Positions 1 through 64,000 of a stretch of DNA of 64,000 nucleotides are shown here, piece after piece. Made by a program: the position numbers and the translations under genes. Source of the stretch: an uncultured Verrucomicrobiota bacterium (GTDB lineage: Bacteria > Verrucomicrobiota > Verrucomicrobiia > Limisphaerales > UBA8199); assembly GCA_964653485.1 (NCBI GenBank), contig CAZZFF010000004.1, forward strand, positions 26,069 through 90,068. Direction: 5' to 3'. How positions within the stretch are numbered: the first letter of the stretch is position 1; the number at the start of each line of letters is the position of its first letter. The notes beneath the pieces were generated by a model, which saw only the letters and a list, made by a program, of their open reading frames with translations, ran no database searches and was not told the DNA's origin.

Positions 1-540
1 CCGGTAGGCCAACCCGGCCCCGGGGAACTCAACCACGCCCACATAATCGCCCGCGCGCCCGGGACGGGTTTGTTTCTGAAAAAAGAAGCGTCCTCGCTCC
101 GGCGCGGTCAATTCCCCCGAAACGCAGATGAGCGAGCGCCCGTCGCGCTGCGCTCTCCGAACCGCGCCCCGGGCTGTCTCCCCATTCACCAACTCAAAGC
201 GAATCGGATCGCCCGCGGCGGCCCGGTCCAGGCTGTCCAGAAACGACGGGTCCCATGGCCGCTTCCGCGGGGCCGCCGCAGTGTTCGCCGCACGCGCCGC
301 CGCGCCGGTGGAGACAGCGATCTCCGGAAGCGACCGCCCGCCGGAACCGCTCCGCCCGGCCGGTTGCGGGAGGCTTGAAAGGGCCCTCTTGGAGCCGGCG
401 TCCGCCTGCGGGGCCGGGCCGGGTGCGGACGCCCGGCCGGAGCGCGGGCCTCCCCATCCCCGCTCGTGTCCGACGCACAGCCACAAGACTCCGGCGACTG
501 TGAACACACCCGCCATCCCAACGGCGATAGCCCCTTTCAT
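1..540 (-). CDS. Hypothetical membrane-anchored protein, partial (runs off the left edge)
   Basis: My own translation of the minus strand from ATG (complement of 538..540), open to position 1. It reads MKGAIAVGMAGVFTVAGVLWLCV (N-terminal TM helix) ...PWDPSFLDSLDRAAAGDPIRFELVNGETARG...GDYVGVVEFPGAGLAYR. Third codon positions are GC-rich. It is not in the ORF track because no stop lies in the window. Confidence 0.4.
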   Translation of the reverse strand, partial: MKGAIAVGMAGVFTVAGVLWLCVGHERGWGGPRSGRASAPGPAPQADAGSKRALSSLPQPAGRSGSGGRSLPEIAVSTGAAARAANTAAAPRKRPWDPSFLDSLDRAAAGDPIRFELVNGETARGAVRRAQRDGRSLICVSGELTAPERGRFFFQKQTRPGRAGDYVGVVEFPGAGLAYR

Positions 541-718
541 TTCTTCTATGGGTTGCAGTGGAGTTTGGGAGCATTTCTGGTGCCATGCGGGGTTTTGGCC
601 TGAAAACCGGCTTTTTCAGCGCGGTCATGCGGTTGCGGCGCGTGATTTCCACGCGTTCTGCGTGAGGGTCACGCATTCTGCTCTCGTCATCCCGGGGGGT
701 TCTGTTACAGTGGCCTCG

Positions 719-1207
719 ATGCGAACGGCGATTTATCCCGGGAGTTTCGACCCCATAACCAACGGACATCTGGATGTCATCCGTCGGGCGACCAAGCTGT
801 TTGACCAGGTGGTTGTGGCGGTGGCGGCCAATGAGAGCAAGCACCCCTTGTTTACGCGAGAGGAGCGGACGCAGATGGTTGCGCGGGCGGTGCGGCTTCT
901 GCCCCACGTGGAGGCTGACTCGTTTGAGGGCCTGCTTGTGGAATACGTCGAGCGGCGCTCGGCGCAGGCGGTCATCCGGGGCTTGAGGGCGGTGTCGGAC
1001 TTTGAGTTTGAATTTCAGTTGGCTTTGATGAATCGTACTTTGAACGAGCGCATCGAGACGATATTCATGATGCCGAAGGATACGTATACTTTCCTCAGTT
1101 CGCGGCTGGTCAAAGAAGTTGCGTTGCTGGGGGGGGATGTCGGCGCGTTTGTGCCGGCGCACGTGCGGACCGCCCTGGCCGGGAAACTGAGCCATAAGCC
1201 GGCGTGA
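719..1207 (+). CDS. coaD: Phosphopantetheine adenylyltransferase
   Basis: In-frame ATG at 719 inside ORF 128..1207. MRTAIYPGSFDPITNGHLDVIRRA... shows the nucleotidyltransferase T/HxGH motif and full-length CoaD similarity (163 aa). Confidence 0.9.
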   Translation: MRTAIYPGSFDPITNGHLDVIRRATKLFDQVVVAVAANESKHPLFTREERTQMVARAVRLLPHVEADSFEGLLVEYVERRSAQAVIRGLRAVSDFEFEFQLALMNRTLNERIETIFMMPKDTYTFLSSRLVKEVALLGGDVGAFVPAHVRTALAGKLSHKPA

Positions 1208-1217
1208 AGGGACTTTT

Positions 1218-1709
1218 ATGTCGTTGAAAGTCAATGTTCGTCATTTGGAGGACCACGATGTCCACCTGGAGGGCCAGTTGGCGGTGTCCGAACTGGACAT
1301 CGACACGAAGGACGAGGTCATCCGGTTGAACCAGCCGCTGGATTACGCGCTGGACGCGCAGAAGCTGGAGGGCGGTTTGCTGGTGCAGGGCCGGCTGCAC
1401 ATGATGCTGGCGTGCGAGTGCGTCCGGTGCCTCAAGCCTTTTGACTTGCCTCTGGAGTTGAAGACGTGGACGTGTCACCTGCCGCTCGAAGGGGAGGACC
1501 GGGTGGAGGTGGTGAACGACTGCGTGGACTTGACGCCTTATGTGCGGGAGGATATTCTGCTTGAGATTCCGCAGCATCCGTTGTGCGACCCGGAATGCCG
1601 GGGCTTGCCAAGGATGCGGGTCGGCAGTGCAGCCCCGGCGGAGCGCCCCAGCGGGCCAGAAGCCGGCGGCGCCTCCGTTTGGGCGGAGTTGAACAAGCTG
1701 AAGTTTTAA
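1218..1709 (+). CDS. yceD: YceD/DUF177 family protein (large-subunit ribosome-associated)
   Basis: 163 aa with paired Cys motifs (CECVRC...CDPEC). It occupies the conserved position immediately upstream of rpmF-plsX-fabH. Confidence 0.8.
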   Translation: MSLKVNVRHLEDHDVHLEGQLAVSELDIDTKDEVIRLNQPLDYALDAQKLEGGLLVQGRLHMMLACECVRCLKPFDLPLELKTWTCHLPLEGEDRVEVVNDCVDLTPYVREDILLEIPQHPLCDPECRGLPRMRVGSAAPAERPSGPEAGGASVWAELNKLKF

Positions 1710-1788
1710 CATTGAAACCGTAAGCCGTCTGGGCGTATCCTGGTTCGCTTTAACGGTTAGAGAAACATTTTAACAACAATAGCCAATT

Positions 1789-1977
1789 ATGGGTGTTCCC
1801 AAGCGTAAACCTTCGCACAGCCGTCAGCGGATGCGCCGCGCCTACAACAGCGCTCTCACTCTGCCCCAGCTCATGCCTTGTCCGCAATGTGCCGCGCCGT
1901 GCGTGCCTCACCGGGTGTGCCCGTCGTGCGGGTATTACAAGGGCCGGCAGGTGATCACGGTCAAGACGGGAGCTTAA
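1789..1977 (+). CDS. rpmF: 50S ribosomal protein L32
   Basis: MGVPKRKPSHSRQRMRRA... followed by a CPxC...CPSCG zinc ribbon; 62 aa. Confidence 0.95.
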   Translation: MGVPKRKPSHSRQRMRRAYNSALTLPQLMPCPQCAAPCVPHRVCPSCGYYKGRQVITVKTGA

Positions 1978-2025
1978 GCGTCCCATCGAGGCGCGAGGCA
2001 ACCCGTTTCGCGTCCGGCCCGGTTT

Positions 2026-3075
2026 ATGCGAATCGCAGTGGATGTCATGGGTGGCGACCACGGCTGCGGGGTCGTTATCGAGGGCGCCATGCGCGCGTTG
2101 GAGACGGGCAAACAAATCACGGCGCTGTTCCTGGTGGGCGACCGCTCGGACATTCACGCCGCCCTGCCCCGCGGCGGATTCCGGGACCACCGCGTGCGCG
2201 TCATCCATGCCAGCGAAGTCCTCACGATGGACGACAAGCCGGCCGCCGCCGTGCGCCGCAAGAAGGATTGCTCGATCGTAAGGGCAGTCGAGTTGGTGCG
2301 GGAGGACAGGGCTGACGCGGTGGTTTCGGTCGGGAACACGGGGGGGATTTTCGCGGCCGCCACTTTCAAGCTGGGCCGTATTCCGGGGGTGGCCCGCGGC
2401 GGCATCGCGACGATTATCCCGAGGGCCGACGGCGAATTCGTCCTGGTTGACTCCGGCGCCAACATCGAGTGCAAACCGGTGCATCTGGCCCACTACGCCG
2501 TGATGGGCAGCATCTATTCTCGAGAGATACTCCATCGTCCCAGCCCGCGCGTGGGCATACTGAGCGTCGGCACCGAGGACACCAAGGGCAACGAACTGAC
2601 CCTGCAGGCCTTTCAACTGTGCAAGCAACTCGACTTGAATTTCATCGGCAACGTCGAAGGGCACGACCTGTTCAAAGACCGTGTTGATGTCGTCATTTGC
2701 GACGGGTTTGTGGGCAATATCGTGCTCAAGACCTGCGAGGGCCTGGCGTTCGCGATGTTCTCTCTGCTCAAACACGAGTTGACCGCCAATCCGCGCCGCA
2801 AGCTCGGGGCGTTGCTGGCTCAAAACGCCTTTCGCGCGATGCGCCGGAAGATGGACCCGGAAGGCTCCGGGGGCGCGCCCCTGCTCGGTTTCAACGGGGC
2901 GGTCATGAAGGCCCATGGGTCGGCTCGGGAGCGCTCCATCGCCAATGCCATCCGCGTGGCCACCGAAAACATCCACCAGCAGGTCAACCAGACCATCGAG
3001 AGGGAGATCGCCCGGGCCAACGAGCGGTTGGCCGCCTTGGAGCCGACCGCAGCCCGCGAGCTGTCCCTCGGCTGA
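2026..3075 (+). CDS. plsX: Phosphate acyltransferase PlsX
   Basis: MRIAVDVMGGDHG... N-terminus and full-length PlsX similarity; rpmF-plsX-fabH synteny. Confidence 0.95.
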   Translation: MRIAVDVMGGDHGCGVVIEGAMRALETGKQITALFLVGDRSDIHAALPRGGFRDHRVRVIHASEVLTMDDKPAAAVRRKKDCSIVRAVELVREDRADAVVSVGNTGGIFAAATFKLGRIPGVARGGIATIIPRADGEFVLVDSGANIECKPVHLAHYAVMGSIYSREILHRPSPRVGILSVGTEDTKGNELTLQAFQLCKQLDLNFIGNVEGHDLFKDRVDVVICDGFVGNIVLKTCEGLAFAMFSLLKHELTANPRRKLGALLAQNAFRAMRRKMDPEGSGGAPLLGFNGAVMKAHGSARERSIANAIRVATENIHQQVNQTIEREIARANERLAALEPTAARELSLG

Positions 3076-3116
3076 GCGTTAGCAACCCTGCCAACCCCCT
3101 TCGCGCCCCACAAGGC

Positions 3117-4154
3117 ATGAGTCCAACACCCACTCCTAAATTCAGAAACCCACGGGCGAAATACAACTTCCAGGGCCGCACCTGTTCGATCGCGGGCGTC
3201 GGTTCTTATGTCCCGGCCCGGGTCCTCACCAATGCCGACCTGGAAAAGATGGTGAGCACCTCCGACGAGTGGATCACGACGCGGACCGGCATCAAAGAGC
3301 GCCATATCGCGGCCAAGGACGAGTTTACCTCGGATTTGGCCTCCCGCGCCGCCCGTCTCGCGATGCAGCGGGCGGGAGTTACCGCGGACCAAATCGAACT
3401 CATTACGGTGGCCACCATTACGCCGGACATGCCGTTTCCTTCGACCGCCTGCCTGGTGCAGCAAAAGATCGGGGCTTTCCGGGCTGCGGCCTTCGACATC
3501 GAGGCGGCCTGCTCCGGGTTTATCTACGGTTTGGAAATTGCCCAGCAGTTCATCATGTCGCGCACTTACGACACGGTGCTGGTGATCGGCGCGGAGAAGC
3601 TCTCCTCCATCGTGGATTGGCAGGACCGCAATACATGCGTGCTCTTCGGCGACGGGGCCGGCGCGGCCGTGCTGCGCAACCGGCCGAACGCGCATGGCCT
3701 TCTGACCGCGGTAATGGGGGCTAATGGCCGGAAGGCCGGCTTGCTCTTCATGGCCGCTGGGGGCAGCCGCTGCCCCGCGACCGCCGAATCGGTGGCCGCC
3801 CGCCTGCACTACCTTAAAATGGAAGGCAGGGAGACCTTCAAGAACGCCGTGCAAGCGATGCTCAGCGCCGCCCAGGAGGCCCTCCGCCGGTGCGAAATCG
3901 ACATTTCCCGGATCAAGTGCATTATCCCGCACCAGGCCAACCTCCGAATCATCCACGCCGTAGGTGAGCGCCTGGGAGCCAAGCCCGCCCAGTTCTTCAT
4001 CAACCTCCACAAATACGGCAACACCTCCGCCGCTTCCGTGGCCATTGCCCTCGACGAAGCGGTCCAGAGCGGGCGCATCCTGCCCGGCGATTTGATCCTT
4101 CTCATCGTTTTCGGCGCCGGCCTCACCTGGGGCGCCGCGGTCATCGAATGGTAG
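3117..4154 (+). CDS. fabH: 3-oxoacyl-ACP synthase III
   Basis: In-frame ATG 3117 in ORF 2697..4154. GVGSYVPARVLTNADLEKMVSTSDEWITTRTGIKERH, the active-site context AACSGF, and the C-terminal GAGLTWGAAVIEW all match FabH. Confidence 0.93.
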   Translation: MSPTPTPKFRNPRAKYNFQGRTCSIAGVGSYVPARVLTNADLEKMVSTSDEWITTRTGIKERHIAAKDEFTSDLASRAARLAMQRAGVTADQIELITVATITPDMPFPSTACLVQQKIGAFRAAAFDIEAACSGFIYGLEIAQQFIMSRTYDTVLVIGAEKLSSIVDWQDRNTCVLFGDGAGAAVLRNRPNAHGLLTAVMGANGRKAGLLFMAAGGSRCPATAESVAARLHYLKMEGRETFKNAVQAMLSAAQEALRRCEIDISRIKCIIPHQANLRIIHAVGERLGAKPAQFFINLHKYGNTSAASVAIALDEAVQSGRILPGDLILLIVFGAGLTWGAAVIEW

Positions 4155-4237
4155 TTTCTTTATTCCATCTGCTAATCATTTAGCGGCACTTCACTAACTT
4201 GACTTTTCCATCCGTCGTGGTACTCTCACCGTGTTGT

Positions 4238-4564
4238 ATGAGCGCGAGAAAAGCTGAAAGCAATGGGTCCTTCCAACATGTCTCGGTCGCGGTTGAAGCC
4301 CGTCAAACCTGCCTGTCCCTTTCCCCGGATTCCGTCATTTTTCACAAGAATGGCATCGAGTTCCGAAGCGCCACGCCATTCTCCGCCTGGGCGGAGATGA
4401 CTCTGACGCTGGAATCTCCGGCCGACGGGGGCAGAATCCACTGCACGGGCGTTGTGATTTCGTGTACGGGCAACAAGCACACGGGCTACCACGTTTCGAT
4501 GGTGCTGACTGGCCTCTCGCGCCAGGCCCAAGCCCTCCTGACTACGATGGCGGTCTTGCAGTAG
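4238..4564 (+). CDS. Small hypothetical protein, weak PilZ-like pattern
   Basis: ATG 4238 inside the TTG-started ORF 4199..4564. NGIEFRS...HCTGVVISC...GYHVSMVLTGLSRQAQALL resembles the second half of PilZ domains. This is recognition only. Confidence 0.4.
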   Translation: MSARKAESNGSFQHVSVAVEARQTCLSLSPDSVIFHKNGIEFRSATPFSAWAEMTLTLESPADGGRIHCTGVVISCTGNKHTGYHVSMVLTGLSRQAQALLTTMAVLQ

Positions 4565-4629
4565 CCCGCGGCCCGAGCGCGGCGAGCCGCTCCCGTCGAA
4601 CGGTCGGGCGACACACATTCGCAGGAGGT

Positions 4630-5241
4630 TCAATGCGCCGCGGCGCCGGCGACGCTCAAGGTGAGTTCGATTTCATCGGAGACCTTGTCCTGCGGGGCGA
4701 CCGGGTTGATGCCGAAGTCGCTGCGTTTAATGGTGAAGGTGGAGCGGATGACGAGGAGGTCGCCTTTGAGATTGGGGACGCGCTGGCTCAGCTTATCTTT
4801 GAGATAGGTTAACTTGATGGGAGCGGTGATCTCCTTGGGCGTGCCTTTGATGGTGAGGGTTCCGACGACATCGGCGGTGGTCTGGGGGCCGGAGGTTTTG
4901 ACGTTCTTGAGGGCTTTTGTTTCAAAGGTGATTTCGCCGTACTTCGCCACGTCCATCCATTGAGGGCCGTGGAGGTGTTCTTTCATCATCGGGTTGGGCA
5001 CGTGGAGAGAGGCGGCGGCCACCACCAGTTTGCCACGGGTCAACGCGGGGTTTTCGGGGTCGAACGCGACGGAGCCGGTGATGCCGCTGGCGCTGCCCTG
5101 GGTGGCTTCGAGGAGCGCATCCAGCTTGAACACGATGTTGTTGACTCCCTTCGGGTCTTTGAAGTCGAAGGTCTCCGGCGCGGCAAGCGCGGCGCAGGTC
5201 AAGGCGGCGAGTCCAATCAGCGAGACGGTTGTTTTTTTCAT
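4630..5241 (-). CDS. YceI family periplasmic protein
   Basis: Signal peptide MKKTTVSLIGLAALTCAALA, then a YceI-like beta-barrel pattern (GITGSVAFDP...GTLTIKGTPKEI...FTIKRSDFGI). Confidence 0.85.
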   Translation of the reverse strand: MKKTTVSLIGLAALTCAALAAPETFDFKDPKGVNNIVFKLDALLEATQGSASGITGSVAFDPENPALTRGKLVVAAASLHVPNPMMKEHLHGPQWMDVAKYGEITFETKALKNVKTSGPQTTADVVGTLTIKGTPKEITAPIKLTYLKDKLSQRVPNLKGDLLVIRSTFTIKRSDFGINPVAPQDKVSDEIELTLSVAGAAAH

Positions 5242-5510
5242 AGTTGAATGTTCTGTGGTTGTTTATTGCGAAATAGCAGGGAGACGCCGCCGAGGGATGC
5301 GGCTGCGAAAAGAGCGGCGGCCAGAAAGTCCAGGCCGGGGGAGAATTGTTTGCGGTATTCAATTCCTTCGATTCCGGTGACCTGGTCGAGGGTCTTCACC
5401 GGCACGCTCGTTCGCGTCCAGCCGCGGTTTGCGCCCGCGGCGAGCCAGACAAGGACGGCCCCCAGGGCGGCGAGCAGCGCCAGAATGCGCAATATGCGTT
5501 TCATTGACAT
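5238..5510 (-). CDS. Small two-TM membrane protein
   Basis: 90 aa with hydrophobic segments at both ends. Its stop overlaps the YceI start (5238..5241). Confidence 0.5.
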   Translation of the reverse strand: MSMKRILRILALLAALGAVLVWLAAGANRGWTRTSVPVKTLDQVTGIEGIEYRKQFSPGLDFLAAALFAAASLGGVSLLFRNKQPQNIQL

Positions 5511-5566
5511 ACAATATCACAGGCGCCGCGCGGGCGCCTCCGAGGAGTGGGAGGCCCCGAGGCCCG

Positions 5567-7105
5567 TCATTGCACCTGGGAGCTCTTGACGGGGCGGGGG
5601 ACGCTGGCGTTGCGGGCGCGACCGTCGGCCCAGGAGCGCAGGCAACCGATCTGCTCGGCCATGGTCCTGGCCAGGGGCACCGTTTGGGCCAGGGCGGTCA
5701 GGACGTGGGCGGTGGTCAGTTGCTCTCCGGCGTAGAAGGCGTCGTAGAGGGCGCTATTGATGGCCTCTTCGATTTCGGCGCCGCTGAAGTCGCGGCTGGC
5801 CTGGGCGAGGGCCTCGAGGTCGAAGGCGGCGGGGTCGCGCCCGCGTTTTTGCAGGTGGATGGGGAAGACCTCCATGCGCTCCTCCAAGGCGGGCAAATCG
5901 ACGAAGAAGATTTCGTCCAGGCGCCCCTTGCGGAGCAGTTCTGGGGGGAGCTGGGAGATGTCGTTGGCGGTGGCGGCGACGAAGACGGGGGCTTGCTTTT
6001 CGGAGAGCCAGGTCAGAAAGGTCCCGAAGACGCGGGCGGTGGTGCCGCTGTCACTGGCGCCCGAACTTTGGGAGCCTGCGAAGGCCTTATCGATCTCGTC
6101 GACCCAGAGGATGGCGGGGGCGACCGACTCGGCGACGGAGATGGCGCGGCGGACATTTTCTTCCGAGGAGCCGATGAAGCTGTTGAACATGCGGCCCATG
6201 TCGAAGCGGAGGAGGGGCAATTGCCATTGGGTGGAGATGGCTTTGGCGCAGAGACTCTTGCCGCAGCCCTGGACGCCGAGCAGAAGCACGCCTTTGGGGG
6301 CGGGCAGGCCGAAGGCCCGAGCTTCGGGGGAGAAGGCAAGGGCTCGTTTGTTCAACCAGTCCTTGAGGACCGCCAGGCCGCCCACCTCGGCGAAACCCTG
6401 GCTCGTTGCGTAGTATTCGAGGAGGCCGCTCTTGCGGATGATCTGTTGTTTCTCGGCGAACACCTCGTTGATGTGCTCGCCGCCGAGGCGTCCGTCTTTG
6501 ACGATGATCTTGGCGAAAACGTTTTCGGCCTCGCCCAAGGTCAGACCCAGGGCGGCCTGCAGAAGGCGCTCGCGCCCGACAGGGTCGAGGACGATGCTCA
6601 CCTGCTTGAACTCCTTGAGGTCCTCGATGATTTTGTCCAGCAGCTCGGCGAGGTCTTCCGGACCGGGCAGCGGGAAGTTCAGGACGGTGATTTCTTTTTC
6701 CAGTTCCGTTGGGATTTCCATCAGGGGCGAGATCAGGATGACGGTCTTGAAGCTGTTCTTGAGATGGAGCGCGATTTCCTTGAGCTTGCGGATGACGGCG
6801 AAGTTGGTTTTGGTCAGGAATGGGTGAAGGTCCTTGAAGATGAAGATGGCGGGTTCGACCTGCTCGATGACCTGGTCGAGAGCGGCGATGGGGTCTTTGG
6901 TGGCGGCGTTGCGCACTTTCTGGGCCTGGATGGAGGTCCCGGCGGGAACGATGCCGGTGCTGTAGCTCCACTCGAAGGCTTTTTTTTGGCGTTTCCGGGC
7001 TATCTCGACCACCAGGCCCTGCACCCTCATTTCCTCACTGCTGATGAGATAGAGGATCGGGTAGCGCGCCCGGATGAGGGTTTCCAATTCGCCTTGAAAG
7101 CTCAT
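5567..7105 (-). CDS. AAA+ ATPase, Ycf46-like
   Basis: Walker A GVQGCGKS, Walker B ILWVDEIDK, second region of homology, and an N-terminal YPILYLISSEEMR domain typical of ~500-aa Ycf46-type ATPases. Start MSFQGE at 7105 forms an ATGA overlap with the upstream 75-aa ORF. Confidence 0.85.
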   Translation of the reverse strand: MSFQGELETLIRARYPILYLISSEEMRVQGLVVEIARKRQKKAFEWSYSTGIVPAGTSIQAQKVRNAATKDPIAALDQVIEQVEPAIFIFKDLHPFLTKTNFAVIRKLKEIALHLKNSFKTVILISPLMEIPTELEKEITVLNFPLPGPEDLAELLDKIIEDLKEFKQVSIVLDPVGRERLLQAALGLTLGEAENVFAKIIVKDGRLGGEHINEVFAEKQQIIRKSGLLEYYATSQGFAEVGGLAVLKDWLNKRALAFSPEARAFGLPAPKGVLLLGVQGCGKSLCAKAISTQWQLPLLRFDMGRMFNSFIGSSEENVRRAISVAESVAPAILWVDEIDKAFAGSQSSGASDSGTTARVFGTFLTWLSEKQAPVFVAATANDISQLPPELLRKGRLDEIFFVDLPALEERMEVFPIHLQKRGRDPAAFDLEALAQASRDFSGAEIEEAINSALYDAFYAGEQLTTAHVLTALAQTVPLARTMAEQIGCLRSWADGRARNASVPRPVKSSQVQ

Positions 7106-7329
7106 GGTCGGCCGAAGAGCCGGCGCCACCAGGAGGGCCGCGCCGCAGGCAACTGGGCCAGGGATTCCCGCAGGCGCCGCCCGATGCCGGGCGGGACGGG
7201 GGTGTGCAGCGCGTCATGCCGCAACATCTCTTCCGGGCTGGCAAACTCCAACGGCGCCGATTGCCGGTGCTGTTGTTCTTGGGCGGCTTGTTGCTGCTCC
7301 TGGGAACTGAACTGTATCTGGCGTTTCAT
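7102..7329 (-). CDS. Small Gln-rich hypothetical protein between the ECF sigma and the AAA+ ATPase
   Basis: 75 aa, MKRQIQFSSQEQQQAAQEQQ...WWRRLFGRP. It sits 3 nt after the sigma gene stop and is translationally coupled to the ATPase gene. Confidence 0.5.
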   Translation of the reverse strand: MKRQIQFSSQEQQQAAQEQQHRQSAPLEFASPEEMLRHDALHTPVPPGIGRRLRESLAQLPAARPSWWRRLFGRP

Positions 7330-7332
7330 AGG

Positions 7333-7992
7333 TCAAGCGCTTTTCGCGAACAGGACGGCAAAGGCCTTGCGGGCGCGATGCAACTTGCCGCGGACGGCAT
7401 CGGGCGTTTGGTCAGTCAGCGCGCCGACCTGGTCGTAGCTCAATTGCTCGTCGGCCACGAGCAGGAGCAGGAGCCGATATTCAGCGGGCAACCTGTCGAG
7501 AGCCTCTTGGATGCGCTGGCCGAGCTCTTTGGTCTCAAGCACGCGCAAGGGCGAATCTGTCCCGGCTGCCGCCGTCTCCCAGAGGGCGTCATCGGCGTTG
7601 GTGAAAATGTGACGGTCGTGCCACGCCGCCTGAAGGTTGCGGCAGTGGTTGATGGCAATTCGGTAGAGCCAGGTCCGCCAAGTGGATTCGCCGCGGAACT
7701 GGTCCATTTTGCGAAAGGCCTTCATGAACACGTCGTGGGTCGCATCCTCGGCCTTTTGCGGATCGCCCAGCAGCCGCAACGCGAGGTAAAAGATCGCCCG
7801 GCTGTGCTCTTTGTAAACCTCCGCAAACTCGGAGTCCTCCAGGCCGTCCGCAGGCTCGCCCTGCGAGGGGTCCGAGCAAGCGGCATGGCCGGGCGCGACT
7901 GACGCCGGGCGGGACCTGGGTGCGCTCATCGCGCCGTCCGCCTCGTTTGCGCGCTCATATTCTGCCGGCGGTTTGCTCACGAGTATGCTCAC
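7333..7992 (-). CDS. ECF-type RNA polymerase sigma-70 factor
   Basis: Region 2 (DATHDVFMKAFRKMDQFRGESTWRTWLYRIAINHCRN) and region 4 (LPAEYRLLLLLVADEQLSYDQVGALTDQTPDAVRGKLHRARKAF). The start is uncertain; an alternative ATG lies at 7929. Confidence 0.85.
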   Translation of the reverse strand: MSILVSKPPAEYERANEADGAMSAPRSRPASVAPGHAACSDPSQGEPADGLEDSEFAEVYKEHSRAIFYLALRLLGDPQKAEDATHDVFMKAFRKMDQFRGESTWRTWLYRIAINHCRNLQAAWHDRHIFTNADDALWETAAAGTDSPLRVLETKELGQRIQEALDRLPAEYRLLLLLVADEQLSYDQVGALTDQTPDAVRGKLHRARKAFAVLFAKSA

Positions 7993-8045
7993 CGGGGATT
8001 AGACAATGGCGGGGGGCGTTTGTCACGCGGGAACAGGGCGCGGGG

Positions 8046-8070
8046 CGAAATCCGAAATCCGAAATCCGAA
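8046..8070. repeat. Tandem heptamer repeat (CGAAATC) about 3.5 copies
   Basis: cgaaatccgaaatccgaaatccgaa, read directly in the divergent sigma/GH127 intergenic region. The same unit recurs at 31596-31622. Confidence 0.8.
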
Positions 8071-8141
8071 GTGGGGAGGCCAGGCCGAGATGGTTCATTC
8101 GCGCTGGTCTTTCGGACCGACGGGCTTCATGCTGCGGCCGC

Positions 8142-10106
8142 GTGAAAGACATAGAAAGGTCCGTCATCTCGTTCCGTTTCATTTCTTGTTTGCTCTTGCA
8201 GATCGGGATGGCCTTTTTGGCAGCGGCCGCGGAGCCGCTGGAAGGCGTTTCGTTTAGCGAGATCACATTCTCCGATACATTCTGGGCGCCCCGGATCGAG
8301 ACCAATCGGGTCGTCACGATCCCGCATCTGCTGCGCGAGCTGGAAAAGCAGGGCTCGCTGGGTGGATTCCGGGTGTTGGCGGGAGACAAATCCGAGGTTT
8401 ATCACGGCTACATGTGGGGCGACTCGGATGTCTATAAGACCGTCGAGGGGATGGCCGCCACGCTCAGGCTGCACTCGGACGCCGGGTTGGCGCGGCAGAT
8501 GGAGCAGACCGTGGGCGGCATCGCGGCCGCCCAGGCCGCGGATGGCTACGTGTTCCCCCACCTGCAGATCAGCGAGCCGGGGTACCGGCACTTCGCGGAA
8601 GAAACCAGCCGGACTTGCGAGTCCTACAGCATCGGCCACTTGATCGAGTCGGCGGTGGAGCACTATCGCTTGACGGGGCGGAGCAATTACCTCGATGTCG
8701 CATGCAGAGCCGCGGACCTGGTGCGCCGCACCCGCTCGACCGGGGAGTTGCTGCGCGTTTCGGGACATCCTGAAGTCGAGTTGGCCCTGGTCAAGCTCTA
8801 CCAGGCCACCGGGCAAACGACCTGGCTCGACCTGGCGGCCGCGCTCGTCCGGGGCGCCCGGCAAGTCACGACCCTCTGGTCCGATGGCCATCCGCCGCTG
8901 GAGGGGGACGAAGCCCGAGGGCACGCGGTGGCGATGCTCTACCTCGCCTCGGCCGCCAGCGACGTGGCACGGCTCAAGGGCGACGCGGCGCTGGCCGCAC
9001 TGATGAGCCGCAGATGGACCAACATCGTGGGCAGGAAGCTCTACCTTACGGGCGGCCTCGGTCACAGCAGGCACACCGAAGGCTTCGCTCCGGATTATGA
9101 TCTGCCCAACGATATTGCCTACTGCGAGACCTGCGCGGCCATCGCCAACGTGTTCTGGCAGCATCGCCTGTTCCTGGCCGATGGGGACTCCGCTTACGTG
9201 GACGTGCTGGAACGGTCCCTTTACAACAACGTCCTGGCCGGGGTGGCCATTCAAGGCGACCGCTTCTTTTACGTGAACCCTCTCGCCACGGACGGCCAAT
9301 CCAAGTTCAATCAAGGGGTGGCGGAGCGGTTCGTGTGGACGGGGTGCCCGTGTTGCCCGGTCAACCTGGTGCGTTTCATTCCACAGGTCGGCGGCTATTT
9401 TTACGCCGCGCGAGGTGAGGATGTTTTCTTGAACCTCTTTGCGGCCAGCCAGGCGCGCATTCGCTTGCAACGCGGGGAGCTTGTGCTGCGGCAGGACACC
9501 CGGTATCCGTGGGCCGGGAGAATACGGGTCGAGATACTGGAAGCGCCGGAGGAGCCGGTTACGGTTCATCTTCGCATTCCGGGCTGGGCGAAAGGCCGCC
9601 CCCTGCCCACTGATCTCTATCGATATGCCGAGGCGACCGCCGAGCCGGTTGCGCTACGGCTCAATCGCCAGCCCTTGGTTGTGACCGAGGAGAGGGGCTA
9701 CGCCGTCGTGCGGCGCGCGTGGCGCCCGGGCGATAGCCTTGAGTTGGACCTGCCCATGCCCATCCGCCGCGTGCTGGCCCATCAAAATGTGAAGGACGAC
9801 GCCGGCTGCGTTGCCATCGAGCGCGGCCCCCTGGTTTATTGCGTGGAGGGGGCCGACCACTCCGGGCAGGTGCGGAACCTGATCCTGCCGGATGCGGCCG
9901 AACTGAGGCCCACGGAAGGGTCGAAGCTGCTCGGGGTTGCCGTGACGGTCGAGGCGGCGGGCCAGCGGGTTGTCGAAGGAAATCACAGCCGGCTGGAGCC
10001 GGCAACACTGAGGCTCATCCCTTATTACGCCTGGAACCACCGCGGCCCCGGACCAATGACAGTCTGGATGCCCCGCGCGGCATTGCCCCACGGCACCCCG
10101 AAGTGA
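8142..10106 (+). CDS. Glycoside hydrolase family 127 (beta-L-arabinofuranosidase, DUF1680)
   Basis: FSDTFWAPRIE..., ETCAAIAN and the GCPCCPVNLVRF Cys cluster are characteristic of HypBA1-type GH127. A GTG at 8142 gives a signal-like N-terminus; an alternative ATG is at 8208. Confidence 0.8.
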   Translation: MKDIERSVISFRFISCLLLQIGMAFLAAAAEPLEGVSFSEITFSDTFWAPRIETNRVVTIPHLLRELEKQGSLGGFRVLAGDKSEVYHGYMWGDSDVYKTVEGMAATLRLHSDAGLARQMEQTVGGIAAAQAADGYVFPHLQISEPGYRHFAEETSRTCESYSIGHLIESAVEHYRLTGRSNYLDVACRAADLVRRTRSTGELLRVSGHPEVELALVKLYQATGQTTWLDLAAALVRGARQVTTLWSDGHPPLEGDEARGHAVAMLYLASAASDVARLKGDAALAALMSRRWTNIVGRKLYLTGGLGHSRHTEGFAPDYDLPNDIAYCETCAAIANVFWQHRLFLADGDSAYVDVLERSLYNNVLAGVAIQGDRFFYVNPLATDGQSKFNQGVAERFVWTGCPCCPVNLVRFIPQVGGYFYAARGEDVFLNLFAASQARIRLQRGELVLRQDTRYPWAGRIRVEILEAPEEPVTVHLRIPGWAKGRPLPTDLYRYAEATAEPVALRLNRQPLVVTEERGYAVVRRAWRPGDSLELDLPMPIRRVLAHQNVKDDAGCVAIERGPLVYCVEGADHSGQVRNLILPDAAELRPTEGSKLLGVAVTVEAAGQRVVEGNHSRLEPATLRLIPYYAWNHRGPGPMTVWMPRAALPHGTPK

Positions 10107-10228
10107 AAAAAGAGGGTTGACTCGCCGCCGGAAGCGGCTCAGTTAGTAGATATATGGCCGTGACAAGTCCGGAGCCTGCGGGAGGCAGGCCTGGAGAATG
10201 AAAATGTCCGAATCGCCAAACGTGTTTT

Positions 10229-13200
10229 ATGAACCTGCGCGCGCATCTCAAACTGATGAAACCCCGAATGCTCCTTCACCAACGGACGACTGCAATGGTT
10301 GTCCTGGGGACGCTCCTGGCGATGCAGGGCGGGGCCTCGGCGGCCGGCCCGGGTGACGCTCCTCTGCTGTTGCGCGACCCCTCGGTGAGCCGCAGCCAGA
10401 TCGTGTTCCAGTTTGCGGGGAGCTTGTGGCTCGTCAGCCGCCAGGGAGGCGACGCGCGACGCCTGACCACCGGGGGCCACGAGCGGCATCCGATTTTCTC
10501 TCCGGACGACTCGTGGGTGGCATTCACCGGGGAGTACGACGGCAACCCGGATGTTTATTTGGTGCCGGCGACGGGCGGGGTGCCCCGGCGCCTGACGTAT
10601 CATCCCGGCTCGGACAACGTCCTGGGCTGGACGCCCGACGGCAAGCAGGTGCTCTTCCGGTCCGACCGGGCGAGTTTCACTGGCGGGGCGCCGCGGCTCT
10701 TCACCATGGCAATCGACGGCGTGTTTCCCGCCGAAGTCCCGCTGCCGCGCGCCGCCGAGGGGTCCTTTTCGGCGGATGGCTCGCATTTAGCTTATGTGCC
10801 CAACGTGCAGTGGCAGCGCGCGTGGAAGCGTTACCGGGGCGGACAAACGCGCTCGATCTGGATAGCGAACCTTGGGGACTCGAGCATCGAGGCGAAAATT
10901 CCGCGGGACAACTCGAACGACTTCAACCCGATGTGGGTCGGCAACACCATCTACTTTCTCTCCGACCGCAACGGCCCGGTGACGCTTTTTGCCTTCGACA
11001 CCAGGTCCAAAGAGGTCACGCAGGTCGTCCCCAACGACGGCCTGGACATCAAGTCGGCCTCGGCCGGGCCTGGAGCCATCGTTTACGAACAGTTCGGTTC
11101 GCTGCACTTGCTCGATCTCAGCTCCGGGCAGAACCAAGCCCTCGACATCCGCGTCGCGGGCGATCTGCCGGAGGTGAGACCTCACTTCCGCAAGATAGAG
11201 CCGAAGCAAATCCAATCGGCCGCTCTCTCCCCGACCGGCGCCAGGGCCGTGTTCGGCGCGCGCAGCGAGATTTTCACCGTGCCGGCCGAAAAGGGGGACA
11301 TCCGCAACCTGACCCAAACTCCGGCCGTGGTCGAGCGAGACCCGGCCTGGTCGCCCGATGGCAAGTCAATCGCCTACCTGTCGGACGAGTCGGGGGAGTA
11401 CGCCCTCCACATCCGCGATCAGAGCGGGTCGGGCGAAGCGCGGAAAATCGCGCTGGGCCAGCCGCCGACGTTTTATTACTCGCCGACGTGGTCCCCGGAT
11501 TCAAAGAAGATCGCCTACACGGATAAGCGGCTCAACGTGTGGTATTTGGACCTGGACAAGAAGACGCCCACGCCCGAGCGCGTGGATGCCGACACCTACG
11601 CCGGGCCCTTCACGCTGCTGGGTCCGGTCTGGTCGCCGGATAGCCGTTGGCTGGCGTACACCAAGCAACTGCGGAATCACCTGCACGCGGTATTTGTCTA
11701 TTCGCTGGAGCAAGGCCGGAGCCGCCAACTCACCGACGGAATGAGCGACGCGCTATTCGCCGCCTTCGACAGGGAGGGCAAGTATCTCTACTTCACCGCG
11801 AGCACGGATACCGGGTTGAACACCGGCTGGCTGGACATGTCCAGCTTGAGCCGCCCGGTCACCCGCAGCGTGTACGTGGCAGTGCTCAGGAAGGACATTC
11901 CTTCGCCCCTCGCGCCGGAGAGCGACGAGGAGAAAGCGCCCGAAGGCGACACGGCCAAGAAAGCGGAGTCCGCAGACGCAGCGAAGAGCAAAGACAAAGA
12001 GCCACCGCCCGCCAGGGTGAGCATCGACTTCGACGGCATCGGCCAGCGCATCCTGGCCCTGCCCATCCCGGCCCGCAATTACGAGGCGCTGACCGCCGGC
12101 AAGACCGGCGTGGTGTTCGTGGTGGAAGGGCCGGCGGTGGACTTGCCCCAGAGAGACGAAGAAGGGCCGGCGCTCATGGTTCACAAGTTCGATCTCAAGA
12201 CGCGCAAGACCGAGAAGATACTCGATGATGTGAACGCCTTCGAGTTGTCCTTCAACGGGGAGAAGATGCTCTTCCGCCGCAAGGACCAGTGGACGGTAGC
12301 CCCCGCCGAGAAGCCGTCTGAAGGCCCTGCAAAGCCCGGAGAGGGAGGGCCGCTCAAGCTCGACTCGATGGAGGCGTATATCGATCCGCGCGCGGAGTGG
12401 AAACACATCTATTACCAGGCATGGCGCGACGAACGGGATTTCCTCTACGACCCGGGCTTGCACGGCCTGGATTTGGAAGCCGTCAGGAAACGCTACGAGC
12501 CGTATTTGGAGAACCTCTCCAGCCGCGATGACTTGAATTACCTGTTCGAGGAAATGCTCGGGGAGATCACCATCGGCCACATGTTCGTGGGCGGCGGCGA
12601 CAGGCCGGAGCCTAAGCGGGTCAAAGGAGGGCTGCTCGGGGCCGATTACGTTGTCGAAAATGGCCGGTACCGGTTCGCCCGGGTTTACAATGGGGAGAAC
12701 TGGAACCCGAAGCTGCGCGCTCCTTTAACGCAGCCCGGAGTCAACGTGACGGCGGGCGAATACCTGCTGGCGGTCAACGGCCGAAACCTAACTGCCCAAG
12801 ACAATCTCTATCGGCATTTCGAGGAGACGGCGGGCAAGGCCGTCGTGCTGAGGGTGGGCCCCGACCCCGCGGGAGCCGGGGCGCGCGATGTGACGGTGGT
12901 GCCCGTGGAGGACGAGTTCGCGTTGCGCAACCTGGCCTGGATCGAAGGCAACCGCAGGAAGGTGGATGAACTGACGGGCGGGCGTGTGGCCTACGTGTAC
13001 CTGCCCGATACCTACGCCGGCGGCTACGGCAATTTCAACCGTTACTACTTTGCCCAGGTCGGCAAGGACGCGGTGGTGATCGACGAGCGGTTCAACGGCG
13101 GAGGCGACATCGCGGATTATATCATCGATTATCTGCGCCGGCCGCTCTTGAGTTATTGGACCTTGCGCGAAGGGCAGGACATCACATCGCCCATCGAGGC

Positions 13201-13588
13201 CATCTTCGGTCCCAAGGTGATGATCATCAACGAAATGGCCGGTTCGGGCGGCGATATGCTTCCCTGGATGTTCCGACAGACGGGCCTCGGCCCGCTGGTG
13301 GGTAAAAGGACCTGGGGAGGACTGGTCGGACACTACACCAACCCCGACGACCTGCTGGACGGGGGCTTTGTAGGCACGCCGGACCTGGCCTTTTATACTC
13401 CCCATGCCACATGGGAGATCGAAAATCACGGCGTCCCGCCGGACGTCGAGGTGGAAGACGACCCGAAACTCGCCCGCCAAGGGCATGACGCGCAATTGGA
13501 GAGGGCCGTCGAGGTGGTGATGGACTCGCTCAAGAAGAACCCGCCGCCAACCCCCCAGCGGCCTCCCTATCCCAATTACCATAAGTGA
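10229..13588 (+). CDS. Tricorn protease homolog (S41 peptidase with beta-propellers and PDZ)
   Basis: 1119 aa with a signal peptide and repeated SPDG-type propeller blades (FSPDDSWVAF, WSPDGKSIAY, WSPDSKKIAY, WSPDSRWLAY). The C-terminal S41 core contains NEMAGSGGDMLP. Confidence 0.85.
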   Translation: MNLRAHLKLMKPRMLLHQRTTAMVVLGTLLAMQGGASAAGPGDAPLLLRDPSVSRSQIVFQFAGSLWLVSRQGGDARRLTTGGHERHPIFSPDDSWVAFTGEYDGNPDVYLVPATGGVPRRLTYHPGSDNVLGWTPDGKQVLFRSDRASFTGGAPRLFTMAIDGVFPAEVPLPRAAEGSFSADGSHLAYVPNVQWQRAWKRYRGGQTRSIWIANLGDSSIEAKIPRDNSNDFNPMWVGNTIYFLSDRNGPVTLFAFDTRSKEVTQVVPNDGLDIKSASAGPGAIVYEQFGSLHLLDLSSGQNQALDIRVAGDLPEVRPHFRKIEPKQIQSAALSPTGARAVFGARSEIFTVPAEKGDIRNLTQTPAVVERDPAWSPDGKSIAYLSDESGEYALHIRDQSGSGEARKIALGQPPTFYYSPTWSPDSKKIAYTDKRLNVWYLDLDKKTPTPERVDADTYAGPFTLLGPVWSPDSRWLAYTKQLRNHLHAVFVYSLEQGRSRQLTDGMSDALFAAFDREGKYLYFTASTDTGLNTGWLDMSSLSRPVTRSVYVAVLRKDIPSPLAPESDEEKAPEGDTAKKAESADAAKSKDKEPPPARVSIDFDGIGQRILALPIPARNYEALTAGKTGVVFVVEGPAVDLPQRDEEGPALMVHKFDLKTRKTEKILDDVNAFELSFNGEKMLFRRKDQWTVAPAEKPSEGPAKPGEGGPLKLDSMEAYIDPRAEWKHIYYQAWRDERDFLYDPGLHGLDLEAVRKRYEPYLENLSSRDDLNYLFEEMLGEITIGHMFVGGGDRPEPKRVKGGLLGADYVVENGRYRFARVYNGENWNPKLRAPLTQPGVNVTAGEYLLAVNGRNLTAQDNLYRHFEETAGKAVVLRVGPDPAGAGARDVTVVPVEDEFALRNLAWIEGNRRKVDELTGGRVAYVYLPDTYAGGYGNFNRYYFAQVGKDAVVIDERFNGGGDIADYIIDYLRRPLLSYWTLREGQDITSPIEAIFGPKVMIINEMAGSGGDMLPWMFRQTGLGPLVGKRTWGGLVGHYTNPDDLLDGGFVGTPDLAFYTPHATWEIENHGVPPDVEVEDDPKLARQGHDAQLERAVEVVMDSLKKNPPPTPQRPPYPNYHK

Positions 13589-13664
13589 GAGCCCGGATGC
13601 CGCAGGTCGGAAGGGGAGCGAGAGGTGCGGGACAGCCCATACGCGTCGGGTTAAGATAAAGCCT

Positions 13665-13915
13665 CCACGCCCCAACCCCAAAGGGGTTGTGTAGCAAAGC
13701 CCAGGGTTGGACCGAAGGGACAACCCTGGGTAACGGCGCCGATGCGCCTCAACCCCAACGGGGTTGTGGCCCGGCGGACGGAAGACCGGTTGCATTCGTT
13801 GCCCGCAGGCCTCAACCCCGTTGGGGTTAAGGGCCCTTCCATCACCGTTACCCAGGGTTGTCCCTCCGGTCCAACCCTGGGCTTTGTTACACAACCGCGT
13901 TGCGGTTGAGAGGCT
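13665..13915. repeat. Cluster of REP-like palindromic elements
   Basis: Two inverted copies of a ~50-bp element lie at ~13690-13745 and ~13845-13900, each with an internal palindrome (cccagggttg...caaccctggg). At least four short caacccc-N3-4-ggggttg type hairpins accompany them. Confidence 0.7.
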
Positions 13916-13974
13916 GCGAACACCACTTTGGGCTGGAAATCCCCCCCCCACACTTTTGGACAGCCTGGCATCCA

Positions 13975-14095
13975 CGCCACATTCCCAATCCGCGGTTTAC
14001 ATCCACCTCGTTTTCTCCACCTGGTGGGCGGCGTCGAGGACCATGTCCATATCCTCGCGCGGTTTGGACCTACGATCATGCAGGCGCCGTGCAAG
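13975..14095 (+). pseudogene. Relic of an IS200/RAYT-type (COG1943) Y1 transposase
   Basis: One frame reads SQSAVYIHLVFST. The next frame continues directly with GGVEDHVHILARFGPTI. These are the two conserved blocks of REP-associated tyrosine transposases, joined by an internal deletion and frameshift and then truncated. Confidence 0.55.
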
Positions 14096-14103
14096 GGGGC
14101 GGG

Positions 14104-16002
14104 TCATTCCTGCGGCAAAATCTCAGGCATGGTGAGCACGACGCCTTCCTTTCGCAGAATCTCAAGCCGGCGCAGGACGGAGGTGACTGCCGCGGCGCTC
14201 CGAGGGTCAAGTGTTTGCATGCAGGAGGCCGCGAGTTTGAGGAGGGGGTCCTCGCCGGCGGCGACTCCGACCTGCGCGCTCACATCTTTGTCGCCGGAAA
14301 GCTGCTCCATCAACTGTTCGAGGAAGTTCTTAGGCTCGGGAACCACACGCACGTCGTAGTCCTTGACTTTGGCCTGGTCGGCCACAAAGGCGATCGCATC
14401 GCTCATGGTCCCCAGGCGGTCGACCAGTCCCAGGTCCAGCGCCTGTTTGCCGGTATAGACCCGGCCGCCGGCCAGTTCATCGATGGGCTTCTTGAGACGC
14501 TTGCCGCGGATGTCGGTTACGTGGGTCTTGAAGACGCCATAGACTTCATCCATGAAGGCGCGCATCCGGGCGCGCTCGCTCTCGGTGAAGACGTCATGCG
14601 CGGAGAGGATGCCGGCGTTCTGTCCGCGTTTGTAGTCTTTGAAGGTGATGCCTATCTTATTCCACATGTCGATCGTCCCGAGTTTCCCTCCGACGACGCC
14701 GATGGAACCGGTCAGCGTCGTCGCATCGGCGAAAATAGTGTCGGCGGCGCAGGCGACGTAATAACCCCCGCTGCCGGCCACGTCGCCCATGGAGACCACG
14801 AAGGGCTTTTTGGCCTTCACGCGCTTGGTGGCGTCGAGGATGATCTCGCTGGCCGTGACGGAGCCTCCGGGTGAATCGACGCGCAAGACGACGGCCTTGA
14901 CCGAATCATCCTCCGCCGCTTTCTGCAGGGCCTCCAGCACGTCGGTGCTAAACGCCATCTCCATGCTCCCGAACGGGTTGGCCCGGCCTCTTCCGGTGAC
15001 GATGGGGCCGTTGACATGGACAATGCCGATGGCGGGCCTGGCTCCCGTTTTTTTCTGGGGTCCGTGCATGAGGTCTCCAAGAATCTTGAAAAGGGCGAAC
15101 GGAGAGGAGAGGTCCAACTCGGGTTGGGTCTTGCGTCCGTAATGGGTGTCAAAGTCAAGGTCTTTGCCGTACCGCTCCTTGAGCATCGATTCAAAGTCCT
15201 GCGATTGCTCGACGGCATCGATCAACCCGGCGGTCTTGGCTTGGTCGGCGCTAAACAGGGCGCTGTCGAGCCAGCCTTGGACCTTGGCGGGGTCGGCCTT
15301 CCGGCCCTGGGCGATCAGGTCTTTGAAGCTGGCGTACCAACTGTCCATGAGCCAATTCATCATCTCGTCGGCTTCGGGGCTGGGCTGCTCGCGTGTGAAG
15401 AGCTCGGCCGCGCTCTTGTAGGCCCCTTCGGTCAGGAAGTCGGGTTTGACCCCGATCTTGTCCAGCAGCCCGCGCACGTGCAACGAGCTGGCGTGCAGGC
15501 CGGGGATGAGCACCACGCCGGTCGGCACGACACTGACGCGCGAGGCCCCGCAGGCGAGGGCATACTGCGCCATCAACAGCGATTCCGCATGGACGTATAC
15601 CTCCTTGCCACGGCTGCGGACCAGGTGCATCGCCTCGCGCAATTCCTCGATTTGGGCCGACCCCAAAGACTCGGATTCGGGCAGGATGAGCACCGCTTTG
15701 ACGTTTGGGTCGTCCGCGGCCTTGGCCAGGCGCGCCACGAGCTCGCCCAGAGAGACTTCGGGCGGACCGAACATCGGGAAGGCGTCCCCGGACGGCACCT
15801 CGGCGAGCGGGCCGGCGAGCCGAAAGACCGCAACGACAGTCCTGGATTTGTCGTTGGACGGCGGGTCGTCCCGCCTGGCTTGCGCGGGGGTTGCGCTCAG
15901 CGTTAGCGCCAGGACCGCGGCCACCAGCACTGCCGATGCCGGGACACGGCTCTTCAGGAAGCTGGCGCGGGAAGGCATGAATGGGTGATTGGTCGTGCTC
16001 AT
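14104..16002 (-). CDS. sppA: Signal peptide peptidase SppA, 67K type
   Basis: 632 aa with two S49 domains (DSPGGSVTASE, MGDVAGSGGYYVACAAD...TGSIGV) and an N-terminal TM/signal segment. Confidence 0.9.
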   Translation of the reverse strand: MSTTNHPFMPSRASFLKSRVPASAVLVAAVLALTLSATPAQARRDDPPSNDKSRTVVAVFRLAGPLAEVPSGDAFPMFGPPEVSLGELVARLAKAADDPNVKAVLILPESESLGSAQIEELREAMHLVRSRGKEVYVHAESLLMAQYALACGASRVSVVPTGVVLIPGLHASSLHVRGLLDKIGVKPDFLTEGAYKSAAELFTREQPSPEADEMMNWLMDSWYASFKDLIAQGRKADPAKVQGWLDSALFSADQAKTAGLIDAVEQSQDFESMLKERYGKDLDFDTHYGRKTQPELDLSSPFALFKILGDLMHGPQKKTGARPAIGIVHVNGPIVTGRGRANPFGSMEMAFSTDVLEALQKAAEDDSVKAVVLRVDSPGGSVTASEIILDATKRVKAKKPFVVSMGDVAGSGGYYVACAADTIFADATTLTGSIGVVGGKLGTIDMWNKIGITFKDYKRGQNAGILSAHDVFTESERARMRAFMDEVYGVFKTHVTDIRGKRLKKPIDELAGGRVYTGKQALDLGLVDRLGTMSDAIAFVADQAKVKDYDVRVVPEPKNFLEQLMEQLSGDKDVSAQVGVAAGEDPLLKLAASCMQTLDPRSAAAVTSVLRRLEILRKEGVVLTMPEILPQE

Positions 16003-16145
16003 GGTTGATAATTGTCGTCTTCATAACGCACACCCGCGGGCGGGAGTCAAGCTCAAGCGAGATTTGGAGCATACGGTGAACATCTCCGATTCTCCGGGGC
16101 AACCATTGGCTTGCTGGGACACTATTCAGGTGTTACTTTCGCGGC

Positions 16146-16394
16146 GTGGGCATAGTCACGGCAAAGCAACTGCACCAGGAGACCAAGGCGGTCCTGAACC
16201 AGCTTGAGCAGGGCGAGTCTTTGGTCATCACCCGCAATGGCCGGACTATCGGGCGGATTGAGCCCTTGCCCGCCGCTGAGCCAGCCGGCTGGCCCGACAT
16301 CATGGCTGAAGTCTGGCGCGCGCAAAGGGGTGTCAAGTCGAACGAACATGTTCCCAACCCGGTGTTGCTGGAGCGGCAACGCCGGCGGCGATGA
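16146..16394 (+). CDS. Type II antitoxin, Phd/YefM-like
   Basis: GTG start; IVTAKQLHQETKAVLNQLEQGESLVITRNGRTIGRIEPL. A 4-nt overlap links it to the downstream PIN gene. Confidence 0.7.
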   Translation: MGIVTAKQLHQETKAVLNQLEQGESLVITRNGRTIGRIEPLPAAEPAGWPDIMAEVWRAQRGVKSNEHVPNPVLLERQRRRR

Positions 16395-16819
16395 AGATTT
16401 ATGCCGATACTTCAGCTTTGATCGCATGGTTCCACCCAGCGGATGAGTTTGCGCAGGACGTAACGAATTGGTGTCGGGAACGGTCACCCGAGTTCAGTTG
16501 GAACCCTGTGCTGCGAATCGAACTGCGCCACAATCTTCGCCGGCTTTCCGGGAACTATGCCACGATGGCGTGGCATGCCTACCGAGCGAGTGAAACATCC
16601 CGAAAGCTGAGGCTGGAAATTCATCGATTGTCTGATCTCTTGGAGTGGGGCGATGAATTGAGTGGCCGATACGCCCAAGGCTCTCGTGCCGGCACTTGGG
16701 ATTTTGTCCACGTTGCCGCCGCACACCACACCGCAGCGGAAGTGTTCCTCACTTGCGACGTCGCGCAGGCGGAGCTGGCCCGCGCCGCCGGACTAACGCA
16801 GGTTCATCTTATTGGGTAG
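16391..16819 (+). CDS. vapC: PIN-domain toxin (VapC-like)
   Basis: MKIYADTSALIAWF (first acidic PIN residue) ...DFVHVAAA...LTCD. 142 aa, overlapping the antitoxin gene. Confidence 0.8.
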   Translation: MKIYADTSALIAWFHPADEFAQDVTNWCRERSPEFSWNPVLRIELRHNLRRLSGNYATMAWHAYRASETSRKLRLEIHRLSDLLEWGDELSGRYAQGSRAGTWDFVHVAAAHHTAAEVFLTCDVAQAELARAAGLTQVHLIG

Positions 16820-16875
16820 AGAGGGAGAGCCTCGACCGGCTCGACAATGGTGGCCGGGTCCTATAACTTGGGTCT

Positions 16876-17184
16876 GTGGCGCAGACGGCCGCACCAGAGT
16901 TGCTGCCTGGAACCGTCCAGGAGGCAGAGGAAAAGCCACGCTCGGACCTGGAGCCTGGCTATACGGTGATTTGCTGGAACGACCCGGTCAACTACATGGA
17001 GTACGTCACGCACGTGTTCCAGATCGTCTTTGGCTGGGCGCGCCGGAAGGCGGAGTTTCACATGCTCCAGGTGCATGAGCAGGGGAAGAGCGTGCTGGTG
17101 CGCGAGAGCATGGAGAAGGCCGAGCATTACGTCCATCAGCTTCAGAAATACAGTCTCCACGCCACGATGGAGCGGGACAAGTGA
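16876..17184 (+). CDS. clpS: ATP-dependent Clp protease adaptor ClpS
   Basis: YTVICWNDPVNYMEYVTHVFQIVFG...AEFHMLQVHEQGKSVLV, the ClpS core; 102 aa. Confidence 0.9.
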   Translation: MAQTAAPELLPGTVQEAEEKPRSDLEPGYTVICWNDPVNYMEYVTHVFQIVFGWARRKAEFHMLQVHEQGKSVLVRESMEKAEHYVHQLQKYSLHATMERDK

Positions 17185-17645
17185 ACTTGATTCGGTCAAC
17201 CGGGCAGCAGCTCCAGTTTCGGCTGGGCAGGCGGGAGAAGCAGGTGCTGTTGGATTTGCTCGGGCTCTATCCCTGCTTGCCCGCGGCGCGCCAACCGCTG
17301 AGCAAGGCCGGAGGGTTGCCCGACGCGGCGGGGAGCCAGGCATTGCTGGATGAGGCGCTGGCGGAGCAGCGGCGGGAGAACCGGGGGCAGTTGCAGGCCC
17401 TGCTGGCCGACCCGCGGCGATTCCAGGAGCAGGAGACAGGCTGGCGTCTCTCGCTCTCGCCGGCCGACCTCGAGTGGCTGCTCCAGATTCTCAACGACAT
17501 TCGAGTCGGGAGCTGGGTCCTGCTCGGCTCCCCGGAGGGCCGGTTGGCCCGACTCGACGAGAAGACCGCCGCGCACTATTGGGCGATGGAAATGTCCGGC
17601 CAATTTCAAGTGCAGTTTCTTGAAGCGCTGCAGGACCCGAATTGA
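17181..17645 (+). CDS. ClpS-associated hypothetical protein (possibly DUF2017-like)
   Basis: 154 aa. Its GTG start overlaps the clpS stop (GTGA), and it lies between clpS and aat. Confidence 0.55.
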   Translation: MNLIRSTGQQLQFRLGRREKQVLLDLLGLYPCLPAARQPLSKAGGLPDAAGSQALLDEALAEQRRENRGQLQALLADPRRFQEQETGWRLSLSPADLEWLLQILNDIRVGSWVLLGSPEGRLARLDEKTAAHYWAMEMSGQFQVQFLEALQDPN

Positions 17646-17715
17646 GCCAAAGACAAGCGGGTTGGGCTCATCCTGGAAGCGAATTGGGAATAGTTGTCAC
17701 GACTCCATAGGCATC

Positions 17716-18387
17716 ATGCGCCCGGCAATAATCGGCACGCGGCTCAGGTTTCCCGACCCACGGTTGGCGGACGCGGAGGGTCTGGTGGCGGTCGGGGGCG
17801 ACATGTCGGCGGCGCGCTTGAGGCTGGCATACAGTTCGGGGCTCTTTCCGTGGACCGCCGATCCAATCACGTGGTGGTCGCCCGATCCGCGCGGGGTGAT
17901 CGAGTTGGACGGTTTGCACGTCTCTCGGAGCCTGGCCAAGGTGATTCGGCGGGGCGAATTCGAGGTTACGATTGACCGCGCGTTCAGGGAGGTGATGACG
18001 GGGTGCGCGGCGCCGGGGCTCGGGCGGGAGAGCACCTGGATCACCGGGGAGTTCCTTGAGGCCTACTGCGAACTGCATCGGCAGGGCTGCGCCCACAGCC
18101 TGGAATGCTGGGCAGGGACGCGATTGGCGGGCGGCATTTACGGGGTGTCGTTGGGCGGGTTTTTCGCCGGCGAATCGATGTTCCATCGCGTTGCCAACGC
18201 CTCGAAGGTCGCCCTGTTCCACCTGGTCGAGCACTTGCGCCGGCGCGGCTTTGCGCTGTTTGACATCCAGATGCTAACTCCGATAACAAGACAACTGGGC
18301 GGCACGGTTATCCCGCGGCGGGAATACCTGGGCCGGTTGCGCCAAGCCGTGGCCTTGGACCGCACATTCGGCCCGGCGCCACGGTGA
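17716..18387 (+). CDS. aat: Leucyl/phenylalanyl-tRNA--protein transferase
   Basis: In-frame ATG 17716 in ORF 17350..18387. GLVAVGGDMSAARLRLAYSSGLFPW...WWSPDPR...GESMFH...ALFDIQ matches Aat. Confidence 0.9.
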   Translation: MRPAIIGTRLRFPDPRLADAEGLVAVGGDMSAARLRLAYSSGLFPWTADPITWWSPDPRGVIELDGLHVSRSLAKVIRRGEFEVTIDRAFREVMTGCAAPGLGRESTWITGEFLEAYCELHRQGCAHSLECWAGTRLAGGIYGVSLGGFFAGESMFHRVANASKVALFHLVEHLRRRGFALFDIQMLTPITRQLGGTVIPRREYLGRLRQAVALDRTFGPAPR

Positions 18388-18429
18388 CGCAGGGGGGTCC
18401 ATGCCGCAACTGTCGGAACAAGGTTCAAC

Positions 18430-18536
18430 GGGAGAAAACGGAGAGAACGGAAAGAGACCTTCGACAAGACACCGGGAGCGTTTGAACACACATCCGGGAC
18501 GGTTTCCTCTCAGTTTCCTCTGTTATCCTCCGTGAG
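18430..18536. repeat. Imperfect inverted pair of short tandem repeats between convergent genes
   Basis: gagaaaacg/gagagaacg/gaaagagac (9-bp period, 18432-18458) faces tttcctctcag/tttcctctgtt/atcctccgtga (18503-18535). The arms are partly complementary. This is a possible bidirectional terminator-like hairpin. Confidence 0.4.
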
Positions 18537-18543
18537 CTTGCGA

Positions 18544-18660
18544 CTAATCGTTTTGAATCCAGCCTTTGCCTGGAACATACTCCCGGCTGCCGGAAGAGGT
18601 GCTGCACCCCGCGGCCAGGAGCGTTCCGAGCAACAATAGCAACAGACAAATCTTTGACAT
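18544..18660 (-). CDS. 38-aa predicted lipoprotein (below the ORF-track size cut-off)
   Basis: My own translation: MSKICLLLLLLGTLLAAGCSTSSGSREYVPGKGWIQND. It has a lipobox (LAAG|C) after a classic h-region. Confidence 0.5.
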   Translation of the reverse strand: MSKICLLLLLLGTLLAAGCSTSSGSREYVPGKGWIQND

Positions 18661-18729
18661 ACGGTGAATTTAGTCCAGATTGTGCGTGAAGGGCAAGTCG
18701 AACGATACGAGCCGAACCAATCCGGCGAT

Positions 18730-19290
18730 ATGGCTGGGAGCGAAGAGTTTTTGAAGGGCCAGTTGCTTCTCGACAGCGGGCAACTGGCAGGATCGTTTTT
18801 CCAGCGGACGGTGGTGCTCATCTGTCAGCACGACGCTGAGGGGGCGTTTGGTCTTGTGCTCAACCGCGCTACCGGAAACCAGGTGGGCGAGATGATTGTC
18901 GCGGATTTGCCCGATTCGCTGAAGGCGTGCCCTTTGTTCCTTGGCGGGCCGGTCCAACCCTCAGCGCTGAGTTATTTGCACAGCGACGACTTCAACCCGG
19001 ACGGCAACGTGATGCCGAACTTGAGCCTGGGCCATTCCCTCGATACCCTCATCGAGATTGGCGAGTCGTTTTCGCCGACGAGGAAGATCCGGCTCTTCGC
19101 GGGCTACGCCGGTTGGAGTCCAGGCCAACTCGAGGAGGAGATGAAGCGCGAGGCCTGGCTGACCCACCCGGCATCGCTGGACCTGGTGTTCGATAGCGAC
19201 CCTGACAAGCTCTGGAAACGAATCCTTGCACAGAAGGGCTGGCGGTGCAAATTGCTGGCCCAGATGCCGGAGGATCCCTCGCTGAATTAG
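18730..19290 (+). CDS. YqgE/AlgH family protein (UPF0301)
   Basis: GQLLLDSGQLAGSFFQRTVVLICQHDAEGAFGLVLNR...FLGGPVQ...FAGYAGWSPGQLEEEM. ATG 18730 is chosen inside the GTG-started ORF. Confidence 0.85.
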   Translation: MAGSEEFLKGQLLLDSGQLAGSFFQRTVVLICQHDAEGAFGLVLNRATGNQVGEMIVADLPDSLKACPLFLGGPVQPSALSYLHSDDFNPDGNVMPNLSLGHSLDTLIEIGESFSPTRKIRLFAGYAGWSPGQLEEEMKREAWLTHPASLDLVFDSDPDKLWKRILAQKGWRCKLLAQMPEDPSLN

Positions 19291-19348
19291 GGGTCTTTGG
19301 CGCGTTTTGTTCTTTTGTGTTGGGGGGCGCCTTGGCACTCTTCGGCTG

Positions 19349-19957
19349 ATGGGTGTAACGGCACAGCAGTTCAAGCAGATGGAAGAGCGTCTAAGCGGGA
19401 GCCGGCGCGCGGCGCGTCCGGTCTCCGGGAACGGCGGCCCCCGGAGCGGGGCGCCGCACCAGGTGCTTCTTGGCCTGGACCCTTCCTTGCGGGGGACCGG
19501 TTATGGCGTGATCCGCCTGGCCAAGCCTTTCCCGGAGACGCTGGCCCAAGGAACGATTTCCTGTCCTCACACCTGGGAGCATTCCCGGTGCCTGGTCAAG
19601 ATAGCGCAGTCGCTGCGGGACGTCCTGCCGCGGTTTCATCCGACCGTTTGCGTGGTCGAGAGTCTCTTTTACGCCCAGAACCTGCAGACCGCGCTGATCA
19701 TGGGAGAGGCGCGCGGCGCGGCCATGGCGGTCGTGGCGGAGGCCGGTCTGGAGATTTACGAGATGGCGCCGCGCAGAGTCAAGCAGGCCATCGTCGGTTA
19801 TGGCGCCGCTCAGAAATCGGCGGTGGCCAAGATGGTCCAGCGCCTTCTGCGTCTGCCCGAACCGCCCGCGCCGGATGCCGCCGACGCCTTGGCGCTGGCT
19901 TTGACTTTCGCCCAGGAGAACGGCCGCTATTCGCTCAACCCGCCCAAGAGAGTGTAG
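19349..19957 (+). CDS. ruvC: Holliday junction resolvase RuvC
   Basis: LLGLDPSLRGTGYGVI (catalytic Asp), VVESLFY, DAADALALAL. The start is ambiguous (ATG 19349 or 19379; the track start is TTG 19307). Confidence 0.9.
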   Translation: MGVTAQQFKQMEERLSGSRRAARPVSGNGGPRSGAPHQVLLGLDPSLRGTGYGVIRLAKPFPETLAQGTISCPHTWEHSRCLVKIAQSLRDVLPRFHPTVCVVESLFYAQNLQTALIMGEARGAAMAVVAEAGLEIYEMAPRRVKQAIVGYGAAQKSAVAKMVQRLLRLPEPPAPDAADALALALTFAQENGRYSLNPPKRV

Positions 19958-19999
19958 TGAGCAGTTCGCTGGTCCGAGGGCGGGGTTTGATTTTGAATT

Positions 20000-20602
20000 A
20001 TGATCAGTTTTCTTCACGGGACGTTGGTTGACGCGCTTCCGACCCAAGCCACTATTGATGTGAACGGGGTCGGTTACGAGGCGCTGATCCCCCTGTCTTC
20101 GTACGACAAACTGCCGCCGCCCGGCCAGAGGGTCAAACTGCTCACTCACCTGGTCGTCCGGGAGGACTCGCATACGCTCTACGGCTTCATGAGCGGCGCG
20201 GAGCGAGACCTGTTTCGGCTTCTGATCAATACGGTGAGCGGCATCGGCCCCAGGATCGCCCTCAACGTCCTGAGCGGCATCAGTGTGGTCGCTTTTCGCG
20301 GCGCGGTGGCGGCGAGCGATGTGAAGGTCTTGTCGCAGATCTCAGGGGTGGGCCGGAAGACCGCCGAGCGGATGGTCGTCGAATTGAAAGACAAGATAGG
20401 GGCTGCCGGGGCCTGGGAGGCCGCCAGCGCCCAACGCGCCCTCTCGGAGCCGGACCAACGGGTGAATGACGCGGTGCTGGCCCTGATGGCGCTGGGCTTC
20501 AAGCAACTCGAGGCCCACGATTCCGTGCGCCGCACCCAGGCCTCCCTTGGCGCGAAGGCCACGGTGGAAGAGTTGGTCCGGGCGTGCCTCAAGAAGAGCT
20601 GA
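20000..20602 (+). CDS. ruvA: Holliday junction branch migration protein RuvA
   Basis: MISFLHGTLV...VNGVGYEALIPLSSY...FRLLINTVSGIGPRIALNVLSG; 200 aa. Confidence 0.93.
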   Translation: MISFLHGTLVDALPTQATIDVNGVGYEALIPLSSYDKLPPPGQRVKLLTHLVVREDSHTLYGFMSGAERDLFRLLINTVSGIGPRIALNVLSGISVVAFRGAVAASDVKVLSQISGVGRKTAERMVVELKDKIGAAGAWEAASAQRALSEPDQRVNDAVLALMALGFKQLEAHDSVRRTQASLGAKATVEELVRACLKKS

Positions 20603-20605
20603 ACG

Positions 20606-21322
20606 GTGAGTCCCTCGTCTGAAAACTGCAATCCCCCGCCCCGCGTGAGACGGAACGGCGGTCTGGTGATACCTCATGGCCCCCGGTGGTATCAGAGGGT
20701 GGCGGCGGGGGCCATCTTTGCCTTGGTGCGCGGGGTGTCACGGACCTTGCGCTATCATTACCACGACCAATCCGGCCTCCTGGATGCGGCGGCCGGCCCG
20801 GCCATCTATTGCGTTTGGCATAATCGGCTGCCCCTTTGCATCGAGATTTATCGCGATTACGTGCTGCCCCGCACGCGGACCGCCGGCCTGGCCGCCATGG
20901 TGAGCGCCAGCAAAGACGGCGCGTTCCTGACCAGCATTTTGGAGTGTTTCCAGGTGCAACCGGTGCGCGGTTCGTCCAGCCGGCGCGGTCCGCAGGCCTT
21001 GCTGGAGCTGACCACCTGGGCGGAGCGCGGGTATGACCTGGCGATTACTCCGGACGGGCCGCGCGGCCCCCGCTACATCGTCCAGGAGGGGGTCATGTCC
21101 CTGGCCCAGCTCACGGGGTTGCCGATCATCGCGGCCTCCTATAACCTGAATTGGAAGGTCCGCTTGAACAGTTGGGACCGGTTTCAAATCCCGCTGCCCT
21201 TTGCCCGGTGCGAAGTCTTCCTCGGAAGACCGGTCCGCGTCCCGCGCGAGGCCTCCGACGCTGAGCGCGAAGACCTGCGTCTGCAACTGGAGCGAAGCCT
21301 GAACGCCATCACCAAGGATTGA
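20606..21322 (+). CDS. DUF374 / lysophospholipid acyltransferase-family protein
   Basis: YCVWHNRL...SASKDGAFLTSILECFQVQPVRGSSSRRG...AITPDGPRGPRY is the DUF374 signature. Confidence 0.8.
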   Translation: MSPSSENCNPPPRVRRNGGLVIPHGPRWYQRVAAGAIFALVRGVSRTLRYHYHDQSGLLDAAAGPAIYCVWHNRLPLCIEIYRDYVLPRTRTAGLAAMVSASKDGAFLTSILECFQVQPVRGSSSRRGPQALLELTTWAERGYDLAITPDGPRGPRYIVQEGVMSLAQLTGLPIIAASYNLNWKVRLNSWDRFQIPLPFARCEVFLGRPVRVPREASDAEREDLRLQLERSLNAITKD

Positions 21323-21374
21323 CAATTCTCCCGGCCGGCCGCACTCTGGAGGTAACATCACATCGCTCATTTCT

Positions 21375-21992
21375 ATGAAAACAAGCTTCGCTCTGGCGCT
21401 CGCCGGGGCTGTCCTGCTGGCGGCCGGGAGCGCCTTCGGGCAGGGGTCGGCAGTCATCATCAAACAGCGCGCCAAGGAGTTGCGGGACCAGAACAATGCC
21501 GAGCAAGGCGTGACCGCGCCCGCTCCGTCCGTCCAGCCCTCGGCACTCGGAGCCGCCGCCTCCACTGAGACGGCCCCGCCGCGTCCCCTCACTCCCCATC
21601 AGCAGGATTTGCTCAGGCTCCGCGGCGACCTCACCGCCATCAAACCGGATGCCCCCGCCACCCAGGCAATGAAGCAGCAACTGGCCAAGGACCTCATCGC
21701 CGCGGCCGAGGGCCCGAACAAACCCTCCCAGACCGCCGCCAACAAACTGGCCGAGAGCCTCTCCTCGGCGCTTTCGGAAAAGCTCCTCGCCACCACGACC
21801 CGCCAGCGGTTGTTCCTGAAGATCAACGCCGTCCTAAACCCGCAAAAAATCGGCCAAGCTCAACTGGCCGACATTGCCGGCGACATCCAGGCACTTTTCG
21901 AGGCCAACAACCTCGAACAGAAACAGGCCGCGGCCGTTGCGGGGGATGCCAAGGCCATTGCGGTCGAAATCCAGAAGGCGGCCGCAAAATAG
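21375..21992 (+). CDS. Secreted hypothetical protein
   Basis: Signal peptide MKTSFALALAGAVLLAAGSAFG, then an Ala/Gln/Lys-rich helical sequence. Confidence 0.55.
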   Translation: MKTSFALALAGAVLLAAGSAFGQGSAVIIKQRAKELRDQNNAEQGVTAPAPSVQPSALGAAASTETAPPRPLTPHQQDLLRLRGDLTAIKPDAPATQAMKQQLAKDLIAAAEGPNKPSQTAANKLAESLSSALSEKLLATTTRQRLFLKINAVLNPQKIGQAQLADIAGDIQALFEANNLEQKQAAAVAGDAKAIAVEIQKAAAK

Positions 21993-22051
21993 GCGCAATG
22001 GGATGCGGAGCTTCCCCGCGAGTCGGGGTTCCGCTCCGGTATATTCATTTC

Positions 22052-22180
22052 ATGACCCAAGCAGGTGCTCAGATTCTAAGCGAGATCGAGCGGCTTTCGC
22101 ACGCCGAGCAGTCCGAGTTGCGCCAGCGTATCTGCGAGCGGGTGCTCATGTCGGACGACAGTACTTTCTGCGCCGGCTAG
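22052..22180 (+). CDS. Possible addiction-module component-like small protein
   Basis: MTQAGAQILSEIERLSHAEQSELRQRICERV resembles the TIGR02574-type antitoxin N-terminus. No partner toxin lies adjacent. Weak call. Confidence 0.3.
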   Translation: MTQAGAQILSEIERLSHAEQSELRQRICERVLMSDDSTFCAG

Positions 22181-22285
22181 GCACGCTAACGGCGAAGCAG
22201 ATGCGCCTCGTTGAAGGGGGGTTCCTTCGCTGGCTGGCCATCCCGATTCAGCCGTCCGCGTGAGGAAATACCGTTCTGAGGGGAA

Positions 22286-23506
22286 ATGCAAAAGATACAA
22301 TGCGTCATCGCTTTTGGGCTTTTTGCGGCAGGCGCCAGCTTGGCAATTGCCGGTGACGGGCCGCCGGCGGCGCCCTCCACCGCGTCTGAACGAGGCTCCC
22401 TGCTCCCGTTCACGGTCCCGCTCGAATCGTCCATCCTGAATAGCCGCGCTCGCGGGCGCGATGGGCTGACCGGGCGCGGGCATCTCTTCCTCCTGGCCGC
22501 GATGAGCGCCTCCGCCTCGGTGCTCAGCGCCGCCGGCGGCAATCGAGGCGAAACCCCCAGTCGCCCTGCCCGCACAGGATTCGTGTATGACGAAGTGTAT
22601 CTCCGGCATCATACGGGCGCCGGGCATCCGGAGCGTCCCGAGCGGCTGACGGCGATCGTGGAGCGGTTGAAGCAGAAAGGTCTCCTGGCCCGGCTGATCA
22701 GTCTCAAACCCGCGGCGGCTTCAACCCAGTGGCTCACCACGGTCCATACGCCGGAATACGTCGAGAGGGTCAAGCGGAGTTGCCGGGAAGGGATTGGCTA
22801 TGTGGACACGCGGGACGCGCCCGCATCAGCCGACTCATACGAGGTTGCGCTGGCGGCGGTCGGGGGGGTGCAATGCGCGATCGATGCCGTAATGGCCGGG
22901 AAAATCGACAACGCGTTCTGCGCCATTCGTCCTCCGGGCCACCATGCGCTCAAGGACCGGGCGATGGGTTTCTGCTTCTTCAACAACGTGGCCATCGCCG
23001 CGAGGTACATCCAGAGGCACTACAACCTTCCCAAAGTCCTGATCCTGGACTGGGACGTCCACCATGGCAACGGCACCCAAGCCGCGTTTTACGATGACCC
23101 GACGGTGTTCTACTTCTCCGTCCATCAATCCCCATTCTATCCGGGCACCGGCGGCGCGGCGGAAACAGGGCGGGGCAAGGGCCTGGGATGCACGTGTAAT
23201 GTGCCGCTGCCGGCCGGGTCCGGCGATGCCGAGTACCGGCGGGCTTTCCAGGAGAGGCTCGAACCCGCTGCCGCCGCCTTCAAGCCGGATTTCGTGCTGA
23301 TCTCCGCGGGGTTCGACGCCGCCCAGGGAGACCTGCTTGGGCAAATGAAAGTGACGCCTCAAGGCTATGCCGAACTGACGCGCATCGTGAAGGACATCGC
23401 CTCCCGATACAGCCAAGGCCGCCTCGTGTCCGTTCTCGAAGGAGGCTACAACCTGGACGCCCTGGCGGCGTCCGTTGAAGCCCACCTGCGCGTCCTGATG
23501 CAGTAG
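22286..23506 (+). CDS. Histone deacetylase-family amidohydrolase (AcuC/Aph-like)
   Basis: GFVYDEVYLRHHTGAGHPERPERL, RPPGHHA, DWDVHHGNGTQ, LEGGYN. There is a ~95-aa hydrophobic N-terminal extension. Confidence 0.85.
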   Translation: MQKIQCVIAFGLFAAGASLAIAGDGPPAAPSTASERGSLLPFTVPLESSILNSRARGRDGLTGRGHLFLLAAMSASASVLSAAGGNRGETPSRPARTGFVYDEVYLRHHTGAGHPERPERLTAIVERLKQKGLLARLISLKPAAASTQWLTTVHTPEYVERVKRSCREGIGYVDTRDAPASADSYEVALAAVGGVQCAIDAVMAGKIDNAFCAIRPPGHHALKDRAMGFCFFNNVAIAARYIQRHYNLPKVLILDWDVHHGNGTQAAFYDDPTVFYFSVHQSPFYPGTGGAAETGRGKGLGCTCNVPLPAGSGDAEYRRAFQERLEPAAAAFKPDFVLISAGFDAAQGDLLGQMKVTPQGYAELTRIVKDIASRYSQGRLVSVLEGGYNLDALAASVEAHLRVLMQ

Positions 23507-23572
23507 AAGAAGCCCAAAGCAACCAGCAAAAACAATGGACAGAAGCACTGGCTGCTTGGCATCTTCGCGGGA

Positions 23573-25846
23573 ATGACAACGACTCTGGAACCTTTCTCAT
23601 CACGCCACGCCAAGCCTCTGATCGGAACGCCTTCGCCCGCTTCGGCGCGAGCGGGGCTGGCTTGCCTGTTTATCGCCCTTCTGGCGGTGGGGGCGAGCTT
23701 CTCGCCGGCCCTGAAGGCGGAAGTGCGCCTGCCCAAAATCTTCGGCAGCCACATGGTTCTGCAGCAGGAACAGGCGGTTGTCATCTGGGGCTGGGCACAA
23801 CCCAACGAAACCGTCGCCTTCCAACTCGGCCCGCAAAGCGGCCAGGCCCAGGCCAATGATCGCGGCGAGTGGCGGGCGGTGCTGCCGGCGATGAAGGCAG
23901 GCGGCCCGTTCACGCTGGCAGTGCGCGGCTCGAGCACGGTGGAGTTCGAGGACGTCATGATTGGCGAGGTTTGGCTGGCCTCCGGCCAATCCAACATGGA
24001 GATGGGCATCGGCGCCGCCCTCAACGGCCGGGAGGAAATCGCCGCCGCCAATTACCCCGGCATCCGGCTCATGATGGTCCCCAAGAGCTGGACGCCCGAG
24101 CCTCAAGACGATATGAAGGGCGCGTGGAAGGTTTGCTCCCCCAAGACCGTGGCTGAGGACGGGTGGAACGGTTTTTCCGCCGCGGCCTATTATTTTGGCC
24201 GTGAGCTGCACCGCAAACTGGGCGTCGCCGTCGGGCTGATTGATGCGTCCTGGGGCGGCACCCGCATCGAACCCTGGACGCCGCCCGAAGGGTTCGCCCA
24301 GGTGCCGGCGTTGAAGCGGGAATTCGAGTTGGTGGAACTCGGCGACCCGCGGGCCGCCCTGCACCAACAGCGCCTCGAAGCCGTCCTGAACGGCACCCAG
24401 CAGTGGCTCGACGCAGCCCGCAAGGCCCTGACCCAGCGGTCCCTGGTTCCGCCGATGCCTCTTTACCCTGCCGAACTGCTCCCGCCCCACGACGTCCAGA
24501 ATGCCACCGCCCTCTTCAACGGCATGATCCGGCCCATCTGCCCATTCGCCATTCGCGGCGCTATATGGTACCAGGGCGAGTCCAATGCGGGCGAAGGCAA
24601 GCTCTACACCGAACATACGAAGGCCCTGGTCGGTGGCTGGCGCCAGATTTGGAACCAGGGCGAGTTCCCCTTCTACTTCGTGCAGATCGCGCCGTTCAAC
24701 TACGGCGGAGGAAACCCTGAGTTCGTCGGCGAGTTCTGGGAAGCCCAGGCCGCCGCCGCCCAGGCCGTCCCCAACACCGGCATGGCCGTCATTAATGACA
24801 TCGGGAACCTCAAGGACATCCATCCGGCCAACAAACAGGAAGTCGGCCGCCGCCTCGCCCTCCTTGCCCTGGCCAAAACCTACGGCCAGGAGAAGCTGGT
24901 TTGCTCCGGTCCCACCTTCAAGGCCATGAGCATCGAAGGCGACCGCCTCCGAATCACTTTCGAGAATGCCGGCGGCGGCCTCGCCAGCCGCGACGGCGCC
25001 CCGCTCAACTGGTTTGAAATCATCGATGCCGACGAAGGCGGTTTCGTCAAGGCCGGCGCCCAGGTGGACGGCTCCACAGTGGTGCTCTCATCTCCCGACG
25101 TGAAGCACCCCGTGGCCATGCGTTTTGCCTGGAGCATGCTCGCGGAGCCGAACCTGATGAATGCCGAGGGCCTCCCGGCCGGCGCCTTCCGCGCCGGCGT
25201 CGTCCCCAAGCGCGACCTCCTCGCCCTCAAAGTCCCCGAGGCCAAGCAATACCAGTTGGTCTATGACCTGGACCTGTCAAAACTGGGTCCAAGCATCGCT
25301 TATGATGTGGATAATCATGCCGGCATCAGCAAACCCTTCGACCGCATTGCCTATTTCCTGGAGCTGCAGGCCAAAGACGGCAGCACCGAGTATGTGTATG
25401 TCTCGATGGACGCCTTCAGCCAGGACCCGGGCAAGATCGGGATTCCCACCCTTAGCTCCGGCGCCCGCTTCCAGCAAAACGTTGCCGCCATGAACGTTTT
25501 TTCCAACGTTAAAGGCATCGGCACCGGCTCAAATCTGCCCGGAGGCAACATCGAGTTCTGGCCCAACAACTACGGCCCCGAAAACAGCGCCAACGTCCCC
25601 AACGCCTCCTCTCAGGTCTTTGATTTCGGCGACCAGATTGCCGACCCGGCCGACGGCTACGGCTCGATGCAAGTCCACAACCACGACGCCAAGCAAACCC
25701 TCTTCGCCCTCAACCACTGGCGTGAGGGCAGCCACGCCGACCTGGGCCTGGGCAACCAGCCCACGGGGAATCCCGACTGGACCTTCGCCGGGAACGCCGC
25801 CGCCTATCAATCCAAACGCCTCCGCGTCCTGGTGCGCTGCCCATGA
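23573..25846 (+). CDS. Sialate O-acetylesterase-family protein with a C-terminal extension
   Basis: LPKIFGSHMVLQQEQ...GEVWLASGQSNME...IRGAIWYQGESN matches sialic acid 9-O-acetylesterase-type SGNH enzymes. About 250 extra C-terminal residues follow. Confidence 0.85.
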   Translation: MTTTLEPFSSRHAKPLIGTPSPASARAGLACLFIALLAVGASFSPALKAEVRLPKIFGSHMVLQQEQAVVIWGWAQPNETVAFQLGPQSGQAQANDRGEWRAVLPAMKAGGPFTLAVRGSSTVEFEDVMIGEVWLASGQSNMEMGIGAALNGREEIAAANYPGIRLMMVPKSWTPEPQDDMKGAWKVCSPKTVAEDGWNGFSAAAYYFGRELHRKLGVAVGLIDASWGGTRIEPWTPPEGFAQVPALKREFELVELGDPRAALHQQRLEAVLNGTQQWLDAARKALTQRSLVPPMPLYPAELLPPHDVQNATALFNGMIRPICPFAIRGAIWYQGESNAGEGKLYTEHTKALVGGWRQIWNQGEFPFYFVQIAPFNYGGGNPEFVGEFWEAQAAAAQAVPNTGMAVINDIGNLKDIHPANKQEVGRRLALLALAKTYGQEKLVCSGPTFKAMSIEGDRLRITFENAGGGLASRDGAPLNWFEIIDADEGGFVKAGAQVDGSTVVLSSPDVKHPVAMRFAWSMLAEPNLMNAEGLPAGAFRAGVVPKRDLLALKVPEAKQYQLVYDLDLSKLGPSIAYDVDNHAGISKPFDRIAYFLELQAKDGSTEYVYVSMDAFSQDPGKIGIPTLSSGARFQQNVAAMNVFSNVKGIGTGSNLPGGNIEFWPNNYGPENSANVPNASSQVFDFGDQIADPADGYGSMQVHNHDAKQTLFALNHWREGSHADLGLGNQPTGNPDWTFAGNAAAYQSKRLRVLVRCP

Positions 25847-25877
25847 GAATGCTGACAAAGGCCCTGTTGGCCGCGTG

Positions 25878-26189
25878 ATGGACAGTTTTGAAATCAGCAC
25901 GAGGCGCCTTAAAGTGGGCGCCTTCGATGACACTGATCGAAAAACCCGCCGCGCGTCCGTGGATGCGGGCACATTGACGTTCATCGGCGGCGTGACGCCC
26001 GGAATGGCCCGGTCACAGGTGATGGCACTCCTGGCTCAAAGCGAAATCAAGGCGACAGCGACGAGGAACGTAATTACCTGGACAGAGAACGGCCATGCGC
26101 GCAACAGCAACGAGACCTTCAGCATGTGGACTGCGACATTGACGTTTCGCCATGACAGGCTGGACGACATTCGCGTCGAGTGCGTGTAA
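25878..26189 (+). CDS. Hypothetical protein
   Basis: In-frame ATG 25878 of ORF 25620..26189; 103 aa. It is followed by a GC hairpin (ggcgacg-gag-gcgtcgcc). Confidence 0.35.
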   Translation: MDSFEISTRRLKVGAFDDTDRKTRRASVDAGTLTFIGGVTPGMARSQVMALLAQSEIKATATRNVITWTENGHARNSNETFSMWTATLTFRHDRLDDIRVECV

Positions 26190-26597
26190 TGCCGGCAGGC
26201 ATGGCGACGGAGGCGTCGCCCGCATCTCGAAGGTGAATTACCGGCGCACCGCGTTCAGGAACTCTCGCAAGTGCCCAAGTGCCCGGACCAGCATCGGCGG
26301 GCAGCCATGGGGTGGCTGAAGATGGTTGAGGCTATGGAGAGCCTCCCCAGCAGGACGGCAATCCTCGTTCTGGATGCGAGGAGAATCTCCCGGAGGTCCG
26401 GTCCTTTTGTAGTCGGTGACTTCGTCGACCTGCAGTGCTGACTCACGACGGTGAGCGGCAGGCCAGTAGAGCCAGATTTCCAGATTGCGGGTCGGCAGAC
26501 AGAGGCGCCCCCCTTGCCGCCATCCGCTCCGCCCGACATGCCTTGATTCTTGACTTCGCGACCCATGGGGAGCGTAATCGGGCGAACGCCCGGTTTG

Positions 26598-27431
26598 ATG
26601 ATTGAACCCTCCAGGAACCCGGAACAGATCGGCTCCCTTCGACTCGGCCGGAGGCTCGCCGGGCGCGCGGGATTTACATTGATCGAACTCCTGGTCGTCA
26701 TCGCCATCATCGCCATCCTGGCGGCGCTCCTGTTGCCGGCGCTCTCATCGGCCAAGCAGAAGAGCAAGGCGATACAGTGTGTCAGCAATCTGAGGCAGAT
26801 GACGACGTCCTATTACATGTACCAACAGGATTATGGCAAGGCGGTGGCGTACGGCGATGTCAGCACGCTCTGGATGAAGACGCTGATCCAGTATCACGCG
26901 CAGGTGGCCGCCGTGCGGCTTTGTCCGATGGCCGTTGATCGGGGCGCCCTGCCGACCTCGCAAGAGGAAGGGAACGCCGCCGCGCCGTGGCTTTGGAACG
27001 GCGACAGCAGCCCATCGTTGGACTTGGGAAGCTATGCGATCAACGGGTGGCTTTATACTTACGCCGGGGCCAGCCAATGGGTGCCGGAGCCGGAGAAGTA
27101 CTTCCCCAAAGACACCGCCATCACCCAACCTTCGCTGACGCCGGTCTTCGTGGATGCGAATTGGCCGGACACGTGGATCGAGATCACAGATACGCCTCCC
27201 CTCGACTTGTTCAACGGCGACTACAACACGGCCTTGGGCCGCGTCTGCCTGGCGCGGCATCCCCTGATGCGCAGCGCGCGAGCCGTTCAAGGAAAGAAAT
27301 TGCCGGGCGCCGTCAACGCGAGCTACGCCGATGGTCACGCGGGTAGGTTGCGGCTGCAGGACAGCAAGACGGTGATTTGGCATCTGGGTTATGTGCCGGC
27401 GGGCAACCCATGGGCCACGAGTACGCCTTAG
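26598..27431 (+). CDS. Prepilin-type N-terminal cleavage/methylation domain protein (DUF1559-like pseudopilin)
   Basis: [44 protein letters not shown] and C-terminal SYADGHAG. The start is uncertain (26550, 26565 or 26598). Confidence 0.85.
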
Positions 27432-27539
27432 GAGGATGGCCGAAACGCCCGCCGTGATGAAATCTCAGTCGCGGCCTCCGTCGTGAAGGTGGTCATATCG
27501 GCTGCTTTTGGAGAAGCCGTGGGAAGAGAGTTGGAAAAC

Positions 27540-27947
27540 TCAGAAGTCGGGCGGCAGTAGTGTTCGCAAGCGCATGGTTGCCTCGTCACGGTCAAGCCTG
27601 TCGGCGGCGATCGCAAGGGTCAACCCCTCCCACTCCGGCCCGTCGGCGTTTGGCTCTACCCCGTTCAAGCGGAGAAACACGATGCAGGCGCCGAGTGCCG
27701 CGCGTTTGTTGGCGTCGACGAAAGGATGGTTCTTGCATAGGTAGTACAAGTAAGCAGCCGCCACTTCCGCCAGGTCGGCATAGGGTGATCCGCCGCCGAA
27801 GCTCGCCTGAGGCGCGGCTACCGCGGATTCCAGCAAGGCCACGTCACGCACACCGTTCGCACCACCGAACCTCGCGATGGCCTCGGCGTGAATCTCGCGC
27901 ACTATCTCTACGGTGAGATGGAGGCAATTGTCGGGAAAGCGATTCAC
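27540..27947 (-). CDS. doc: Doc (death-on-curing) Fic-family toxin
   Basis: The Fic motif HPFVDANKR plus the upstream GVRDVALLESA pattern; 135 aa. Confidence 0.85.
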   Translation of the reverse strand: MNRFPDNCLHLTVEIVREIHAEAIARFGGANGVRDVALLESAVAAPQASFGGGSPYADLAEVAAAYLYYLCKNHPFVDANKRAALGACIVFLRLNGVEPNADGPEWEGLTLAIAADRLDRDEATMRLRTLLPPDF

Positions 27948-28171
27948 GCCAGCTTCTTCATCGTGCGGGCGTAATCCCTCATCGTGGACTTGATGACCTC
28001 GGAAACCTCCGCCCGCGATGGCCGCGGGCGCAGAGGCGTAAGCGTGAGAGTCCCACCGGCGTGAACCTCGATGTTCACCCGGTCGCCGACTTCGAGATGG
28101 GCCAACTCCATCAACGCCGAGTCAAAAATGATGCCCTGCGAATTGCCGACTTTGCTGATCGTCTTGACCAT
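27944..28171 (-). CDS. AbrB/MazE/SpoVT-type antitoxin
   Basis: MVKTISKVGNSQGIIFDSALMELAHLEVGDRVNIEV. A 4-nt overlap links it to doc. Confidence 0.8.
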   Translation of the reverse strand: MVKTISKVGNSQGIIFDSALMELAHLEVGDRVNIEVHAGGTLTLTPLRPRPSRAEVSEVIKSTMRDYARTMKKLA

Positions 28172-28270
28172 GGCGTAATACTAAGTTTTACGTCGCCCCG
28201 CGTCAAGCACACCGCGGCCAAAGTCGGCCAGGCCCAACGCGCCCACCCAAGCCAGCCGTTCCGCCGGAAG

Positions 28271-28441
28271 TCACTTCACGGAAGCGAGGTCATCTACCCG
28301 CTGGTAAAGTTTGGCGCCCAGTTGATTTTGCTTGCGTTGGTAATGAGCGGCCCGTTTTTTGGGGTCAGGGCCAAGCTTCCACGCGATTTGACGGCGGATT
28401 TCCCAGATTTCTTCGAGAGATTCGTCACGGCTCGGCTTCAT
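28271..28441 (-). CDS. Small hypothetical protein
   Basis: MKPSRDESLEEIWEIRRQIAWKLGPDPKKRAAHYQRKQ..., charged and helical. ATG 28441 lies inside ORF 28271..28480. Confidence 0.35.
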   Translation of the reverse strand: MKPSRDESLEEIWEIRRQIAWKLGPDPKKRAAHYQRKQNQLGAKLYQRVDDLASVK

Positions 28442-28498
28442 AGTTTTTCTCCAAAAGTCAGTTTTTTCCACCCGAGTCACGACTCCTGGGATGCCACA

Positions 28499-30682
28499 TC
28501 ACTGCCTCGCCACGAACCTGGCCTGGACGACCGAATAGGGCTGGAGGACGAGCGTCAGGGACCCGTCGCGAACCTCAGCCTCGGCGCTTATGGGCTGGAT
28601 GGCTGCGGGTTCTTCGAGTGTGTTAACCGCCCAGGGTGTCGGACCGGTCAGTGTCCGGAGTTGGGCCTTATCGGCGCTGGAGAAACCGTTGAGGTGGACG
28701 GTCAAGCGGATTGGGCGGCCGGCGCCGCGATGGACCAGGGAAAGGAGCAGGTCGCCGTTGGCGCCCAGGGCGGCCAAGGCATCCACGGCGTCGAATGTAT
28801 GGGCGCCACCCGCATTCTTGATGTCGGGGAGAATCATCGGCGCCCGCTCTGAAGGAGAGTGCAGTTCGGACTTGGCGGCGCGCGCCCCTGCGAAGTCTGC
28901 AAAGAGGAGGTTGGCGTAGTAGCACGGGTTGGGATAAACCCGCTCATACTCTTTGCGCAAGCCGCCGCCATGGTTCACCGTGGCCGAATGGGTCACCATC
29001 TCGACAAAAGGCTGCAGGCGCACGGCAGCGTGGTAGATGCAGGTGTCGTAGAGCGCCTCCGCAAGGGTGGCGGGGTTGACCAGGTTCTGCCGATCGAGCC
29101 GGTGGGCCTCCTGCCCGCCCGGGCCGGGCGCCAGGTGCGCGAACATCTGGAGTTCGGTGACCGCCAGGCGTCCATCGCGAACGCCGCCGCGCTCCATGTC
29201 CTGCCGCAACTCACCCCATTTGCGTTCGAGCAGGTCGGGCACGAGCATAAAGTCGCGGAACACGTCCATGGGGTCGGCGGCGGGGGTCACGTCGCCGCCG
29301 ATGAGCGGGTGATCGGTGATGGTGTGGAGCTGAGGGCCGGCCCCGGCGATCAGCGTGTCGTTCCAGGCTTTGCCCCACATCACGGGCGCTCCGCAAGCGG
29401 CGAGTTGGACGGTCGGGTCCGCCTTTAGCATGGCTTGGGCAAACCGCTGGTAGCGGTCGACGTAGCCGGATGCGGTGGTCCAGTGGGCCTGCCAGCGGCC
29501 CCAGAGTTCGTTGCCCACTTCCCAATGCAGCACGTGATAGGGTTCCGGATGGCCGTTGGCGGTCCTGAGGGCGCCCATGGGGGAGCCGGGAGGCCCGTTG
29601 CAGTATTCGACCCAGCGGGCGGCCTCCTCGGGCGTGCCGGTGCCGGCGTTGACACAGATCATCGGCTCGCATCCGACCGCGCGGCAAAAGCGGATGAACT
29701 CATCCGTGCCGAACGTGTTTGGCTCGACGCCGCCCCAGGCATAGTTGGGCAGCGTGGGACGGCCTTCCACAGGCCCGACCCCGTCCCGCCAATGATAGGC
29801 GCTGACGAAGTTGCCCCCCGGCCATCGCAGCAGCGGCAGGCGAGCTTCCTTGAGGAACCGCACCACGTCGGGGTCGGCGCCTTCAAGGTGATCCGCGGGA
29901 CGCAGGAACAGATGTCCGATAACCAGTTGCCCCGCCGATGGGCTGGACAGGACCAGGCAACAGGGTGCGTTCGGGCGGGAATCCTCCGCCAGGGTCAGGG
30001 TGCCGGTCAATGTCCGCCATTCGGTCGAGAGGCCGGTGAGAGCCGCCCGGGCGCGCGCGGCAGCCCCGCCTTGCGGCGTGATGGAAAGCTCCAGGGCGGT
30101 CAAATCGGGGGAGCGCGCCAGCAACTCGAACTCATACTGCCGTGTTCGATGCAGCGGCAGCCAGGTCCACTGCTTGATTCCCCCGCCGCCGTTTGTGAAC
30201 TCGATTCGCTGGGCCCGCCCGCCCTGGGGTCCCGTATCGGGGCTGACCCGCGCTGCCTCGCGCGACCCGGCGCGGGACCAGAACGCGGCCAGTCCGTCCC
30301 GGCGCGCGTCGAGCAACTCCTGGAGTTCGTCCTCGGGCCACCCGCAGCGAAGGGCTTGGCGGCGCAACTCGCCTTCGATTTGTTCGCGCCCGAATTGGAA
30401 CGTGACGACCCCGTCCGGGGTAGTCTGGCCGGTGGCAAAAGGGTAATCGGCGAAGGTCGGGTTTCGGAGGACCTGCGCGTCCATTCCGTTGTAAATGTTG
30501 GCGCCCAGGTGTTCGCAGAACTTCCCGGTCAGATTCCGCGGGATGGGATAAGACGCCAACTCGGCAGCGTGGATGACGAGCGCCGCCTCTTGGGCGGGGG
30601 CATCGGCTCCATGGACGGCCAGGACCAGGCCGAGTTCGATGGCAACCAAATGCGGCAACAAGGGGCGTAACCGTGGTCTCAT
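28499..30682 (-). CDS. GH51-like alpha-L-arabinofuranosidase
   Basis: LRWPGGNFVSAYHWRDGVGP...RP, WEVGNELWG (acid/base Glu context), TGTPEEAARWVEYCNG. The MRPRLRPLLPHLVAI signal-like start at 30682 avoids overlap with the next gene. Confidence 0.75.
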   Translation of the reverse strand: MRPRLRPLLPHLVAIELGLVLAVHGADAPAQEAALVIHAAELASYPIPRNLTGKFCEHLGANIYNGMDAQVLRNPTFADYPFATGQTTPDGVVTFQFGREQIEGELRRQALRCGWPEDELQELLDARRDGLAAFWSRAGSREAARVSPDTGPQGGRAQRIEFTNGGGGIKQWTWLPLHRTRQYEFELLARSPDLTALELSITPQGGAAARARAALTGLSTEWRTLTGTLTLAEDSRPNAPCCLVLSSPSAGQLVIGHLFLRPADHLEGADPDVVRFLKEARLPLLRWPGGNFVSAYHWRDGVGPVEGRPTLPNYAWGGVEPNTFGTDEFIRFCRAVGCEPMICVNAGTGTPEEAARWVEYCNGPPGSPMGALRTANGHPEPYHVLHWEVGNELWGRWQAHWTTASGYVDRYQRFAQAMLKADPTVQLAACGAPVMWGKAWNDTLIAGAGPQLHTITDHPLIGGDVTPAADPMDVFRDFMLVPDLLERKWGELRQDMERGGVRDGRLAVTELQMFAHLAPGPGGQEAHRLDRQNLVNPATLAEALYDTCIYHAAVRLQPFVEMVTHSATVNHGGGLRKEYERVYPNPCYYANLLFADFAGARAAKSELHSPSERAPMILPDIKNAGGAHTFDAVDALAALGANGDLLLSLVHRGAGRPIRLTVHLNGFSSADKAQLRTLTGPTPWAVNTLEEPAAIQPISAEAEVRDGSLTLVLQPYSVVQARFVARQ

Positions 30683-30720
30683 GACGTGGGGATGGCGCCT
30701 CGACCGGGCGGGAACCGGAT

Positions 30721-31503
30721 TCAAATCTGGGAATAATCGGCGGGGACCAGTAAGAGATTCGTAATGCCGCACAGAATCGTCTTGTCGCTGTATTCGGGCA
30801 TGGTGCTGAGCCGCTTCCAGTCCTGGTGCGCGCCGAACCGGCCCCAGGCCGCCTTCTGCTCGTCCATGCTCTTGAAGCCCAGCATGTAGGTCAGATTCGG
30901 CATTTTAGACCCAACCAGGGTTTGCCCGAAGAAGACCGGGTTGAGGCCAACCTCGCGGAAAATCCGGATTTCGCCCGCGTCGTTGAACATCTCTATCTTC
31001 TTCAACCCGGTTTTCGCGCTGGGGCTCTCGTAGGTCCGGAGTTGAAACACCCGTCCGGGACCGTCCACGGGGCGATCCAACCGGGGCATGCCGGTGAAGG
31101 CCACCATCAGCGAGCTTTCCATTCGCTTGAAGGCGGGCGCGTCGACCGGGGCATTGATGAAGTCCGCTCCGCTCGACAGGAACTCGCGGTCTTCGGCTAA
31201 TTGAGAGTCCAGGGCGGCCAGCGACTCCACGGACCGATGCCGCAACAGCACATAGATGGGGCTGAGACCCTGCGCCGGGTAGAAGACGCCCACCGGCTTG
31301 AACCCAATCCGGTTTAACGCGGGGATGGCCGCATCCCGCAGGAAAGCATCCATGCCCTTTTTCTGCGCCTCGGTTTCTATAATGAACTGCCGGAGTTCGT
31401 AATAATCGCGATCCGCGGAGTTTTCGGCGGCCGCCGCGGTTGCAGGGGTGACGGCTGCCAGGCTGGCAGCCCCGGAGAGGGTGACGAATTGTCTTCGGTT
31501 CAT
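30721..31503 (-). CDS. NIPSNAP-family protein with a Tat-like signal
   Basis: MNRRQFVTLSGAASLAAVTPATA, then two NIPSNAP-like halves (YYELRQFII..., VFQLRTYES...). Confidence 0.75.
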   Translation of the reverse strand: MNRRQFVTLSGAASLAAVTPATAAAAENSADRDYYELRQFIIETEAQKKGMDAFLRDAAIPALNRIGFKPVGVFYPAQGLSPIYVLLRHRSVESLAALDSQLAEDREFLSSGADFINAPVDAPAFKRMESSLMVAFTGMPRLDRPVDGPGRVFQLRTYESPSAKTGLKKIEMFNDAGEIRIFREVGLNPVFFGQTLVGSKMPNLTYMLGFKSMDEQKAAWGRFGAHQDWKRLSTMPEYSDKTILCGITNLLLVPADYSQI

Positions 31504-31595
31504 GAACAGCGCGAGTTGTAGCAAATGAGGGCAGGAGCGTCACGGATTTCTTTTTCGCGGGGCGGGCGGCCCTGAGGGCCGAAGGCCGAGGGGGT

Positions 31596-31690
31596 GAAAT
31601 CCGAAATCCGAAATCCGAAATTGAGTGCGGAGCCAATGCCCGGAAGTTCTGCGATCTCAGCTTTCGGGTTTCGGATTTCCTTCGGATTTC
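31596..31690. repeat. Inverted pair of GAAATCC heptamer tandem repeats (large hairpin)
   Basis: gaaatccgaaatccgaaatccgaaatt (31596-31622) and tttcgggtttcggatttccttcggatttc (31662-31690) are reverse complements separated by ~40 nt. The pair lies immediately after the ccsA stop. Confidence 0.75.
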
Positions 31691-31696
31691 AGGCTA

Positions 31697-33700
31697 TCAT
31701 GTCGCCGGCGAAGGCCTGGCGGCGGGGGTTGCGGGAGCGGGGGATGACGGGGCGCGAGAGTGGCCGCGGAAGCTCCTCCACCAGTGCAGGGGCAGGAGGC
31801 CCAGGGCAATGATCGCAGCCTGGCTTGAGATGAAGATCATCAGCCACTTGAAGGCCGCGTCCATGAAACCGTAGGAGTGCAGGCCGATGCCGAGCATATT
31901 CACGCCGAACCAGGAGAAGCTGGTGACGATGTTGCCGAAGACGGCGAGATTCATGATGCCGCGGTCGCGCACCGTGCCGCCCCAACGGGCGTGGAGGATG
32001 ACGGCGTTCCAGAGCACGATGAGCAGCGCGCCGTTTTCCTTGGGGTCCCAGCCCCAAAATCGGCCCCAGGATTGGTCGGCCCAAATGCCGCCCAGGACGG
32101 TGCCGGTGAAGCTGAAAAGGGTGGCGAAGCAGACGATACCATAGACCATCTTGGAAAGGGCCTTGCCAACGGTCACCGCGCTGGTCCGGTTGCGCAGGCC
32201 AACCGAGAGCATGGGGGTGAACACGCCAAGCAGGATATAGATAATGGCCACCAACCCGGCCGCGAATGTGGCGGCGTATCCGAGCGTGATGATGACCACG
32301 TGCGTGGCGAGCCAGAAGTTGGTGTCCAGCACGGCGCGCATCATCTCCATGGTGTCGCCGCCCAGGGCGAGGTTCTGAGCGATGATCAGCGTGACAAACC
32401 CCGCCGAGGAGGCGACGAGGTTCCCGATGCCCACGCGGTAGATTCGCTCGAGGATAATCCCCAGTATCATCGTGCCCCACCCGATGAAGATGGCCGAGGA
32501 GTAGAGGTTGGTCACAGGCGGCCGTCCTTCCAGCGCCATGCGGAAGACCAGGCCAAAGGTATGAACCAACCCAGCCAGGATGATCAAATAGAGGGAGGAA
32601 CGGCGCAGTGACTCGGAAAGAGCGGGCAGCAAGGTAAACGTCGCCAGCGCCAACAGGGCCAGGACAAACGCGGCGATGTAAATGATCATCGCATGGAGAA
32701 ACGGCTTAACACTGTTGAAGTAGAATTCAGCCCTGCCCTTGAAAACCTCCTTGCCGAACCTGGACGCGAGCCATCCCTGGTAGTCCGCCAGGGAATGGTT
32801 GAAATCCCCGGCCTTGTTCTCGCGATAGGCCGTTGCCATGGCCGCAAACCAGGTCATCGCAGGATGGATTTTCCCCGTGCGCAAAGAGTCGAGGAGACTT
32901 GCGCCGGCGGTTTGCCAGCGTGCGGGCGTTTCCTGCGGGTCCAGCGGAGGCACGATCATGGCGTAGCCCGCCTCGGCCATCGCCTGGAACTGCCGCACCG
33001 GCTCCGCCACCTTTCGGATGACGTCGTTGTTCATTGCCTCGCCCTTGTCGTTGGCCTGGAGGGCGGCCTGGACGGGGCCGAGATTGCTTTGAAACTCGGC
33101 CAGCTCCTTGGCGAAATTGTCCGCCTCTTCCGGCTCAACCGTGTACTTGAGGCGCTGATAGAGCTGGATGGCATTCGCGAGCTTGAGGACCTGCTTCTGA
33201 AAGGGGGTCTGATCGGCGGACTTGGTCTCGCCGGCTTTTTGTCCCTGGCGCATGATTTCGTCGACCGCCGGCCTCAGCTCGTTGAAGGCGAAATAGTGAA
33301 GGCCGGATTTCTCGACACCTTTGCCTTCGAGCTTGAGTTCGCCCAGGAGGTCGGAGTGGTGGATGAGGAAGATGGGACGGGTGTCGGCCATTTCGGGCCG
33401 GGCAATCACCTCGAGGAGCCATTCGCTGGATTTGAGCTTCTTGGGGTGGTGCCAGAATTGCCACGAGGGCACTTGTTCGAGCGGGACATCCCCCGTGCTG
33501 CGAATCTGGAGCAACGAATTGCGGGCCACCGAATCGAAGGGCTGGATGCGCCCGCCAAGCAGGACAGGCAACCGGCCAAATTCGCGGGCGTGGAGCGCGT
33601 CGTCCTTTCTGGGGAGCATTACCGCGACGATCTCGCTGGCAAAAAGGACGACCCAACACCAGGGCAAGAGCTTGGGTGGGAGTTTGAGCAACCATCTCAT
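31697..33700 (-). CDS. ccsA: Cytochrome c biogenesis protein CcsA/ResC (System II)
   Basis: WGRFWGWDPKENGALL, the tryptophan-rich heme-handling WWD motif. It is polytopic. ATG 33700 (MRWLLKL) avoids overlap with resB. Confidence 0.85.
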   Translation of the reverse strand: MRWLLKLPPKLLPWCWVVLFASEIVAVMLPRKDDALHAREFGRLPVLLGGRIQPFDSVARNSLLQIRSTGDVPLEQVPSWQFWHHPKKLKSSEWLLEVIARPEMADTRPIFLIHHSDLLGELKLEGKGVEKSGLHYFAFNELRPAVDEIMRQGQKAGETKSADQTPFQKQVLKLANAIQLYQRLKYTVEPEEADNFAKELAEFQSNLGPVQAALQANDKGEAMNNDVIRKVAEPVRQFQAMAEAGYAMIVPPLDPQETPARWQTAGASLLDSLRTGKIHPAMTWFAAMATAYRENKAGDFNHSLADYQGWLASRFGKEVFKGRAEFYFNSVKPFLHAMIIYIAAFVLALLALATFTLLPALSESLRRSSLYLIILAGLVHTFGLVFRMALEGRPPVTNLYSSAIFIGWGTMILGIILERIYRVGIGNLVASSAGFVTLIIAQNLALGGDTMEMMRAVLDTNFWLATHVVIITLGYAATFAAGLVAIIYILLGVFTPMLSVGLRNRTSAVTVGKALSKMVYGIVCFATLFSFTGTVLGGIWADQSWGRFWGWDPKENGALLIVLWNAVILHARWGGTVRDRGIMNLAVFGNIVTSFSWFGVNMLGIGLHSYGFMDAAFKWLMIFISSQAAIIALGLLPLHWWRSFRGHSRAPSSPAPATPAARPSPAT

Positions 33701-33768
33701 ACTTTGGTTTGTTTGAGGTTCGCCGCCGCCTGAAGGCGGCGTTCCGAGCAGGGGCTTGAGCAACCGAT

Positions 33769-35007
33769 TCACGCTTTGGTGTGTTTGAAGGCCAGACTGG
33801 CGGAGGCGGGGGCAGCCGCCTGGGCCGGAGCCGGGGCGTTGGCCGCGGGTGCGGTCTTGCGTTTCAATGTGAAGCCGAGCAGGTGGGTCAGAAACTGCCA
33901 GACCAGGCCCACGCCTACCAGGACGCAGGAGAAATAGGGTGTGAGCCAGCCTGGGTTGTGGACTACTTGCAGGACGGTGCCGTGGTCGTCCTTGTCCCAA
34001 CTGGCTTGGTAAAAGGTCTCCCCGGCGTAGCGCAGCGGGTTGTTCATGTAGATAAGGACCTCGCGGTTCTCACCGGTGCCGGGGCGCTGCAGCAGGACGC
34101 GGCTCGAGAAATTCCTGGGGATGTCGGTTCCGGGATACACATCGTGGCGAAACTCGATCAACTGGATGCTGAAGGGCTTGTAGAACCGGCGCAGCCGCAT
34201 CTCCAGGCGATAAGTCCGGTTGTTGCAAGCGACCTCCTGGGGCTGCTTGACATACTCCGAGACGAGCCAGGACCCAAGGGAGCCTTGCGCCGCAACCAGT
34301 TCCACCACCGCGCTCGGCACATCGCGTTCATCCATATCGGTCACGCGAGGCTCGGCCTGCACCATGGCGTGCTTGCCCACCCCTTCCGTCGCGGCCGGCG
34401 GCTCGGCGGCATTGGGGCCGCGCTCGGCCACTCTGGAGTTGGCATAGAATGCCTTCACCCTGACGGCAAAGGGAAGGAGCGGCTGCCGTATCTCCTTTTC
34501 GCGCATGAGGGCCCTTTGTGGAATGGCTACCACGCTGTCGGCCGCCGGGTCCGTCTGGTCGATGATGGCCAACTCGGTCTCGCGCTCGCTCTCCGAGTAA
34601 TTCCGGCTCTCGCCTTCGCGCAGGTGGAGCGTGCTCTCGCGGGAGAGCCTATCGGTCAGAAACTGTCCGAACAGGAGCAAAATAAGGCCGCAATGGACCA
34701 TCCAAATCCCGGCTTTGTCCCCTGTGAGCGTGAACCGCTTGAAATGGGAGGAAATCAGGTTGATGAGCAGAACGCCTCCAACCAGGTATCCCCCTGGGAA
34801 CATCGGTATCTTCATGCCCCAGTGCGGCGGCGTCCACCAAATGAAGAAGCTCCGGAAGAACTCATTCTGCACCTTGTACAAACCCAGGTCCACTTGCGCC
34901 AGCGTGCCCCAGAACACCAGCACGATTGCCAAAATCAGGCATACCACCGTCAAGCGCAACGAAGTGACGACCGCGATCAGACGATCCAGAAATTGTCGAC
35001 GGTTCAT
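33769..35007 (-). CDS. resB: Cytochrome c biogenesis protein ResB/Ccs1
   Basis: MNRRQFLDRLIAVVTSLRLTVVCLILAIVLVFWGTLAQ, a ResB-like N-terminus and topology, directly upstream of ccsA. Confidence 0.85.
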   Translation of the reverse strand: MNRRQFLDRLIAVVTSLRLTVVCLILAIVLVFWGTLAQVDLGLYKVQNEFFRSFFIWWTPPHWGMKIPMFPGGYLVGGVLLINLISSHFKRFTLTGDKAGIWMVHCGLILLLFGQFLTDRLSRESTLHLREGESRNYSESERETELAIIDQTDPAADSVVAIPQRALMREKEIRQPLLPFAVRVKAFYANSRVAERGPNAAEPPAATEGVGKHAMVQAEPRVTDMDERDVPSAVVELVAAQGSLGSWLVSEYVKQPQEVACNNRTYRLEMRLRRFYKPFSIQLIEFRHDVYPGTDIPRNFSSRVLLQRPGTGENREVLIYMNNPLRYAGETFYQASWDKDDHGTVLQVVHNPGWLTPYFSCVLVGVGLVWQFLTHLLGFTLKRKTAPAANAPAPAQAAAPASASLAFKHTKA

Positions 35008-35030
35008 GATGTTGACAGCACGTGACGAGT

Positions 35031-36182
35031 TTACTTCATCCGGGCGTATTGGGCCGTCGTGACAAATTGAGTGAATGCGGCCTTTTCGCGTTCGACGACC
35101 GGCTCGCCGCCCATGAGCTTGTAGAACCAGGTTTGATTCGGCTGACGGATGACCGCGGCGACGAGCCGCGTCTTTTGCCCAGTGCCGGGGGCGGCGCCGC
35201 TCATATCGACCATCATCGCTTTGCCACCCTGGACCTCGAGTGGCGTGACCAGCTTTTCGACCTCGCTCTCGGGTAATTGGGCCAACCCAAGCTGCTGGCG
35301 CCAGCGGTTCACGTTGCCCGCCAGCCCCCCTCCCTCGCCCGGCGAACTGCTGATATTGACCGCCGCCTGCTCAGCGCCGCTGCCGCGGATGATGAACTTG
35401 GCCGTCAGGAATTGTCCCGCCGGGGCTTCTTGCCAGCCCGCCGGCACTTGCCAGTTCGGCCTGGCGGAGCCGGCAACGGCGCTCTGTGCCATGGGCGCGG
35501 AGACCGGCGTCATCCCGCCGCCCCCAATCGGCGGGTGCGATGGCGGCAACCCGGAGGGTCCGGCGGGAGCCGCTAAATTCACGGACCCGAGGAATTCCAC
35601 GAAGCCAGGCTTCTGTTGGGCGACAAGCGCATCGTCCCCGGTCATTTTAAAAAACCACGAGATGCCCTCCCTTCGCAGCACCGCGGCCAAAATGCGGTTC
35701 GTTTCACCCGACCCAGGAACAGGCCCGGCCTGTTCGTAAAGGCGAGCCTCCTGGTGGGCTATCTCGACCGCTTGTGCCAGCTTGAGCAACTCCTCCGCCG
35801 TTACCGGCGGCAGGCCGACCTGGCCGCGCCACCGGTTGACATTGTCCAGGTCGCTCCCGGCCTGGCCGGGCAGTGGGACCACGCTCACGTCAGCCTGCTT
35901 GCCCCCGGCGCCCGCGACGCGAAACTCCGCCACGCGCATCTGGCCCGGAGGCACTTCTTGCCATCCGGCGGGCAATTTCCATTGCAACATGGGTGCGCCG
36001 CCTGAGGTATCGGGATGACCCGGCGGCAGCGCCGGCGGCGGCGCCTGCGAAGAAACCGGCTCCTTGGCGACCCGGTAAGCCTGAGCGTCATTGCGTCCGC
36101 ACCCGGCCAAGGCCGTCGCCACGACGAGCAGCCCGTACCACCCGAACTTGGGGCGCCCCGGGTCAAGAGATAAAAAGTTCAC
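35031..36182 (-). CDS. Lipoprotein with two tandem homologous domains
   Basis: Lipobox LAGC. Two copies share the pattern PAGWQE.P.GQ...F...G.G...A.V.....PG..G....NVNRWR.Q.GL. Confidence 0.6.
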   Translation of the reverse strand: MNFLSLDPGRPKFGWYGLLVVATALAGCGRNDAQAYRVAKEPVSSQAPPPALPPGHPDTSGGAPMLQWKLPAGWQEVPPGQMRVAEFRVAGAGGKQADVSVVPLPGQAGSDLDNVNRWRGQVGLPPVTAEELLKLAQAVEIAHQEARLYEQAGPVPGSGETNRILAAVLRREGISWFFKMTGDDALVAQQKPGFVEFLGSVNLAAPAGPSGLPPSHPPIGGGGMTPVSAPMAQSAVAGSARPNWQVPAGWQEAPAGQFLTAKFIIRGSGAEQAAVNISSSPGEGGGLAGNVNRWRQQLGLAQLPESEVEKLVTPLEVQGGKAMMVDMSGAAPGTGQKTRLVAAVIRQPNQTWFYKLMGGEPVVEREKAAFTQFVTTAQYARMK

Positions 36183-36313
36183 CCTGATTTTCTACCTTTA
36201 CTTGTCCCCAAACGCAAGGCTATATTCAGATATTGCCTGATGAGTAGCAAGACTTGGCTACCGCATGGCTGGGCGGCTACGCATGGAGGCTCACCTCATG
36301 TGCTGCTCGGGGC

Positions 36314-37330
36314 TTAAGCGGCCTGGAGCCTGCATGCGTTGGCAGAGATGCCGGTGGCGCGCTCGATGGCGGCGATGACGAGGGCGGGGCATAGCGCGGC
36401 TTCCTGGTAGCCAATCAGCGAATGGTAGAACCTCGGCAGGGTGCTCCGCCAAGGATCACCCCCCACCTCCCTTGGCACCAAGGCGATGAGGGGGACAGAT
36501 GCGGCCCCAGCGAGGTGCAGTGTGCCCGTATCGATAGAGACAACGCAAAGGGCGGCGTCCATAATCGGCAGCAGATCGAGCAAGCTGGACACCCTCAACG
36601 ACCCAATATCCAGGATGCGGCCCGGAAACGCCCGTCGTAGTTCGTCGAGGAGCCGCGGCCCATCGGCGAAGGGGGCCGTTATGGCTGACGTGACGTTGAC
36701 AACGATCTTTGGCTGGCCCGGATGCTTTTCACGGCGGGCGATGTCCAGCCGCCATGCGGGGTCCCCGAAATGCGGCAAGAATCCAGCCAGCCACCACATC
36801 TCAGTTGTCCAATGACTCGTCGCTTTCGGGCTTTCCAGCGTGTCCAGGTGACAGCGAACCACCTGTTTAAACTCGCGCTTCGCCGCGGCCATAGCTTCGA
36901 TCATGTGGCACCTGTTGACGGGAGACCTGAAGAGTTGGACGTAGGGTATCCGCTCATCGAACAGGTCTTCACACAGCTCGGGCACGGACATCCAGACGCG
37001 CAACCCCTGGTCATGGAGGTGCTTGGCGACCGGTAAAATGTTCAGCATGTCCCCGCGGTGTCCGGGCGTCACCATGCAGACATCACCCTCCGTGAATGGC
37101 TGCTGGCTCGATGCGCGCTGAGGGCGCGGGGAAAAGCAACCCCCGCGCCCAATATGCAAGGTCGCAATCTCACGCCCATGCGGCTGCACGTGGAGGGGGA
37201 TCGCGACGCCGGCGCGGCGGCACCGCACGAGGCTCTCATGCGAGCTGACCAGCGCCGCATCGTGCCGATTCAGCGCCGCCACCGCTTCGGGTGTCAGTTC
37301 CGACCCGTTGACTATGCCAAGCTTGATCAT
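36314..37330 (-). CDS. GT9-like glycosyltransferase (heptosyltransferase family)
   Basis: The C-terminal SIDTGTLHLAGAASVPLIALVP matches the GT9 D(S/T)GxxHLAAAxGxPxxxLF motif. The MIKLGIV start at 37330 forms an ATGA overlap with the upstream tail-module gene. Confidence 0.55.
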   Translation of the reverse strand: MIKLGIVNGSELTPEAVAALNRHDAALVSSHESLVRCRRAGVAIPLHVQPHGREIATLHIGRGGCFSPRPQRASSQQPFTEGDVCMVTPGHRGDMLNILPVAKHLHDQGLRVWMSVPELCEDLFDERIPYVQLFRSPVNRCHMIEAMAAAKREFKQVVRCHLDTLESPKATSHWTTEMWWLAGFLPHFGDPAWRLDIARREKHPGQPKIVVNVTSAITAPFADGPRLLDELRRAFPGRILDIGSLRVSSLLDLLPIMDAALCVVSIDTGTLHLAGAASVPLIALVPREVGGDPWRSTLPRFYHSLIGYQEAALCPALVIAAIERATGISANACRLQAA

Positions 37331-38190
37331 AAACCGGTTGCCGCCCGCCATTGGTCGAAACCGATGCCCCAAACCTCGAACGTGGCCAGGCCCAAAAAGC
37401 CATCCTCGGTGCTGCCGCTGCCACTCGTCTCGGCGGGGATCAGAACCTCGCGCCAGATGCCGGGCGCGGCTCCAATGGGCGCATCATACACCACGTTCCT
37501 CGGCAAGATGCCGATATAGGCATCCGCTGTCCCCATCGCAACGCCGTCCGCGTAATCATCCCAACCGAAGGCCCCGGAGCTGTTCACGGCCCACAGTTCG
37601 CAGTTCGCCCGGAACCCGGCGCGGTAGCGGTCCAGCTTGTAACGCCCGCGATAGGCATAGGTCATCGATTCGTAGCCGCCCACGTAGCCCTCGAAATCAG
37701 GGATGCGCGACAACCATCCGGGCAGATATACCCACCAACTCGCCTGGCACAACCGGAAGAAGTACTGCCGCGCGTTAATGGTGTCGCCTGGGGTGTTGGG
37801 ATAGCTGCCGACGCATCGCGCCGCATCCGAGAGCCACATCACGCTCTCGCCGCTCGGCGCGCTCGCCGTTCCGCCGCCGGCGGCGCCGCCCGGCCAGTAA
37901 TTGTAGCCTCCGCTGGGCGTCGCCCCATAGGTGTCCACACCGTACACGAGCGGGCAAGGGGGCGCGGGGTCGTAGTCATAATTCGGCGCGCTCGGATAAA
38001 TGGCATCAGCCCACGTGAGCGCCTGCACGCCGGAGATCGCCCCCCAGGCATCCTCCCCAGCCCCATATCCTCCGGTCCCATAGCTCAGCGATTGCCCCGC
38101 CTCGACAATTGGCCCGGTCGGCGCGCCACTCCATTCACGGCATGGGCTGATGACGAGCTCTTTGGCCGGAGATTGGGCGGGCGTGTTCAT
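37327..38190 (-). CDS. Hypothetical phage tail-module protein
   Basis: 287 aa, Gly/Tyr/Trp-rich. It starts 2 nt after the 38193 gene and overlaps the GT9 gene. Confidence 0.45.
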   Translation of the reverse strand: MNTPAQSPAKELVISPCREWSGAPTGPIVEAGQSLSYGTGGYGAGEDAWGAISGVQALTWADAIYPSAPNYDYDPAPPCPLVYGVDTYGATPSGGYNYWPGGAAGGGTASAPSGESVMWLSDAARCVGSYPNTPGDTINARQYFFRLCQASWWVYLPGWLSRIPDFEGYVGGYESMTYAYRGRYKLDRYRAGFRANCELWAVNSSGAFGWDDYADGVAMGTADAYIGILPRNVVYDAPIGAAPGIWREVLIPAETSGSGSTEDGFLGLATFEVWGIGFDQWRAATGL

Positions 38191-38192
38191 GC

Positions 38193-40877
38193 TCAGCTTG
38201 CGACCGCCGTCCAGTTCCGGGACTCGCCGGCGATGATGAAGTTGATGGGGTTGCCGTTGCCGTCATTGACGCCGGTAGCGGCGGGGAGGGCGTAAAAGAT
38301 GTCGCCGACAAGCCATTCCGGAGATACGACCTCAGCCTCGCTGTTTCCGATACCTGGGCCGCTGGCACCCGTCTTCACGCGCAGGATGTTGTTGGCGTCG
38401 GGGCCGGCACTGTAGCTGAGGCTGTAAACCGTGCCGTCCGCCCCGGTTTCAGCAGTGCGGCTATTCCGCAGCTTCCAGTTCTTTGCCACGTAAATGTCAG
38501 CCTGGTAGGTGATCGTGCCCGTCGCCGGGCTGGCTGTGCCGCTGGGAACGGCGTAAGCGAACGTCGAGGGACCGGTGACGGTGGCGCTGAACGTGCCGTT
38601 GTAAGCGCTTGGGGTGGCACCGGTGATTTTGGCGTGGACGATGGCGCCGGTGGCAAGGCAATGCGGCTCGGCGGTCGTCACGGTCGCCGTCGTGCCGCTG
38701 GACAGGATCGAGCTCACGAGCGCCGGCGCCAGCCATGCCGTCACATAGTCACCCTGGACACTCTGGAGAGTCATTTCAGCCAGGGTTTCCATGCCGCCGC
38801 CGCCCAGCCAGAGGTCGTCCGCCCCATCGGCACCAAAGTCAGGTGGGTCCGGGATGCCTGCGGCGCGGAGCATCCAGGAGCATTTGCCCGCGCCATTTCG
38901 GGCATCGGTGTAATGGACGCGGCCGATGCGCAGGGTTTGGCCCTCGGCATCGGATAATCTCTGAAGGATTTGGCCGATCGGGTTGCCGGCGCCATCGGTG
39001 CCGAGGACTCCGCCGGCGGTGTCAAGGCGCAGGATCGAAATCAACTCGTTTTGGGCGTCGCTGGCGATCTGGGTTACCCCGTTTGGGTTCCCGCTGGTCG
39101 TGCCCTGGTCGTAAGTCGCGGCCTGGAGCGCATAGTTGGCCAGGCCGTGCTGAGTATTTTCCTTTGCGGTCGCGCTTCCGAGGCCCACGTCGTTGCAGCC
39201 GGCCGCCTGGCCGGTTGAGCGCCCGCTGGGCATATTATATACGGTGCGCCACCGGGAGCATCGCGCCAACTCGATCAGTTCCGGGGCATCCAGACGCGCG
39301 CTTGGCGCGTAGGCGACGGTCAAGAGGCCGAGGTGCGGGACGGCGCGGACCGTTTGCACCAGGAGATTGGGGTAGGTGTTGGCTGGCCCGGCCAGGGTCA
39401 GCGTATTGCCCACGCCGATGCCGCTCCGCACCTGGCCGGCCACGAACTCCACCGAGCCGGAGTATTGCAGGGTTGCCAGGCTGGCATAGAGCGCCTGGGC
39501 AACGCCTGTGGGGACGGCCTCGCCGGGGTCGAAGAAAGTCACCGTGCGATAGGTCTGGCTCAGGGCGTTGGTCAAGGTCACTCGTTGGCTCACCGGGCGC
39601 GACTGGACGGTGGCGTTGGGCTGTTTGTGAGCAGCGTCCGCGTAGCGGCAAAAGCTCACGTTGGCCGTGACGGTGGCGTCGGTCCATTGCACGCCCATCC
39701 AATTGGACAATTGTCCCTTGACCAGGGTATTCGGATACGCCGCCAGGTCCACCGGGCTGCCCGAGGAGTCGGTCACCACAGCGGCATCCACCTGGATGCT
39801 GGCCGGGTCAATGTTCGGGTCGCTCAGCGTATTGTCCGCCGCCAGCCACCAGCTCAGCCGATCCGAAGCCGTGGCCGAAACGGCCAACGCGACAGGGACC
39901 ACCTGGACTGCCACGTCCGTCCGGGAGACCTGCGATCCGTCCAGTTCGACAAAATGCCTCGAACAATTGGGCGTGTAATCCGTTACCCCCGGCGGATAGA
40001 TGTCATAATAAAACTGCGGCCATGCGAAGCCATTGAAGACGTTGGTCTGTTTGTATTCGATGACGACGCCCGCCAGTTGGCGTTCGCACCGCGGCGCCAG
40101 CTCGACCTGCCGCTCCTGCTCCGCCGTAATGGTGGCGATCACGGGCGTCAGGGCCGCCAAAGCTCGCGCGTTGAACGTGGGTGGAGAGGTGGTGTAATCA
40201 AACCAGCAGACGACGTCCGGCGACCACCGGAGCACACTGACGAGCGCCTCGGCGCAGAAAACATTGGCCGCCCTGGTTTTTGGGAAGTTTACCGCGGGGT
40301 CAATCGCGCCGATCCGGATTGCGTCCTGGGCGTCGTCCCGGCCGGTCGTCGCACCCTGCTTTGTCGGGTTGTAGCATTCATTGACCCAGTTGAGAATCTC
40401 GACGATTTGCTCGCCGTTGGTCTGCCAGGTTTCATCGGCCTTTTCGCCCAGATAGACCTCGGGCGTGTTGATGGTCCTGAGCGTCGCTCCCGAGGCGGGC
40501 AGGCCGGGAGAGGCCCATCCGTTGAAGACGCTTCGGCCCTGCATGAATTCGAGCCGTTCGAGGAGCCACCAGGGACCGTAGATCGAGTATTGAATACTCT
40601 GGCGGCCCTGGACATTCAGCCGCTTCGTGTCGCCCACATAGCCCTGGAAGAAAACCGTTCCTCCGGTGTAGCTGACCGGGCTGCCCGAACCCGTGCGGTC
40701 ACGCCAGAGGGTGATGGACGCGCCCCAGGCAAACTGGGGTGGGCCGGCATCGAGGGCCTCGATTGAGCGCATCGTGGCCGAGTCGCGGCCTTTGTTGAGC
40801 AGTTCAACGGTGAAATCAGCGCACAAGCCCCAGTCGCCCAGGGCCTTCTCCACACCGCTATAAACGAGGGTCCACAT
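38193..40877 (-). CDS. Large phage tail protein (hub/host-specificity-like)
   Basis: ~894 aa from ATG 40877 (MWTLVYSG; the track start is TTG 40883). Size, beta-rich composition and position within the tail module support the call. The family assignment is inference only. Confidence 0.45.
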   Translation of the reverse strand: MWTLVYSGVEKALGDWGLCADFTVELLNKGRDSATMRSIEALDAGPPQFAWGASITLWRDRTGSGSPVSYTGGTVFFQGYVGDTKRLNVQGRQSIQYSIYGPWWLLERLEFMQGRSVFNGWASPGLPASGATLRTINTPEVYLGEKADETWQTNGEQIVEILNWVNECYNPTKQGATTGRDDAQDAIRIGAIDPAVNFPKTRAANVFCAEALVSVLRWSPDVVCWFDYTTSPPTFNARALAALTPVIATITAEQERQVELAPRCERQLAGVVIEYKQTNVFNGFAWPQFYYDIYPPGVTDYTPNCSRHFVELDGSQVSRTDVAVQVVPVALAVSATASDRLSWWLAADNTLSDPNIDPASIQVDAAVVTDSSGSPVDLAAYPNTLVKGQLSNWMGVQWTDATVTANVSFCRYADAAHKQPNATVQSRPVSQRVTLTNALSQTYRTVTFFDPGEAVPTGVAQALYASLATLQYSGSVEFVAGQVRSGIGVGNTLTLAGPANTYPNLLVQTVRAVPHLGLLTVAYAPSARLDAPELIELARCSRWRTVYNMPSGRSTGQAAGCNDVGLGSATAKENTQHGLANYALQAATYDQGTTSGNPNGVTQIASDAQNELISILRLDTAGGVLGTDGAGNPIGQILQRLSDAEGQTLRIGRVHYTDARNGAGKCSWMLRAAGIPDPPDFGADGADDLWLGGGGMETLAEMTLQSVQGDYVTAWLAPALVSSILSSGTTATVTTAEPHCLATGAIVHAKITGATPSAYNGTFSATVTGPSTFAYAVPSGTASPATGTITYQADIYVAKNWKLRNSRTAETGADGTVYSLSYSAGPDANNILRVKTGASGPGIGNSEAEVVSPEWLVGDIFYALPAATGVNDGNGNPINFIIAGESRNWTAVAS

Positions 40878-40880
40878 AGT

Positions 40881-40961
40881 CAAAAGGCAAAAGGAAGAGG
40901 GCGGAAAGAGGAACGCTGTGCGGTGCTGGTGTCATTTGAGTCTTTAGCATTCATCCTTTCA
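40881..40961. repeat. Heptamer-period tandem repeats in a phage intergenic spacer
   Basis: caaaagg/caaaagg/aagaggg/cggaaag/aggaacg (40881-40915) and tctttag/cattcat/cctttca (40941-40961). Confidence 0.7.
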
Positions 40962-41849
40962 TGGAATCTGCGTCGAGCGCGCCCAGGCAGCCATCTGCTG
41001 CGCCATTGCGGCCTGTTCGCCCTGGAGTTGCGCCTGCCGGGCAATCACCGTCCTCATCAGGCCGACCATTCCATCCACGGTCCTGGAGGCGCCGCTAATC
41101 ACATCCACCGCCTGCTTCAGCGCATTTACGTGTCTGTCCTGCATCTTGCCTATTTCCACCAGCAGCGCCTTGATTGCAGGGTCCACACGGTCCTGAGCGG
41201 ACGACAAGTCCCGGTCCTGTGCCGCCCATGCCTGTCCTGAGCCCGTCGCGGCTTGGACCGTCTGGCTGGAGTCGGCACCGACGGCCGCTCGATTCCGGGT
41301 CCCAAGGGCGCCTGGAGGCACAGCCTGCGTTGCCGCGGCCACCGGGCTTCGAGCCGGCGGCCTGGCCGCTGTGGCCAAGGGAGATTCCCCTGTCGCGCCC
41401 GTCTTTGCCTCGGACGCCGCGAAGTGCGCCGCTGCCAGATCACGCTCAACCGCCCCTGCGCGTCGGTCGGCTCCAGGCAGCCGCCACACGTCCATTCGCC
41501 TTGCCCTGGCATCGCGGGCCGCGATTTCGGGTCCTATCGCCCACTCCTGGGCCGCGTCAGAGGCCGTGTTGCCGGCTGCCGGTGGTTTGCTTTCCGGGTC
41601 CTTTGAGGGCCGCGTGAACTCCTCATGCAAACGTTGACTCCATTGTTCGCACGCCTTTTGCGCGTCCTCGGCCCCCCGAGCCATCCCTTGGAGCGACTCG
41701 GCAATACTTGCGTCACCGGCCGTGCTGTCAAAGACACGCTGCAACCTCCGGGCTGCGTCGCTCGTCTGGTTCAGGGCCGCCGCGGCAAGCTTGCCTCCGG
41801 GTGTGTCGGCCGTCGTCTCGATCCGGACCTCAAGGCTTTGGTTAGGCAT
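40959..41849 (-). CDS. Ala/Gln-rich helical phage protein (possible short tape-measure or internal protein)
   Basis: 296 aa with low-complexity helical ends (QAQLQGEQAAMAQQMAAW), located between the fibre and hub genes. Confidence 0.4.
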   Translation of the reverse strand: MPNQSLEVRIETTADTPGGKLAAAALNQTSDAARRLQRVFDSTAGDASIAESLQGMARGAEDAQKACEQWSQRLHEEFTRPSKDPESKPPAAGNTASDAAQEWAIGPEIAARDARARRMDVWRLPGADRRAGAVERDLAAAHFAASEAKTGATGESPLATAARPPARSPVAAATQAVPPGALGTRNRAAVGADSSQTVQAATGSGQAWAAQDRDLSSAQDRVDPAIKALLVEIGKMQDRHVNALKQAVDVISGASRTVDGMVGLMRTVIARQAQLQGEQAAMAQQMAAWARSTQIP

Positions 41850-41876
41850 ATAAAAAGGAGAGGGCGAGGAGACTCT

Positions 41877-44800
41877 TCATTTGAGGCCGAGGAAGGTGCA
41901 GTTCGTGAATGAATTGCCGTACTGGATGAACGTGAATGCCGCCAGATTTGTCACGCTGAGCGTCCCTTGACTGCTGATGCTCGCAGGGAGAGTGCCAATG
42001 ATTGGCGAGCCGCTGCTATTGGTCACAAGGCAGACGCATGTGTTGACGGCCGAGAGATTGGCATTGATCGGCGCGCTGAAGGTGAAGCCGGCGGACGCAC
42101 TGTAAAGCGTATATGGCTTCTGGAAGTTCGGAATGAGGCTGCCGGCATTAGTCGGCCAATAAAGCGAGTTCGGGTTCAGGTTTGTAAGCCCAGCGCCGCT
42201 GCCAATGTAGTTGGTGCTGGCAATGGTGCCATCCGGCCCCACAATTGTCGTCCCGTTGGTCGCAGCAATTCCGTTGGTAAACACGGGCATGGTCCTGGAC
42301 GCCCAATCAACCAGGATCGTTCCGAGGCCGCCACCATACAGATGTGCCACATCCGCCGCTGAAATCGCTGTGGAGTAGAGTCTGACATCGGCGACCAAAC
42401 AGGTGCTGTACAGGGCATCTGTAATATCGGCGCCGCATACAAATGACCCAAGTTGCGCCGCAGAATCGAGACTCCCGGGAGGACTGCCGGTGTTCACGGT
42501 GACGGTCTGGGCTTGGCCATCCGTGTACATCGCCACCCTCCCCCACCCCGACTGCGTGCCGTCAAACACGAGGGCAAAGTGGTGCCACAAGCCGTCTTTA
42601 GTGTACGGAATGAAGCCGGTTGCACTCCCGCTGTCGCAGATCAGATAAATGGTTGAGCCACCGTCGTAAGTGAGGAAGCGATGACCCGACGCACTGAAAC
42701 CGACGTAAGGGATTTTCCCTCCCGATGAGACGTTGAACCAGAATGCGATCGTCAAACCACTGCCGCCTCCTACCAAACCGGCGACGCTGCCAGAGCACTG
42801 ACCATACTGAGAACTCGTGCCCACCAATTGCAGCGACCTGCCGAGTGCCGCCGGCGCCGAGGATGACCACGCCGGCGCCCCGTAGAGCGCCATCGCATTA
42901 CCGTTGCCAGACTTGTCCAGCGCCGTCGCCCCGCTCCCATCATTGAGGGGCCACCACCCTGCGGGCGCCGGCCATACACCAGCGAATGAAGGCCAGATCA
43001 GCGATTCCCCAAGGCCGCTAAACGCGACACTGGCAAGAGAGTTCGTCGCTGCTTTGACGGCGTTGGTCGCGCCGATGAGCGTCTCGATGGCGCTGCCGTC
43101 CGAGGTGCTCAGGGCGACCGTGCCGCTGGTCGTGACTGCGCCGCCGGAGGTCAATCCGGGCGCGGAGACATTGACGCTCGTCACCGTGCCACCGCCCCCA
43201 CCCCCGCCACTGGATGCAATCACAAGCTGCCCGGAGTTGGTTGTCACCGTCACGTTCGCTCCAGCTTGGATGGGAAGCAGGCCCCCGTTGAGGTTTGAAA
43301 TGCCGACGCCACTCCCGGCCAAACTGCCTACGTAGGACGGAACCTGCCCCGCGACCGACTGCTTGAGGTCAAGATAATAGGTGGTTCCGTTCACCACCGT
43401 AGGTAGTTGCCCAACCACGATTGGCGCCGCGTTGCCCCCGCGCAGCCCGCTAAAGCGGACCAACCCCGTGGATGAGAGCTCCGTGGACAAGTTGAGCAGG
43501 GACGCGATATAAGCATGACCCGCCGCGCTCGGATGCACATTGTCCGCGGATAACATCGTCGCGCTGTTCCAGCCGGCGCTCACGTCCGTGCATTGGGCCG
43601 CCCCGAAAGCCCCCTCGACCCATGAGGCAAACGCCGCCTGGCTCGCGTATGAATCGGGAATGTTCAGCAGATGATGCGTCGGGATCGACGAGGCCAGCAA
43701 ATTGCTCACGATCAGCACGTAGTTCGTCTCGTAGATCGAGGCGTTGACCCCGGAGTTGAGGTCGTTGCGCCCGATGCACAGCACACATCCCGAAGGCCGG
43801 ATGTAGTTCAAGAGATAAGGCATGCACTGCTCCAACTCCACCGTTCGGTCCCCGGGCCCCGCATAATTCACGTAAGGCACGGACGCCGATTGCGCCGCCA
43901 AGGCCGAAAATCGATTCGTTATAGCCGCGTTCCCGACCGCGTAGCCGACGGTTTTTGAATCGCCCAAAAAGGCCACGCAGTTCGTCGGCGTGAAGGTCGT
44001 CACCTTGATGGACCCAATGTCAATCTCACCAACGTTGTTGAAATTCCAGATCGTGAAATTCCCTGCGTTGGGCATCGAGCTATAAACCCCGCCAACCAGC
44101 GCCGCCAGTTGGTCCGTTACCGAGAGGCTATTGCCATACAACGTACTCAGGTTTGTGCAGCTAATGGTGGCCACGTTGCCCCGCTGACTGAACCTCTCCA
44201 GTATTGGCGTGTTCTGCGCTATGTTAAACGGGTTAAGACCCGACGTCACATACAGATTGGGGCTGCTGCCACTCAGCGTCAGGAAATCAAGATGGCCGAC
44301 AGAATCCAGCATGCCGCACATAGACTCAGAGTACCACGGGTTGATCGTCTTCTTGCCGATGTAAGGAAACCCAGGAGACCAACCGCTCGGAGCGGACCTG
44401 TTCGTCGCGATGATCTCGACGTCGTAATTCTCATCCATGTTCGTCAGCCCAACCAGCGACAAGGTCTGGTTGTAATCATTGACCCCCTGCGGGAACACGA
44501 TGTATCCCCCCGCCGCCACGCTTGGCGTAAAGCCGCTGTAGCTGAAATCTGACAGGTCGCTCCAGTTGGTCTTGTAATAGAGCACTCCGACGCTCCCCGT
44601 GGCCGCCGGTAAAAGCAGCGATGGAATGACCAGCGCCGATGCCGAAGCCACAGCCCCCGCGATGCTCAGGGGGTTAATTCCCCCCGGCGCATTCGTCGGA
44701 AAGGTCCCGAGGGGCGCAAACGCCGTCGCCGGCAGCCCGTTCGTCGCGGTCTGCGCCGCGCCGACTGAATCAAAGGCCGAGGCTGCGGAGTAGGCAGCGG

Positions 44801-45617
44801 ACCCCAGCGCGTTGGTCGCTGCTTTCACCGCATTGGTCGCGCCCGTGAGCGTTTCGACGCCGCTGCCGTCCGCGGTGCTCAGGACGACCGTCCCGCTCGT
44901 CGTGACAGCGCCGCCCGAGGTCAGCCCGGGCGCCGAGACATTGACGCTCGTCACCGTCCCGCCTCCTCCTCCGCCCCCCGTCGCCGCGATGGAGAGTTGC
45001 CCGCCGTTTGTCGAGAGGATGATGTTTGCCCCAGCCTGGATGGGCAGAGCGGCTCCGTTGAGATTGGTGTTGCTCGGGAATAGATTGAGCGTTACCCCGG
45101 CCAGGGCGTTGGTCCACAAGAACGTGTTCTGGCCCTCAACCCCGCGCTTTGGAATAGCGGCGGCGTTCACCGCGTTCGTCGTGTATGGGACCGTGATCGT
45201 CCATGCCTGCCCGATCCCCTCGATAACCACTCGGTAATCACCCGGCATCAAGTTGGTTGCCGCCACCCCGCCGACCGGCTGAAGCGTGATCGGCAGGCCG
45301 GCATACAGGGACTCGGAATCCGAGAACAGCGGGTCCAGCGCGGTGACGGTGATGGGGTTATTGAGCACCTGGCCCGTAAAGTTGTAGGTCGAGAAGAGCA
45401 CCGCCGTCTGAGCGGCAGGGGACAGAGGACAGAGCACAGAGCACAGAAGGAGCGAGATTACCAATAACCATTTTTCAATTCTCAATTCCCGATTTCCGGG
45501 TGCGCATGATTGAGAATTGAGCATTGCGAACTTGCAATTGGCAATTCTCAATGGCCCATCCCCGCGACCCGCGTAACTTCCGGTTAAAACCATCCGTGTC
45601 ATCGTCTCAGTTTTCAT
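41877..45617 (-). CDS. Tail fibre/spike-like protein with duplicated fibre module, SGNH esterase domain and LamG-like domain
   Basis: Two copies of the module ...LPIQAGAN...GGGGGGGTVTSVNVSAPGLTSGGAVTTSGTV.LST... are present. SGNH blocks are FLGDSKT / IGRNDL / DNVHPS. The C-terminal LNDGSGATALDKSGNGN...LTIAFWF matches a concanavalin/LamG pattern. The N-terminal ~72 codons are built from DNA repeats, and an alternative GTG start lies at 45401. Confidence 0.65.
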   Translation of the reverse strand: MKTETMTRMVLTGSYAGRGDGPLRIANCKFAMLNSQSCAPGNRELRIEKWLLVISLLLCSVLCPLSPAAQTAVLFSTYNFTGQVLNNPITVTALDPLFSDSESLYAGLPITLQPVGGVAATNLMPGDYRVVIEGIGQAWTITVPYTTNAVNAAAIPKRGVEGQNTFLWTNALAGVTLNLFPSNTNLNGAALPIQAGANIILSTNGGQLSIAATGGGGGGGTVTSVNVSAPGLTSGGAVTTSGTVVLSTADGSGVETLTGATNAVKAATNALGSAAYSAASAFDSVGAAQTATNGLPATAFAPLGTFPTNAPGGINPLSIAGAVASASALVIPSLLLPAATGSVGVLYYKTNWSDLSDFSYSGFTPSVAAGGYIVFPQGVNDYNQTLSLVGLTNMDENYDVEIIATNRSAPSGWSPGFPYIGKKTINPWYSESMCGMLDSVGHLDFLTLSGSSPNLYVTSGLNPFNIAQNTPILERFSQRGNVATISCTNLSTLYGNSLSVTDQLAALVGGVYSSMPNAGNFTIWNFNNVGEIDIGSIKVTTFTPTNCVAFLGDSKTVGYAVGNAAITNRFSALAAQSASVPYVNYAGPGDRTVELEQCMPYLLNYIRPSGCVLCIGRNDLNSGVNASIYETNYVLIVSNLLASSIPTHHLLNIPDSYASQAAFASWVEGAFGAAQCTDVSAGWNSATMLSADNVHPSAAGHAYIASLLNLSTELSSTGLVRFSGLRGGNAAPIVVGQLPTVVNGTTYYLDLKQSVAGQVPSYVGSLAGSGVGISNLNGGLLPIQAGANVTVTTNSGQLVIASSGGGGGGGTVTSVNVSAPGLTSGGAVTTSGTVALSTSDGSAIETLIGATNAVKAATNSLASVAFSGLGESLIWPSFAGVWPAPAGWWPLNDGSGATALDKSGNGNAMALYGAPAWSSSAPAALGRSLQLVGTSSQYGQCSGSVAGLVGGGSGLTIAFWFNVSSGGKIPYVGFSASGHRFLTYDGGSTIYLICDSGSATGFIPYTKDGLWHHFALVFDGTQSGWGRVAMYTDGQAQTVTVNTGSPPGSLDSAAQLGSFVCGADITDALYSTCLVADVRLYSTAISAADVAHLYGGGLGTILVDWASRTMPVFTNGIAATNGTTIVGPDGTIASTNYIGSGAGLTNLNPNSLYWPTNAGSLIPNFQKPYTLYSASAGFTFSAPINANLSAVNTCVCLVTNSSGSPIIGTLPASISSQGTLSVTNLAAFTFIQYGNSFTNCTFLGLK
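43034..43310. repeat. Intragenic direct repeat, copy 2 (fibre module)
   Basis: About 270 bp, roughly four-fifths identical by eye to 44806-45075. It shares the exact run gagacattgacgctcgtcaccgt. Confidence 0.8.
44806..45075. repeat. Intragenic direct repeat, copy 1 (fibre module)
   Basis: Partner of 43034-43310. Confidence 0.8.
45421..45448. repeat. Heptamer tandem repeat
   Basis: gacagag/gacagag/cacagag/cacagaa. On the coding strand it is translated as LLLCSVLCPL. Confidence 0.75.
45476..45554. repeat. GAGAATT-type repeats forming an inverted repeat
   Basis: caattctcaatt (45476-87), attgagaattg (45509-19) and caattctcaat (45542-52). The second and third copies are exact reverse complements of each other. 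Confidence 0.7.
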
Positions 45618-45647
45618 AATTCATGATTCATACTTCGTGATTTCTCC
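45613..45647. repeat. Heptamer tandem repeat at the fibre ORF start
   Basis: ttcataa/ttcatga/ttcatac/ttcgtga/tttctcc. Confidence 0.75.
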
Positions 45648-45654
45648 CCGCCCC

Positions 45655-46062
45655 TTACGCCGGCACGGCACCTTGCACCGTGTAGCGAAACTTCGTGCTG
45701 ACCCCCGTTTGCTCGACGCACGCCACCTCAACAATGACGGCGCTCAAGAAGCTCGCGATCATCGTGCCATCCGGGTCGTTGATCCCCAGGGAGCAATTCA
45801 TCGGCACCGTGGCGGCGTGGCCCCACACAAACCCGTCGGCCGCGGCTTGACTCGCGTGGACCCGCGCAACCGTCCATGAGAAACTGGTCTCCCGGTTGCC
45901 GAGGCCATTTGCGAAGACGCGCGCCGCCAGGGCGAGCTGCTCGGTCTGGATTTGCCGCGCCTCGGCTGGGATTGGCGGAGGGTCAATGATGAAATCTCCC
46001 GCGCCGTCATCGCCCAGGGTGACAGGCGTCGCGCTCGGGATTGGGGTGGCGATTATTTGCAT
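45655..46062 (-). CDS. Hypothetical phage protein
   Basis: 135 aa, co-oriented in the tail module and flanked by repeat-filled spacers. Confidence 0.45.
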   Translation of the reverse strand: MQIIATPIPSATPVTLGDDGAGDFIIDPPPIPAEARQIQTEQLALAARVFANGLGNRETSFSWTVARVHASQAAADGFVWGHAATVPMNCSLGINDPDGTMIASFLSAVIVEVACVEQTGVSTKFRYTVQGAVPA

Positions 46063-46136
46063 GAAAGTATGAAGGATAAAGGATGAAACCGGAGCAGCGC
46101 GGGTGACTTCTTGTTTTAGCCTTTAGTCTTTAGCCT
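46061..46136. repeat. Two heptamer tandem repeat blocks in one spacer
   Basis: atgaaag/tatgaag/gataaag/gatgaaa (46061-46088) and ttttagc/ctttagt/ctttagc/cttgcgc (46114-46141). The blocks are partly complementary to each other. Confidence 0.75.
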
Positions 46137-46345
46137 TGCGCCCGTGCAGGACTGGGCTGCGCGGTTTGTTTAGCTGCCGCGGCTTGCGGCGCTATGGGAG
46201 GCGGCAGCGCCGGCGCGGAGGCGGCATCCTCCGCCTGGCCGCGCGCGATGAGCATGCGGGCAAGGTTCTCGGGCAGGTCGGCCGTTGAGCCGGCGGCGAT
46301 GACCTTGCCGGCATGGGGAAGGGGGTATTTGGCTCTTATGTTCAT
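46130..46345 (-). CDS. Small hypothetical phage protein
   Basis: 71 aa with an Ala/Pro-rich C-terminus, in the position where tail chaperones usually lie. Confidence 0.4.
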   Translation of the reverse strand: MNIRAKYPLPHAGKVIAAGSTADLPENLARMLIARGQAEDAASAPALPPPIAPQAAAAKQTAQPSPARAQG

Positions 46346-46383
46346 GGGAAAGGATAAAGACTAAAGAATAAAGGATTAAAAGG
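46346..46383. repeat. Heptamer tandem repeat
   Basis: ggaaagg/ataaaga/ctaaaga/ataaagg/attaaaa. Confidence 0.75.
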
Positions 46384-46390
46384 GTCAGGG

Positions 46391-47377
46391 TTAGGCGCTG
46401 AAAACCAGGAGCGGTTGCGGGGCGCCGGCGCTGAAGGTCATCGTGGTGACAAAGCCCACTTCGCCCGTCCCGAGCCTGGTCCCGCCGAACTCGAAGCCGG
46501 CGCCGACGGCATCCGCGTTTTTGAGGGTGATTGACTTGCTGTTTGGCCCGGTGAGGACGAGGTCGGCGCCGGTTGTTCCGTTGGCGAATTGCTGGCCGAG
46601 CAACCGGCCGGTATTGACGCCGATGGCGGCGTCGATCTGGCTGTGCGTAGGCCCGTAAGGACGGCACCTCGCCATGAAGGCAACGCTATCGAGCTTGTAG
46701 GCCCGCACGAGAGTCTGCACGGGCAAGGGAGAGTACTTGATGTCGCTCGTGATCACCCATTGGTCCTCCGCTTCCACAGGCAGGCCCGCACTGCCGCCGC
46801 CGAAGCCCGCGACCGTTCCCCACACGCCCGTCCACGCGCCACGCTGGTAGTCAGTGCCGGATTGCTGGCCGCCCGGATCGGAAACCCCGCCGGGGATGAG
46901 CGTGTAGAGTGCTCCGGCCGCCCCGAGCGAGGCGCCGGTCGCCAGAATGCAGGCGATCTCGACAGGCCCGAACAGCGGCTTGTCGATGCCCAGGTGCAGG
47001 TCCGGGTGCTTGGTCACCGCCGCGCGGGGGAAGGAATAGCTGCGTCCGTCCGGGCTCCAGATGACCGCCGGAGTGTCCGCCGCCCCAGCCGGGTTATGAG
47101 GGCGCGTCCCGATCCCCAGCGCGCCGATCGTGCTTCCCACGCTGACCCCCAGGTAACGGGGAAAAACCAGCGGCAGGGCCGACCAGTTATCAAAGGGTGT
47201 CAGGCTGACAATGACCTCCGCATTGGCTTGCAGCGCCGTGACTCGGCCGAAAAACCCGCTCGCCAAATCCACCGCCTGCTGCTTGACCTCCGCCTTGATC
47301 TCCCCGTTCTCTCCCTCCGGCCAAAGAGCGCTGCCGCCCATGTATATTTTGCCCGGTCCCGCGTATATTGTGCTCAT
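46391..47377 (-). CDS. Putative major tail tube protein (double-size)
   Basis: ATG 47377 (MSTIYAGPGKIYMGG...) inside ORF 46391..47821; 328 aa. It has a tube-like beta pattern and lies after the head-tail genes. Inference only. Confidence 0.45.
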   Translation of the reverse strand: MSTIYAGPGKIYMGGSALWPEGENGEIKAEVKQQAVDLASGFFGRVTALQANAEVIVSLTPFDNWSALPLVFPRYLGVSVGSTIGALGIGTRPHNPAGAADTPAVIWSPDGRSYSFPRAAVTKHPDLHLGIDKPLFGPVEIACILATGASLGAAGALYTLIPGGVSDPGGQQSGTDYQRGAWTGVWGTVAGFGGGSAGLPVEAEDQWVITSDIKYSPLPVQTLVRAYKLDSVAFMARCRPYGPTHSQIDAAIGVNTGRLLGQQFANGTTGADLVLTGPNSKSITLKNADAVGAGFEFGGTRLGTGEVGFVTTMTFSAGAPQPLLVFSA

Positions 47378-47406
47378 ATTTTGTTTGGACTTTTTTTTAA
47401 GTGCTC

Positions 47407-48162
47407 TCAGAATTGCTGCCGAACCACCGAACTCCTGAACATGCCCGGCTTGTACGCCGCGTACCGCAACACCGGCCCGGCCGGCTGAAACGGCGCGCTG
47501 TACTTGGTTGCCCGTGGATTGCCAGGCCCCGGAAAACTCCCGTCCCACGTATAAAAGATGTCCGCTCCGATGGTCGCGGACGAAAGGCTCACGCCGGACG
47601 GCTGCGTTTGGGCGGCGGGCTGGCTCACCCGTCCCACAGGTGTGGCGGCCGCCTGCATCTGGAGTTTGATCCGGTAAGCGACCAACCCCGCGAATCGCTG
47701 CGCATCCCAAATGGCATCGCGAAGGGTGCCCTCGCCGACCACGCGCAGGTTCTCCGTCCGCCAGAGCCCGCGGATGGCCTCCCGCACCGCGGACATCACC
47801 CCTGCCCCGCCAATCTCCCACTGGTGGGAGCTGTCCAGGATGAACTTGGAGACCTCCTCCGCGCTCATTTGGGTGCCCGTGGCCGGGGCGTAGTTGAGGT
47901 TCGGCTCTTCCAGCGCCACGCAGGACAACACCAGGTTGCCCACCGGGCCGGACACATTGGGATGCAGGACCTCGAAGGCCGGCATCTCGACGAGGATGCC
48001 GCAGCCGCTCCGGCCGTTCCGAGGAGCTGTATAAACGGTGGACCAGTCAATCTCGCTTTGAAGCCGCAGCTTGCGGTACTGGATAACGTTGATGAATCGC
48101 AGCCCCGGCTCCGCAAGCAGCCCTTGGGTCAAATCCTCCTGTAACTCGACGAAATCGTTCAT
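47407..48162 (-). CDS. Hypothetical phage head-tail joining / neck protein
   Basis: 251 aa, starting 3 nt downstream of the preceding gene. The C-terminal IFYTWDGSFPGPGNP...YSAPF resembles a chitobiase-C-type Ig-like module. Confidence 0.45.
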   Translation of the reverse strand: MNDFVELQEDLTQGLLAEPGLRFINVIQYRKLRLQSEIDWSTVYTAPRNGRSGCGILVEMPAFEVLHPNVSGPVGNLVLSCVALEEPNLNYAPATGTQMSAEEVSKFILDSSHQWEIGGAGVMSAVREAIRGLWRTENLRVVGEGTLRDAIWDAQRFAGLVAYRIKLQMQAAATPVGRVSQPAAQTQPSGVSLSSATIGADIFYTWDGSFPGPGNPRATKYSAPFQPAGPVLRYAAYKPGMFRSSVVRQQF

Positions 48163-48165
48163 GAC

Positions 48166-48690
48166 TCACTCCGGTATTTGTGGATTGGCCCAGGGCGGCA
48201 GGGACTTCTCCGGGACCGGCCACTGAGCCTCCGGCGTCGGCACCGGGTGGGTTCGGTTAAGAAGCTTGTTCTCGCTGTTCCATTGGCCGCTTTTCGGACT
48301 GGGGACGCCGGCCCGGCCAACACCACCCTTCTTTGGCTCGCCGGGCGGCTCAATCGCAATCCGCTGCTGTGCTATCCGGTCGAGCTTGGCCAGCGCCTCG
48401 TCGTGCGCGTCCCGCCGGTCTCGAGTCTGGAGACGCTGCAATTGCGAGAAGGCCGTCAGCCAACGCCACCGCGCCATGGCGACAATTTCAAGATCAAGCT
48501 GGTCGGGCGTCGTCCCATCCGCACCGAGCCGATAGCCTCCCGCCCGGATGGCGCCGCGCACCGCATTGACAACCCGCGCCAAAATCAGCGGCAGCGCATC
48601 GCCCGCTCCCTGGATGCTCTTCAGGGCCGCCTGTTCCTCCACTGTGAACTCTCCCAGCACGTCTTCGACTGTTACAGTCTTCCAAGCCAT
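48166..48690 (-). CDS. Putative head-tail connector/adaptor protein
   Basis: ATG 48690 (MAWKTVTVEDVLGEFTVEEQAALKSIQG...) in ORF 48166..48894. It has a gp6/DUF1320-like N-terminal pattern and fits the position. Confidence 0.4.
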   Translation of the reverse strand: MAWKTVTVEDVLGEFTVEEQAALKSIQGAGDALPLILARVVNAVRGAIRAGGYRLGADGTTPDQLDLEIVAMARWRWLTAFSQLQRLQTRDRRDAHDEALAKLDRIAQQRIAIEPPGEPKKGGVGRAGVPSPKSGQWNSENKLLNRTHPVPTPEAQWPVPEKSLPPWANPQIPE

Positions 48691-48799
48691 AGTCAGTTGA
48701 TGGTGAATGGTTGCACTCCGCGCTCCGCACTCGATTGGCCCCGGCGGCGGCAAACCAGCCAACACCCGCCGCCGGGGTCTGTTCCCCCGCCCCTCGCTA

Positions 48800-49324
48800 C
48801 TATGGGTAGCGAATCGGAATAATCTTTTTGACCACCCAGGCCGAACAGTTGGTGACCAGGCCGTTGCCCGAATTGGTGATCGAGTAGATGCCAAGCCAGT
48901 TCGCGAGGCCGACCACGCGAGCGTCCAGGTTCGTACACCACACCACCTGGTTGGTCCCGCTGGTGGTCAGCGTCAGCGACCATTGCGGCGAGGTCTCCCA
49001 ATCCGTCGTCCGAGGCGGCCTGTCGGTCCCCGCCCGGCACAGGCCGATCGTCAGAGTCTGGTTTGTGCTCGAGGCGCCGGCGCACGAGAACCAGAAGCCC
49101 AACTGCTGATAGCTGGCCGTATTGATTGCCCCGCCAGTGCAGTACCCGATGCCGTTGGTGCCAACGCTGTTCGTAGGCGCCGACACATAACTGACCCCGG
49201 TTGCAACCTGATTGGTGATGTTGAAGCTCTCCGCCCTGGCCGCCGGCAATAATGCCAGCGCAAGGGCGGCAGCGGCGAATCGCAACGCGTTCTTCATGTT
49301 GTTTGCTCTTTGGGTGTTTTCCAT
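48800..49324 (-). CDS. Secreted Cys-rich beta protein encoded between capsid and connector genes
   Basis: A Sec signal MKNALRFAAAALALALLPAARA|ES sits inside MENTQRANN-MKNAL.... The mature part has six Cys. AGGAGG lies upstream of ATG 49324. Confidence 0.5.
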   Translation of the reverse strand: MENTQRANNMKNALRFAAAALALALLPAARAESFNITNQVATGVSYVSAPTNSVGTNGIGYCTGGAINTASYQQLGFWFSCAGASSTNQTLTIGLCRAGTDRPPRTTDWETSPQWSLTLTTSGTNQVVWCTNLDARVVGLANWLGIYSITNSGNGLVTNCSAWVVKKIIPIRYP

Positions 49325-49341
49325 CGGTGATCCTTTTCCTC

Positions 49342-51585
49342 CTACTGGCTTGTAATGCACAGGCCGCCCCGGTTGTCCCCCACCGCGGCTCCGAGCATGA
49401 CCTGGATGCGCCATTCGGCATAACCGCCCGTGTGATTGACATACTGCACCAGCACCACCGAAATCCCGATGTCGGGGTCGGTGATGGTCGTGACGGAGCC
49501 GTAGCTTGCGCCAGGCAGGGCCTGCGTGTAGTCGTTGCTGAGCCGAGTTTTGGCCACGACGGCCGCCTTGTGCAAGACCATCCCCACGAGGTTTGGCGTC
49601 ACGCCCGGCGCGGTCAGGTTCGGCGCCTCGATCGGCTCGAAGCCTGCCAGCTTGGGCAGGCGGTTCTCCGTCACGATCTGCGGCGATTGCTGCCCGGCGA
49701 AGAAAGTCACCAGGCTCGGGTCCGTGGCCAGTTGCTCGAAGTAATTGCTCGTCAAGAGCGCCACCCTGTCGTTGATCGGCACCTCGTTCGGGTTGAAGAT
49801 GGCCGCAATCTTTGTGAGCGTGGAGCGCGCGAAGTCCGCGATGCCGACGGGGTAATTGGCATAAGCCACCGGGACCTTCGCCCCGTTGGTCTGGGCGTAG
49901 GCGTTGTAATTGGCCGGCGTGAAGAGCTTGTATATCTTCTCGACGAAGTACTTGGCCAGGGCATAAGCCGCCGCCGGGGCCTGCTCGTCGAACAACCGGC
50001 GCATCGTGCTGGCCAGCGTGTTCGCGTCGAAGACAATCGGCACGCCCACGTGCTCGTCGAGAGTGATCAGGACGTCCTTGGTCTGCGCGGCGCTGACGGT
50101 GCTCCAGCCCAGCGGGCGGCCGGTTGAATCCGGGGCCGTGTTGTAGCTTTGGACGGCCGGGACCACCACGATGCGCGTGGCTTCAGTCTGCCTGAATTGC
50201 GCCGGGGTGTCGCTGAAGTCGGTGAAAACCCGCGAGATTACCGGGAACGCCAGTTTGAACAACTGCAGCGTCCGCTGGGCCACCAGCGTCCCGCTCAACG
50301 TGCCCAGGTTGGCGTCGCTCACGTCCGCCGCCATGAGCGGCATGTCGCGAAACTCGTTCCACCGCGGCGCGATTTCGCGCGCGTAGAGGGCGCCCATCTG
50401 TTTGGCGTGCTCGCCTTTCTGCTGGAATCCCGCGAACGACAGATCACGGATGCCGGAGTTTTTCGCGACCAGGGCGCCGTAGGCCTGGATGACGCGCGCC
50501 GCTCCTTCCTTGGCTTCGAGCCTGGTTGTGCCGGCGGTCGCCGACGCCTCCCGCGTGATGCTGCCGGCCGCCAGGGCGGCGTTGCCCGGCATGGCCTGCA
50601 ACGTGTCGAGCATCTCCGCGTTATCGGCGCAGAGCCGCATCCACTTGGCCTGGAGCGGTTCATCCTGGGCGGGAATCGCCCCGCGCTTTACCGCGGCGGC
50701 GACCGCCTCCTGTGCGGCGCGCCCGCGCTGCGCCCTGAGCGCGTCGTCCTTGCGCTCGTTGTCCTCCTCGAGCTCCGCGATGCGAATCGCCTGCTCGACG
50801 TTTTTCCGTTCGGCCTGCTTGGCCGTGAGTTGCTGTGCCGCTTCGGCATTGCCCGCCGCATTGGCGGCCCGCAATCCCTGGAGTTCGGTGTCCAGCTTTT
50901 GGAGTTTGGCCGTCAAATCGGCCAGCTTCTCTTTCATGTTGTCCTTTGTTTCGTGGCCGCCCGTCAGGGAGTCCACTGGGTTGTCTGCGTCGCCCGCGCC
51001 GGCGGTTGCCCGCGCGGAAATCGTTCCCGCCCGCTTCGCCCACAAAGGGGCGATGTCGTGAAATGCCGGGTCGTTGACCAGGCTCCCGAAGTTGAGCCCC
51101 GCATCCTCCTTGCACATCACTTTTGCCGGGTCGGTTTGAGTCACGAAGAACACAGGGGAAAAGGCGCGGTAATTCCGGCCCTTGATCGCGTCGGCCCCGG
51201 CCTGGCTCATCTCCGCCCGGCAATAGACCCCGGGCGCCGGCGAATCGCGCCACACGAAAGCCAGCGGCCAGGCGCTGGCCGCCTCGTCCTTGTGATCGAA
51301 ATCGAAAAAGGCCCGCTGCTGCCCCCGCGCATTCACCGCCTCCAACTGCGCCTCCAGCGCCGCCGCCGCCGCCCGGTCCACTTCCACCGTCCGCCGCACC
51401 GGCTTGTCCCCCTGCATAAACCAGCACCGATGCACCCCGCCCGGCATCACCATGAACTCGGCGATGCTGCCGGCGTTCATATCTTGAGCGCCGCTCGGCG
51501 CGGCGACGGCCACGCGGGCCGCCAGGGGCAAGGCTGAAGGCTGAAGGCTAAAGGATGAATCAAGATGTTCGCATTTGTCGCTCAT
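49342..51585 (-). CDS. Fusion of Mu gpI-type prohead protease, coiled-coil scaffold and major capsid protein
   Basis: The N-terminal FMVMPGG...FFDFDHKDEAASAWPLAFVWRDSPAPGVYCRAEMSQAGADAIKGRNYRAFSPVF matches the Mu-like prophage I protein. The central part is a coiled coil (KEKLADLTAKLQKLDTELQGL...). The C-terminal ~330 aa are capsid-like. An alternative start is ATG 51480. Confidence 0.7.
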   Translation of the reverse strand: MSDKCEHLDSSFSLQPSALPLAARVAVAAPSGAQDMNAGSIAEFMVMPGGVHRCWFMQGDKPVRRTVEVDRAAAAALEAQLEAVNARGQQRAFFDFDHKDEAASAWPLAFVWRDSPAPGVYCRAEMSQAGADAIKGRNYRAFSPVFFVTQTDPAKVMCKEDAGLNFGSLVNDPAFHDIAPLWAKRAGTISARATAGAGDADNPVDSLTGGHETKDNMKEKLADLTAKLQKLDTELQGLRAANAAGNAEAAQQLTAKQAERKNVEQAIRIAELEEDNERKDDALRAQRGRAAQEAVAAAVKRGAIPAQDEPLQAKWMRLCADNAEMLDTLQAMPGNAALAAGSITREASATAGTTRLEAKEGAARVIQAYGALVAKNSGIRDLSFAGFQQKGEHAKQMGALYAREIAPRWNEFRDMPLMAADVSDANLGTLSGTLVAQRTLQLFKLAFPVISRVFTDFSDTPAQFRQTEATRIVVVPAVQSYNTAPDSTGRPLGWSTVSAAQTKDVLITLDEHVGVPIVFDANTLASTMRRLFDEQAPAAAYALAKYFVEKIYKLFTPANYNAYAQTNGAKVPVAYANYPVGIADFARSTLTKIAAIFNPNEVPINDRVALLTSNYFEQLATDPSLVTFFAGQQSPQIVTENRLPKLAGFEPIEAPNLTAPGVTPNLVGMVLHKAAVVAKTRLSNDYTQALPGASYGSVTTITDPDIGISVVLVQYVNHTGGYAEWRIQVMLGAAVGDNRGGLCITSQ
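51530..51564. repeat. Heptamer tandem repeat
   Basis: aaggctg/aaggctg/aaggcta/aaggatg/aatcaag. Confidence 0.8.
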
Positions 51586-51597
51586 TGGTTTTTCCTT

Positions 51598-53361
51598 TCA
51601 GTCAGGAGGAGTATTAGGATTAGGATTGAGAGCGGGAGGCAGGGTGGAATGCCGTGATGGGAGTCCCTCCGCGGCCTTCCCGTTTGCGTCCGCATCCTCA
51701 CCCGCGTTCGACGATGGGTTCTGGGCTGTGGACTGTGGACTCTGGGCTGTGGACTCCTTTTCCCCCCCGACGGTTTCCTCTCCGGGTTGCGGCAGCGGTA
51801 TCCCATGACGCCTGTAAAACCAGGACCTCGGCATGGGCACCCCGGCCGCCAGAAGGGTCGAGTCTCGTTGCGCGTTGGCCAGAGTGTCCTGCTCCTTCCT
51901 GGGCACGGGCCGAAACTCGGGCGCCTCGCTGTCCTGCCCGTAATTCAGGAGCAGGATGCTTCGGACCAGTTGGGCATTGAGCACGCTCGCGGCGAAATTC
52001 GCGGCGGCCTGGACAACCTCCGCTTTGACGTCGGCATGCACCTGCCCCAGCGCCCGGCTGCCCCCGTGTTTGGACACGTCTCCCGTTAAGGTCTGCCCCA
52101 GGATGAGCAGGTCCATCTGCTTCTCCGCCCGGTCGAGCATGTCGCCCTGGGGTGAATGGTCCCCCATCTGGGCGGCTTCTTTCAATTCGAGCGTCGTGCC
52201 GGCCGGGAACGCGGCCCAGGCGTTGCTGCCCATCCGCTCGAGCATCGAGCAGATGGCGTCGACCGTCTCCTGCGGGGCGGCCGGGTCATAATTCACCCAT
52301 CGAAACGGAAGCCCGAAGACCTGTCCCAGGTTCAACAGCCAATCGGCGGAAAAATTCGCCGCGCACCACCACCATGCCAACGGCCTCAGCAATGCGCCCC
52401 CGAGCGCGGTCCCGCTCTTGGCCTTGCAAATCGAGATGAGGAACTTGTGGTCGGGAAACCTCCGCACGGAGTCGGGCAACGGTTGCGAGCTTGTGCTTTG
52501 CCACACCCCCGGGTTGAGTTTGCATCCTCCCCCGGCGCCGCGGGTTCCAGCGCCGTTCCTCCCCTGTCCCAGTTCCGCCCTCAACCCCAAGCACCCGTCC
52601 AGGGTCCAGGTATAACAAGTGGGATGCACCCAGTACGTCGCCCGCGGGGCCACAATGTCCCCAAGCTCGCCGGCGGGTCTCACCTCCCAATCCACCTCGA
52701 GGACGGTCTGGCCCTTGCCCCAGGCGTCGAGCACGTCGTAGATCGTTCCGCTCAAGCCGTTCTCGTCCTCAGCCGGCGCCGGCCTCATCCGCCTGAACGC
52801 GCTGCTCACCATTCTCGCCTTGTCTTTGGCGGAGTTGCTCGGCGGTTGGTCCTCCTCCTGCCAGGGCGCCAGAGCCCAGTCCATGGCCATCACCGCGCGC
52901 TTCAACTCGTTCAAGTTCTTGGCCAGCCGCGGCGACGTATCCTCCATCAGGTCGAACAACTCCCAGGCCTGAACGTGACTGCCCGCCAACGCCCCGCGCA
53001 GCACCATCTCGATGTATTGGGGCGTAATCGCCGCCAACTGCGGCAGCAGCCAGCGATAGGCCGCCTGCGGCCGCAGGACCTTCGCGAGACTCCGGCTCAA
53101 CCCATCCGGCAGCGTCGAGCTTCCACCTTGCCCGTCCGCCTCAACGGGACCCCGGCCCGGCCTCATGCCCAACCTGGCCGCCGCCAAACTCACCCCGGCC
53201 GGCGCCCGCCTCCGCCATTCCGGCACCTCGGTCTCCCGGAGTCCGGACCCCGCCCGCCCAAACCGCCCCGCCGCCGGCCCGCCTTCCGCGCGGCGGCCAG
53301 GCCCCGCGCCTCCCAGTTCCATGTTGTGTAGCATTGCATTCACCTGGAACTGTTTTCGCAC
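51598..53361 (-). CDS. Phage portal protein, Mu gp29-like (DUF935)
   Basis: AITPQYIEMVLRGALAGSHVQAWELFDLMEDTSPRLAKNLNELKRAVMAMDWALAPW matches the DUF935 N-terminal signature. An alternative start is ATG 53166. The C-terminal tail is encoded by tandem DNA repeats. Confidence 0.75.
   Translation of the reverse strand: MRKQFQVNAMLHNMELGGAGPGRRAEGGPAAGRFGRAGSGLRETEVPEWRRRAPAGVSLAAARLGMRPGRGPVEADGQGGSSTLPDGLSRSLAKVLRPQAAYRWLLPQLAAITPQYIEMVLRGALAGSHVQAWELFDLMEDTSPRLAKNLNELKRAVMAMDWALAPWQEEDQPPSNSAKDKARMVSSAFRRMRPAPAEDENGLSGTIYDVLDAWGKGQTVLEVDWEVRPAGELGDIVAPRATYWVHPTCYTWTLDGCLGLRAELGQGRNGAGTRGAGGGCKLNPGVWQSTSSQPLPDSVRRFPDHKFLISICKAKSGTALGGALLRPLAWWWCAANFSADWLLNLGQVFGLPFRWVNYDPAAPQETVDAICSMLERMGSNAWAAFPAGTTLELKEAAQMGDHSPQGDMLDRAEKQMDLLILGQTLTGDVSKHGGSRALGQVHADVKAEVVQAAANFAASVLNAQLVRSILLLNYGQDSEAPEFRPVPRKEQDTLANAQRDSTLLAAGVPMPRSWFYRRHGIPLPQPGEETVGGEKESTAQSPQSTAQNPSSNAGEDADANGKAAEGLPSRHSTLPPALNPNPNTPPD
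51611..51757. repeat. Tandem repeats inside the portal 3' end
   Basis: attagg/attagg/attgag (6-bp period, 51613-51630, encoding NPNPN) and ctgggct/gtggact/gtggact/ctgggct/gtggact (7-bp period, 51721-51755, encoding STAQSPQSTAQ). Confidence 0.75.
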
Positions 53362-53385
53362 ACTTCCCCCCGGCCGCCAAACACT

Positions 53386-53413
53386 CCATTGGCTCCATTG
53401 GCTCTATTGGCTG
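53386..53413. repeat. 9-bp tandem repeat upstream of the portal gene
   Basis: ccattggct/ccattggct/ctattggct. Confidence 0.8.
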
Positions 53414-53706
53414 TTTCTTCACTTTAAAGAGGAGATTCTGTAGGATTAGGAGTCTGACGGGTTGGTCGAGTGCCGGCCGGACCGGTTTGCCATCCCCAAC
53501 TAGTTCCAAAAGAGCGGGTGAATGAGCGAGCGATGAACTCTGTAATGGACTGCCGAGGCGATTGAACGAAGCGGAACGGGAGTCGCTTCAGGGGCTCTGA
53601 AACGGCGGTTGGGCTTTAACGGCGGGCATTAACCCGATGAACACCCTCAGCGAAACCAAATCCAAGGCGATGCAGCAACGGCAATCTCATGTGGCAGCTC
53701 CGAGCA

Positions 53707-54879
53707 TCAGGCCATCGAAGCACCTTCATCCTCTTCAGCATCGTTAAGGAGATACTCCTCCGCGGCGCCTGTTTCTTCGCTATAGTTAAACTCCACCTTG
53801 GACTGCTTCACGATCTCGTCCAAAATCGCTGGGAGGTGATGTTGCCTCACAGCAGCCTGAAAGCACTCTCGCAGCCTGGGTACGTTTATAATCTCCTCGA
53901 TGCATGCCATGTAGGATCGCACGATGGCATCAATGCCGTAGAGGGCTTTGGCCCCCTGCGCAAGCCGCCCGCGCAACTCTTCTTCTCCGTCCTCAGACTT
54001 GATAACGAACGAAACGGGAAGTCGCTCCAACTTGTCTATGTCCAAAAAGTACTTTCTTACGTCAAGCGTTTCGGTCACCTGGAAGAATCTTCCGAGCGGC
54101 TTCATCACGAAGTCAATGCCGCCATCATTGGCGTTGGTCCGTCCCGTCTTGAAGAGCTTCAACTGCTCCTTCCTTAGGTCCGCCCGGGTGAAGCCGAAAT
54201 AGACGAACTGGTCGTGATAGAAGTACTTCAAGATGGCGAAGCTCACGATCTCGAAGAGGCGCGCGTCAACGTTCGGCGCCAGCAAACCAAGGATGTATGC
54301 CTGGACGGCATCCGGTGAAGCGCGCACTGCCTCCTTCAGTTTGGTGCATGCTTGAATGAAAGTGTCGAATGAGTTTCGCTTCGCGGCAACGTACGCGTCG
54401 ATAACGCCGATCACCGCCTCTGCCACGTTATACGTCTTCTTCCCCACCTTGACGCGCAAGAGGTTTGAGTTAATCCAATAGCGGTTGGTCTCCGGGTCCC
54501 GCAAGATGGGAACATATTGGCAGGACGGGAAGAACTTCTTGAACTCTTCGTTCATCCTGTGGTTGAGGCCGTGATTTTGCAGCTTTGCGCCGAATGGTAG
54601 CTGGCGTTGCCGCTTGAGAAGGGAACTGAAGACCGCCCCACCGTACTTCGAATAGTCGCCCTTCTTGTGAAATCCTTTTGCGACGTAGTCCTCGACGAGC
54701 ACGTAGATCGCGTACAGGTTGGCGAAACTCCCACGGGATTTCGATCCACGATTTGCCGCCTTGGTCTTGTGGTTGATGTATTGCAGCAGAGTTCCCTTTT
54801 CGAGGATATCCTCCTCCGCCCCGGCAAAGTGGCGGACCAGGACCCCTCGAATGGTCTCAGTGAACGCGTGCTCGATCAT
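53707..54879 (-). CDS. Putative type II restriction endonuclease
   Basis: ~390 aa immediately downstream of, and overlapping, the methyltransferase gene. NANDGGIDFVMKP resembles PD-(D/E)xK/Mrr-like catalytic cores. Sequence composition is lower-GC. Confidence 0.55.
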   Translation of the reverse strand: MIEHAFTETIRGVLVRHFAGAEEDILEKGTLLQYINHKTKAANRGSKSRGSFANLYAIYVLVEDYVAKGFHKKGDYSKYGGAVFSSLLKRQRQLPFGAKLQNHGLNHRMNEEFKKFFPSCQYVPILRDPETNRYWINSNLLRVKVGKKTYNVAEAVIGVIDAYVAAKRNSFDTFIQACTKLKEAVRASPDAVQAYILGLLAPNVDARLFEIVSFAILKYFYHDQFVYFGFTRADLRKEQLKLFKTGRTNANDGGIDFVMKPLGRFFQVTETLDVRKYFLDIDKLERLPVSFVIKSEDGEEELRGRLAQGAKALYGIDAIVRSYMACIEEIINVPRLRECFQAAVRQHHLPAILDEIVKQSKVEFNYSEETGAAEEYLLNDAEEDEGASMA

Positions 54880-55747
54880 ACAAGGCAAGGGGCAAGGTCG
54901 AATCGAGCTCGTTTCTCCTAATCCCATTCTTGCGGAGGTAAGTCTTGTTCGGTCTCTCGATCGGTTTGCCATTGAAGTGAGTCTGGATGCCCAACCGCCG
55001 CAAGCCGATCTTCACATAGGGCTCCTCTCTGTCGATGCCCACGGATCTCCGCCCAAGTTTCTGAGCCACATAGCTCGTCGTAAAGGTGCCAGAGAACGGG
55101 TCAAGCACTAAGTCTCCAGGGTTTGAACTCGCCTTCAAAACACGCTCAAGCAGCGCCACCGGTTTCTGAGTCGGGTGCTCCTCGTATTCCTCCATCCGGT
55201 ATCGGACTCGCGGGATCTCCCAGACGTTTCCCGGCACCTTTTCGCTGCTGTAAACACTTGGAACTGGCTTCCGGTAGTCAATGAGCCTCCGCTGGGACCC
55301 GGTCTTCGCGTCAACCAGGATGTCTTTCGCGTTAAACGTGTAGCACTCCGGATCCTTGACGCAGAACAAGATTGGCTCGTAGAGCGACCCGAAGTACCGC
55401 TTTGCCTGCACCCCGGAACTGTCGTAAAACCACACAATCCGAGACATGATCGTCAGTCGCGACCTGACGTGAATATCGAAGAACGGCATGCACTGCGTGG
55501 ATGCCATGAGGTAAAAACTCCCAGTCGGCTTAAGTTTCTGCACGCACAGGTCAATCCAAACGCGGCACCAGTCCAAGTACTCCTCCTCACTTGGCCACTT
55601 GTCCTTGTGCCCGTGAAAATCCTTGCCGATATTGTAAGGCGGGTCGGCGAAAACGAGGCTAACACTGCAGTCTGCAACATGCGAACGCAACGCCTCCAGC
55701 GCATCACCCCAAACCACCTTGTGGTCGGCGTTCTCAAAAACCGTCAT
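54857..55747 (-). CDS. DNA methyltransferase, beta-class N6A/N4C (N6_N4_Mtase family)
   Basis: Motif IV FADPPYN precedes motif I VLDPFSGTFTT, with EHPTQKP between them. Confidence 0.85.
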   Translation of the reverse strand: MTVFENADHKVVWGDALEALRSHVADCSVSLVFADPPYNIGKDFHGHKDKWPSEEEYLDWCRVWIDLCVQKLKPTGSFYLMASTQCMPFFDIHVRSRLTIMSRIVWFYDSSGVQAKRYFGSLYEPILFCVKDPECYTFNAKDILVDAKTGSQRRLIDYRKPVPSVYSSEKVPGNVWEIPRVRYRMEEYEEHPTQKPVALLERVLKASSNPGDLVLDPFSGTFTTSYVAQKLGRRSVGIDREEPYVKIGLRRLGIQTHFNGKPIERPNKTYLRKNGIRRNELDSTLPLALYDRARVH

Positions 55748-55969
55748 GAGATCATCGTGCCACCGTCGGCACCTGAGTCAAGCCCGGAAGAAGCACCACG
55801 GAAGGAACGACGCCCCCCACATGTCGCGAGCAGCCCGGCCTTAATCGCGTCCGGGGCACACGTAAGGTCGTGGTGACCCCGCGCCGCGCACAGGTCACTC
55901 GTCCGGCGCCGGCGAACGGGCGCCACACCAACGAGCATATCTATCAGCGAACTATAAGGCCGGTTCAGT

Positions 55970-57013
55970 TCACTCCACGACGCGCCTGCCTTGTTTGCGG
56001 GCGGCGTACTGTTCCTTAATCCAGTTGTAGGTGGCGCGGAGGCCGGTGTCCAGGGGCGTTCTCGGCTCCCATTTGAGGACCTGCTCGATGAAGGTGTTGT
56101 CGCTGTTGCGGCCGGCCACGCCGCGGGGAGCGTTCAGGTCGTATTCGCGTTTCAGCTTCACGCCGGCGATCTTCTCGATCTTGGTCACCAACTCGTTGAT
56201 GCTGACCAACTCGCTCGAACCCAGGTTGATGGGCGTGGCGATCAACTCGTCGCAATGCGCGATGCGGTCGATGCCTTCGACGCAGTCGGCGATGTACATG
56301 AAACTGCGCGTCTGGGTGCCGTCGCCCCAGATGGTGATCTTGTTGCTGCCGGCCTCGATGGCCTCGATGACCTTCCGGCTTATGGCCGCCGGGGCCTTTT
56401 CCCGGCCGCCGTCCCAGGTGCCGTTGGGGCCATAGACGTTGTGGAACCGGGCGATGAAGGTCTTCATCCCCCGCTCGGCCCAATACTCCTGGCAGAACAT
56501 CTCGCTCATGAGCTTCTCCCACCCGTAGCCCCGCTCGGCCATGGCCGGGTAGGCGTCGGATTCCTTGAGCGCTCGGACGTTGGGGTCCTCTTGCAACCGC
56601 GTGTTGTAAGCGCAGGCGGACGAGGAGTAAAAGTAGCGCCGCGCCCCGGCCCTGTAGGCCGCCTCGATCATGTGCGTGTTGATGAGGATGCTGCGCAGGC
56701 ACTCGATGCGGAATCGCTCGATAAAGCCCATGCCGCCCATATCCGCCGCCAGGTTATACACCTCGACGGCCCCTTCGCACACGCGGCGGCAATTCGCCTC
56801 GACACTGCAGTCCAGGCTCAAATTCTCGACTCCCGGCACCGGCAGATACCACTCGTAAAGCGGCTTCTTGTCCACGGCCCGTATCCGCTTGTGTCCCCGG
56901 TTCTTGAAGTGCAACGCCAGGTTCCCCGCAATGAAACCGCCCGCGCCCGTGATGACCACCAGATCGTCCGGGTTCAGTTTGGGCTCTTTCTCAACCACTC
57001 GTTTCGTTTGCAT
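55970..57013 (-). CDS. NAD-dependent epimerase, GDP-mannose 3,5-epimerase-like
   Basis: ITGAGGFIAGNL Rossmann motif, NLAADMGGMGFI (GME signature) and the YGWEK catalytic Tyr-x3-Lys. Confidence 0.85.
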   Translation of the reverse strand: MQTKRVVEKEPKLNPDDLVVITGAGGFIAGNLALHFKNRGHKRIRAVDKKPLYEWYLPVPGVENLSLDCSVEANCRRVCEGAVEVYNLAADMGGMGFIERFRIECLRSILINTHMIEAAYRAGARRYFYSSSACAYNTRLQEDPNVRALKESDAYPAMAERGYGWEKLMSEMFCQEYWAERGMKTFIARFHNVYGPNGTWDGGREKAPAAISRKVIEAIEAGSNKITIWGDGTQTRSFMYIADCVEGIDRIAHCDELIATPINLGSSELVSINELVTKIEKIAGVKLKREYDLNAPRGVAGRNSDNTFIEQVLKWEPRTPLDTGLRATYNWIKEQYAARKQGRRVVE

Positions 57014-57217
57014 TCTCGTGTGCTTTCGTTATCTCAGCCATTCCATGTTTAGAGGCGGCACCGCCGGCTCTGCCGCTCCATTTATATCAGCCCCCCCGGC
57101 GCCGCGCCAGCCCCAATAGGGTACTTACCCCATGACATTTTGGGGCCGATACCCCATAGTCGGATACTGTCCTTGCAGCGGGTTGAAGGCGCCCGGTTGC
57201 TGGTTTACTCATTTGTG

Positions 57218-59410
57218 ATGAAGTTAAGGCTGTTGACCGTGGCCGGGTTGGCTGTGGCGTACGTCTTGTCCGCCAGGCTGGGGCTGGCCTTGGGGCCTGG
57301 CTGGACGCGGGCTTGGCCGCTGTGGCCGCCGGCGGGCCTGGCCGTGGGAGCGATGCTGTTGCTGGGCTTGCGGGCCTGGCCGGGCGTGGCCCTCGGAGCA
57401 TTCCTGGACAGCGTGACCGGGCCGGTCTCGGGCCAGGCCGGCTGGCCGGCCCTCGTCGCCGCCTCGGCCGGCACGGCACTGGGCAGCACGACCGAGGCCG
57501 TGGCCGGCGCCTGGCTGGTCCGGAGGTTCGCCCGCGGAAGCGCCACCTTGGAGCGGCCCTCGAGCATCCTCCGGTTCACGGCGTTGGGGGCCGTGTTGAG
57601 CACGATGATCGGTCCCGCATTGTGTGTCGGCAGCTTGTCGTTGGCCGGGCTCCTGGGCGGGCGGAACCCCGGCGGCTTGTGGTTCTCCTGGTGGCTGGCA
57701 GATATGGCCAGCGTGATGGTCGTCACCCCGTTGCTCCTGGCGTGGGGCGCGCAGCCCTTTCCCCTGCCGGATCGCAAGCGATTGACGGAGCTCGCGGCGG
57801 CGCAGGTGCTCCTGGCCGCCCTGTGCCTGGTGGTCTTCGGCGGCTGGCCCGCGTCTAAAGCCGGATATGTCCTGCCGGCATCCCTGCTGGTGCCGGTCCT
57901 TTTGTGGCCGGCACTTCGGCTGGGACAGGCGGGTACCACGCTAACGATCTTTGTCTTCTGGTGTTTGGTGGTCATCGGGACGGTGCGTGGCATTGACCCG
58001 CTGGCCGCCCGGGCCTGGACCCCTTCGATGTTTCCGCTGCAGGCATTCGTCGGCGCGAGCGCGCTCATGGCACTGGTGCTGGCTGCCAACGTCACCCAAC
58101 TCCACGGGCGGGAGAGCACACTGCGGGCTGCGGAACAGCGCTGCCAATGCTTCTCCGAGCTGGGCGCGTGCCTGAACGGGGCGGGCACCGTGAGGGAGGC
58201 CGCCCAGGTGATCGCGCGGGAGTCGGAGAGACTTTTTGCGTGGAATGCCTTTGCCCTGCATTTGTTTTCATCCGAGCACCGCAACGCCGAGACCGTCTGT
58301 TGCGTCAAGTCCGCCGACGGCGTCCGCACGGAGTCCGTCCCCTCCTCCAGCGGCGCCCCCGGCGCCGCGGCCTCGCAAGTCGTCGAGGAGGGCGCCAGGC
58401 TGGTCTTGCGCGAAGTCCCATTCGCATCCCCGCCCCGGCTCTTGCCCTTCGAGGACCAGGCGCGGCCCTGCGCGTCGCTCATTTACGTCCCGGTGCTCAA
58501 GGAAAAGAAAGCCATCGGCGTGTTGTGCGTTCAGAGCCACACCCCCCGGGCCTATTCGGAGGAAGACATGCGGGTCTTGCAGGCCATGGCGGACCATTGC
58601 TGCGGGGCCATCGAGCGCATCCAAGCGGCCAAAGGTGTGCGGCGGCTCAACGCGGAGTTGGAACGGCGGGTGGCGGAGCGCACCGCACAATTGGAAGCGA
58701 TGAACAAAGAACTGGAGGCCTTTTCCTATTCCGTCTCGCACGATCTGCGCGCCCCCCTGAGGAGCATCCTCGGCTTCAGCGAGGTCCTTCTTGAACGCTA
58801 CAGCCCGCAGCTCGATGCGCGCGGCCAGGGCTTTCTTAGGCGCGCCTGCGAGTCGTGCCAGCAGATGGACAACCTGATCGAGGACTTGCTGAAGCTCTCC
58901 CGGGTGGGCCGGAGCGAAATGCGGCGCCAGCCCGTTAACCTGAGCGCCCTGGCCGAGTCCATCGCCGCGGACCTCCGTAAATCCGAGCCGGATCGCCCCG
59001 CCAGTTTCCTCATCGCTTCGGACCTCTGCGCCCAGGGCGATGAACGCCTCCTGCGCGTGGCCCTGGACAACCTCCTGCGCAACGCCTGGAAATTCACACG
59101 CAACAAGCCCCGCGCTTGCATCGAGTTCGGAACCGTGGCCAATCCCCAATCCGCCTTCTTCGTCCGCGACAACGGGGCCGGCTTCGACATGGCCCGCGCC
59201 GACAAACTGTTCGGAGTCTTTCAGCGCATGCACTCCGCCAGCGAATTCCCCGGTTCGGGTGTGGGCCTCGCCACCGTGCAGCGCATTATCAACCGGCATG
59301 GCGGGTTCGCCTGGGCCATCGCCGCGCCCGACCAGGGGGCGACCTTTTTTTTCACCCTGCCCCAAACAACACTGTACTCCAATGAAGCAACTCAAGACCC
59401 TGATTGTTGA
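57218..59410 (+). CDS. Sensor histidine kinase (MASE1-like membrane domain, GAF, HisKA, HATPase_c)
   Basis: Polytopic N-terminus, H-box FSYSVSHDLRAPL, and N/G boxes DNGAGF...GSGVGLA. Confidence 0.8.
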   Translation: MKLRLLTVAGLAVAYVLSARLGLALGPGWTRAWPLWPPAGLAVGAMLLLGLRAWPGVALGAFLDSVTGPVSGQAGWPALVAASAGTALGSTTEAVAGAWLVRRFARGSATLERPSSILRFTALGAVLSTMIGPALCVGSLSLAGLLGGRNPGGLWFSWWLADMASVMVVTPLLLAWGAQPFPLPDRKRLTELAAAQVLLAALCLVVFGGWPASKAGYVLPASLLVPVLLWPALRLGQAGTTLTIFVFWCLVVIGTVRGIDPLAARAWTPSMFPLQAFVGASALMALVLAANVTQLHGRESTLRAAEQRCQCFSELGACLNGAGTVREAAQVIARESERLFAWNAFALHLFSSEHRNAETVCCVKSADGVRTESVPSSSGAPGAAASQVVEEGARLVLREVPFASPPRLLPFEDQARPCASLIYVPVLKEKKAIGVLCVQSHTPRAYSEEDMRVLQAMADHCCGAIERIQAAKGVRRLNAELERRVAERTAQLEAMNKELEAFSYSVSHDLRAPLRSILGFSEVLLERYSPQLDARGQGFLRRACESCQQMDNLIEDLLKLSRVGRSEMRRQPVNLSALAESIAADLRKSEPDRPASFLIASDLCAQGDERLLRVALDNLLRNAWKFTRNKPRACIEFGTVANPQSAFFVRDNGAGFDMARADKLFGVFQRMHSASEFPGSGVGLATVQRIINRHGGFAWAIAAPDQGATFFFTLPQTTLYSNEATQDPDC

Positions 59411-61433
59411 GGACTACGAGAATGACGCCCTGCTGCTGGAGCTGGAACTGCAGCGGGCCGGCTACGAACCGGTCTGCGAACGGGTCGAGACTGCCGCCGC
59501 CATGGCCGCAGCCCTGCAACGAGGGGCCTGGGACCTGATCGTCGCCGATTACCTCCTGCCCCATTTCAGCGGCCTGGACGCTCTGGCCCTCGTCAAGGAA
59601 AAGGGCCTGGACCTGCCATTCATCATCGTCTCGGGCAACATCACCGACGATACGGCCGTCGCCGCCATGAAAGCGGGCGCGCACGATTACGTGATGAAGA
59701 ACAACCTCTCGAGGCTCGGCCCGGCGGTCGAGCGCGAGTTGCGCGAGGCGGCGGTGCGGGCCGAGCGCCGGCTCTCCGAAGAGCGGCTCAAACAGGAACA
59801 TCAGTTCCGCCAAGCCATCGAGAATTCCATCCCGGCCGGCATCGCGACCGTGGACCTGGCCGGCCGCCAGACCTACGTCAACCCCGCCTTCTGCTCCATG
59901 GTCGGCTGGACCGAAGGCGAACTCGTCGGCGCCCGCCCGCCTTTCGTGTATTGGCCCCCGGACCAGAGCGAGGTCATCAGCGCCGCCCTGGGCAGGGTTG
60001 TCGCCGAGCAACCCGGACCCGCCCCCGCCCTCGAATTGCGCTTTCGCCGCCGCGGCGGTGAGCGCCTGGAAGTTCTCCTCCAGGTCACCCCCATGCTCGA
60101 CAGCTCGGGCCAAATCACCGGCTGGGTCAGCGCCGCTTCCGACATCACCGAACGGAAACGGGCTGAGACCCGTCTGGCGGCCGAGCACGCCATCACTCGC
60201 GTTCTGGCCCGCAGCCATTCCCTCGACGACGCCGGCCCCGATATCGCACAGATGCTCCTCACGGGATTGGAAGCGGACGTAGGCGTGCTTTGGATACTCG
60301 AACCCAAACATCCCCAATCGCTTCGGCCCGGCTGCCTGGCATCCCGCGCCCCCAGTGCGCCGCTCCGGGCCTTTCTGGACGAAAGCCGGCGCTCGAGCTT
60401 CGCTCTGGGCGCCAGCCTCCCCGGCCGCGTCTGGCTCGAACGCCACGCCATCTGGATTACCGACTTGTCCCGAGACACCGATTTCGAACGGCGCAACCTG
60501 GCAGCCTGCGCCGGACTCCAAAGCGCTGTCGCCTTCCCCATCCAGAACGCCGACGGCTTCTTTGGGGTCATGGAGTTTTTCACCGTGCGCCGGCTCGAAT
60601 CGGACCTGGTCCTGCTCAACATGATGAACGCAATCGGCACTGAAATCGGCCAGTTCATCAGGCGGCGCAACGCGGAAGAGGCCCTGCGCAAGGCCCACGA
60701 CGAACTCGAACTGCGCGTCCAACAGCGCACAACCGAACTCGAAACGGCCAATGTCAAACTCCAGGCCGCCATCACCGAACGCGAACGCCTCGAACACGAG
60801 TTGCTCGAAATCACCGAAAAAGAGCGCCGCCGCATTGGCTTGGACCTCCATGACGACCTCGGCCAGAAACTGTCGGGCATCGCGCTCATGACCAAAGGAC
60901 TCGAACTGAAGCTCGCCAAATTGGGCGCCCAGGAAACCCACGAAGCAGCCCGAATCCACACCCTGGTCCAGCAGGCCATGAACCACGCCAGCGACCTCGC
61001 CCACGACCTGGCCACCCTCGATCTCAAGGAAAACGACCTGCCCGCCGCCCTCGAACGGCTGGCCGCCCACGCGGCGGAGCTCTTCCAAATCTCCTGCCGC
61101 TTCAAAGCCCAGGGCGAAATCCCGTCCCTCGAAATCAATACCGTCACCCAGTTGTATAAAATCGCCCAGGAGGCCGTCACCAATGCCATCAAGCACGGAA
61201 AGACCAAACGCGTCACCCTCCACCTGGACGGCCAGCCAAGCCAGATCGTGCTTTCCGTCCAGAACAACGGTCTGCCCTTCCCGGACCTGCACAGCCACTC
61301 CAGAACGGGCATGGGCCTGCGCATCATGCACTACCGCGCCAACCTTATCGGCGCCTCCCTAACCATCAAAGCCGCAGGCCATAGCGGCACCCTTCTCACG
61401 TGCTCTATCCCTCTGCCCCGCACCGGTCGATAG
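59382..61433 (+). CDS. Hybrid response-regulator receiver, PAS, GAF, HisKA_3 histidine kinase
   Basis: Receiver (LIVEDYEND...DLIVADYLLP...), PAS (ATVDLAGRQTYVNPAFCSMVGW), HisKA_3 box ERRRIGLDLHDDLGQ, and an ATPase with NAIKHG. ATG 59382 overlaps the upstream kinase by 29 nt. Confidence 0.8.
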   Translation: MKQLKTLIVEDYENDALLLELELQRAGYEPVCERVETAAAMAAALQRGAWDLIVADYLLPHFSGLDALALVKEKGLDLPFIIVSGNITDDTAVAAMKAGAHDYVMKNNLSRLGPAVERELREAAVRAERRLSEERLKQEHQFRQAIENSIPAGIATVDLAGRQTYVNPAFCSMVGWTEGELVGARPPFVYWPPDQSEVISAALGRVVAEQPGPAPALELRFRRRGGERLEVLLQVTPMLDSSGQITGWVSAASDITERKRAETRLAAEHAITRVLARSHSLDDAGPDIAQMLLTGLEADVGVLWILEPKHPQSLRPGCLASRAPSAPLRAFLDESRRSSFALGASLPGRVWLERHAIWITDLSRDTDFERRNLAACAGLQSAVAFPIQNADGFFGVMEFFTVRRLESDLVLLNMMNAIGTEIGQFIRRRNAEEALRKAHDELELRVQQRTTELETANVKLQAAITERERLEHELLEITEKERRRIGLDLHDDLGQKLSGIALMTKGLELKLAKLGAQETHEAARIHTLVQQAMNHASDLAHDLATLDLKENDLPAALERLAAHAAELFQISCRFKAQGEIPSLEINTVTQLYKIAQEAVTNAIKHGKTKRVTLHLDGQPSQIVLSVQNNGLPFPDLHSHSRTGMGLRIMHYRANLIGASLTIKAAGHSGTLLTCSIPLPRTGR

Positions 61434-61457
61434 AAACCGGGCCGTTGAAAGACCGGC

Positions 61458-62048
61458 CTATGAGCTTGACCCCAACCCTATGCGCGCCAGTTGCGCGGCG
61501 TGGACGTCCAGACCGCCTTCCGTCCACACCACGTAATCGGCGCGGCCCATCTTCTGCTCGATGGGCCACTGAACGCGGATGCGCTGCTCCATTTGTTCCA
61601 CCGTCCAGCCTCGAGCCAGCAGGCGCTCGCGTTGGGTCCCCACCGAGCAAGCCACGCACACGGTCGAGTCGAACTCCCCCTCAGCGCCCGTCTCGAACAG
61701 GAGTGGAATGACGATGACGCATTGGGAAAGCGACTCGTTGCGCCAGGCTGCCGCCTGGGCCTGCCACAGCGCCCGGATCGGCGGATGCAGGATGGCCTCC
61801 AGTCGCTTGAGGGCGGCCCCATCCCCAAACACGCGCCGCGCCAGTTCCGCGCGGCGCAAACTCCCATCCGCGGCCACCACGTCGGAACCGAACGCCCGGC
61901 GCACTTCCTCGAGCGCCGGCTGGCCCGGTTCAACGACACGCCGCGCCAGGTCATCCGTGTCCACCACGGCCACCCCGCGGGCGGCCAGCAACCGGGCGGA
62001 AGCGGACTTGCCCATCCCCAAACCCCCGGTCAGGCCGAAGACTTTCAT
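61458..62048 (-). CDS. coaE: Dephospho-CoA kinase
   Basis: MKVFGLTGGLGMGKS P-loop and full-length CoaE pattern. ATG 62048 lies within ORF 61458..62105. Confidence 0.88.
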   Translation of the reverse strand: MKVFGLTGGLGMGKSASARLLAARGVAVVDTDDLARRVVEPGQPALEEVRRAFGSDVVAADGSLRRAELARRVFGDGAALKRLEAILHPPIRALWQAQAAAWRNESLSQCVIVIPLLFETGAEGEFDSTVCVACSVGTQRERLLARGWTVEQMEQRIRVQWPIEQKMGRADYVVWTEGGLDVHAAQLARIGLGSSS

Positions 62049-62402
62049 CGCCTGATGCGCCGCCCCTCGTCCTTCCACCCCATCGAACCGGCGGGACGCC
62101 GCCACCCATCACTAACTCGCCGGGTGACGGAGAGGGAATCAACAGTTGCGCAATTCATAAAGCCCCTGACCTTTTCACCTTGATCCAGGCGGATCAAGCC
62201 AAAACCCGAATCGAAAATGATTGAACTCCGCCCCCGCTCCCGATACACTGTTTAGTTCCGCATGAACAACCGCCTGCCAACAATGTCAGAAACGGCCCCC
62301 GGCCGTCCCGGGGCGCGGAGGAGCTTTTGGAAGCCTCTCGCCCCCGCATTCCGTCCCCGAGGCGCATCTGAGCCCCAACCGCACGGCTTTCCTGCCGGCA
62401 GG

Positions 62403-63944
62403 ATGGCAGCCTCCCGGCGCCGTTGGCCGCGCCTGCCGGCCGCCGCCGGCCTGATGCTCTCTTTGGCCTCGGCCAACCTCTCCGCAGCCCATGCCGCCGC
62501 CCGGGCAACCCGCCCCCCGCATCTCTCTCCGGACTACGCCGGAGTTGTCATTCCGCCGAATATCGCCCCTTTGAATTTCAAGGTCCAGGAGCCCGGGGCA
62601 CGCTATCAAGTGGAGGCTTATTCGTCCAAAGGCCAGCGGATTGCTGTCTCCAGCCGATACTCCGCCGTTCGCTTCCCGGCGGACAAATGGCGCGCCTTGC
62701 TGCGGGCCAACCCCGGCGAGCCCCTTTGCTTCGACGTCTCGGTTCAGGATGCGCGCGGGCAATGGAACCGGTTTCAGACCGTGACGAACTCCATCGCTCT
62801 CGAAGAGATCGACCACACCCTGGTTTATCGCCTGCTCAGGCCGCTCTACAGCCTTTACTTGACCGTCGGCATCTATCAACGCGACCTCGAATCGTTCGAC
62901 GAGCGGCCGGTATTGGAGAATGGAAAGATCCAAAAGGGCTGCCTCAATTGCCACACCCCTCTGAACCATCAACCCGATACCTTTGCCTTCCACACGCGTT
63001 CCCAGGGAAAAATCCAACCCATGATCCTGGTCGTCTCGAACCAGGTGGCGCAGGTCGATAAGACGATGGGCTACCTCTCCTGGCATCCCAGCGGGCGCCT
63101 CCTGGCCTTCTCGGCCAACAAGCTCAACCTCTTCTATCACACCCACGGCGAAGCCCGCGACGTCTTTGACTCCGCCTCCAACCTCGGCATCTACCGCCTG
63201 GATTCCAACACCATCGTCGTGCCGCCGCCCATCGCCCTGCCCGACCGCAACGAGACATGGCCTTCCTGGTCGCCCGATGGCCGCTACCTCTACTTCTGCA
63301 GCGCCCCGCGCCTGCCCTTCGAGAAGTTCCGCCAGGTCCGCTACGACCTCATGCGCATCAGCTATGACATCGACCTGGACCATTGGGGCGAGCCGGAAGT
63401 GCTTCTGTCCGCCGAGCAGAGCGGCCTCAGCGCCGCTCATCCACGGGTCTCCCCCAACGGCCGATGGCTCGTCTTCACCCTCGCCAAATACGGCAACTTC
63501 CCCATCTACCAGCCCAGCGCCGACCTCTACTTGATCGACCTCAAGACCCGCGAATGCCGCCGCCTCGGCATCAACAGCGAGCAAGCCGATTCCTGGCACG
63601 AATGGTCCTCCAACGGCCGCTGGCTTGTCTTCAGCAGCAAACGCCTCGACGGCCTCTTCGCCCGCCCCTTCTTCAGCTACGTGGACGACCAGGGCCAGTT
63701 CTACAAGCCTTTCCTCCTCCCTCAAGCCGATCCCGCCTTTTACGAGTCGTTCACCAAGACCTTCAACGTCCCCCAATTCGTCCTCGGACCCATCACTGTA
63801 AAAGAAAACGACTTGGCCAGGGCCGTGCTCAACCCCCTCAAAACTCTCGCCCCGAAAGGCGACACCCACCCCCCTGCCCCTGAATCCCCCGCCTCACCCC
63901 CCGGCGCCGAAAAACAGGACGACTACAAACCGACGATGCAGTAA
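62403..63944 (+). CDS. Exported protein with one CxxCH heme-binding motif and TolB-like beta-propeller repeats
   Basis: Signal-like MAASRRRWPRLPAAAGLMLSLASANLSAAHA. The single heme motif is CLNCH. Propeller blades include WSPDGRYLYF, VSPNGRWLVF and WSSNGRWLVF. Confidence 0.6.
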   Translation: MAASRRRWPRLPAAAGLMLSLASANLSAAHAAARATRPPHLSPDYAGVVIPPNIAPLNFKVQEPGARYQVEAYSSKGQRIAVSSRYSAVRFPADKWRALLRANPGEPLCFDVSVQDARGQWNRFQTVTNSIALEEIDHTLVYRLLRPLYSLYLTVGIYQRDLESFDERPVLENGKIQKGCLNCHTPLNHQPDTFAFHTRSQGKIQPMILVVSNQVAQVDKTMGYLSWHPSGRLLAFSANKLNLFYHTHGEARDVFDSASNLGIYRLDSNTIVVPPPIALPDRNETWPSWSPDGRYLYFCSAPRLPFEKFRQVRYDLMRISYDIDLDHWGEPEVLLSAEQSGLSAAHPRVSPNGRWLVFTLAKYGNFPIYQPSADLYLIDLKTRECRRLGINSEQADSWHEWSSNGRWLVFSSKRLDGLFARPFFSYVDDQGQFYKPFLLPQADPAFYESFTKTFNVPQFVLGPITVKENDLARAVLNPLKTLAPKGDTHPPAPESPASPPGAEKQDDYKPTMQ

Positions 63945-64000
63945 CGGGGTTTGATCCCTATGCCAGCCACCCAAACCGACGGCCTCCCCTCAACCCCGCC

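Follow-up and report, generated by a model that had tools for sequence, protein, structure and literature searches.

Heptanucleotide tandem arrays at gene boundaries of a Mu-like phage-derived cluster and in host spacers of a Limisphaerales bacterium

Arrays of tandem 7-nt units were found at gene boundaries throughout a Mu-like, phage-derived head and tail gene cluster (positions 40881-53413) in a 64,000-nt stretch (the window) of a contig from a soil Limisphaerales (Verrucomicrobiota) MAG. The arrays are enriched, are biased towards gene ends and change by single 7-nt units, and they are a property of the host lineage as well as of the phage region. On balance, we favour the reading that they are heptanucleotide long SSRs generated by slippage, a kind of array frequent in the host lineage, a subset of its Mu-like phages and soil Acidobacteriota, and they are best read as members of the same class as the STRR repeats of cyanobacteria, the TAACTGA repeats of Beggiatoaceae and the GGGAATC repeats of Xanthomonas. 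The novelty lies in the lineage and in the phage cluster as a hot spot; the slippage-prone heptanucleotide repeat class itself is already known.

Results

Analysis with TRF detected 11 period-7 arrays of at least 2.5 copies in the whole window, compared with a mean of 0.75 (maximum 3) in 40 shuffles that kept the 50-bp local composition and were run with identical settings. Eight arrays were located in 40881-53413, where the shuffle mean was 0.125 (maximum 1). A second criterion (at least 12 of 14 lag-7 matches) yielded 7 arrays against 0.48 expected, and no enrichment was seen for periods 5, 8 and 10-12 by lag-match counting. Measured to the closest gene end, the 12 blocks had a median distance of 14 nt, and 9 of them lay within 26 nt of one, the probability for a random block being 0.10 (binomial P=1.6e-7). 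A period-7 repeat family at phage structural gene boundaries, as proposed by an earlier sequence-only reading, was thus borne out by TRF, shuffle and position statistics alike, and the portal, protease and fibre peptides quoted there were translated correctly. Most of its ten listed blocks were recovered by TRF, but caaaagg (40882-40916) and atgaaag (46061-46088) are degenerate and remained below the score threshold. The units, given there as different in each block, are not all unrelated; read on the + strand, the majority are versions of AAAGG[AC]T or AAGGCT[GA]. The arrays are listed in Table 1.

In seven other contigs from JGI, ENA and Logan, which derive from other samples and were independently assembled, the arrays from 45420 to about 46375 (blocks 45420, 45509, 45613, 46061, 46115 and 46349) were base-for-base identical, indicating that they are not assembly artefacts. 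An origin by chance, local composition or faulty assembly, towards which only the two weak blocks of the ten would point, is refuted by this identity together with the shuffles, and we give it practically no credence.

Table 1. Repeat arrays in the window, with their sequence context
Position	Strand	Array	Context and remarks
8046..8070	.	(CGAAATC) x3.6, perfect	Host; divergent spacer of ECF sigma factor gene and GH127 gene
31596..31690	-	Inverted pair of GAAATCC arrays, long hairpin	Host; ccsA-NIPSNAP spacer; fold z=-2.81
40882..40916	-	Degenerate leader, mRNA sense ...CCTCTTTCCGCCCTCTTCCTTTTGCCTTTTGACT-ATG; two perfect CCTTTTG units and decayed ones	Ends 5 nt before 894-aa gene start; lag-7 match 0.64
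45420..45447	-	(CTCTGTS) x4	TRF 45422-45447, 3.7 copies, 94% matches; fibre ORF; encodes LLLCSVLCPL, hydrophobic core of signal-peptide-like N-terminus (translation ...LLVISLLLCSVLCPLSPAAQ); unchanged in seven other contigs
45476..45552	-	Three AATTGAG / CTCAATT-type blocks, both orientations	Around fibre start codon (45524); includes 45509-45530 (TRF, 3.1 copies; block homologous in L137)
45613..45642	-	(GTATGAA / TCATGAA), ~4 units	TRF 45613-45636/42, 3.4 copies; begins 13 nt past stop codon of 135-aa gene; one unit more in L137 orthologue
46061..46088	-	Degenerate pyrimidine-rich leader GTTTCAT CCTTTAT CCTTCAT ACTTTC-ATG	Lag-7 match 0.62; merges into 135-aa gene start codon; 3' arm of decayed inverted pair
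46115..46137	-	(GGCTAAA / GACTAAA) x3.3	TRF, 87% matches; includes TAA stop of 71-aa gene; 5' arm of decayed inverted pair
46349..46376	-	(CCTTTAT / TCTTTAG ...) x4	TRF 46349-46373, 3.6 copies; most of 45-nt spacer before 71-aa gene
48713..48732	-	(GAGTGCG / GAGCGCG) x2.9	TRF; absent from sequence-only list; 23 nt upstream of 174-aa gene, adjoins GC-rich hairpin; L137 homologue ~4.5 units
51530..51559	-	(TTCAGCC / TTTAGCC) x4.3	TRF; protease-capsid ORF; encodes N-terminal linker SSFSLQPSALP (translated N-terminus MSDKCEHLDSSFSLQPSALPL); stands where ~45-aa segment of orthologues is missing
51610..51627	-	Hexamer (AATCCT) x3	TRF 51613-51627; encodes NPNPN at portal extreme C-terminus
51722..51755	-	(AGTCCAC / AGCCCAG) x4.9	TRF; portal ORF, C-terminal tail (ESTAQSPQSTAQ; translation ...ESTAQSPQSTAQNPSS...LNPNPNTPPD*)
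53384..53412	-	Nonamer (AGCCAATGG) x3.2, non-coding	TRF, 95% matches; upstream of portal gene, 23 nt ahead of longest possible portal start (53361)

Comparison of near-identical strains revealed single 7-nt units as the sole indels. Over 8,016 nt, the window and contig L003 differed by three SNPs and one indel of one ATTTCGG unit, the 3' arm (31596-31621) of the host GAAATCC inverted pair being one unit shorter in L003. The orthologous clusters L137 and L138 differed in their homologous part of about 5.8 kb by 68 SNPs and one indel of one AAGGATG unit. The polymorphic arrays, in the host and in the orthologous cluster, are perfect and intergenic. Homologous arrays of the window and L137 comprised 2.9 and 4.5 units at one junction, and 3 and 4 at another. 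The spacer between the capsid gene and the next gene reads AAAGGATCA in the window, (AAGGATG)x4 in L137 and x5 in L138, which suggests, from the sequences compared, apparent growth of an array from a local seed. Copy-number variation across strains was seen in steps of one unit, which supports the sequence-only reading in this point, but the phage arrays of the window showed no change in the seven other contigs, a test of low power because these contigs hardly differ at all, with 0-5 SNPs apiece.

Orthologous clusters with capsids 87-90% identical carried arrays in nearly every spacer, with different units, and two junctions occupied by arrays in L136 and L137 are short in the window and lack them. 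In an alignment with L136 and L137, each of the three orthologues of the protease-capsid protein had its own in-frame heptamer array at the same N-terminal linker, and the start MSxKCEH was conserved. The portal-tail array is retained in L137 as the peptide ESTVHSPQSTVQ.

Two hairpins had been proposed within the phage cluster. Pairing of 46061-88 with 46114-41 found no thermodynamic support, as it was absent from the minimum-energy fold (z=+0.84) and its arm duplex reached only -7.3 kcal/mol. The other pair, 45509-19 with 45542-52, was only partly right; the blocks at 45476-45552 permit alternative hairpins, and 45509-19 pairs better with 45476-90 (fold z=-1.39). Heptamer-arm hairpins of significant stability were found in L136 (z=-4.0) and L137 (-2.9) as well as in the host spacer at 31585-31700 (-2.8). 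Hairpins are not a constant feature of a given junction, being strong in L137, decayed in the window and absent in L136. Where the 71-aa gene adjoins the 135-aa gene, the loop is conserved between the window and L137 but neither arm is, the arms of L137 forming a strong hairpin; replacement of both arms around a conserved loop needs selection for pairing or a templated mechanism. Among arrays of Acidobacteriota loci, 30 of 67 had an inverted partner within 300 nt, compared with 3 of 67 in the control; such pairs can form hairpins. No U-tract accompanies the heptamer-arm hairpins, and single arrays are in the majority. Neither terminator-like sites (15 found, 17 expected) nor promoter-like sites were enriched.

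The arrays have an A+T content of 52-61%, compared with about 46% in other spacers. Many begin at or just past a stop codon, four leaders of the cluster are CU-rich (CCUUUAU-like), and the leader RNA 46335-46400 is unstructured (-0.2 kcal/mol; 186 of 200 shuffles fold at least equally well). GGAG or GAGG at -20 to -4 occurred in 6 of 54 genes, which equals the random background, and the organism makes no use of Shine-Dalgarno sequences. No strand bias of the arrays was detected: the AAGG[AC]T unit family is antisense in the window and sense in L137 and in the viral contigs L096 and L104, the latter two also carrying the unit family of the 46115-46137 array in sense orientation. The lack of a strand preference supports an origin at the DNA level and counts against a sequence-specific RNA signal.

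The arrays had been described as a feature of the phage region, a restriction that is refuted by (GAAATCC)n arrays in the host spacers at 8046-8070 and 31596-31621 and by 32 arrays, against 3.8 expected, in 682 kb of Limisphaerales-like metagenome DNA. Acidobacteriota loci (1.54 Mb) contained 67 arrays against 5.8 expected, 54 of them in the non-coding fraction of about 21%, whereas period-6 arrays of the same loci were mostly coding (only 4 of 37 non-coding). In 40 related viral contigs, 44 arrays were found against 2.8 expected, concentrated in about nine contigs. Array density per kb in the phage clusters was 5-13 times that of Limisphaerales-like host DNA (Poisson P=5e-13, three clusters combined). 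A limited set of units recurred, across phyla as well as across unrelated loci; among them were ACCACTG, in four independent loci, AAATCCG and AAAGCAG.

Discussion

We propose that the arrays originate from short local seeds and would be remodelled by replication slippage, one 7-nt unit per step. They would survive where length changes are tolerated, i.e. in intercistronic spacers and, as in-frame versions only, in disordered protein linkers and tails; their location at gene boundaries would then reflect persistence limited to length-tolerant sites. In the phage-derived cluster, arrays make up most of the spacer DNA and are quickly turned over. Their effect is probably generic rather than sequence-specific, in that arrays would govern the length of the intercistronic mRNA, its A+T richness and its folding in a host lacking Shine-Dalgarno use. 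Single arrays would provide unstructured leaders beside start codons, inverted pairs would fold into long hairpins with a possible role in stabilising or insulating cistrons, and gain or loss of a unit might retune the expression of individual structural genes. In this manner the arrays may tune intercistronic mRNA; a role in phase variation is not supported. Slippage and tolerance alone fail to explain the 5-13-fold density in phage clusters, so that selection or a phage-replication factor may be involved, and the recurrence of a limited set of units is not obviously expected from random seeds and counts against this explanation, as does the replacement of both hairpin arms around a conserved loop.

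The arrays might instead be neutral debris of a 7-nt slippage bias that plays no part in expression and is confined to gene ends since changes elsewhere would be lethal. The different units at orthologous junctions, the junctions devoid of arrays, the missing strand bias, the occurrence of one unit family in both sense and antisense and the transience of hairpins all agree with this account, which we consider possible but rather unlikely in view of the density in phage clusters, the excess of inverted partners, the exchange of complementary arms around a conserved loop and the recurrence of identical units. A function of the inverted pairs as intrinsic terminators or REP-like mRNA stabilisers between cistrons would suit the stable hairpins of the host spacer, L137 and L136, the frequency of inverted partners and the arrays starting at or just past stop codons, but it appears improbable, as the phage hairpins of the window are weak or absent, terminator-like sites are not in excess, U-tracts are missing and single arrays predominate.

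By analogy with a proposal for the Beggiatoaceae TAACTGA repeats, the arrays could also be tandem binding sites, with about 7 nt per monomer, for an RNA-binding protein that controls how the neighbouring cistron is translated; conceivable binders would be cold-shock-protein/OB-fold proteins, ribosomal protein S1 or a Csr-like regulator. S1, Csp and Csr candidates have been reviewed, and CspB binds one heptamer per protein (PMC4679880). Arrays abutting start codons, the CU-rich leaders, the lack of Shine-Dalgarno use and a limited, recurring unit vocabulary would be in line with binding. We nevertheless regard it as quite improbable, since units are very diverse, their orientation relative to transcription varies, arrays also occur past stop codons, in ORFs and in hairpin arms, and no candidate binding protein was identified in this analysis. 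Least probable of the functional accounts is the view of the sequence-only reading that the arrays are contingency loci, switching frame or promoter spacing and thereby rendering phage or fibre expression phase-variable. A period not divisible by 3, the arrays inside the terminal parts of the fibre, portal and protease ORFs and the single-unit polymorphisms of perfect arrays would permit such switching, but the window phage arrays have 3-5 imperfect copies and are invariant in the seven other contigs, the polymorphic arrays are intergenic, and promoter-like sites are not enriched. Frame switching at ORF ends is not supported for the window, as the in-ORF arrays behave like in-frame low-complexity linkers that are kept as peptides or replaced in frame, with the MSxKCEH start conserved and the portal tail kept as a peptide in L137.

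To our knowledge, heptanucleotide SSRs have not been reported from Verrucomicrobiota, Acidobacteriota or their phages, and a search of the literature yielded no account of them in Verrucomicrobiota or in phage modules. To this extent the novelty claimed in the sequence-only reading stands, but over-representation of heptanucleotide SSRs as such has already been reported. Its comparison with the STRR of heterocystous cyanobacteria was apt in kind, as both are heptanucleotide SSRs, dispersed in intergenic regions with several types per genome, although the phylum differs. The defining STRR units are CCCCAGT, TTGGTCA and CAACAGT, none of which occurs in the window. In the hmw1A/hmw2A promoter repeats of Haemophilus influenzae, too, a 7-bp unit is found close to the 5' end of a gene of surface or adhesin type. 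These tracts, which confer phase-variable expression, are hypervariable within a population and both long and perfect, whereas the window arrays are short, imperfect and invariant in eight contigs. REP/BIME elements and, in mycobacteriophages, start-associated sequences and stoperators are also short junction repeats of operons or phage genomes, with an actual or presumed effect on mRNA stability, translation or transcription. They are, however, copies of one conserved sequence at gene junctions, whereas the window arrays are tandem with a different unit at each site.

Arrays abutting start codons or overlapping stop codons, and inverted pairs, have been described in PMC4679880 and PMC4692102. 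The TAACTGA repeats known from marine Beggiatoaceae and from some Cyanobacteria and Bacteroidetes (PMC4679880) resemble the present arrays in having 2-6 units directly upstream of start codons, often of genes without a Shine-Dalgarno sequence, in overlapping the stop codon of the upstream ORF in some cases and in differing between strains by 7-nt indels. One unit dominates there and mostly points the same way with respect to the downstream gene, whereas the window has many units and no orientation rule; TAACTGA doublets were absent from the window and from every locus fetched. The Xanthomonas GGGAATC and Nostoc GGGGA(T/C)T repeats (PMC4692102) are intergenic, vary extensively in length and sequence between close relatives and partly form inverted pairs capable of stem-loops, and the host unit GGATTTC/GAAATCC looks akin to theirs. 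They are G-rich and G-quadruplex-capable, whereas the window arrays exceed the genome in A+T content and contain no G-runs, and GGGAATC doublets do not occur in the window. Mrazek, Guo and Shah (2007), whose work is summarised by PMC4679880 and PMC4692102, reported that heptanucleotide SSRs are over-represented in many prokaryotes and that their units are the commonest long-SSR class in most of the genomes surveyed, with polymerase slippage as the proposed source. As far as these long SSRs are described there, they share with the window arrays tandem 7-nt units longer than composition predicts, changes by whole units and a mostly intergenic location, the latter owing to 7 not being divisible by 3; unlike them, the phage cluster of the window combines many units within a few kb and constitutes a local hot spot.

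Period-7 arrays and their position in the window

Between positions 40881 and 53413, TRF detected eight period-7 arrays, one hexamer array and one nonamer array, with a mean of 0.125 period-7 arrays in 40 shuffles that kept the 50-bp local composition; for the whole window, the corresponding values were 11 and 0.75. The family of tandem repeats proposed in the sequence-only reading is therefore real, its number clearly exceeding the expectation from composition. An independent lag-7 criterion yielded seven arrays, with 0.48 expected, and the lag criterion showed no enrichment of periods 5, 8 and 10-12. Intergenic DNA of the whole window had surplus matches at lags 7, 14 and 21 (z = 3.2, 2.2 and 3.3). 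Most of the ten blocks listed in the earlier reading were recovered, but 40882-40916 and 46061-46088 proved degenerate (lag-7 match 0.64 and 0.62); the array 48713-48732, found by TRF, was absent from that list. Seven other contigs, each assembled from another sample, carried the stretch 45380-46375 with its six blocks in identical form, indicating that the arrays are not artefacts.

The blocks had been described as lying at gene boundaries, and for 9 of 12 the nearest gene end was indeed at most 26 nt away (binomial P=1.6e-7), the median distance of the 12 blocks to the nearest gene end being 14 nt; the peptides quoted for them were correct as well. The arrays mislead gene callers, which disagreed on the start codons of the fibre and portal genes (45469-45617 and 53100-53361), where ATG and stop triplets occur in several frames within the arrays. 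In identical fibre DNA, the start was called 38, 62, 131 or 254 nt past the upstream stop codon.

The phage-derived gene cluster

The cluster carrying these arrays contains a Mu-type portal, a protease fused to the major head protein and a fibre, and the designation as a phage module was therefore right. Neither a terminase nor a transposase was recognised in the cluster, and no tRNA or tmRNA was found as an integration marker in the 64-kb window. An ORF of 390 aa on the upstream side of the portal (53707-54879) was considered as a terminase and rejected for lack of a family hit; it also showed no similarity to the ORF preceding the portal in the viral contig L095. Within the fibre ORF, a module of about 85 aa is duplicated internally (...GGGGGGGTVTSVNVSAPGLTSGGAVTTSGTV...ETL.GATNAVKAATN...). 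Signal-peptide-like N-termini, unusual for virion proteins, could be observed on the fibre and on the protein encoded at 48800-49297.

Further phage-derived clusters were present on three contigs (L136, L137 and L138). The orthologous clusters adjoin the same host genes, encoding a 4HBT thioesterase and an epimerase, and their ORFs are intact. One possibility is that the phage-derived cluster represents a defective or domesticated element, perhaps resembling a gene transfer agent. The window lies on a JGI metagenome contig of 139.5 kb. The G+C content of the genome is 63%, and proteins with at least 90% identity to the capsid, PlsX and tricorn protease carry the name 'Limisphaerales bacterium' (Verrucomicrobiota) in NCBI.

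Positions of the phage-derived features and of the perfect host arrays
Feature	Sequence	Position	Strand or location	Details
Perfect (GAAATCC)n array	window	8046-8070	host spacer	
Perfect (GAAATCC)n array	window	31596-31621	host spacer	with inverted partner
Phage-derived gene cluster	window	about 36-55 kb (36300-55750)	minus strand	
Mu-type portal	window		phage cluster	PF06074, E=1.5e-69
Mu gpI-like protease fused to major head protein	window		phage cluster	PF10123; PHROGs 328, 267, 283
Fibre, 1,215 aa	window	41877-45524	minus strand	GDSL-lipase and LamG domains
Phage-derived cluster	L136	8488-22421		portal, protease-capsid, tail, fibre
Phage-derived cluster	L137	1231-15615		portal, protease-capsid, tail, fibre
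Phage-derived cluster	L138	8265-12748		portal, protease-capsid, tail, fibre

Array density and turnover at orthologous junctions

The window cluster had 0.26 arrays per kb, L136 had 0.43 and L137 had 0.62, compared with 0.047 in the Limisphaerales-like host background, which consisted of metagenome DNA with PlsX at 70-90% identity (combined Poisson P = 5e-13 for the excess in the phage clusters). A phage structural gene cluster can thus form a strong local hot spot for heptamer arrays. Capsid identity to the window was 90% for L136 and 87% for L137. Nearly every spacer of the orthologous clusters contained heptamer arrays, and the units differed between orthologues. Two junctions with arrays in both L136 and L137 were short and array-free in the window, and two arrays homologous between the window and an orthologue had unequal numbers of units (2.9 vs 4.5 in one case, 3 vs 4 in the other). 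The spacer between the capsid gene and the next gene showed AAAGGATCA in the window, (AAGGATG)x4 in L137 and five copies in L138. At the junction of two small genes encoding 71 and 135 aa, the loop was conserved between the window and L137, and both arms were formed by different, mutually complementary heptamer arrays. At orthologous junctions, array replacement outpaces the divergence of the flanking proteins.

Arrays inside ORFs sit in disordered linkers. In the protease-capsid protein, three orthologues were compared, and the N-terminal linker of each had its own, different in-frame array, always after the conserved start MSxKCEH; the peptide corresponding to the portal tail array was kept in L137. 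The protease-capsid protein of the window is devoid of an N-terminal stretch of about 45 residues, rich in Cys and His (NEDGTFKGGFDGCVLHM..CEGHSEESAK.ICGAIA), that both orthologues have; a heptamer array lies at the deletion point (window 51480-51585 vs L136 10001-10300 and L137 3183-3450).

Copy-number change

Single heptamer units were the only indels seen between near-identical sequences. The window and the near-identical contig L003 differed over 8,016 aligned nt by 3 SNPs and one ATTTCGG unit, located in the host array at 31596, and L137 and L138 differed over about 5.8 kb by 68 SNPs and one AAGGATG unit. The copy-number change suggested for these repeats was thus observed as single-unit steps at these two sites, but not in the phage arrays of the window, which showed no indels in the seven near-identical contigs over 45380-46420 and neighbouring sequence, a weak test given that these contigs differ by 0-5 SNPs each. 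With 3-5 copies and 74-97% identity to their own consensus, the window arrays are not long, perfect and hypermutable tracts of the phase-variable type exemplified by the hmw 7-bp repeats.

RNA structure and expression signals

The host spacer 31585-31700, which contains an inverted GAAATCC pair, was predicted to fold into a long hairpin (z=-2.81), and a heptamer-arm hairpin of L136 reached z=-4.0. At the 71-aa/135-aa junction, the fold of L137 had z=-2.9, with its arms pairing at -27.6 kcal/mol, compared with z=+0.84 and -7.3 kcal/mol for the decayed junction of the window (46050-46145). A stable hairpin close behind a stop codon, as in REP-like extragenic palindromes or intrinsic terminators, was predicted for the host spacer, L137 and L136 but not for 46050-46145. 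The hairpin proposed between 46061-88 and 46114-41 had therefore to be rejected for the window, although the orthologous L137 spacer does form one. The fold of the leader 46335-46400 was unstructured.

Terminator-like sites between 38000 and 56000 numbered 15, with 17.0 expected, and none lay at an array; predicted promoters were likewise not enriched and none was located at an array. No match with E<=1 was obtained with the covariance models of Rfam 15 in 30000-58000. The arrays were A+T-rich and had no preferred orientation relative to transcription. Units of the AAGG[AC]T family were in sense orientation in L137 and in the viral contigs L096 and L104, and in antisense orientation in the window. 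Two strand signals, purine bias and the supply of stop codons by the units in all three frames, showed no clear difference between sense and antisense (27 vs 15 and 17 vs 9, without a formal significance test).

The motifs GGAG/GAGG were found at -20 to -4 in 6 of the 54 window genes, the frequency in random 17-mers (11.8%); the organism thus shows no sign of Shine-Dalgarno use in these genes. Several leaders of the phage cluster are rich in C and U, similar to the anti-Shine-Dalgarno sequence and not to its complement.

Arrays beyond the phage region

Heptamer arrays were not restricted to the phage region, and two host spacers of the window carry perfect arrays of the same unit. The Limisphaerales-like metagenome DNA (682 kb) contained 32 arrays, with 3.8 expected, among which GAAATCC/GAAACCC units recurred. 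The loci obtained with the tricorn protease as scan query were mostly from Acidobacteriota and served as an outgroup sample (1.54 Mb); they held 67 arrays, with 5.8 expected. Non-coding DNA, about 21% of the total, accommodated 54 of these 67 period-7 arrays, and period-6 arrays were mostly coding (only 4 of 37 non-coding). An inverted partner at a distance of at most 300 nt was present for 30 of the 67 arrays, compared with 3 of 67 in the control. Forty IMG/VR contigs with a related capsid yielded 44 arrays, with 2.8 expected, concentrated in about nine contigs; many arrays of the related viral contigs include the upstream stop codon or begin there.

Much longer heptamer arrays could be observed in relatives, i.e. 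(GTGAAAC)x17 in L006 (3113-3232), (CCACGAG)x11 in L130 (12310-12387) and (TGACCAC)x9 in the viral contig L129 (14956-15021). The unit ACCACTG/TGACCAC recurs in three Acidobacteriota loci (L029, L039 and L061) and in L129. Single-linkage clustering of the units with at most 1 mismatch merged nearly all of them into one group and was uninformative. The tricorn protease of the window (10229-13588) had its best GTDB-species-genome hits in Acidobacteriota (72-77% identity), whereas the contig belongs to Limisphaerales; these hits may be due to horizontal transfer or to a bias of the pattern-based scan.

Two further host spacers contain repeats of other kinds. Where the tricorn protease and SppA genes converge, their spacer contains a nested palindromic element at 13668-13908 that resembles a REP/BIME element or a MITE. 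Its outer arms (13673-13736 and 13845-13908) span 64 nt each, with 92% complementarity, and an inner pair is found at 13747-13771 and 13808-13832, together with three CTCAACCCCAACGGGGTTGTG-type units. In the spacer 18431-18530, a 9-nt array, GGAGAGAAC x2.8, is followed downstream by an inverted GTTTCCTC-type partner; the predicted fold of this spacer was no better than that of shuffles (z about 0).

Origin and possible role of the arrays

Replication slippage would account for the making of the arrays and fits the 7-nt steps, the intergenic bias and what looks like growth from local seeds; arrays made in this way would be tolerated at junctions and in linkers. Generic properties could matter at these sites, namely the lack of Shine-Dalgarno use, the A+T-richness of the arrays, an unstructured leader and stable hairpins from inverted pairs, and the likely effect of the arrays would be a tuning of intercistronic mRNA. 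A sequence-specific RNA signal is argued against by the missing orientation rule and by the occurrence of the AAGG[AC]T family in both orientations. The step size, seed growth and intergenic bias, together with the generic properties, thus favour slippage plus tolerance, although the excess in the phage clusters, the recurring units and the paired-arm replacement around a conserved loop fall outside this explanation.

The hot spots in phage clusters and the exchange of complementary arms around a conserved loop would be explained if the arrays were a selected, modular intercistronic control in this Mu-like phage group and in the phage-derived particle clusters of Verrucomicrobiota without Shine-Dalgarno use. 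Each junction would then take one of two forms, a leader without structure or a 'slippery' hairpin with tandem-repeat arms, and the gain or loss of units or the replacement of whole arms would readjust virion protein stoichiometry on a very short evolutionary timescale. Such selected control is considered rather unlikely, and slippage with subsequent tolerance is preferred. If the arrays are only mutational debris, their interest is modest and descriptive. The arrays could make testable why 7 nt is favoured as a unit and whether arrays tune translation in bacteria without Shine-Dalgarno use, and could serve in strain typing of uncultured soil Verrucomicrobiota.

Comparison with known heptanucleotide repeats

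Among known systems, the arrays come nearest to heptanucleotide long SSRs as a class and to the STRR, TAACTGA and GGGAATC/GGGGAYT repeats. The characteristic units of the cyanobacterial STRR are CCCCAGT, TTGGTCA and CAACAGT. The arrays share with STRR the heptanucleotide tandem units dispersed in intergenic DNA, and to this extent the likeness drawn in the sequence-only reading holds. It does not extend to the units, no doublet of which was found in the window in any rotation on either strand, or to the host, which is a heterocystous cyanobacterium for STRR and a member of the Limisphaerales here.

In Beggiatoaceae, Cyanobacteria and Bacteroidetes, TAACTGA repeats directly adjoin start codons and overlap with stop codons, and strains differ in them by 7-nt indels (PMC4679880). 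Unlike in that system, the arrays follow no orientation rule, and the TAACTGA doublet was absent from the window and from every fetched locus. Length variation and occasional inverted pairs are described for the GGGAATC repeats of Xanthomonas and the GGGGAYT repeats of Nostoc (PMC4692102). The defining units of the TAACTGA, GGGAATC, GGGGAYT and STRR systems were all missing from the window.

The account of Mrazek (2007) relayed in PMC4679880 and PMC4692102 describes heptanucleotide SSRs as over-represented in many prokaryotes and proposes slippage as their origin. The arrays agree with such long SSRs (LSSR sensu Mrazek 2007) in having head-to-tail units beyond the expectation from composition and in the bias of units with a length not divisible by 3 towards non-coding DNA, visible at the gene ends of the window and in the Acidobacteriota loci. 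Whole-unit length polymorphism was likewise found at the host array and between L137 and L138, and the phage arrays of the window were invariant among the seven near-identical contigs. Full-text searches found no earlier description for Verrucomicrobiota, Acidobacteria or phage modules, in line with the sequence-only reading, which knew of none for this lineage or for phage modules. The known range of heptanucleotide SSRs hereby comes to include the Limisphaerales among the Verrucomicrobiota, soil Acidobacteriota and the Mu-like phages of these bacteria. The repeats are real, with solid statistical support; their kind is known, whereas the lineage is new and so is the setting, a phage structural gene cluster in which they form a hot spot.

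Follow-up and report, generated by a model that had tools for sequence, protein, structure and literature searches.

The window, by which we mean the whole 64,000-nt stretch of DNA from an uncultured Verrucomicrobiota bacterium that was analysed here, contains on its minus strand (the original prediction gave no strand) an ATG-to-stop frame of 747 codons that runs without interruption and encodes a product with a calculated mass of 80.1 kDa. The frame has a GC3 of 0.85 and is not simply open by chance in GC-rich DNA. A Mu-type portal gene lies directly upstream, with 12 nt between its stop codon and the ATG of the frame, and this order of portal followed by fusion gene is constant across all related loci. 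Coordinates of the features discussed below are collected in Table 1.

Table 1. Features of the fusion gene and its upstream neighbor, in window coordinates.
Feature	Position	Strand	Basis or remarks
Fusion ORF, 747 aa plus stop codon (49342-49344)	49342..51585	minus	ORF call, Pfam, PHROG, homologues
Predicted HK97-fold major capsid domain, aa 420-747	49345..50328	minus	PHROG, AlphaFold2, Foldseek
Junction motif P416-L-M-A419-A420-D421, low-confidence hinge	50323..50340	minus	Motif conservation and AlphaFold2
Scaffold module, aa 217-419	50329..50937	minus	Pfam, alignment, AlphaFold2
Conserved in-frame ATG (Met217), proposed nested start	50935..50937	minus	Homologue alignment, leader analysis
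Shine-Dalgarno-like AAAGGA, 4 nt ahead of the internal ATG	50942..50947	minus	Hexamer identical to that of the annotated start
Linker, aa 185-216, disordered, poorly conserved	50938..51033	minus	AlphaFold2, alignment; 3' end is the A-rich internal-start leader
Mu gpI-type prohead protease domain, aa 32-184	51034..51492	minus	Pfam, alignment; His98 = 51292-51294, Ser143 = 51157-51159
N-terminal extension, aa 1-31, low confidence, disordered	51493..51585	minus	AlphaFold2 and alignment
AAAGGA Shine-Dalgarno-like motif, 7 nt upstream of annotated ATG	51593..51598	minus	Overlaps portal TGA stop (51598-51600)
Mu-type portal gene, directly upstream of fusion ORF	51598..53361	minus	PF06074, E 1.5e-69

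It had been proposed from the letters of the DNA that this one unbroken frame holds a protease, a scaffold and a capsid protein, and the uninterrupted ORF together with Pfam, PHROG, AlphaFold2 and Foldseek results bears this out. The AlphaFold2 model (mean pLDDT 81; its numbering is one lower than the true numbering, which is used throughout) places a beta-rich domain at residues ~32-184 and a disordered segment at 185-214; long helices follow (215-301, 309-418), and a hinge (419-423) leads to an HK97-like domain (424-747). These limits are close to the modules of ~190, ~200 and ~330 residues originally suggested. The first 31 residues appear to be a shortened version of a Cys/His-rich extension found in close homologues.

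Assignment of the N-terminal module to the Mu gpI family, also anticipated, rests on a match to Pfam PF10123 (Mu-like_Pro) of 50 bits, well above the gathering cutoff of 25.2 (E 4.1e-13), that extends over aa 46-362 and profile positions 3-316 of 330; homologues score similarly. The head maturation protease family PHROG 328 is matched over aa 81-363. The two motifs that had been picked out by eye are located at aa 94-98 (FDFDH) and aa 141-145 (AFSPV), and the His98 and Ser143 that they contain show no variation across 60 and 61 aligned sequences, respectively, down to 33% identity. These residues correspond to the conserved His/Ser pair of prohead serine proteases and are predicted to be catalytic. 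At the end of the domain lies the motif P180-L-W-A-K184 (51034-51048). When the domain was compared alone with known structures the top matches were herpesvirus assemblins, at non-significant levels (E 0.16-1).

In the scaffold module a coiled coil (215-301) is followed by the conserved motif RGAIPAxD (aa 300-307) and then by a helical region (309-418). Its description as a gpZ-like coiled-coil scaffold agrees both with the modeled helices and with the PF10123 match, as this family spans Mu I/Z and the match reaches aa 362. For the C-terminal module, two major head protein families, PHROGs 267 and 283, cover aa 432-702, and a Foldseek search of the PDB with the modeled domain gave 199 matches at E<=0.001, of which the top 50 are all capsid or encapsulin shells, the best being Mycobacteriophage Douge gp8 (E 6.5e-13, probability 1.0). 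Standalone viral capsid proteins in BFVD match at target-normalised TM-scores (TMt) of 0.83-0.86. The expected capsid fold is thus recovered from structure matches of the AlphaFold2 model, which identify the domain as a predicted HK97-fold capsid protein; the mature product would comprise 328 aa (35.2 kDa).

Database searches returned 75 homologues, the majority aligned over 94-100% of the query length, and in ~70 full-length proteins of 32-90% identity from independent assemblies the single frame is retained, which answers the concern, raised at the outset, that homologues might show split genes or an artefact. Fused loci number 30 in IMG/VR and ~25 in genomes, including that of the isolate Chthoniobacter flavus Ellin428 (L062, NZ_ABVL01000029.1), where a weak terminase-like match (25% identity) lies a short way upstream; further full-length fused proteins are present in a viral structure library, and among the best 150 cluster representatives of the capsid domain 81 also carry the protease domain. 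Comparison with an 87%-identical copy gives a dN/dS of 0.105 for the ORF. Judged from these sequence comparisons the fusion is real, has been conserved and evolves under purifying selection. The notion that it arose from faulty assembly or sequencing, or that a dead prophage recently lost a stop codon and left a decaying pseudogene, could draw on the lack of a terminase and of early genes in the window cluster and on broken tblastn matches in some long-read MAG copies (L048, L050), but it is very improbable and already effectively refuted by the recovery of the same frame in JGI, ENA, NCBI and Logan assemblies across the ~70 divergent proteins, by fused homologues that include complete-looking 37-44 kb viral contigs with a terminase, and by the low dN/dS and the invariant catalytic residues.

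A Met is found at the boundary of protease and scaffold in 63 of 65 homologues, inside a linker that is otherwise unconserved; it is typically the sole Met within 60 residues past the protease domain and sits at the start of the coiled coil. In the window this residue is Met217, and translation from it is predicted to give a scaffold-capsid product of 531 aa and 57.0 kDa. Anti-Shine-Dalgarno pairing upstream of the internal start averages -5.3 kcal/mol, as compared with -2.3 kcal/mol at 300 other in-frame ATGs (Mann-Whitney p 2e-5), and the preceding 24 nt are the most A-rich of the ORF (median top 0.5-1.2%), statistics that come from homologous sequences which are related and hence not independent. 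The A-richness could stem in part from the Lys/Asn/Thr/Glu-rich composition of the disordered linker. Close relatives retain AAGGA ahead of the internal start even though the encoded residues differ. Pairing is moderate in the window copy (-5.5 kcal/mol, a value reached by 25% of the segments scanned in this GC-rich ORF) and variable elsewhere: the median pairing percentile over 32 unique loci is only 0.26, and 13 of the 32 lack Shine-Dalgarno-like pairing (weaker than -5 kcal/mol), with ~8 of those 13 having none at all. The same boundary Met and leader feature occur in unfused Mu-type I/Z relatives, and a nested in-frame scaffold start has been documented for Mu and PaMx73 (PMC4378225).

Because Met217 is conserved, is preceded by a Shine-Dalgarno-like, A-rich leader and has its counterpart in unfused I/Z genes, the gene likely makes two products, a minor 80-kDa protease-scaffold-capsid chain and a major 57-kDa scaffold-capsid chain, which suggests that the ancestral nested start was kept after fusion. 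The original prediction was that only the 747-aa polyprotein is made, so that protease and scaffold are carried on every capsid subunit and must be excised after assembly. This is probably wrong, since a conserved Met located where Mu I/Z has its nested start predicts a product free of protease. The uninterrupted and conserved frame, the good AAAGGA at the annotated start and the annotation of actinophage protease-capsid fusions as single products are all compatible with a polyprotein, but such a scheme leaves unexplained why a Met is kept within an unconserved linker, why its leader resembles a ribosome-binding site and is exceptionally rich in A, and why an identical feature is seen in unfused genes for which the nested start is documented, and we consider it unlikely. 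Representatives of ~480-550 aa that start exactly at the internal Met (P0158, P0166, P0187, P0210, P0115) were considered as independent scaffold-capsid genes and rejected; the one inspected (L041) is from a 1.7-kb contig in which the upstream in-frame sequence is a protease C-terminus, the gene caller having picked the internal start, 5 nt upstream of which lies GGAG.

Conserved cleavage sites had been expected as well, and a candidate, P-[L/I]-x-A, is present at both module junctions, with A419 found in 58 of 60 sequences. A standalone capsid homologue retains V-Q-A-A-N behind a 26-aa leader. From the conservation of the motif and the low pLDDT of the hinge in which it is placed we propose A419/A420 as the maturation cleavage site. 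The ORF is best explained as a head-assembly gene of a Verrucomicrobiota tailed-phage or prophage-like family in which a Mu I/Z-type gene has been fused in frame to an HK97-fold capsid gene. In the mechanism that we envisage the annotated ATG would give rise to the 80-kDa chain, while the internal ATG, with its own AAAGGA motif, would produce the 57-kDa chain, comparable to HK97 gp5 with its delta domain. Both would co-assemble on the Mu-type portal with the coiled-coil scaffolds facing inward, and a few full-length chains would bring protease into the shell, entry being a consequence of covalent tethering to their capsid portions. The protease would then cleave the chains, its probable targets being the two P-[L/I]-x-A motifs (cuts after A183 and A419), and so strip away both itself and the scaffold to leave a mature capsid protein of ~35 kDa that begins near Ala420. 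We infer both starts, their ratio and the cleavage sites, and we regard the complete account, that is a fused head gene with two translation starts and P-[L/I]-x-A cleavage to the capsid protein, as probable. Should the nested start be true, it would provide a simple translational means of placing a few protease molecules in each shell, tethered to capsid subunits; a gene of this type would offer a small system in which to study how the protease is packaged and the scaffold removed, and might allow self-maturing HK97-fold shells to be made from one gene.

Tailed phages usually divide their internal head-assembly functions among two or three genes, as with I/Z and T in Mu, C/Nu3 and E in lambda and gp4 and gp5 in HK97. 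The fusion shares its protease/scaffold family (PF10123, aa 46-362) with Mu, where I/Z and T are distinct, and with PaMx73, and like Mu-like phages it has a Mu-type portal upstream and a putative in-frame internal start at the protease/scaffold boundary. In Mu-like phages, however, the capsid gene is separate, often following a small decoration gene, whereas here the scaffold runs directly into the capsid domain with no intervening stop in the window or in any of the ~70 homologues. Unfused relatives (L035-L040) and the Akkermansia phage Chantilly have separate genes, and no sequence similarity was detectable between the fusion capsid domain and the capsid genes of unfused relatives. In the PF10123 protease/scaffold of Chantilly, an isolated phage, the protease domain shares 36% identity with that of the window, but the protease and capsid genes of this phage are separate neighbors and its capsid is of unrelated sequence, giving no BLASTP match to the C-terminal domain. 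A capsid-domain homologue does occur in Puniceicoccales phage P8625, also an isolate (gp11, 26% identical to family member P0046, E 7e-16), where the capsid and a ClpP-like protease are again encoded by separate adjacent genes.

The predicted Met217 product would resemble HK97 gp5 and T5 pb8, in which an N-terminal scaffolding (delta) domain, roughly 100 aa long in HK97, precedes the HK97-fold capsid part and is cut off by the prohead protease. In contrast to these, the ~200-aa scaffold of the window is homologous to Mu gpZ and not to the HK97 delta domain, and the protease, which HK97 supplies from a separate gene, lies in the same frame as the capsid. Herpesvirus UL26/UL26.5 provides a further parallel: protease, linker and scaffold form one chain, within which a scaffold made in greater amounts is nested, and assemblin cuts after Ala in (V/L)-x-A|S sites, with which the P-[L/I]-x-A junction motifs may be compared. 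The herpesvirus capsid protein, unlike that of the fusion, comes from a separate gene, and UL26.5 is driven by a promoter of its own and not by an internal ribosome-binding site alone.

The original prediction contrasted the fusion with Mu, and while the separate capsid gene of Mu-like phages stands, the architecture is less unusual than was implied, as the annotation of genes as protease-capsid fusions is well established for actinobacteriophages (PMC5513430, PMC9671004). One of these, Anseraureola gp5, is likewise a single ORF right after the portal with an N-terminal protease and a C-terminal HK97-fold capsid, but it is shorter (528 aa), no long coiled-coil module was matched in it and its protease is a Peptidase_S78 (HK97 gp4 type, PF04586), whereas the window protein matches PF10123 only; profile comparison of the window family with it using hhalign was not significant (probability 3.8%). 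It shows a sub-threshold match to Phage_capsid_4 (PF25209; 20.5 bits, cutoff 27), and the same Pfam entry is listed in precomputed database annotations of family members P0052 and P0056, which a direct Pfam scan of both did not reproduce. No report of a nested start in actinobacteriophage fusion genes was found in the literature, nor a description of a Mu-type protease-scaffold-capsid fusion (PMC9712102, a possible lead on the latter, proved irrelevant), and the Mu-type fusion was absent among 50,697 phage records in two queries. What is already known, then, is the protease-capsid fusion with an S78 protease; what is new is the variant with a Mu-type protease, showing that three internal head-assembly functions can merge into one frame with a protease of this type.

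The head-tail cluster that surrounds the fusion gene lacks a terminase, a layout common to a clade of related genomes. No Walker A motif was found in any ORF between 35.0 and 54.9 kb. A 421-aa ORF upstream of the portal (53707-54972) was considered as a terminase and rejected, as it does not resemble the L003 terminase, has no Pfam or PHROG match and no Walker A motif and is absent from relatives. For the structural genes downstream Pfam and PHROG annotation is mostly empty.

The window copy may not make infectious virions, given the missing terminase, and we have therefore weighed whether the gene works as described above and yet serves a domesticated, terminase-less particle, GTA-like or other, that is inherited vertically in a Verrucomicrobiota clade. 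Clusters that begin with the portal and have no terminase are seen in the window, L043, L044/L045/L049, L046 and L047; in a neighbor-joining tree four of these copies (window/L001, L043, L046 and L049) cluster together, with L047 just outside. The window, L043 and L044 have an adjacent epimerase gene in common, 85-90% identical; dN/dS is 0.10-0.25 for every cluster gene tested, and a search around the cluster for tRNA genes and att-like direct repeats found nothing convincing. A selection-maintained cluster of this kind could indicate a domesticated phage particle in Verrucomicrobiota. Against this, synonymous divergence for the same genome pair is 0.5-1.0 in cluster genes but 0.29 in the epimerase, so that simple co-inheritance does not fit; moreover, the flanks of L046 and L047 differ, a terminase could sit elsewhere in these genomes, and the signal of purifying selection could be older than inactivation. 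On balance we hold domestication to be a minority possibility. The bolder proposal, that a minimal self-contained head system, with two starts setting the ratio of protease to scaffold-capsid, is kept by selection in a terminase-less cluster at a conserved chromosomal site and represents an unrecognised domesticated particle (GTA-like or otherwise) of Verrucomicrobiota, is more doubtful still. Identification of the head gene corrects the database labels of this family, which read 'phage protease', 'Mu-like prophage I protein', 'Skp family chaperone' or 'hypothetical' and leave the capsid domain unannotated.

The coordinates that the original prediction gave for the fusion ORF are correct, and its strand, which was not given there, is minus (see the table below). 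Because the window has a G+C content of 63% long spurious ORFs are common, and this frame is not one of them: its GC3 is 0.85, the Pfam model PF10123 (Mu-like_Pro) matches aa 46-362 of the protein with 50 bits against a gathering threshold of 25.2, PHROG 328 (head maturation protease) matches aa 81-363, PHROGs 267 and 283 (major head protein) match aa 432-702, and 75 homologues are found in databases. The motifs FDFDH and AFSPV, on which the protease assignment had drawn, lie at aa 94-98 and 141-145, and both His98 and Ser143 are invariant in 60-61 aligned sequences, down to 33% identity, as would be expected for a prohead serine protease. Since the Pfam model that spans Mu gpI and gpZ reaches aa 362, the middle region can be assigned as scaffold on homology as well as on composition.

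Coordinates of the fusion ORF, its proposed nested start and the surrounding cluster (window nucleotides), and domains of the fusion protein (residues)
Feature	Position	Strand	Remark
Head-tail cluster (portal, fusion gene, ~10 structural genes)	35000-53400	minus	
Fusion ORF	49342-51585	minus	ATG-to-stop, 747 codons
Internal ATG (Met217)	50935-50937	minus	conserved, in frame
AAAGGA upstream of internal ATG	50942-50947	minus	same hexamer as before annotated start
Disordered N-terminal tail	aa 1-31		AlphaFold2 model
Beta-rich domain	aa 32-184		AlphaFold2 model
Disordered linker	aa 185-214		AlphaFold2 model
Coiled coil, two very long helices	aa 215-301		AlphaFold2 model
Further helices	aa 309-418		AlphaFold2 model
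Low-confidence hinge	aa 419-423		AlphaFold2 model
Alpha/beta domain	aa 424-747		AlphaFold2 model

The AlphaFold2 model, built from an alignment of 60 homologues, has a mean pLDDT of 81 and omits Met1, so that the true residue number is the model number plus one. Compared with solved structures, its C-terminal domain matches HK97-fold capsid proteins with a probability of 1.0, Mycobacteriophage Douge gp8 being the best (E 6.5e-13), with T7-like, T5 and phi29 capsids and encapsulins next; against viral capsid proteins that stand alone (289-297 aa) the target-normalised TM-score (TMt) is 0.83-0.86. When the protease domain is modelled alone its best PDB matches are herpesvirus assemblins, with scores that are not significant (E 0.16-1). 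All three domains that had been claimed, a Mu-type protease, a scaffold and a capsid protein, are borne out, the last by the HK97 fold of the predicted structure, so that the claim survives the check under which a C-terminus of any other fold would have refuted it.

The fusion is genuine as well. Most of the 75 homologues, drawn from JGI, ENA, NCBI and Logan assemblies, span 94-100% of the query in one frame at 32-90% identity. IMG/VR contigs, many of them 37-44 kb long, yielded 30 fused loci and species-representative genomes ~25 others; nearly all belong to Verrucomicrobiota, and one is from the cultured Chthoniobacter flavus Ellin428. An assembly artefact or a pseudogene is ruled out for practical purposes by these conserved full-length homologues from independent assemblies and by a dN/dS of 0.105 (dS 0.57) relative to an 87%-identical copy. 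When the capsid domain alone was searched exhaustively, 490 cluster representatives were obtained; the protease domain is also present in 81 of the 150 best, and at least some of the shorter representatives are truncated contigs. Split protease and capsid genes are met at greater distance only: six loci (L035-L040) carry an unfused I/Z-type gene (330-380 aa), then a small ORF, then a ~310-aa capsid gene; in Akkermansia phage Chantilly protease/scaffold and capsid genes are separate and adjacent; P0142 is a standalone capsid homologue of 333 aa; and Verrucomicrobia phage P8625 has a related capsid gene downstream of a ClpP-like protease. Prohead protease genes are known to tend to be displaced, and the distribution of fused and split states fits evolutionary gene fusion together with such displacement.

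It had been argued that every capsid subunit must excise its own protease. This is probably not correct, in view of a conserved Met217, its Shine-Dalgarno-like A-rich leader and the precedent of Mu I/Z. The linker that follows the protease domain is unconserved in the alignment, yet nearly every sequence has one Met where the coiled coil begins, in the context DNMKEKLADL in the window and NTMTPEEIAALQAK and similar elsewhere; it is present in 63 of the 65 homologues that bear the PLWAK motif and is typically the sole Met within 60 residues. Predicted anti-SD pairing 5' of the internal ATG averages -5.3 kcal/mol over 25 loci versus -2.3 for 300 other in-frame ATGs (p 2e-5, a value that overstates independence as the sequences are related). 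In each ORF no segment is richer in A than the 24 nt that precede this ATG (median percentile 0.5%, or 1.2% in a larger set of 32 loci). Among close relatives of the window copy AAGGA is kept while the encoded residues vary (ETKDN, NQGGV, TKGQTS, NKGQNS), a sign that selection acts at the nucleotide level, and the unfused I/Z-type relatives, too, have this Met with A-rich sequence before it. An in-frame scaffold start within the protease gene is documented in Mu and has been proposed for PaMx73 (PMC4378225). These patterns are most economically read as survival of the ancestral I/Z nesting after the fusion; the gene would then encode two chains, an 80.1-kDa protease-scaffold-capsid protein and a 57.0-kDa scaffold-capsid protein (calculated masses), the long chain being a minority species that brings the protease into the shell.

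Candidate processing sites are suggested by a motif shared between the two domain junctions. At the protease/scaffold junction, P180-L-W-A183-K184, P is found in 60 of 60 sequences, L in 55, W in 59 and A in 56; at the scaffold/capsid junction, P416-[L/I]-x-A419-A420-[D/N], which falls in a low-pLDDT hinge, A419 is found in 58 of 60. The standalone capsid homologue P0142 retains V-Q-A-A-N after a 26-residue leader, and assemblin-type proteases cleave after Ala in (V/L)-x-A|S sites. For these reasons we propose, with low confidence in the exact positions, cleavage after A183 and A419; the mature capsid protein would then have 328 aa and a mass of 35.2 kDa.

The novelty first attached to the gene was overstated, as protease-capsid fusions are already in the literature, where they are described as 'common in small-genome siphoviruses' (PMC9671004), and the general architecture is known. 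In the one example that we checked, Microbacterium phage Anseraureola gp5 (528 aa), a Peptidase_S78 domain is joined to a sub-threshold Phage_capsid_4 match, in contrast to the Mu I/Z-type protease found here, and a profile comparison with our fusion family gave no significant similarity. Other full-length fused proteins are present in BFVD, for example in Lactobacillus phage SA-C12 (729 aa). Our gene departs from these in three respects: its protease-scaffold part is of the Mu I/Z type, its coiled-coil module is long, and there is evidence that a nested start has been retained. A Mu-type protease-scaffold-capsid fusion was found in none of 50,697 phage records with the two queries used, and we found no description of one in the literature. 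As a variant of a known phenomenon the gene is clean, conserved and accessible to experiment, since there is a cultured host strain and the proposed nested-translation mechanism can be tested. As to the capsid domain itself, its closest relative in an isolated phage is P8625 gp11 (L086; NC_029047.1, 8364-9251), labelled 'hypothetical protein'; Chantilly (L004) combines a Mu-type protease with an unrelated capsid, and the two phages together illustrate how the prohead protease can be displaced around a single capsid lineage.

A Mu-type portal gene (PF06074, E 1.5e-69) lies directly upstream of the fusion gene and ~10 structural genes follow it, down to ~35.0 kb, with host genes on either side (ResB/CcsA below 35 kb, an epimerase and histidine kinases above 55.9 kb). 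Genes for terminase, integrase, replication or lysis are absent from this head-tail cluster. Queried with the terminases of related viral contigs, the window gave no match, and a Walker A motif is absent from every ORF at 35.0-54.9 kb. The same portal-first, terminase-less layout recurs in relatives whose fusion proteins are 87% (L043), 65% (L046), 64% (L044, L045, L049) and 54% (L047) identical to that of the window. In a neighbor-joining tree the window copy (L001), L043, L046 and L049 group together with L047 just outside; among relatives that have a terminase, L008 and L003 are the nearest. Values of dN/dS are 0.10-0.25 for all cluster genes tested, and the adjacent epimerase gene, 85-90% identical, is common to three genomes (window, L043, L044). 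Simple vertical inheritance is argued against by a cluster dS of 0.5-1.0 versus 0.29 for the epimerase in the same genome pair and by the different flanks of L046 and L047; no tRNA or att repeat was found at the cluster ends. We offer the cluster as a lead: it may have been domesticated (GTA-like) or be a remnant that has been conserved, the GTA-like reading being, in our estimate, rather unlikely.

Between epimerase and portal (53707-55747, minus strand) lie genes for an N6/N4 DNA methyltransferase (296 aa) and an unannotatable ORF of 390-421 aa, with GC3 of 0.69-0.71, below that of their neighbours; both are missing from all related loci, and the pair looks like an inserted restriction-modification-like cassette. 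Close homologues of the fusion protein (P0003, P0011, P0046, P0047) have a longer, Cys/His-rich N-terminal extension (MSDKCEHLNPDGTFKGGFDGCVLHM...GHSEESAKKICG), of which the window copy (aa 1-31; 51493-51585) appears to have lost ~45-60 residues, and more distant homologues carry DUF6582 (PF20223) ahead of the protease. Interrupted tblastn matches in two long-read MAGs (L048, L050) and much longer proteins (P0009 and P0050, 1081-1086 aa) could reflect long-read frameshift errors or real linker/scaffold insertions. JGI labels the window protein (P0001) 'Skp family chaperone for outer membrane proteins', and its relatives go by 'phage protease' or 'hypothetical'. Nowhere is the capsid domain annotated, and such elements may therefore escape prophage finders that depend on capsid hallmarks. 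Two tandem 21-nt units, 81% identical, in the 3' part of the portal gene (51710-51751) encode part of a low-complexity C-terminal tail (…STAQSPQSTAQNP…) and are a minor feature, probably slippage in a disordered tail. A 260-nt direct repeat (43036-43295 and 44806-45065, 77% identity, 1770 nt apart) lies within the gene for a 1215-aa GDSL-lipase/LamG protein whose N-terminus is similar to phage tail proteins of related contigs; the repeat suggests that a domain was duplicated within what is probably a receptor-binding or tail-fibre protein.
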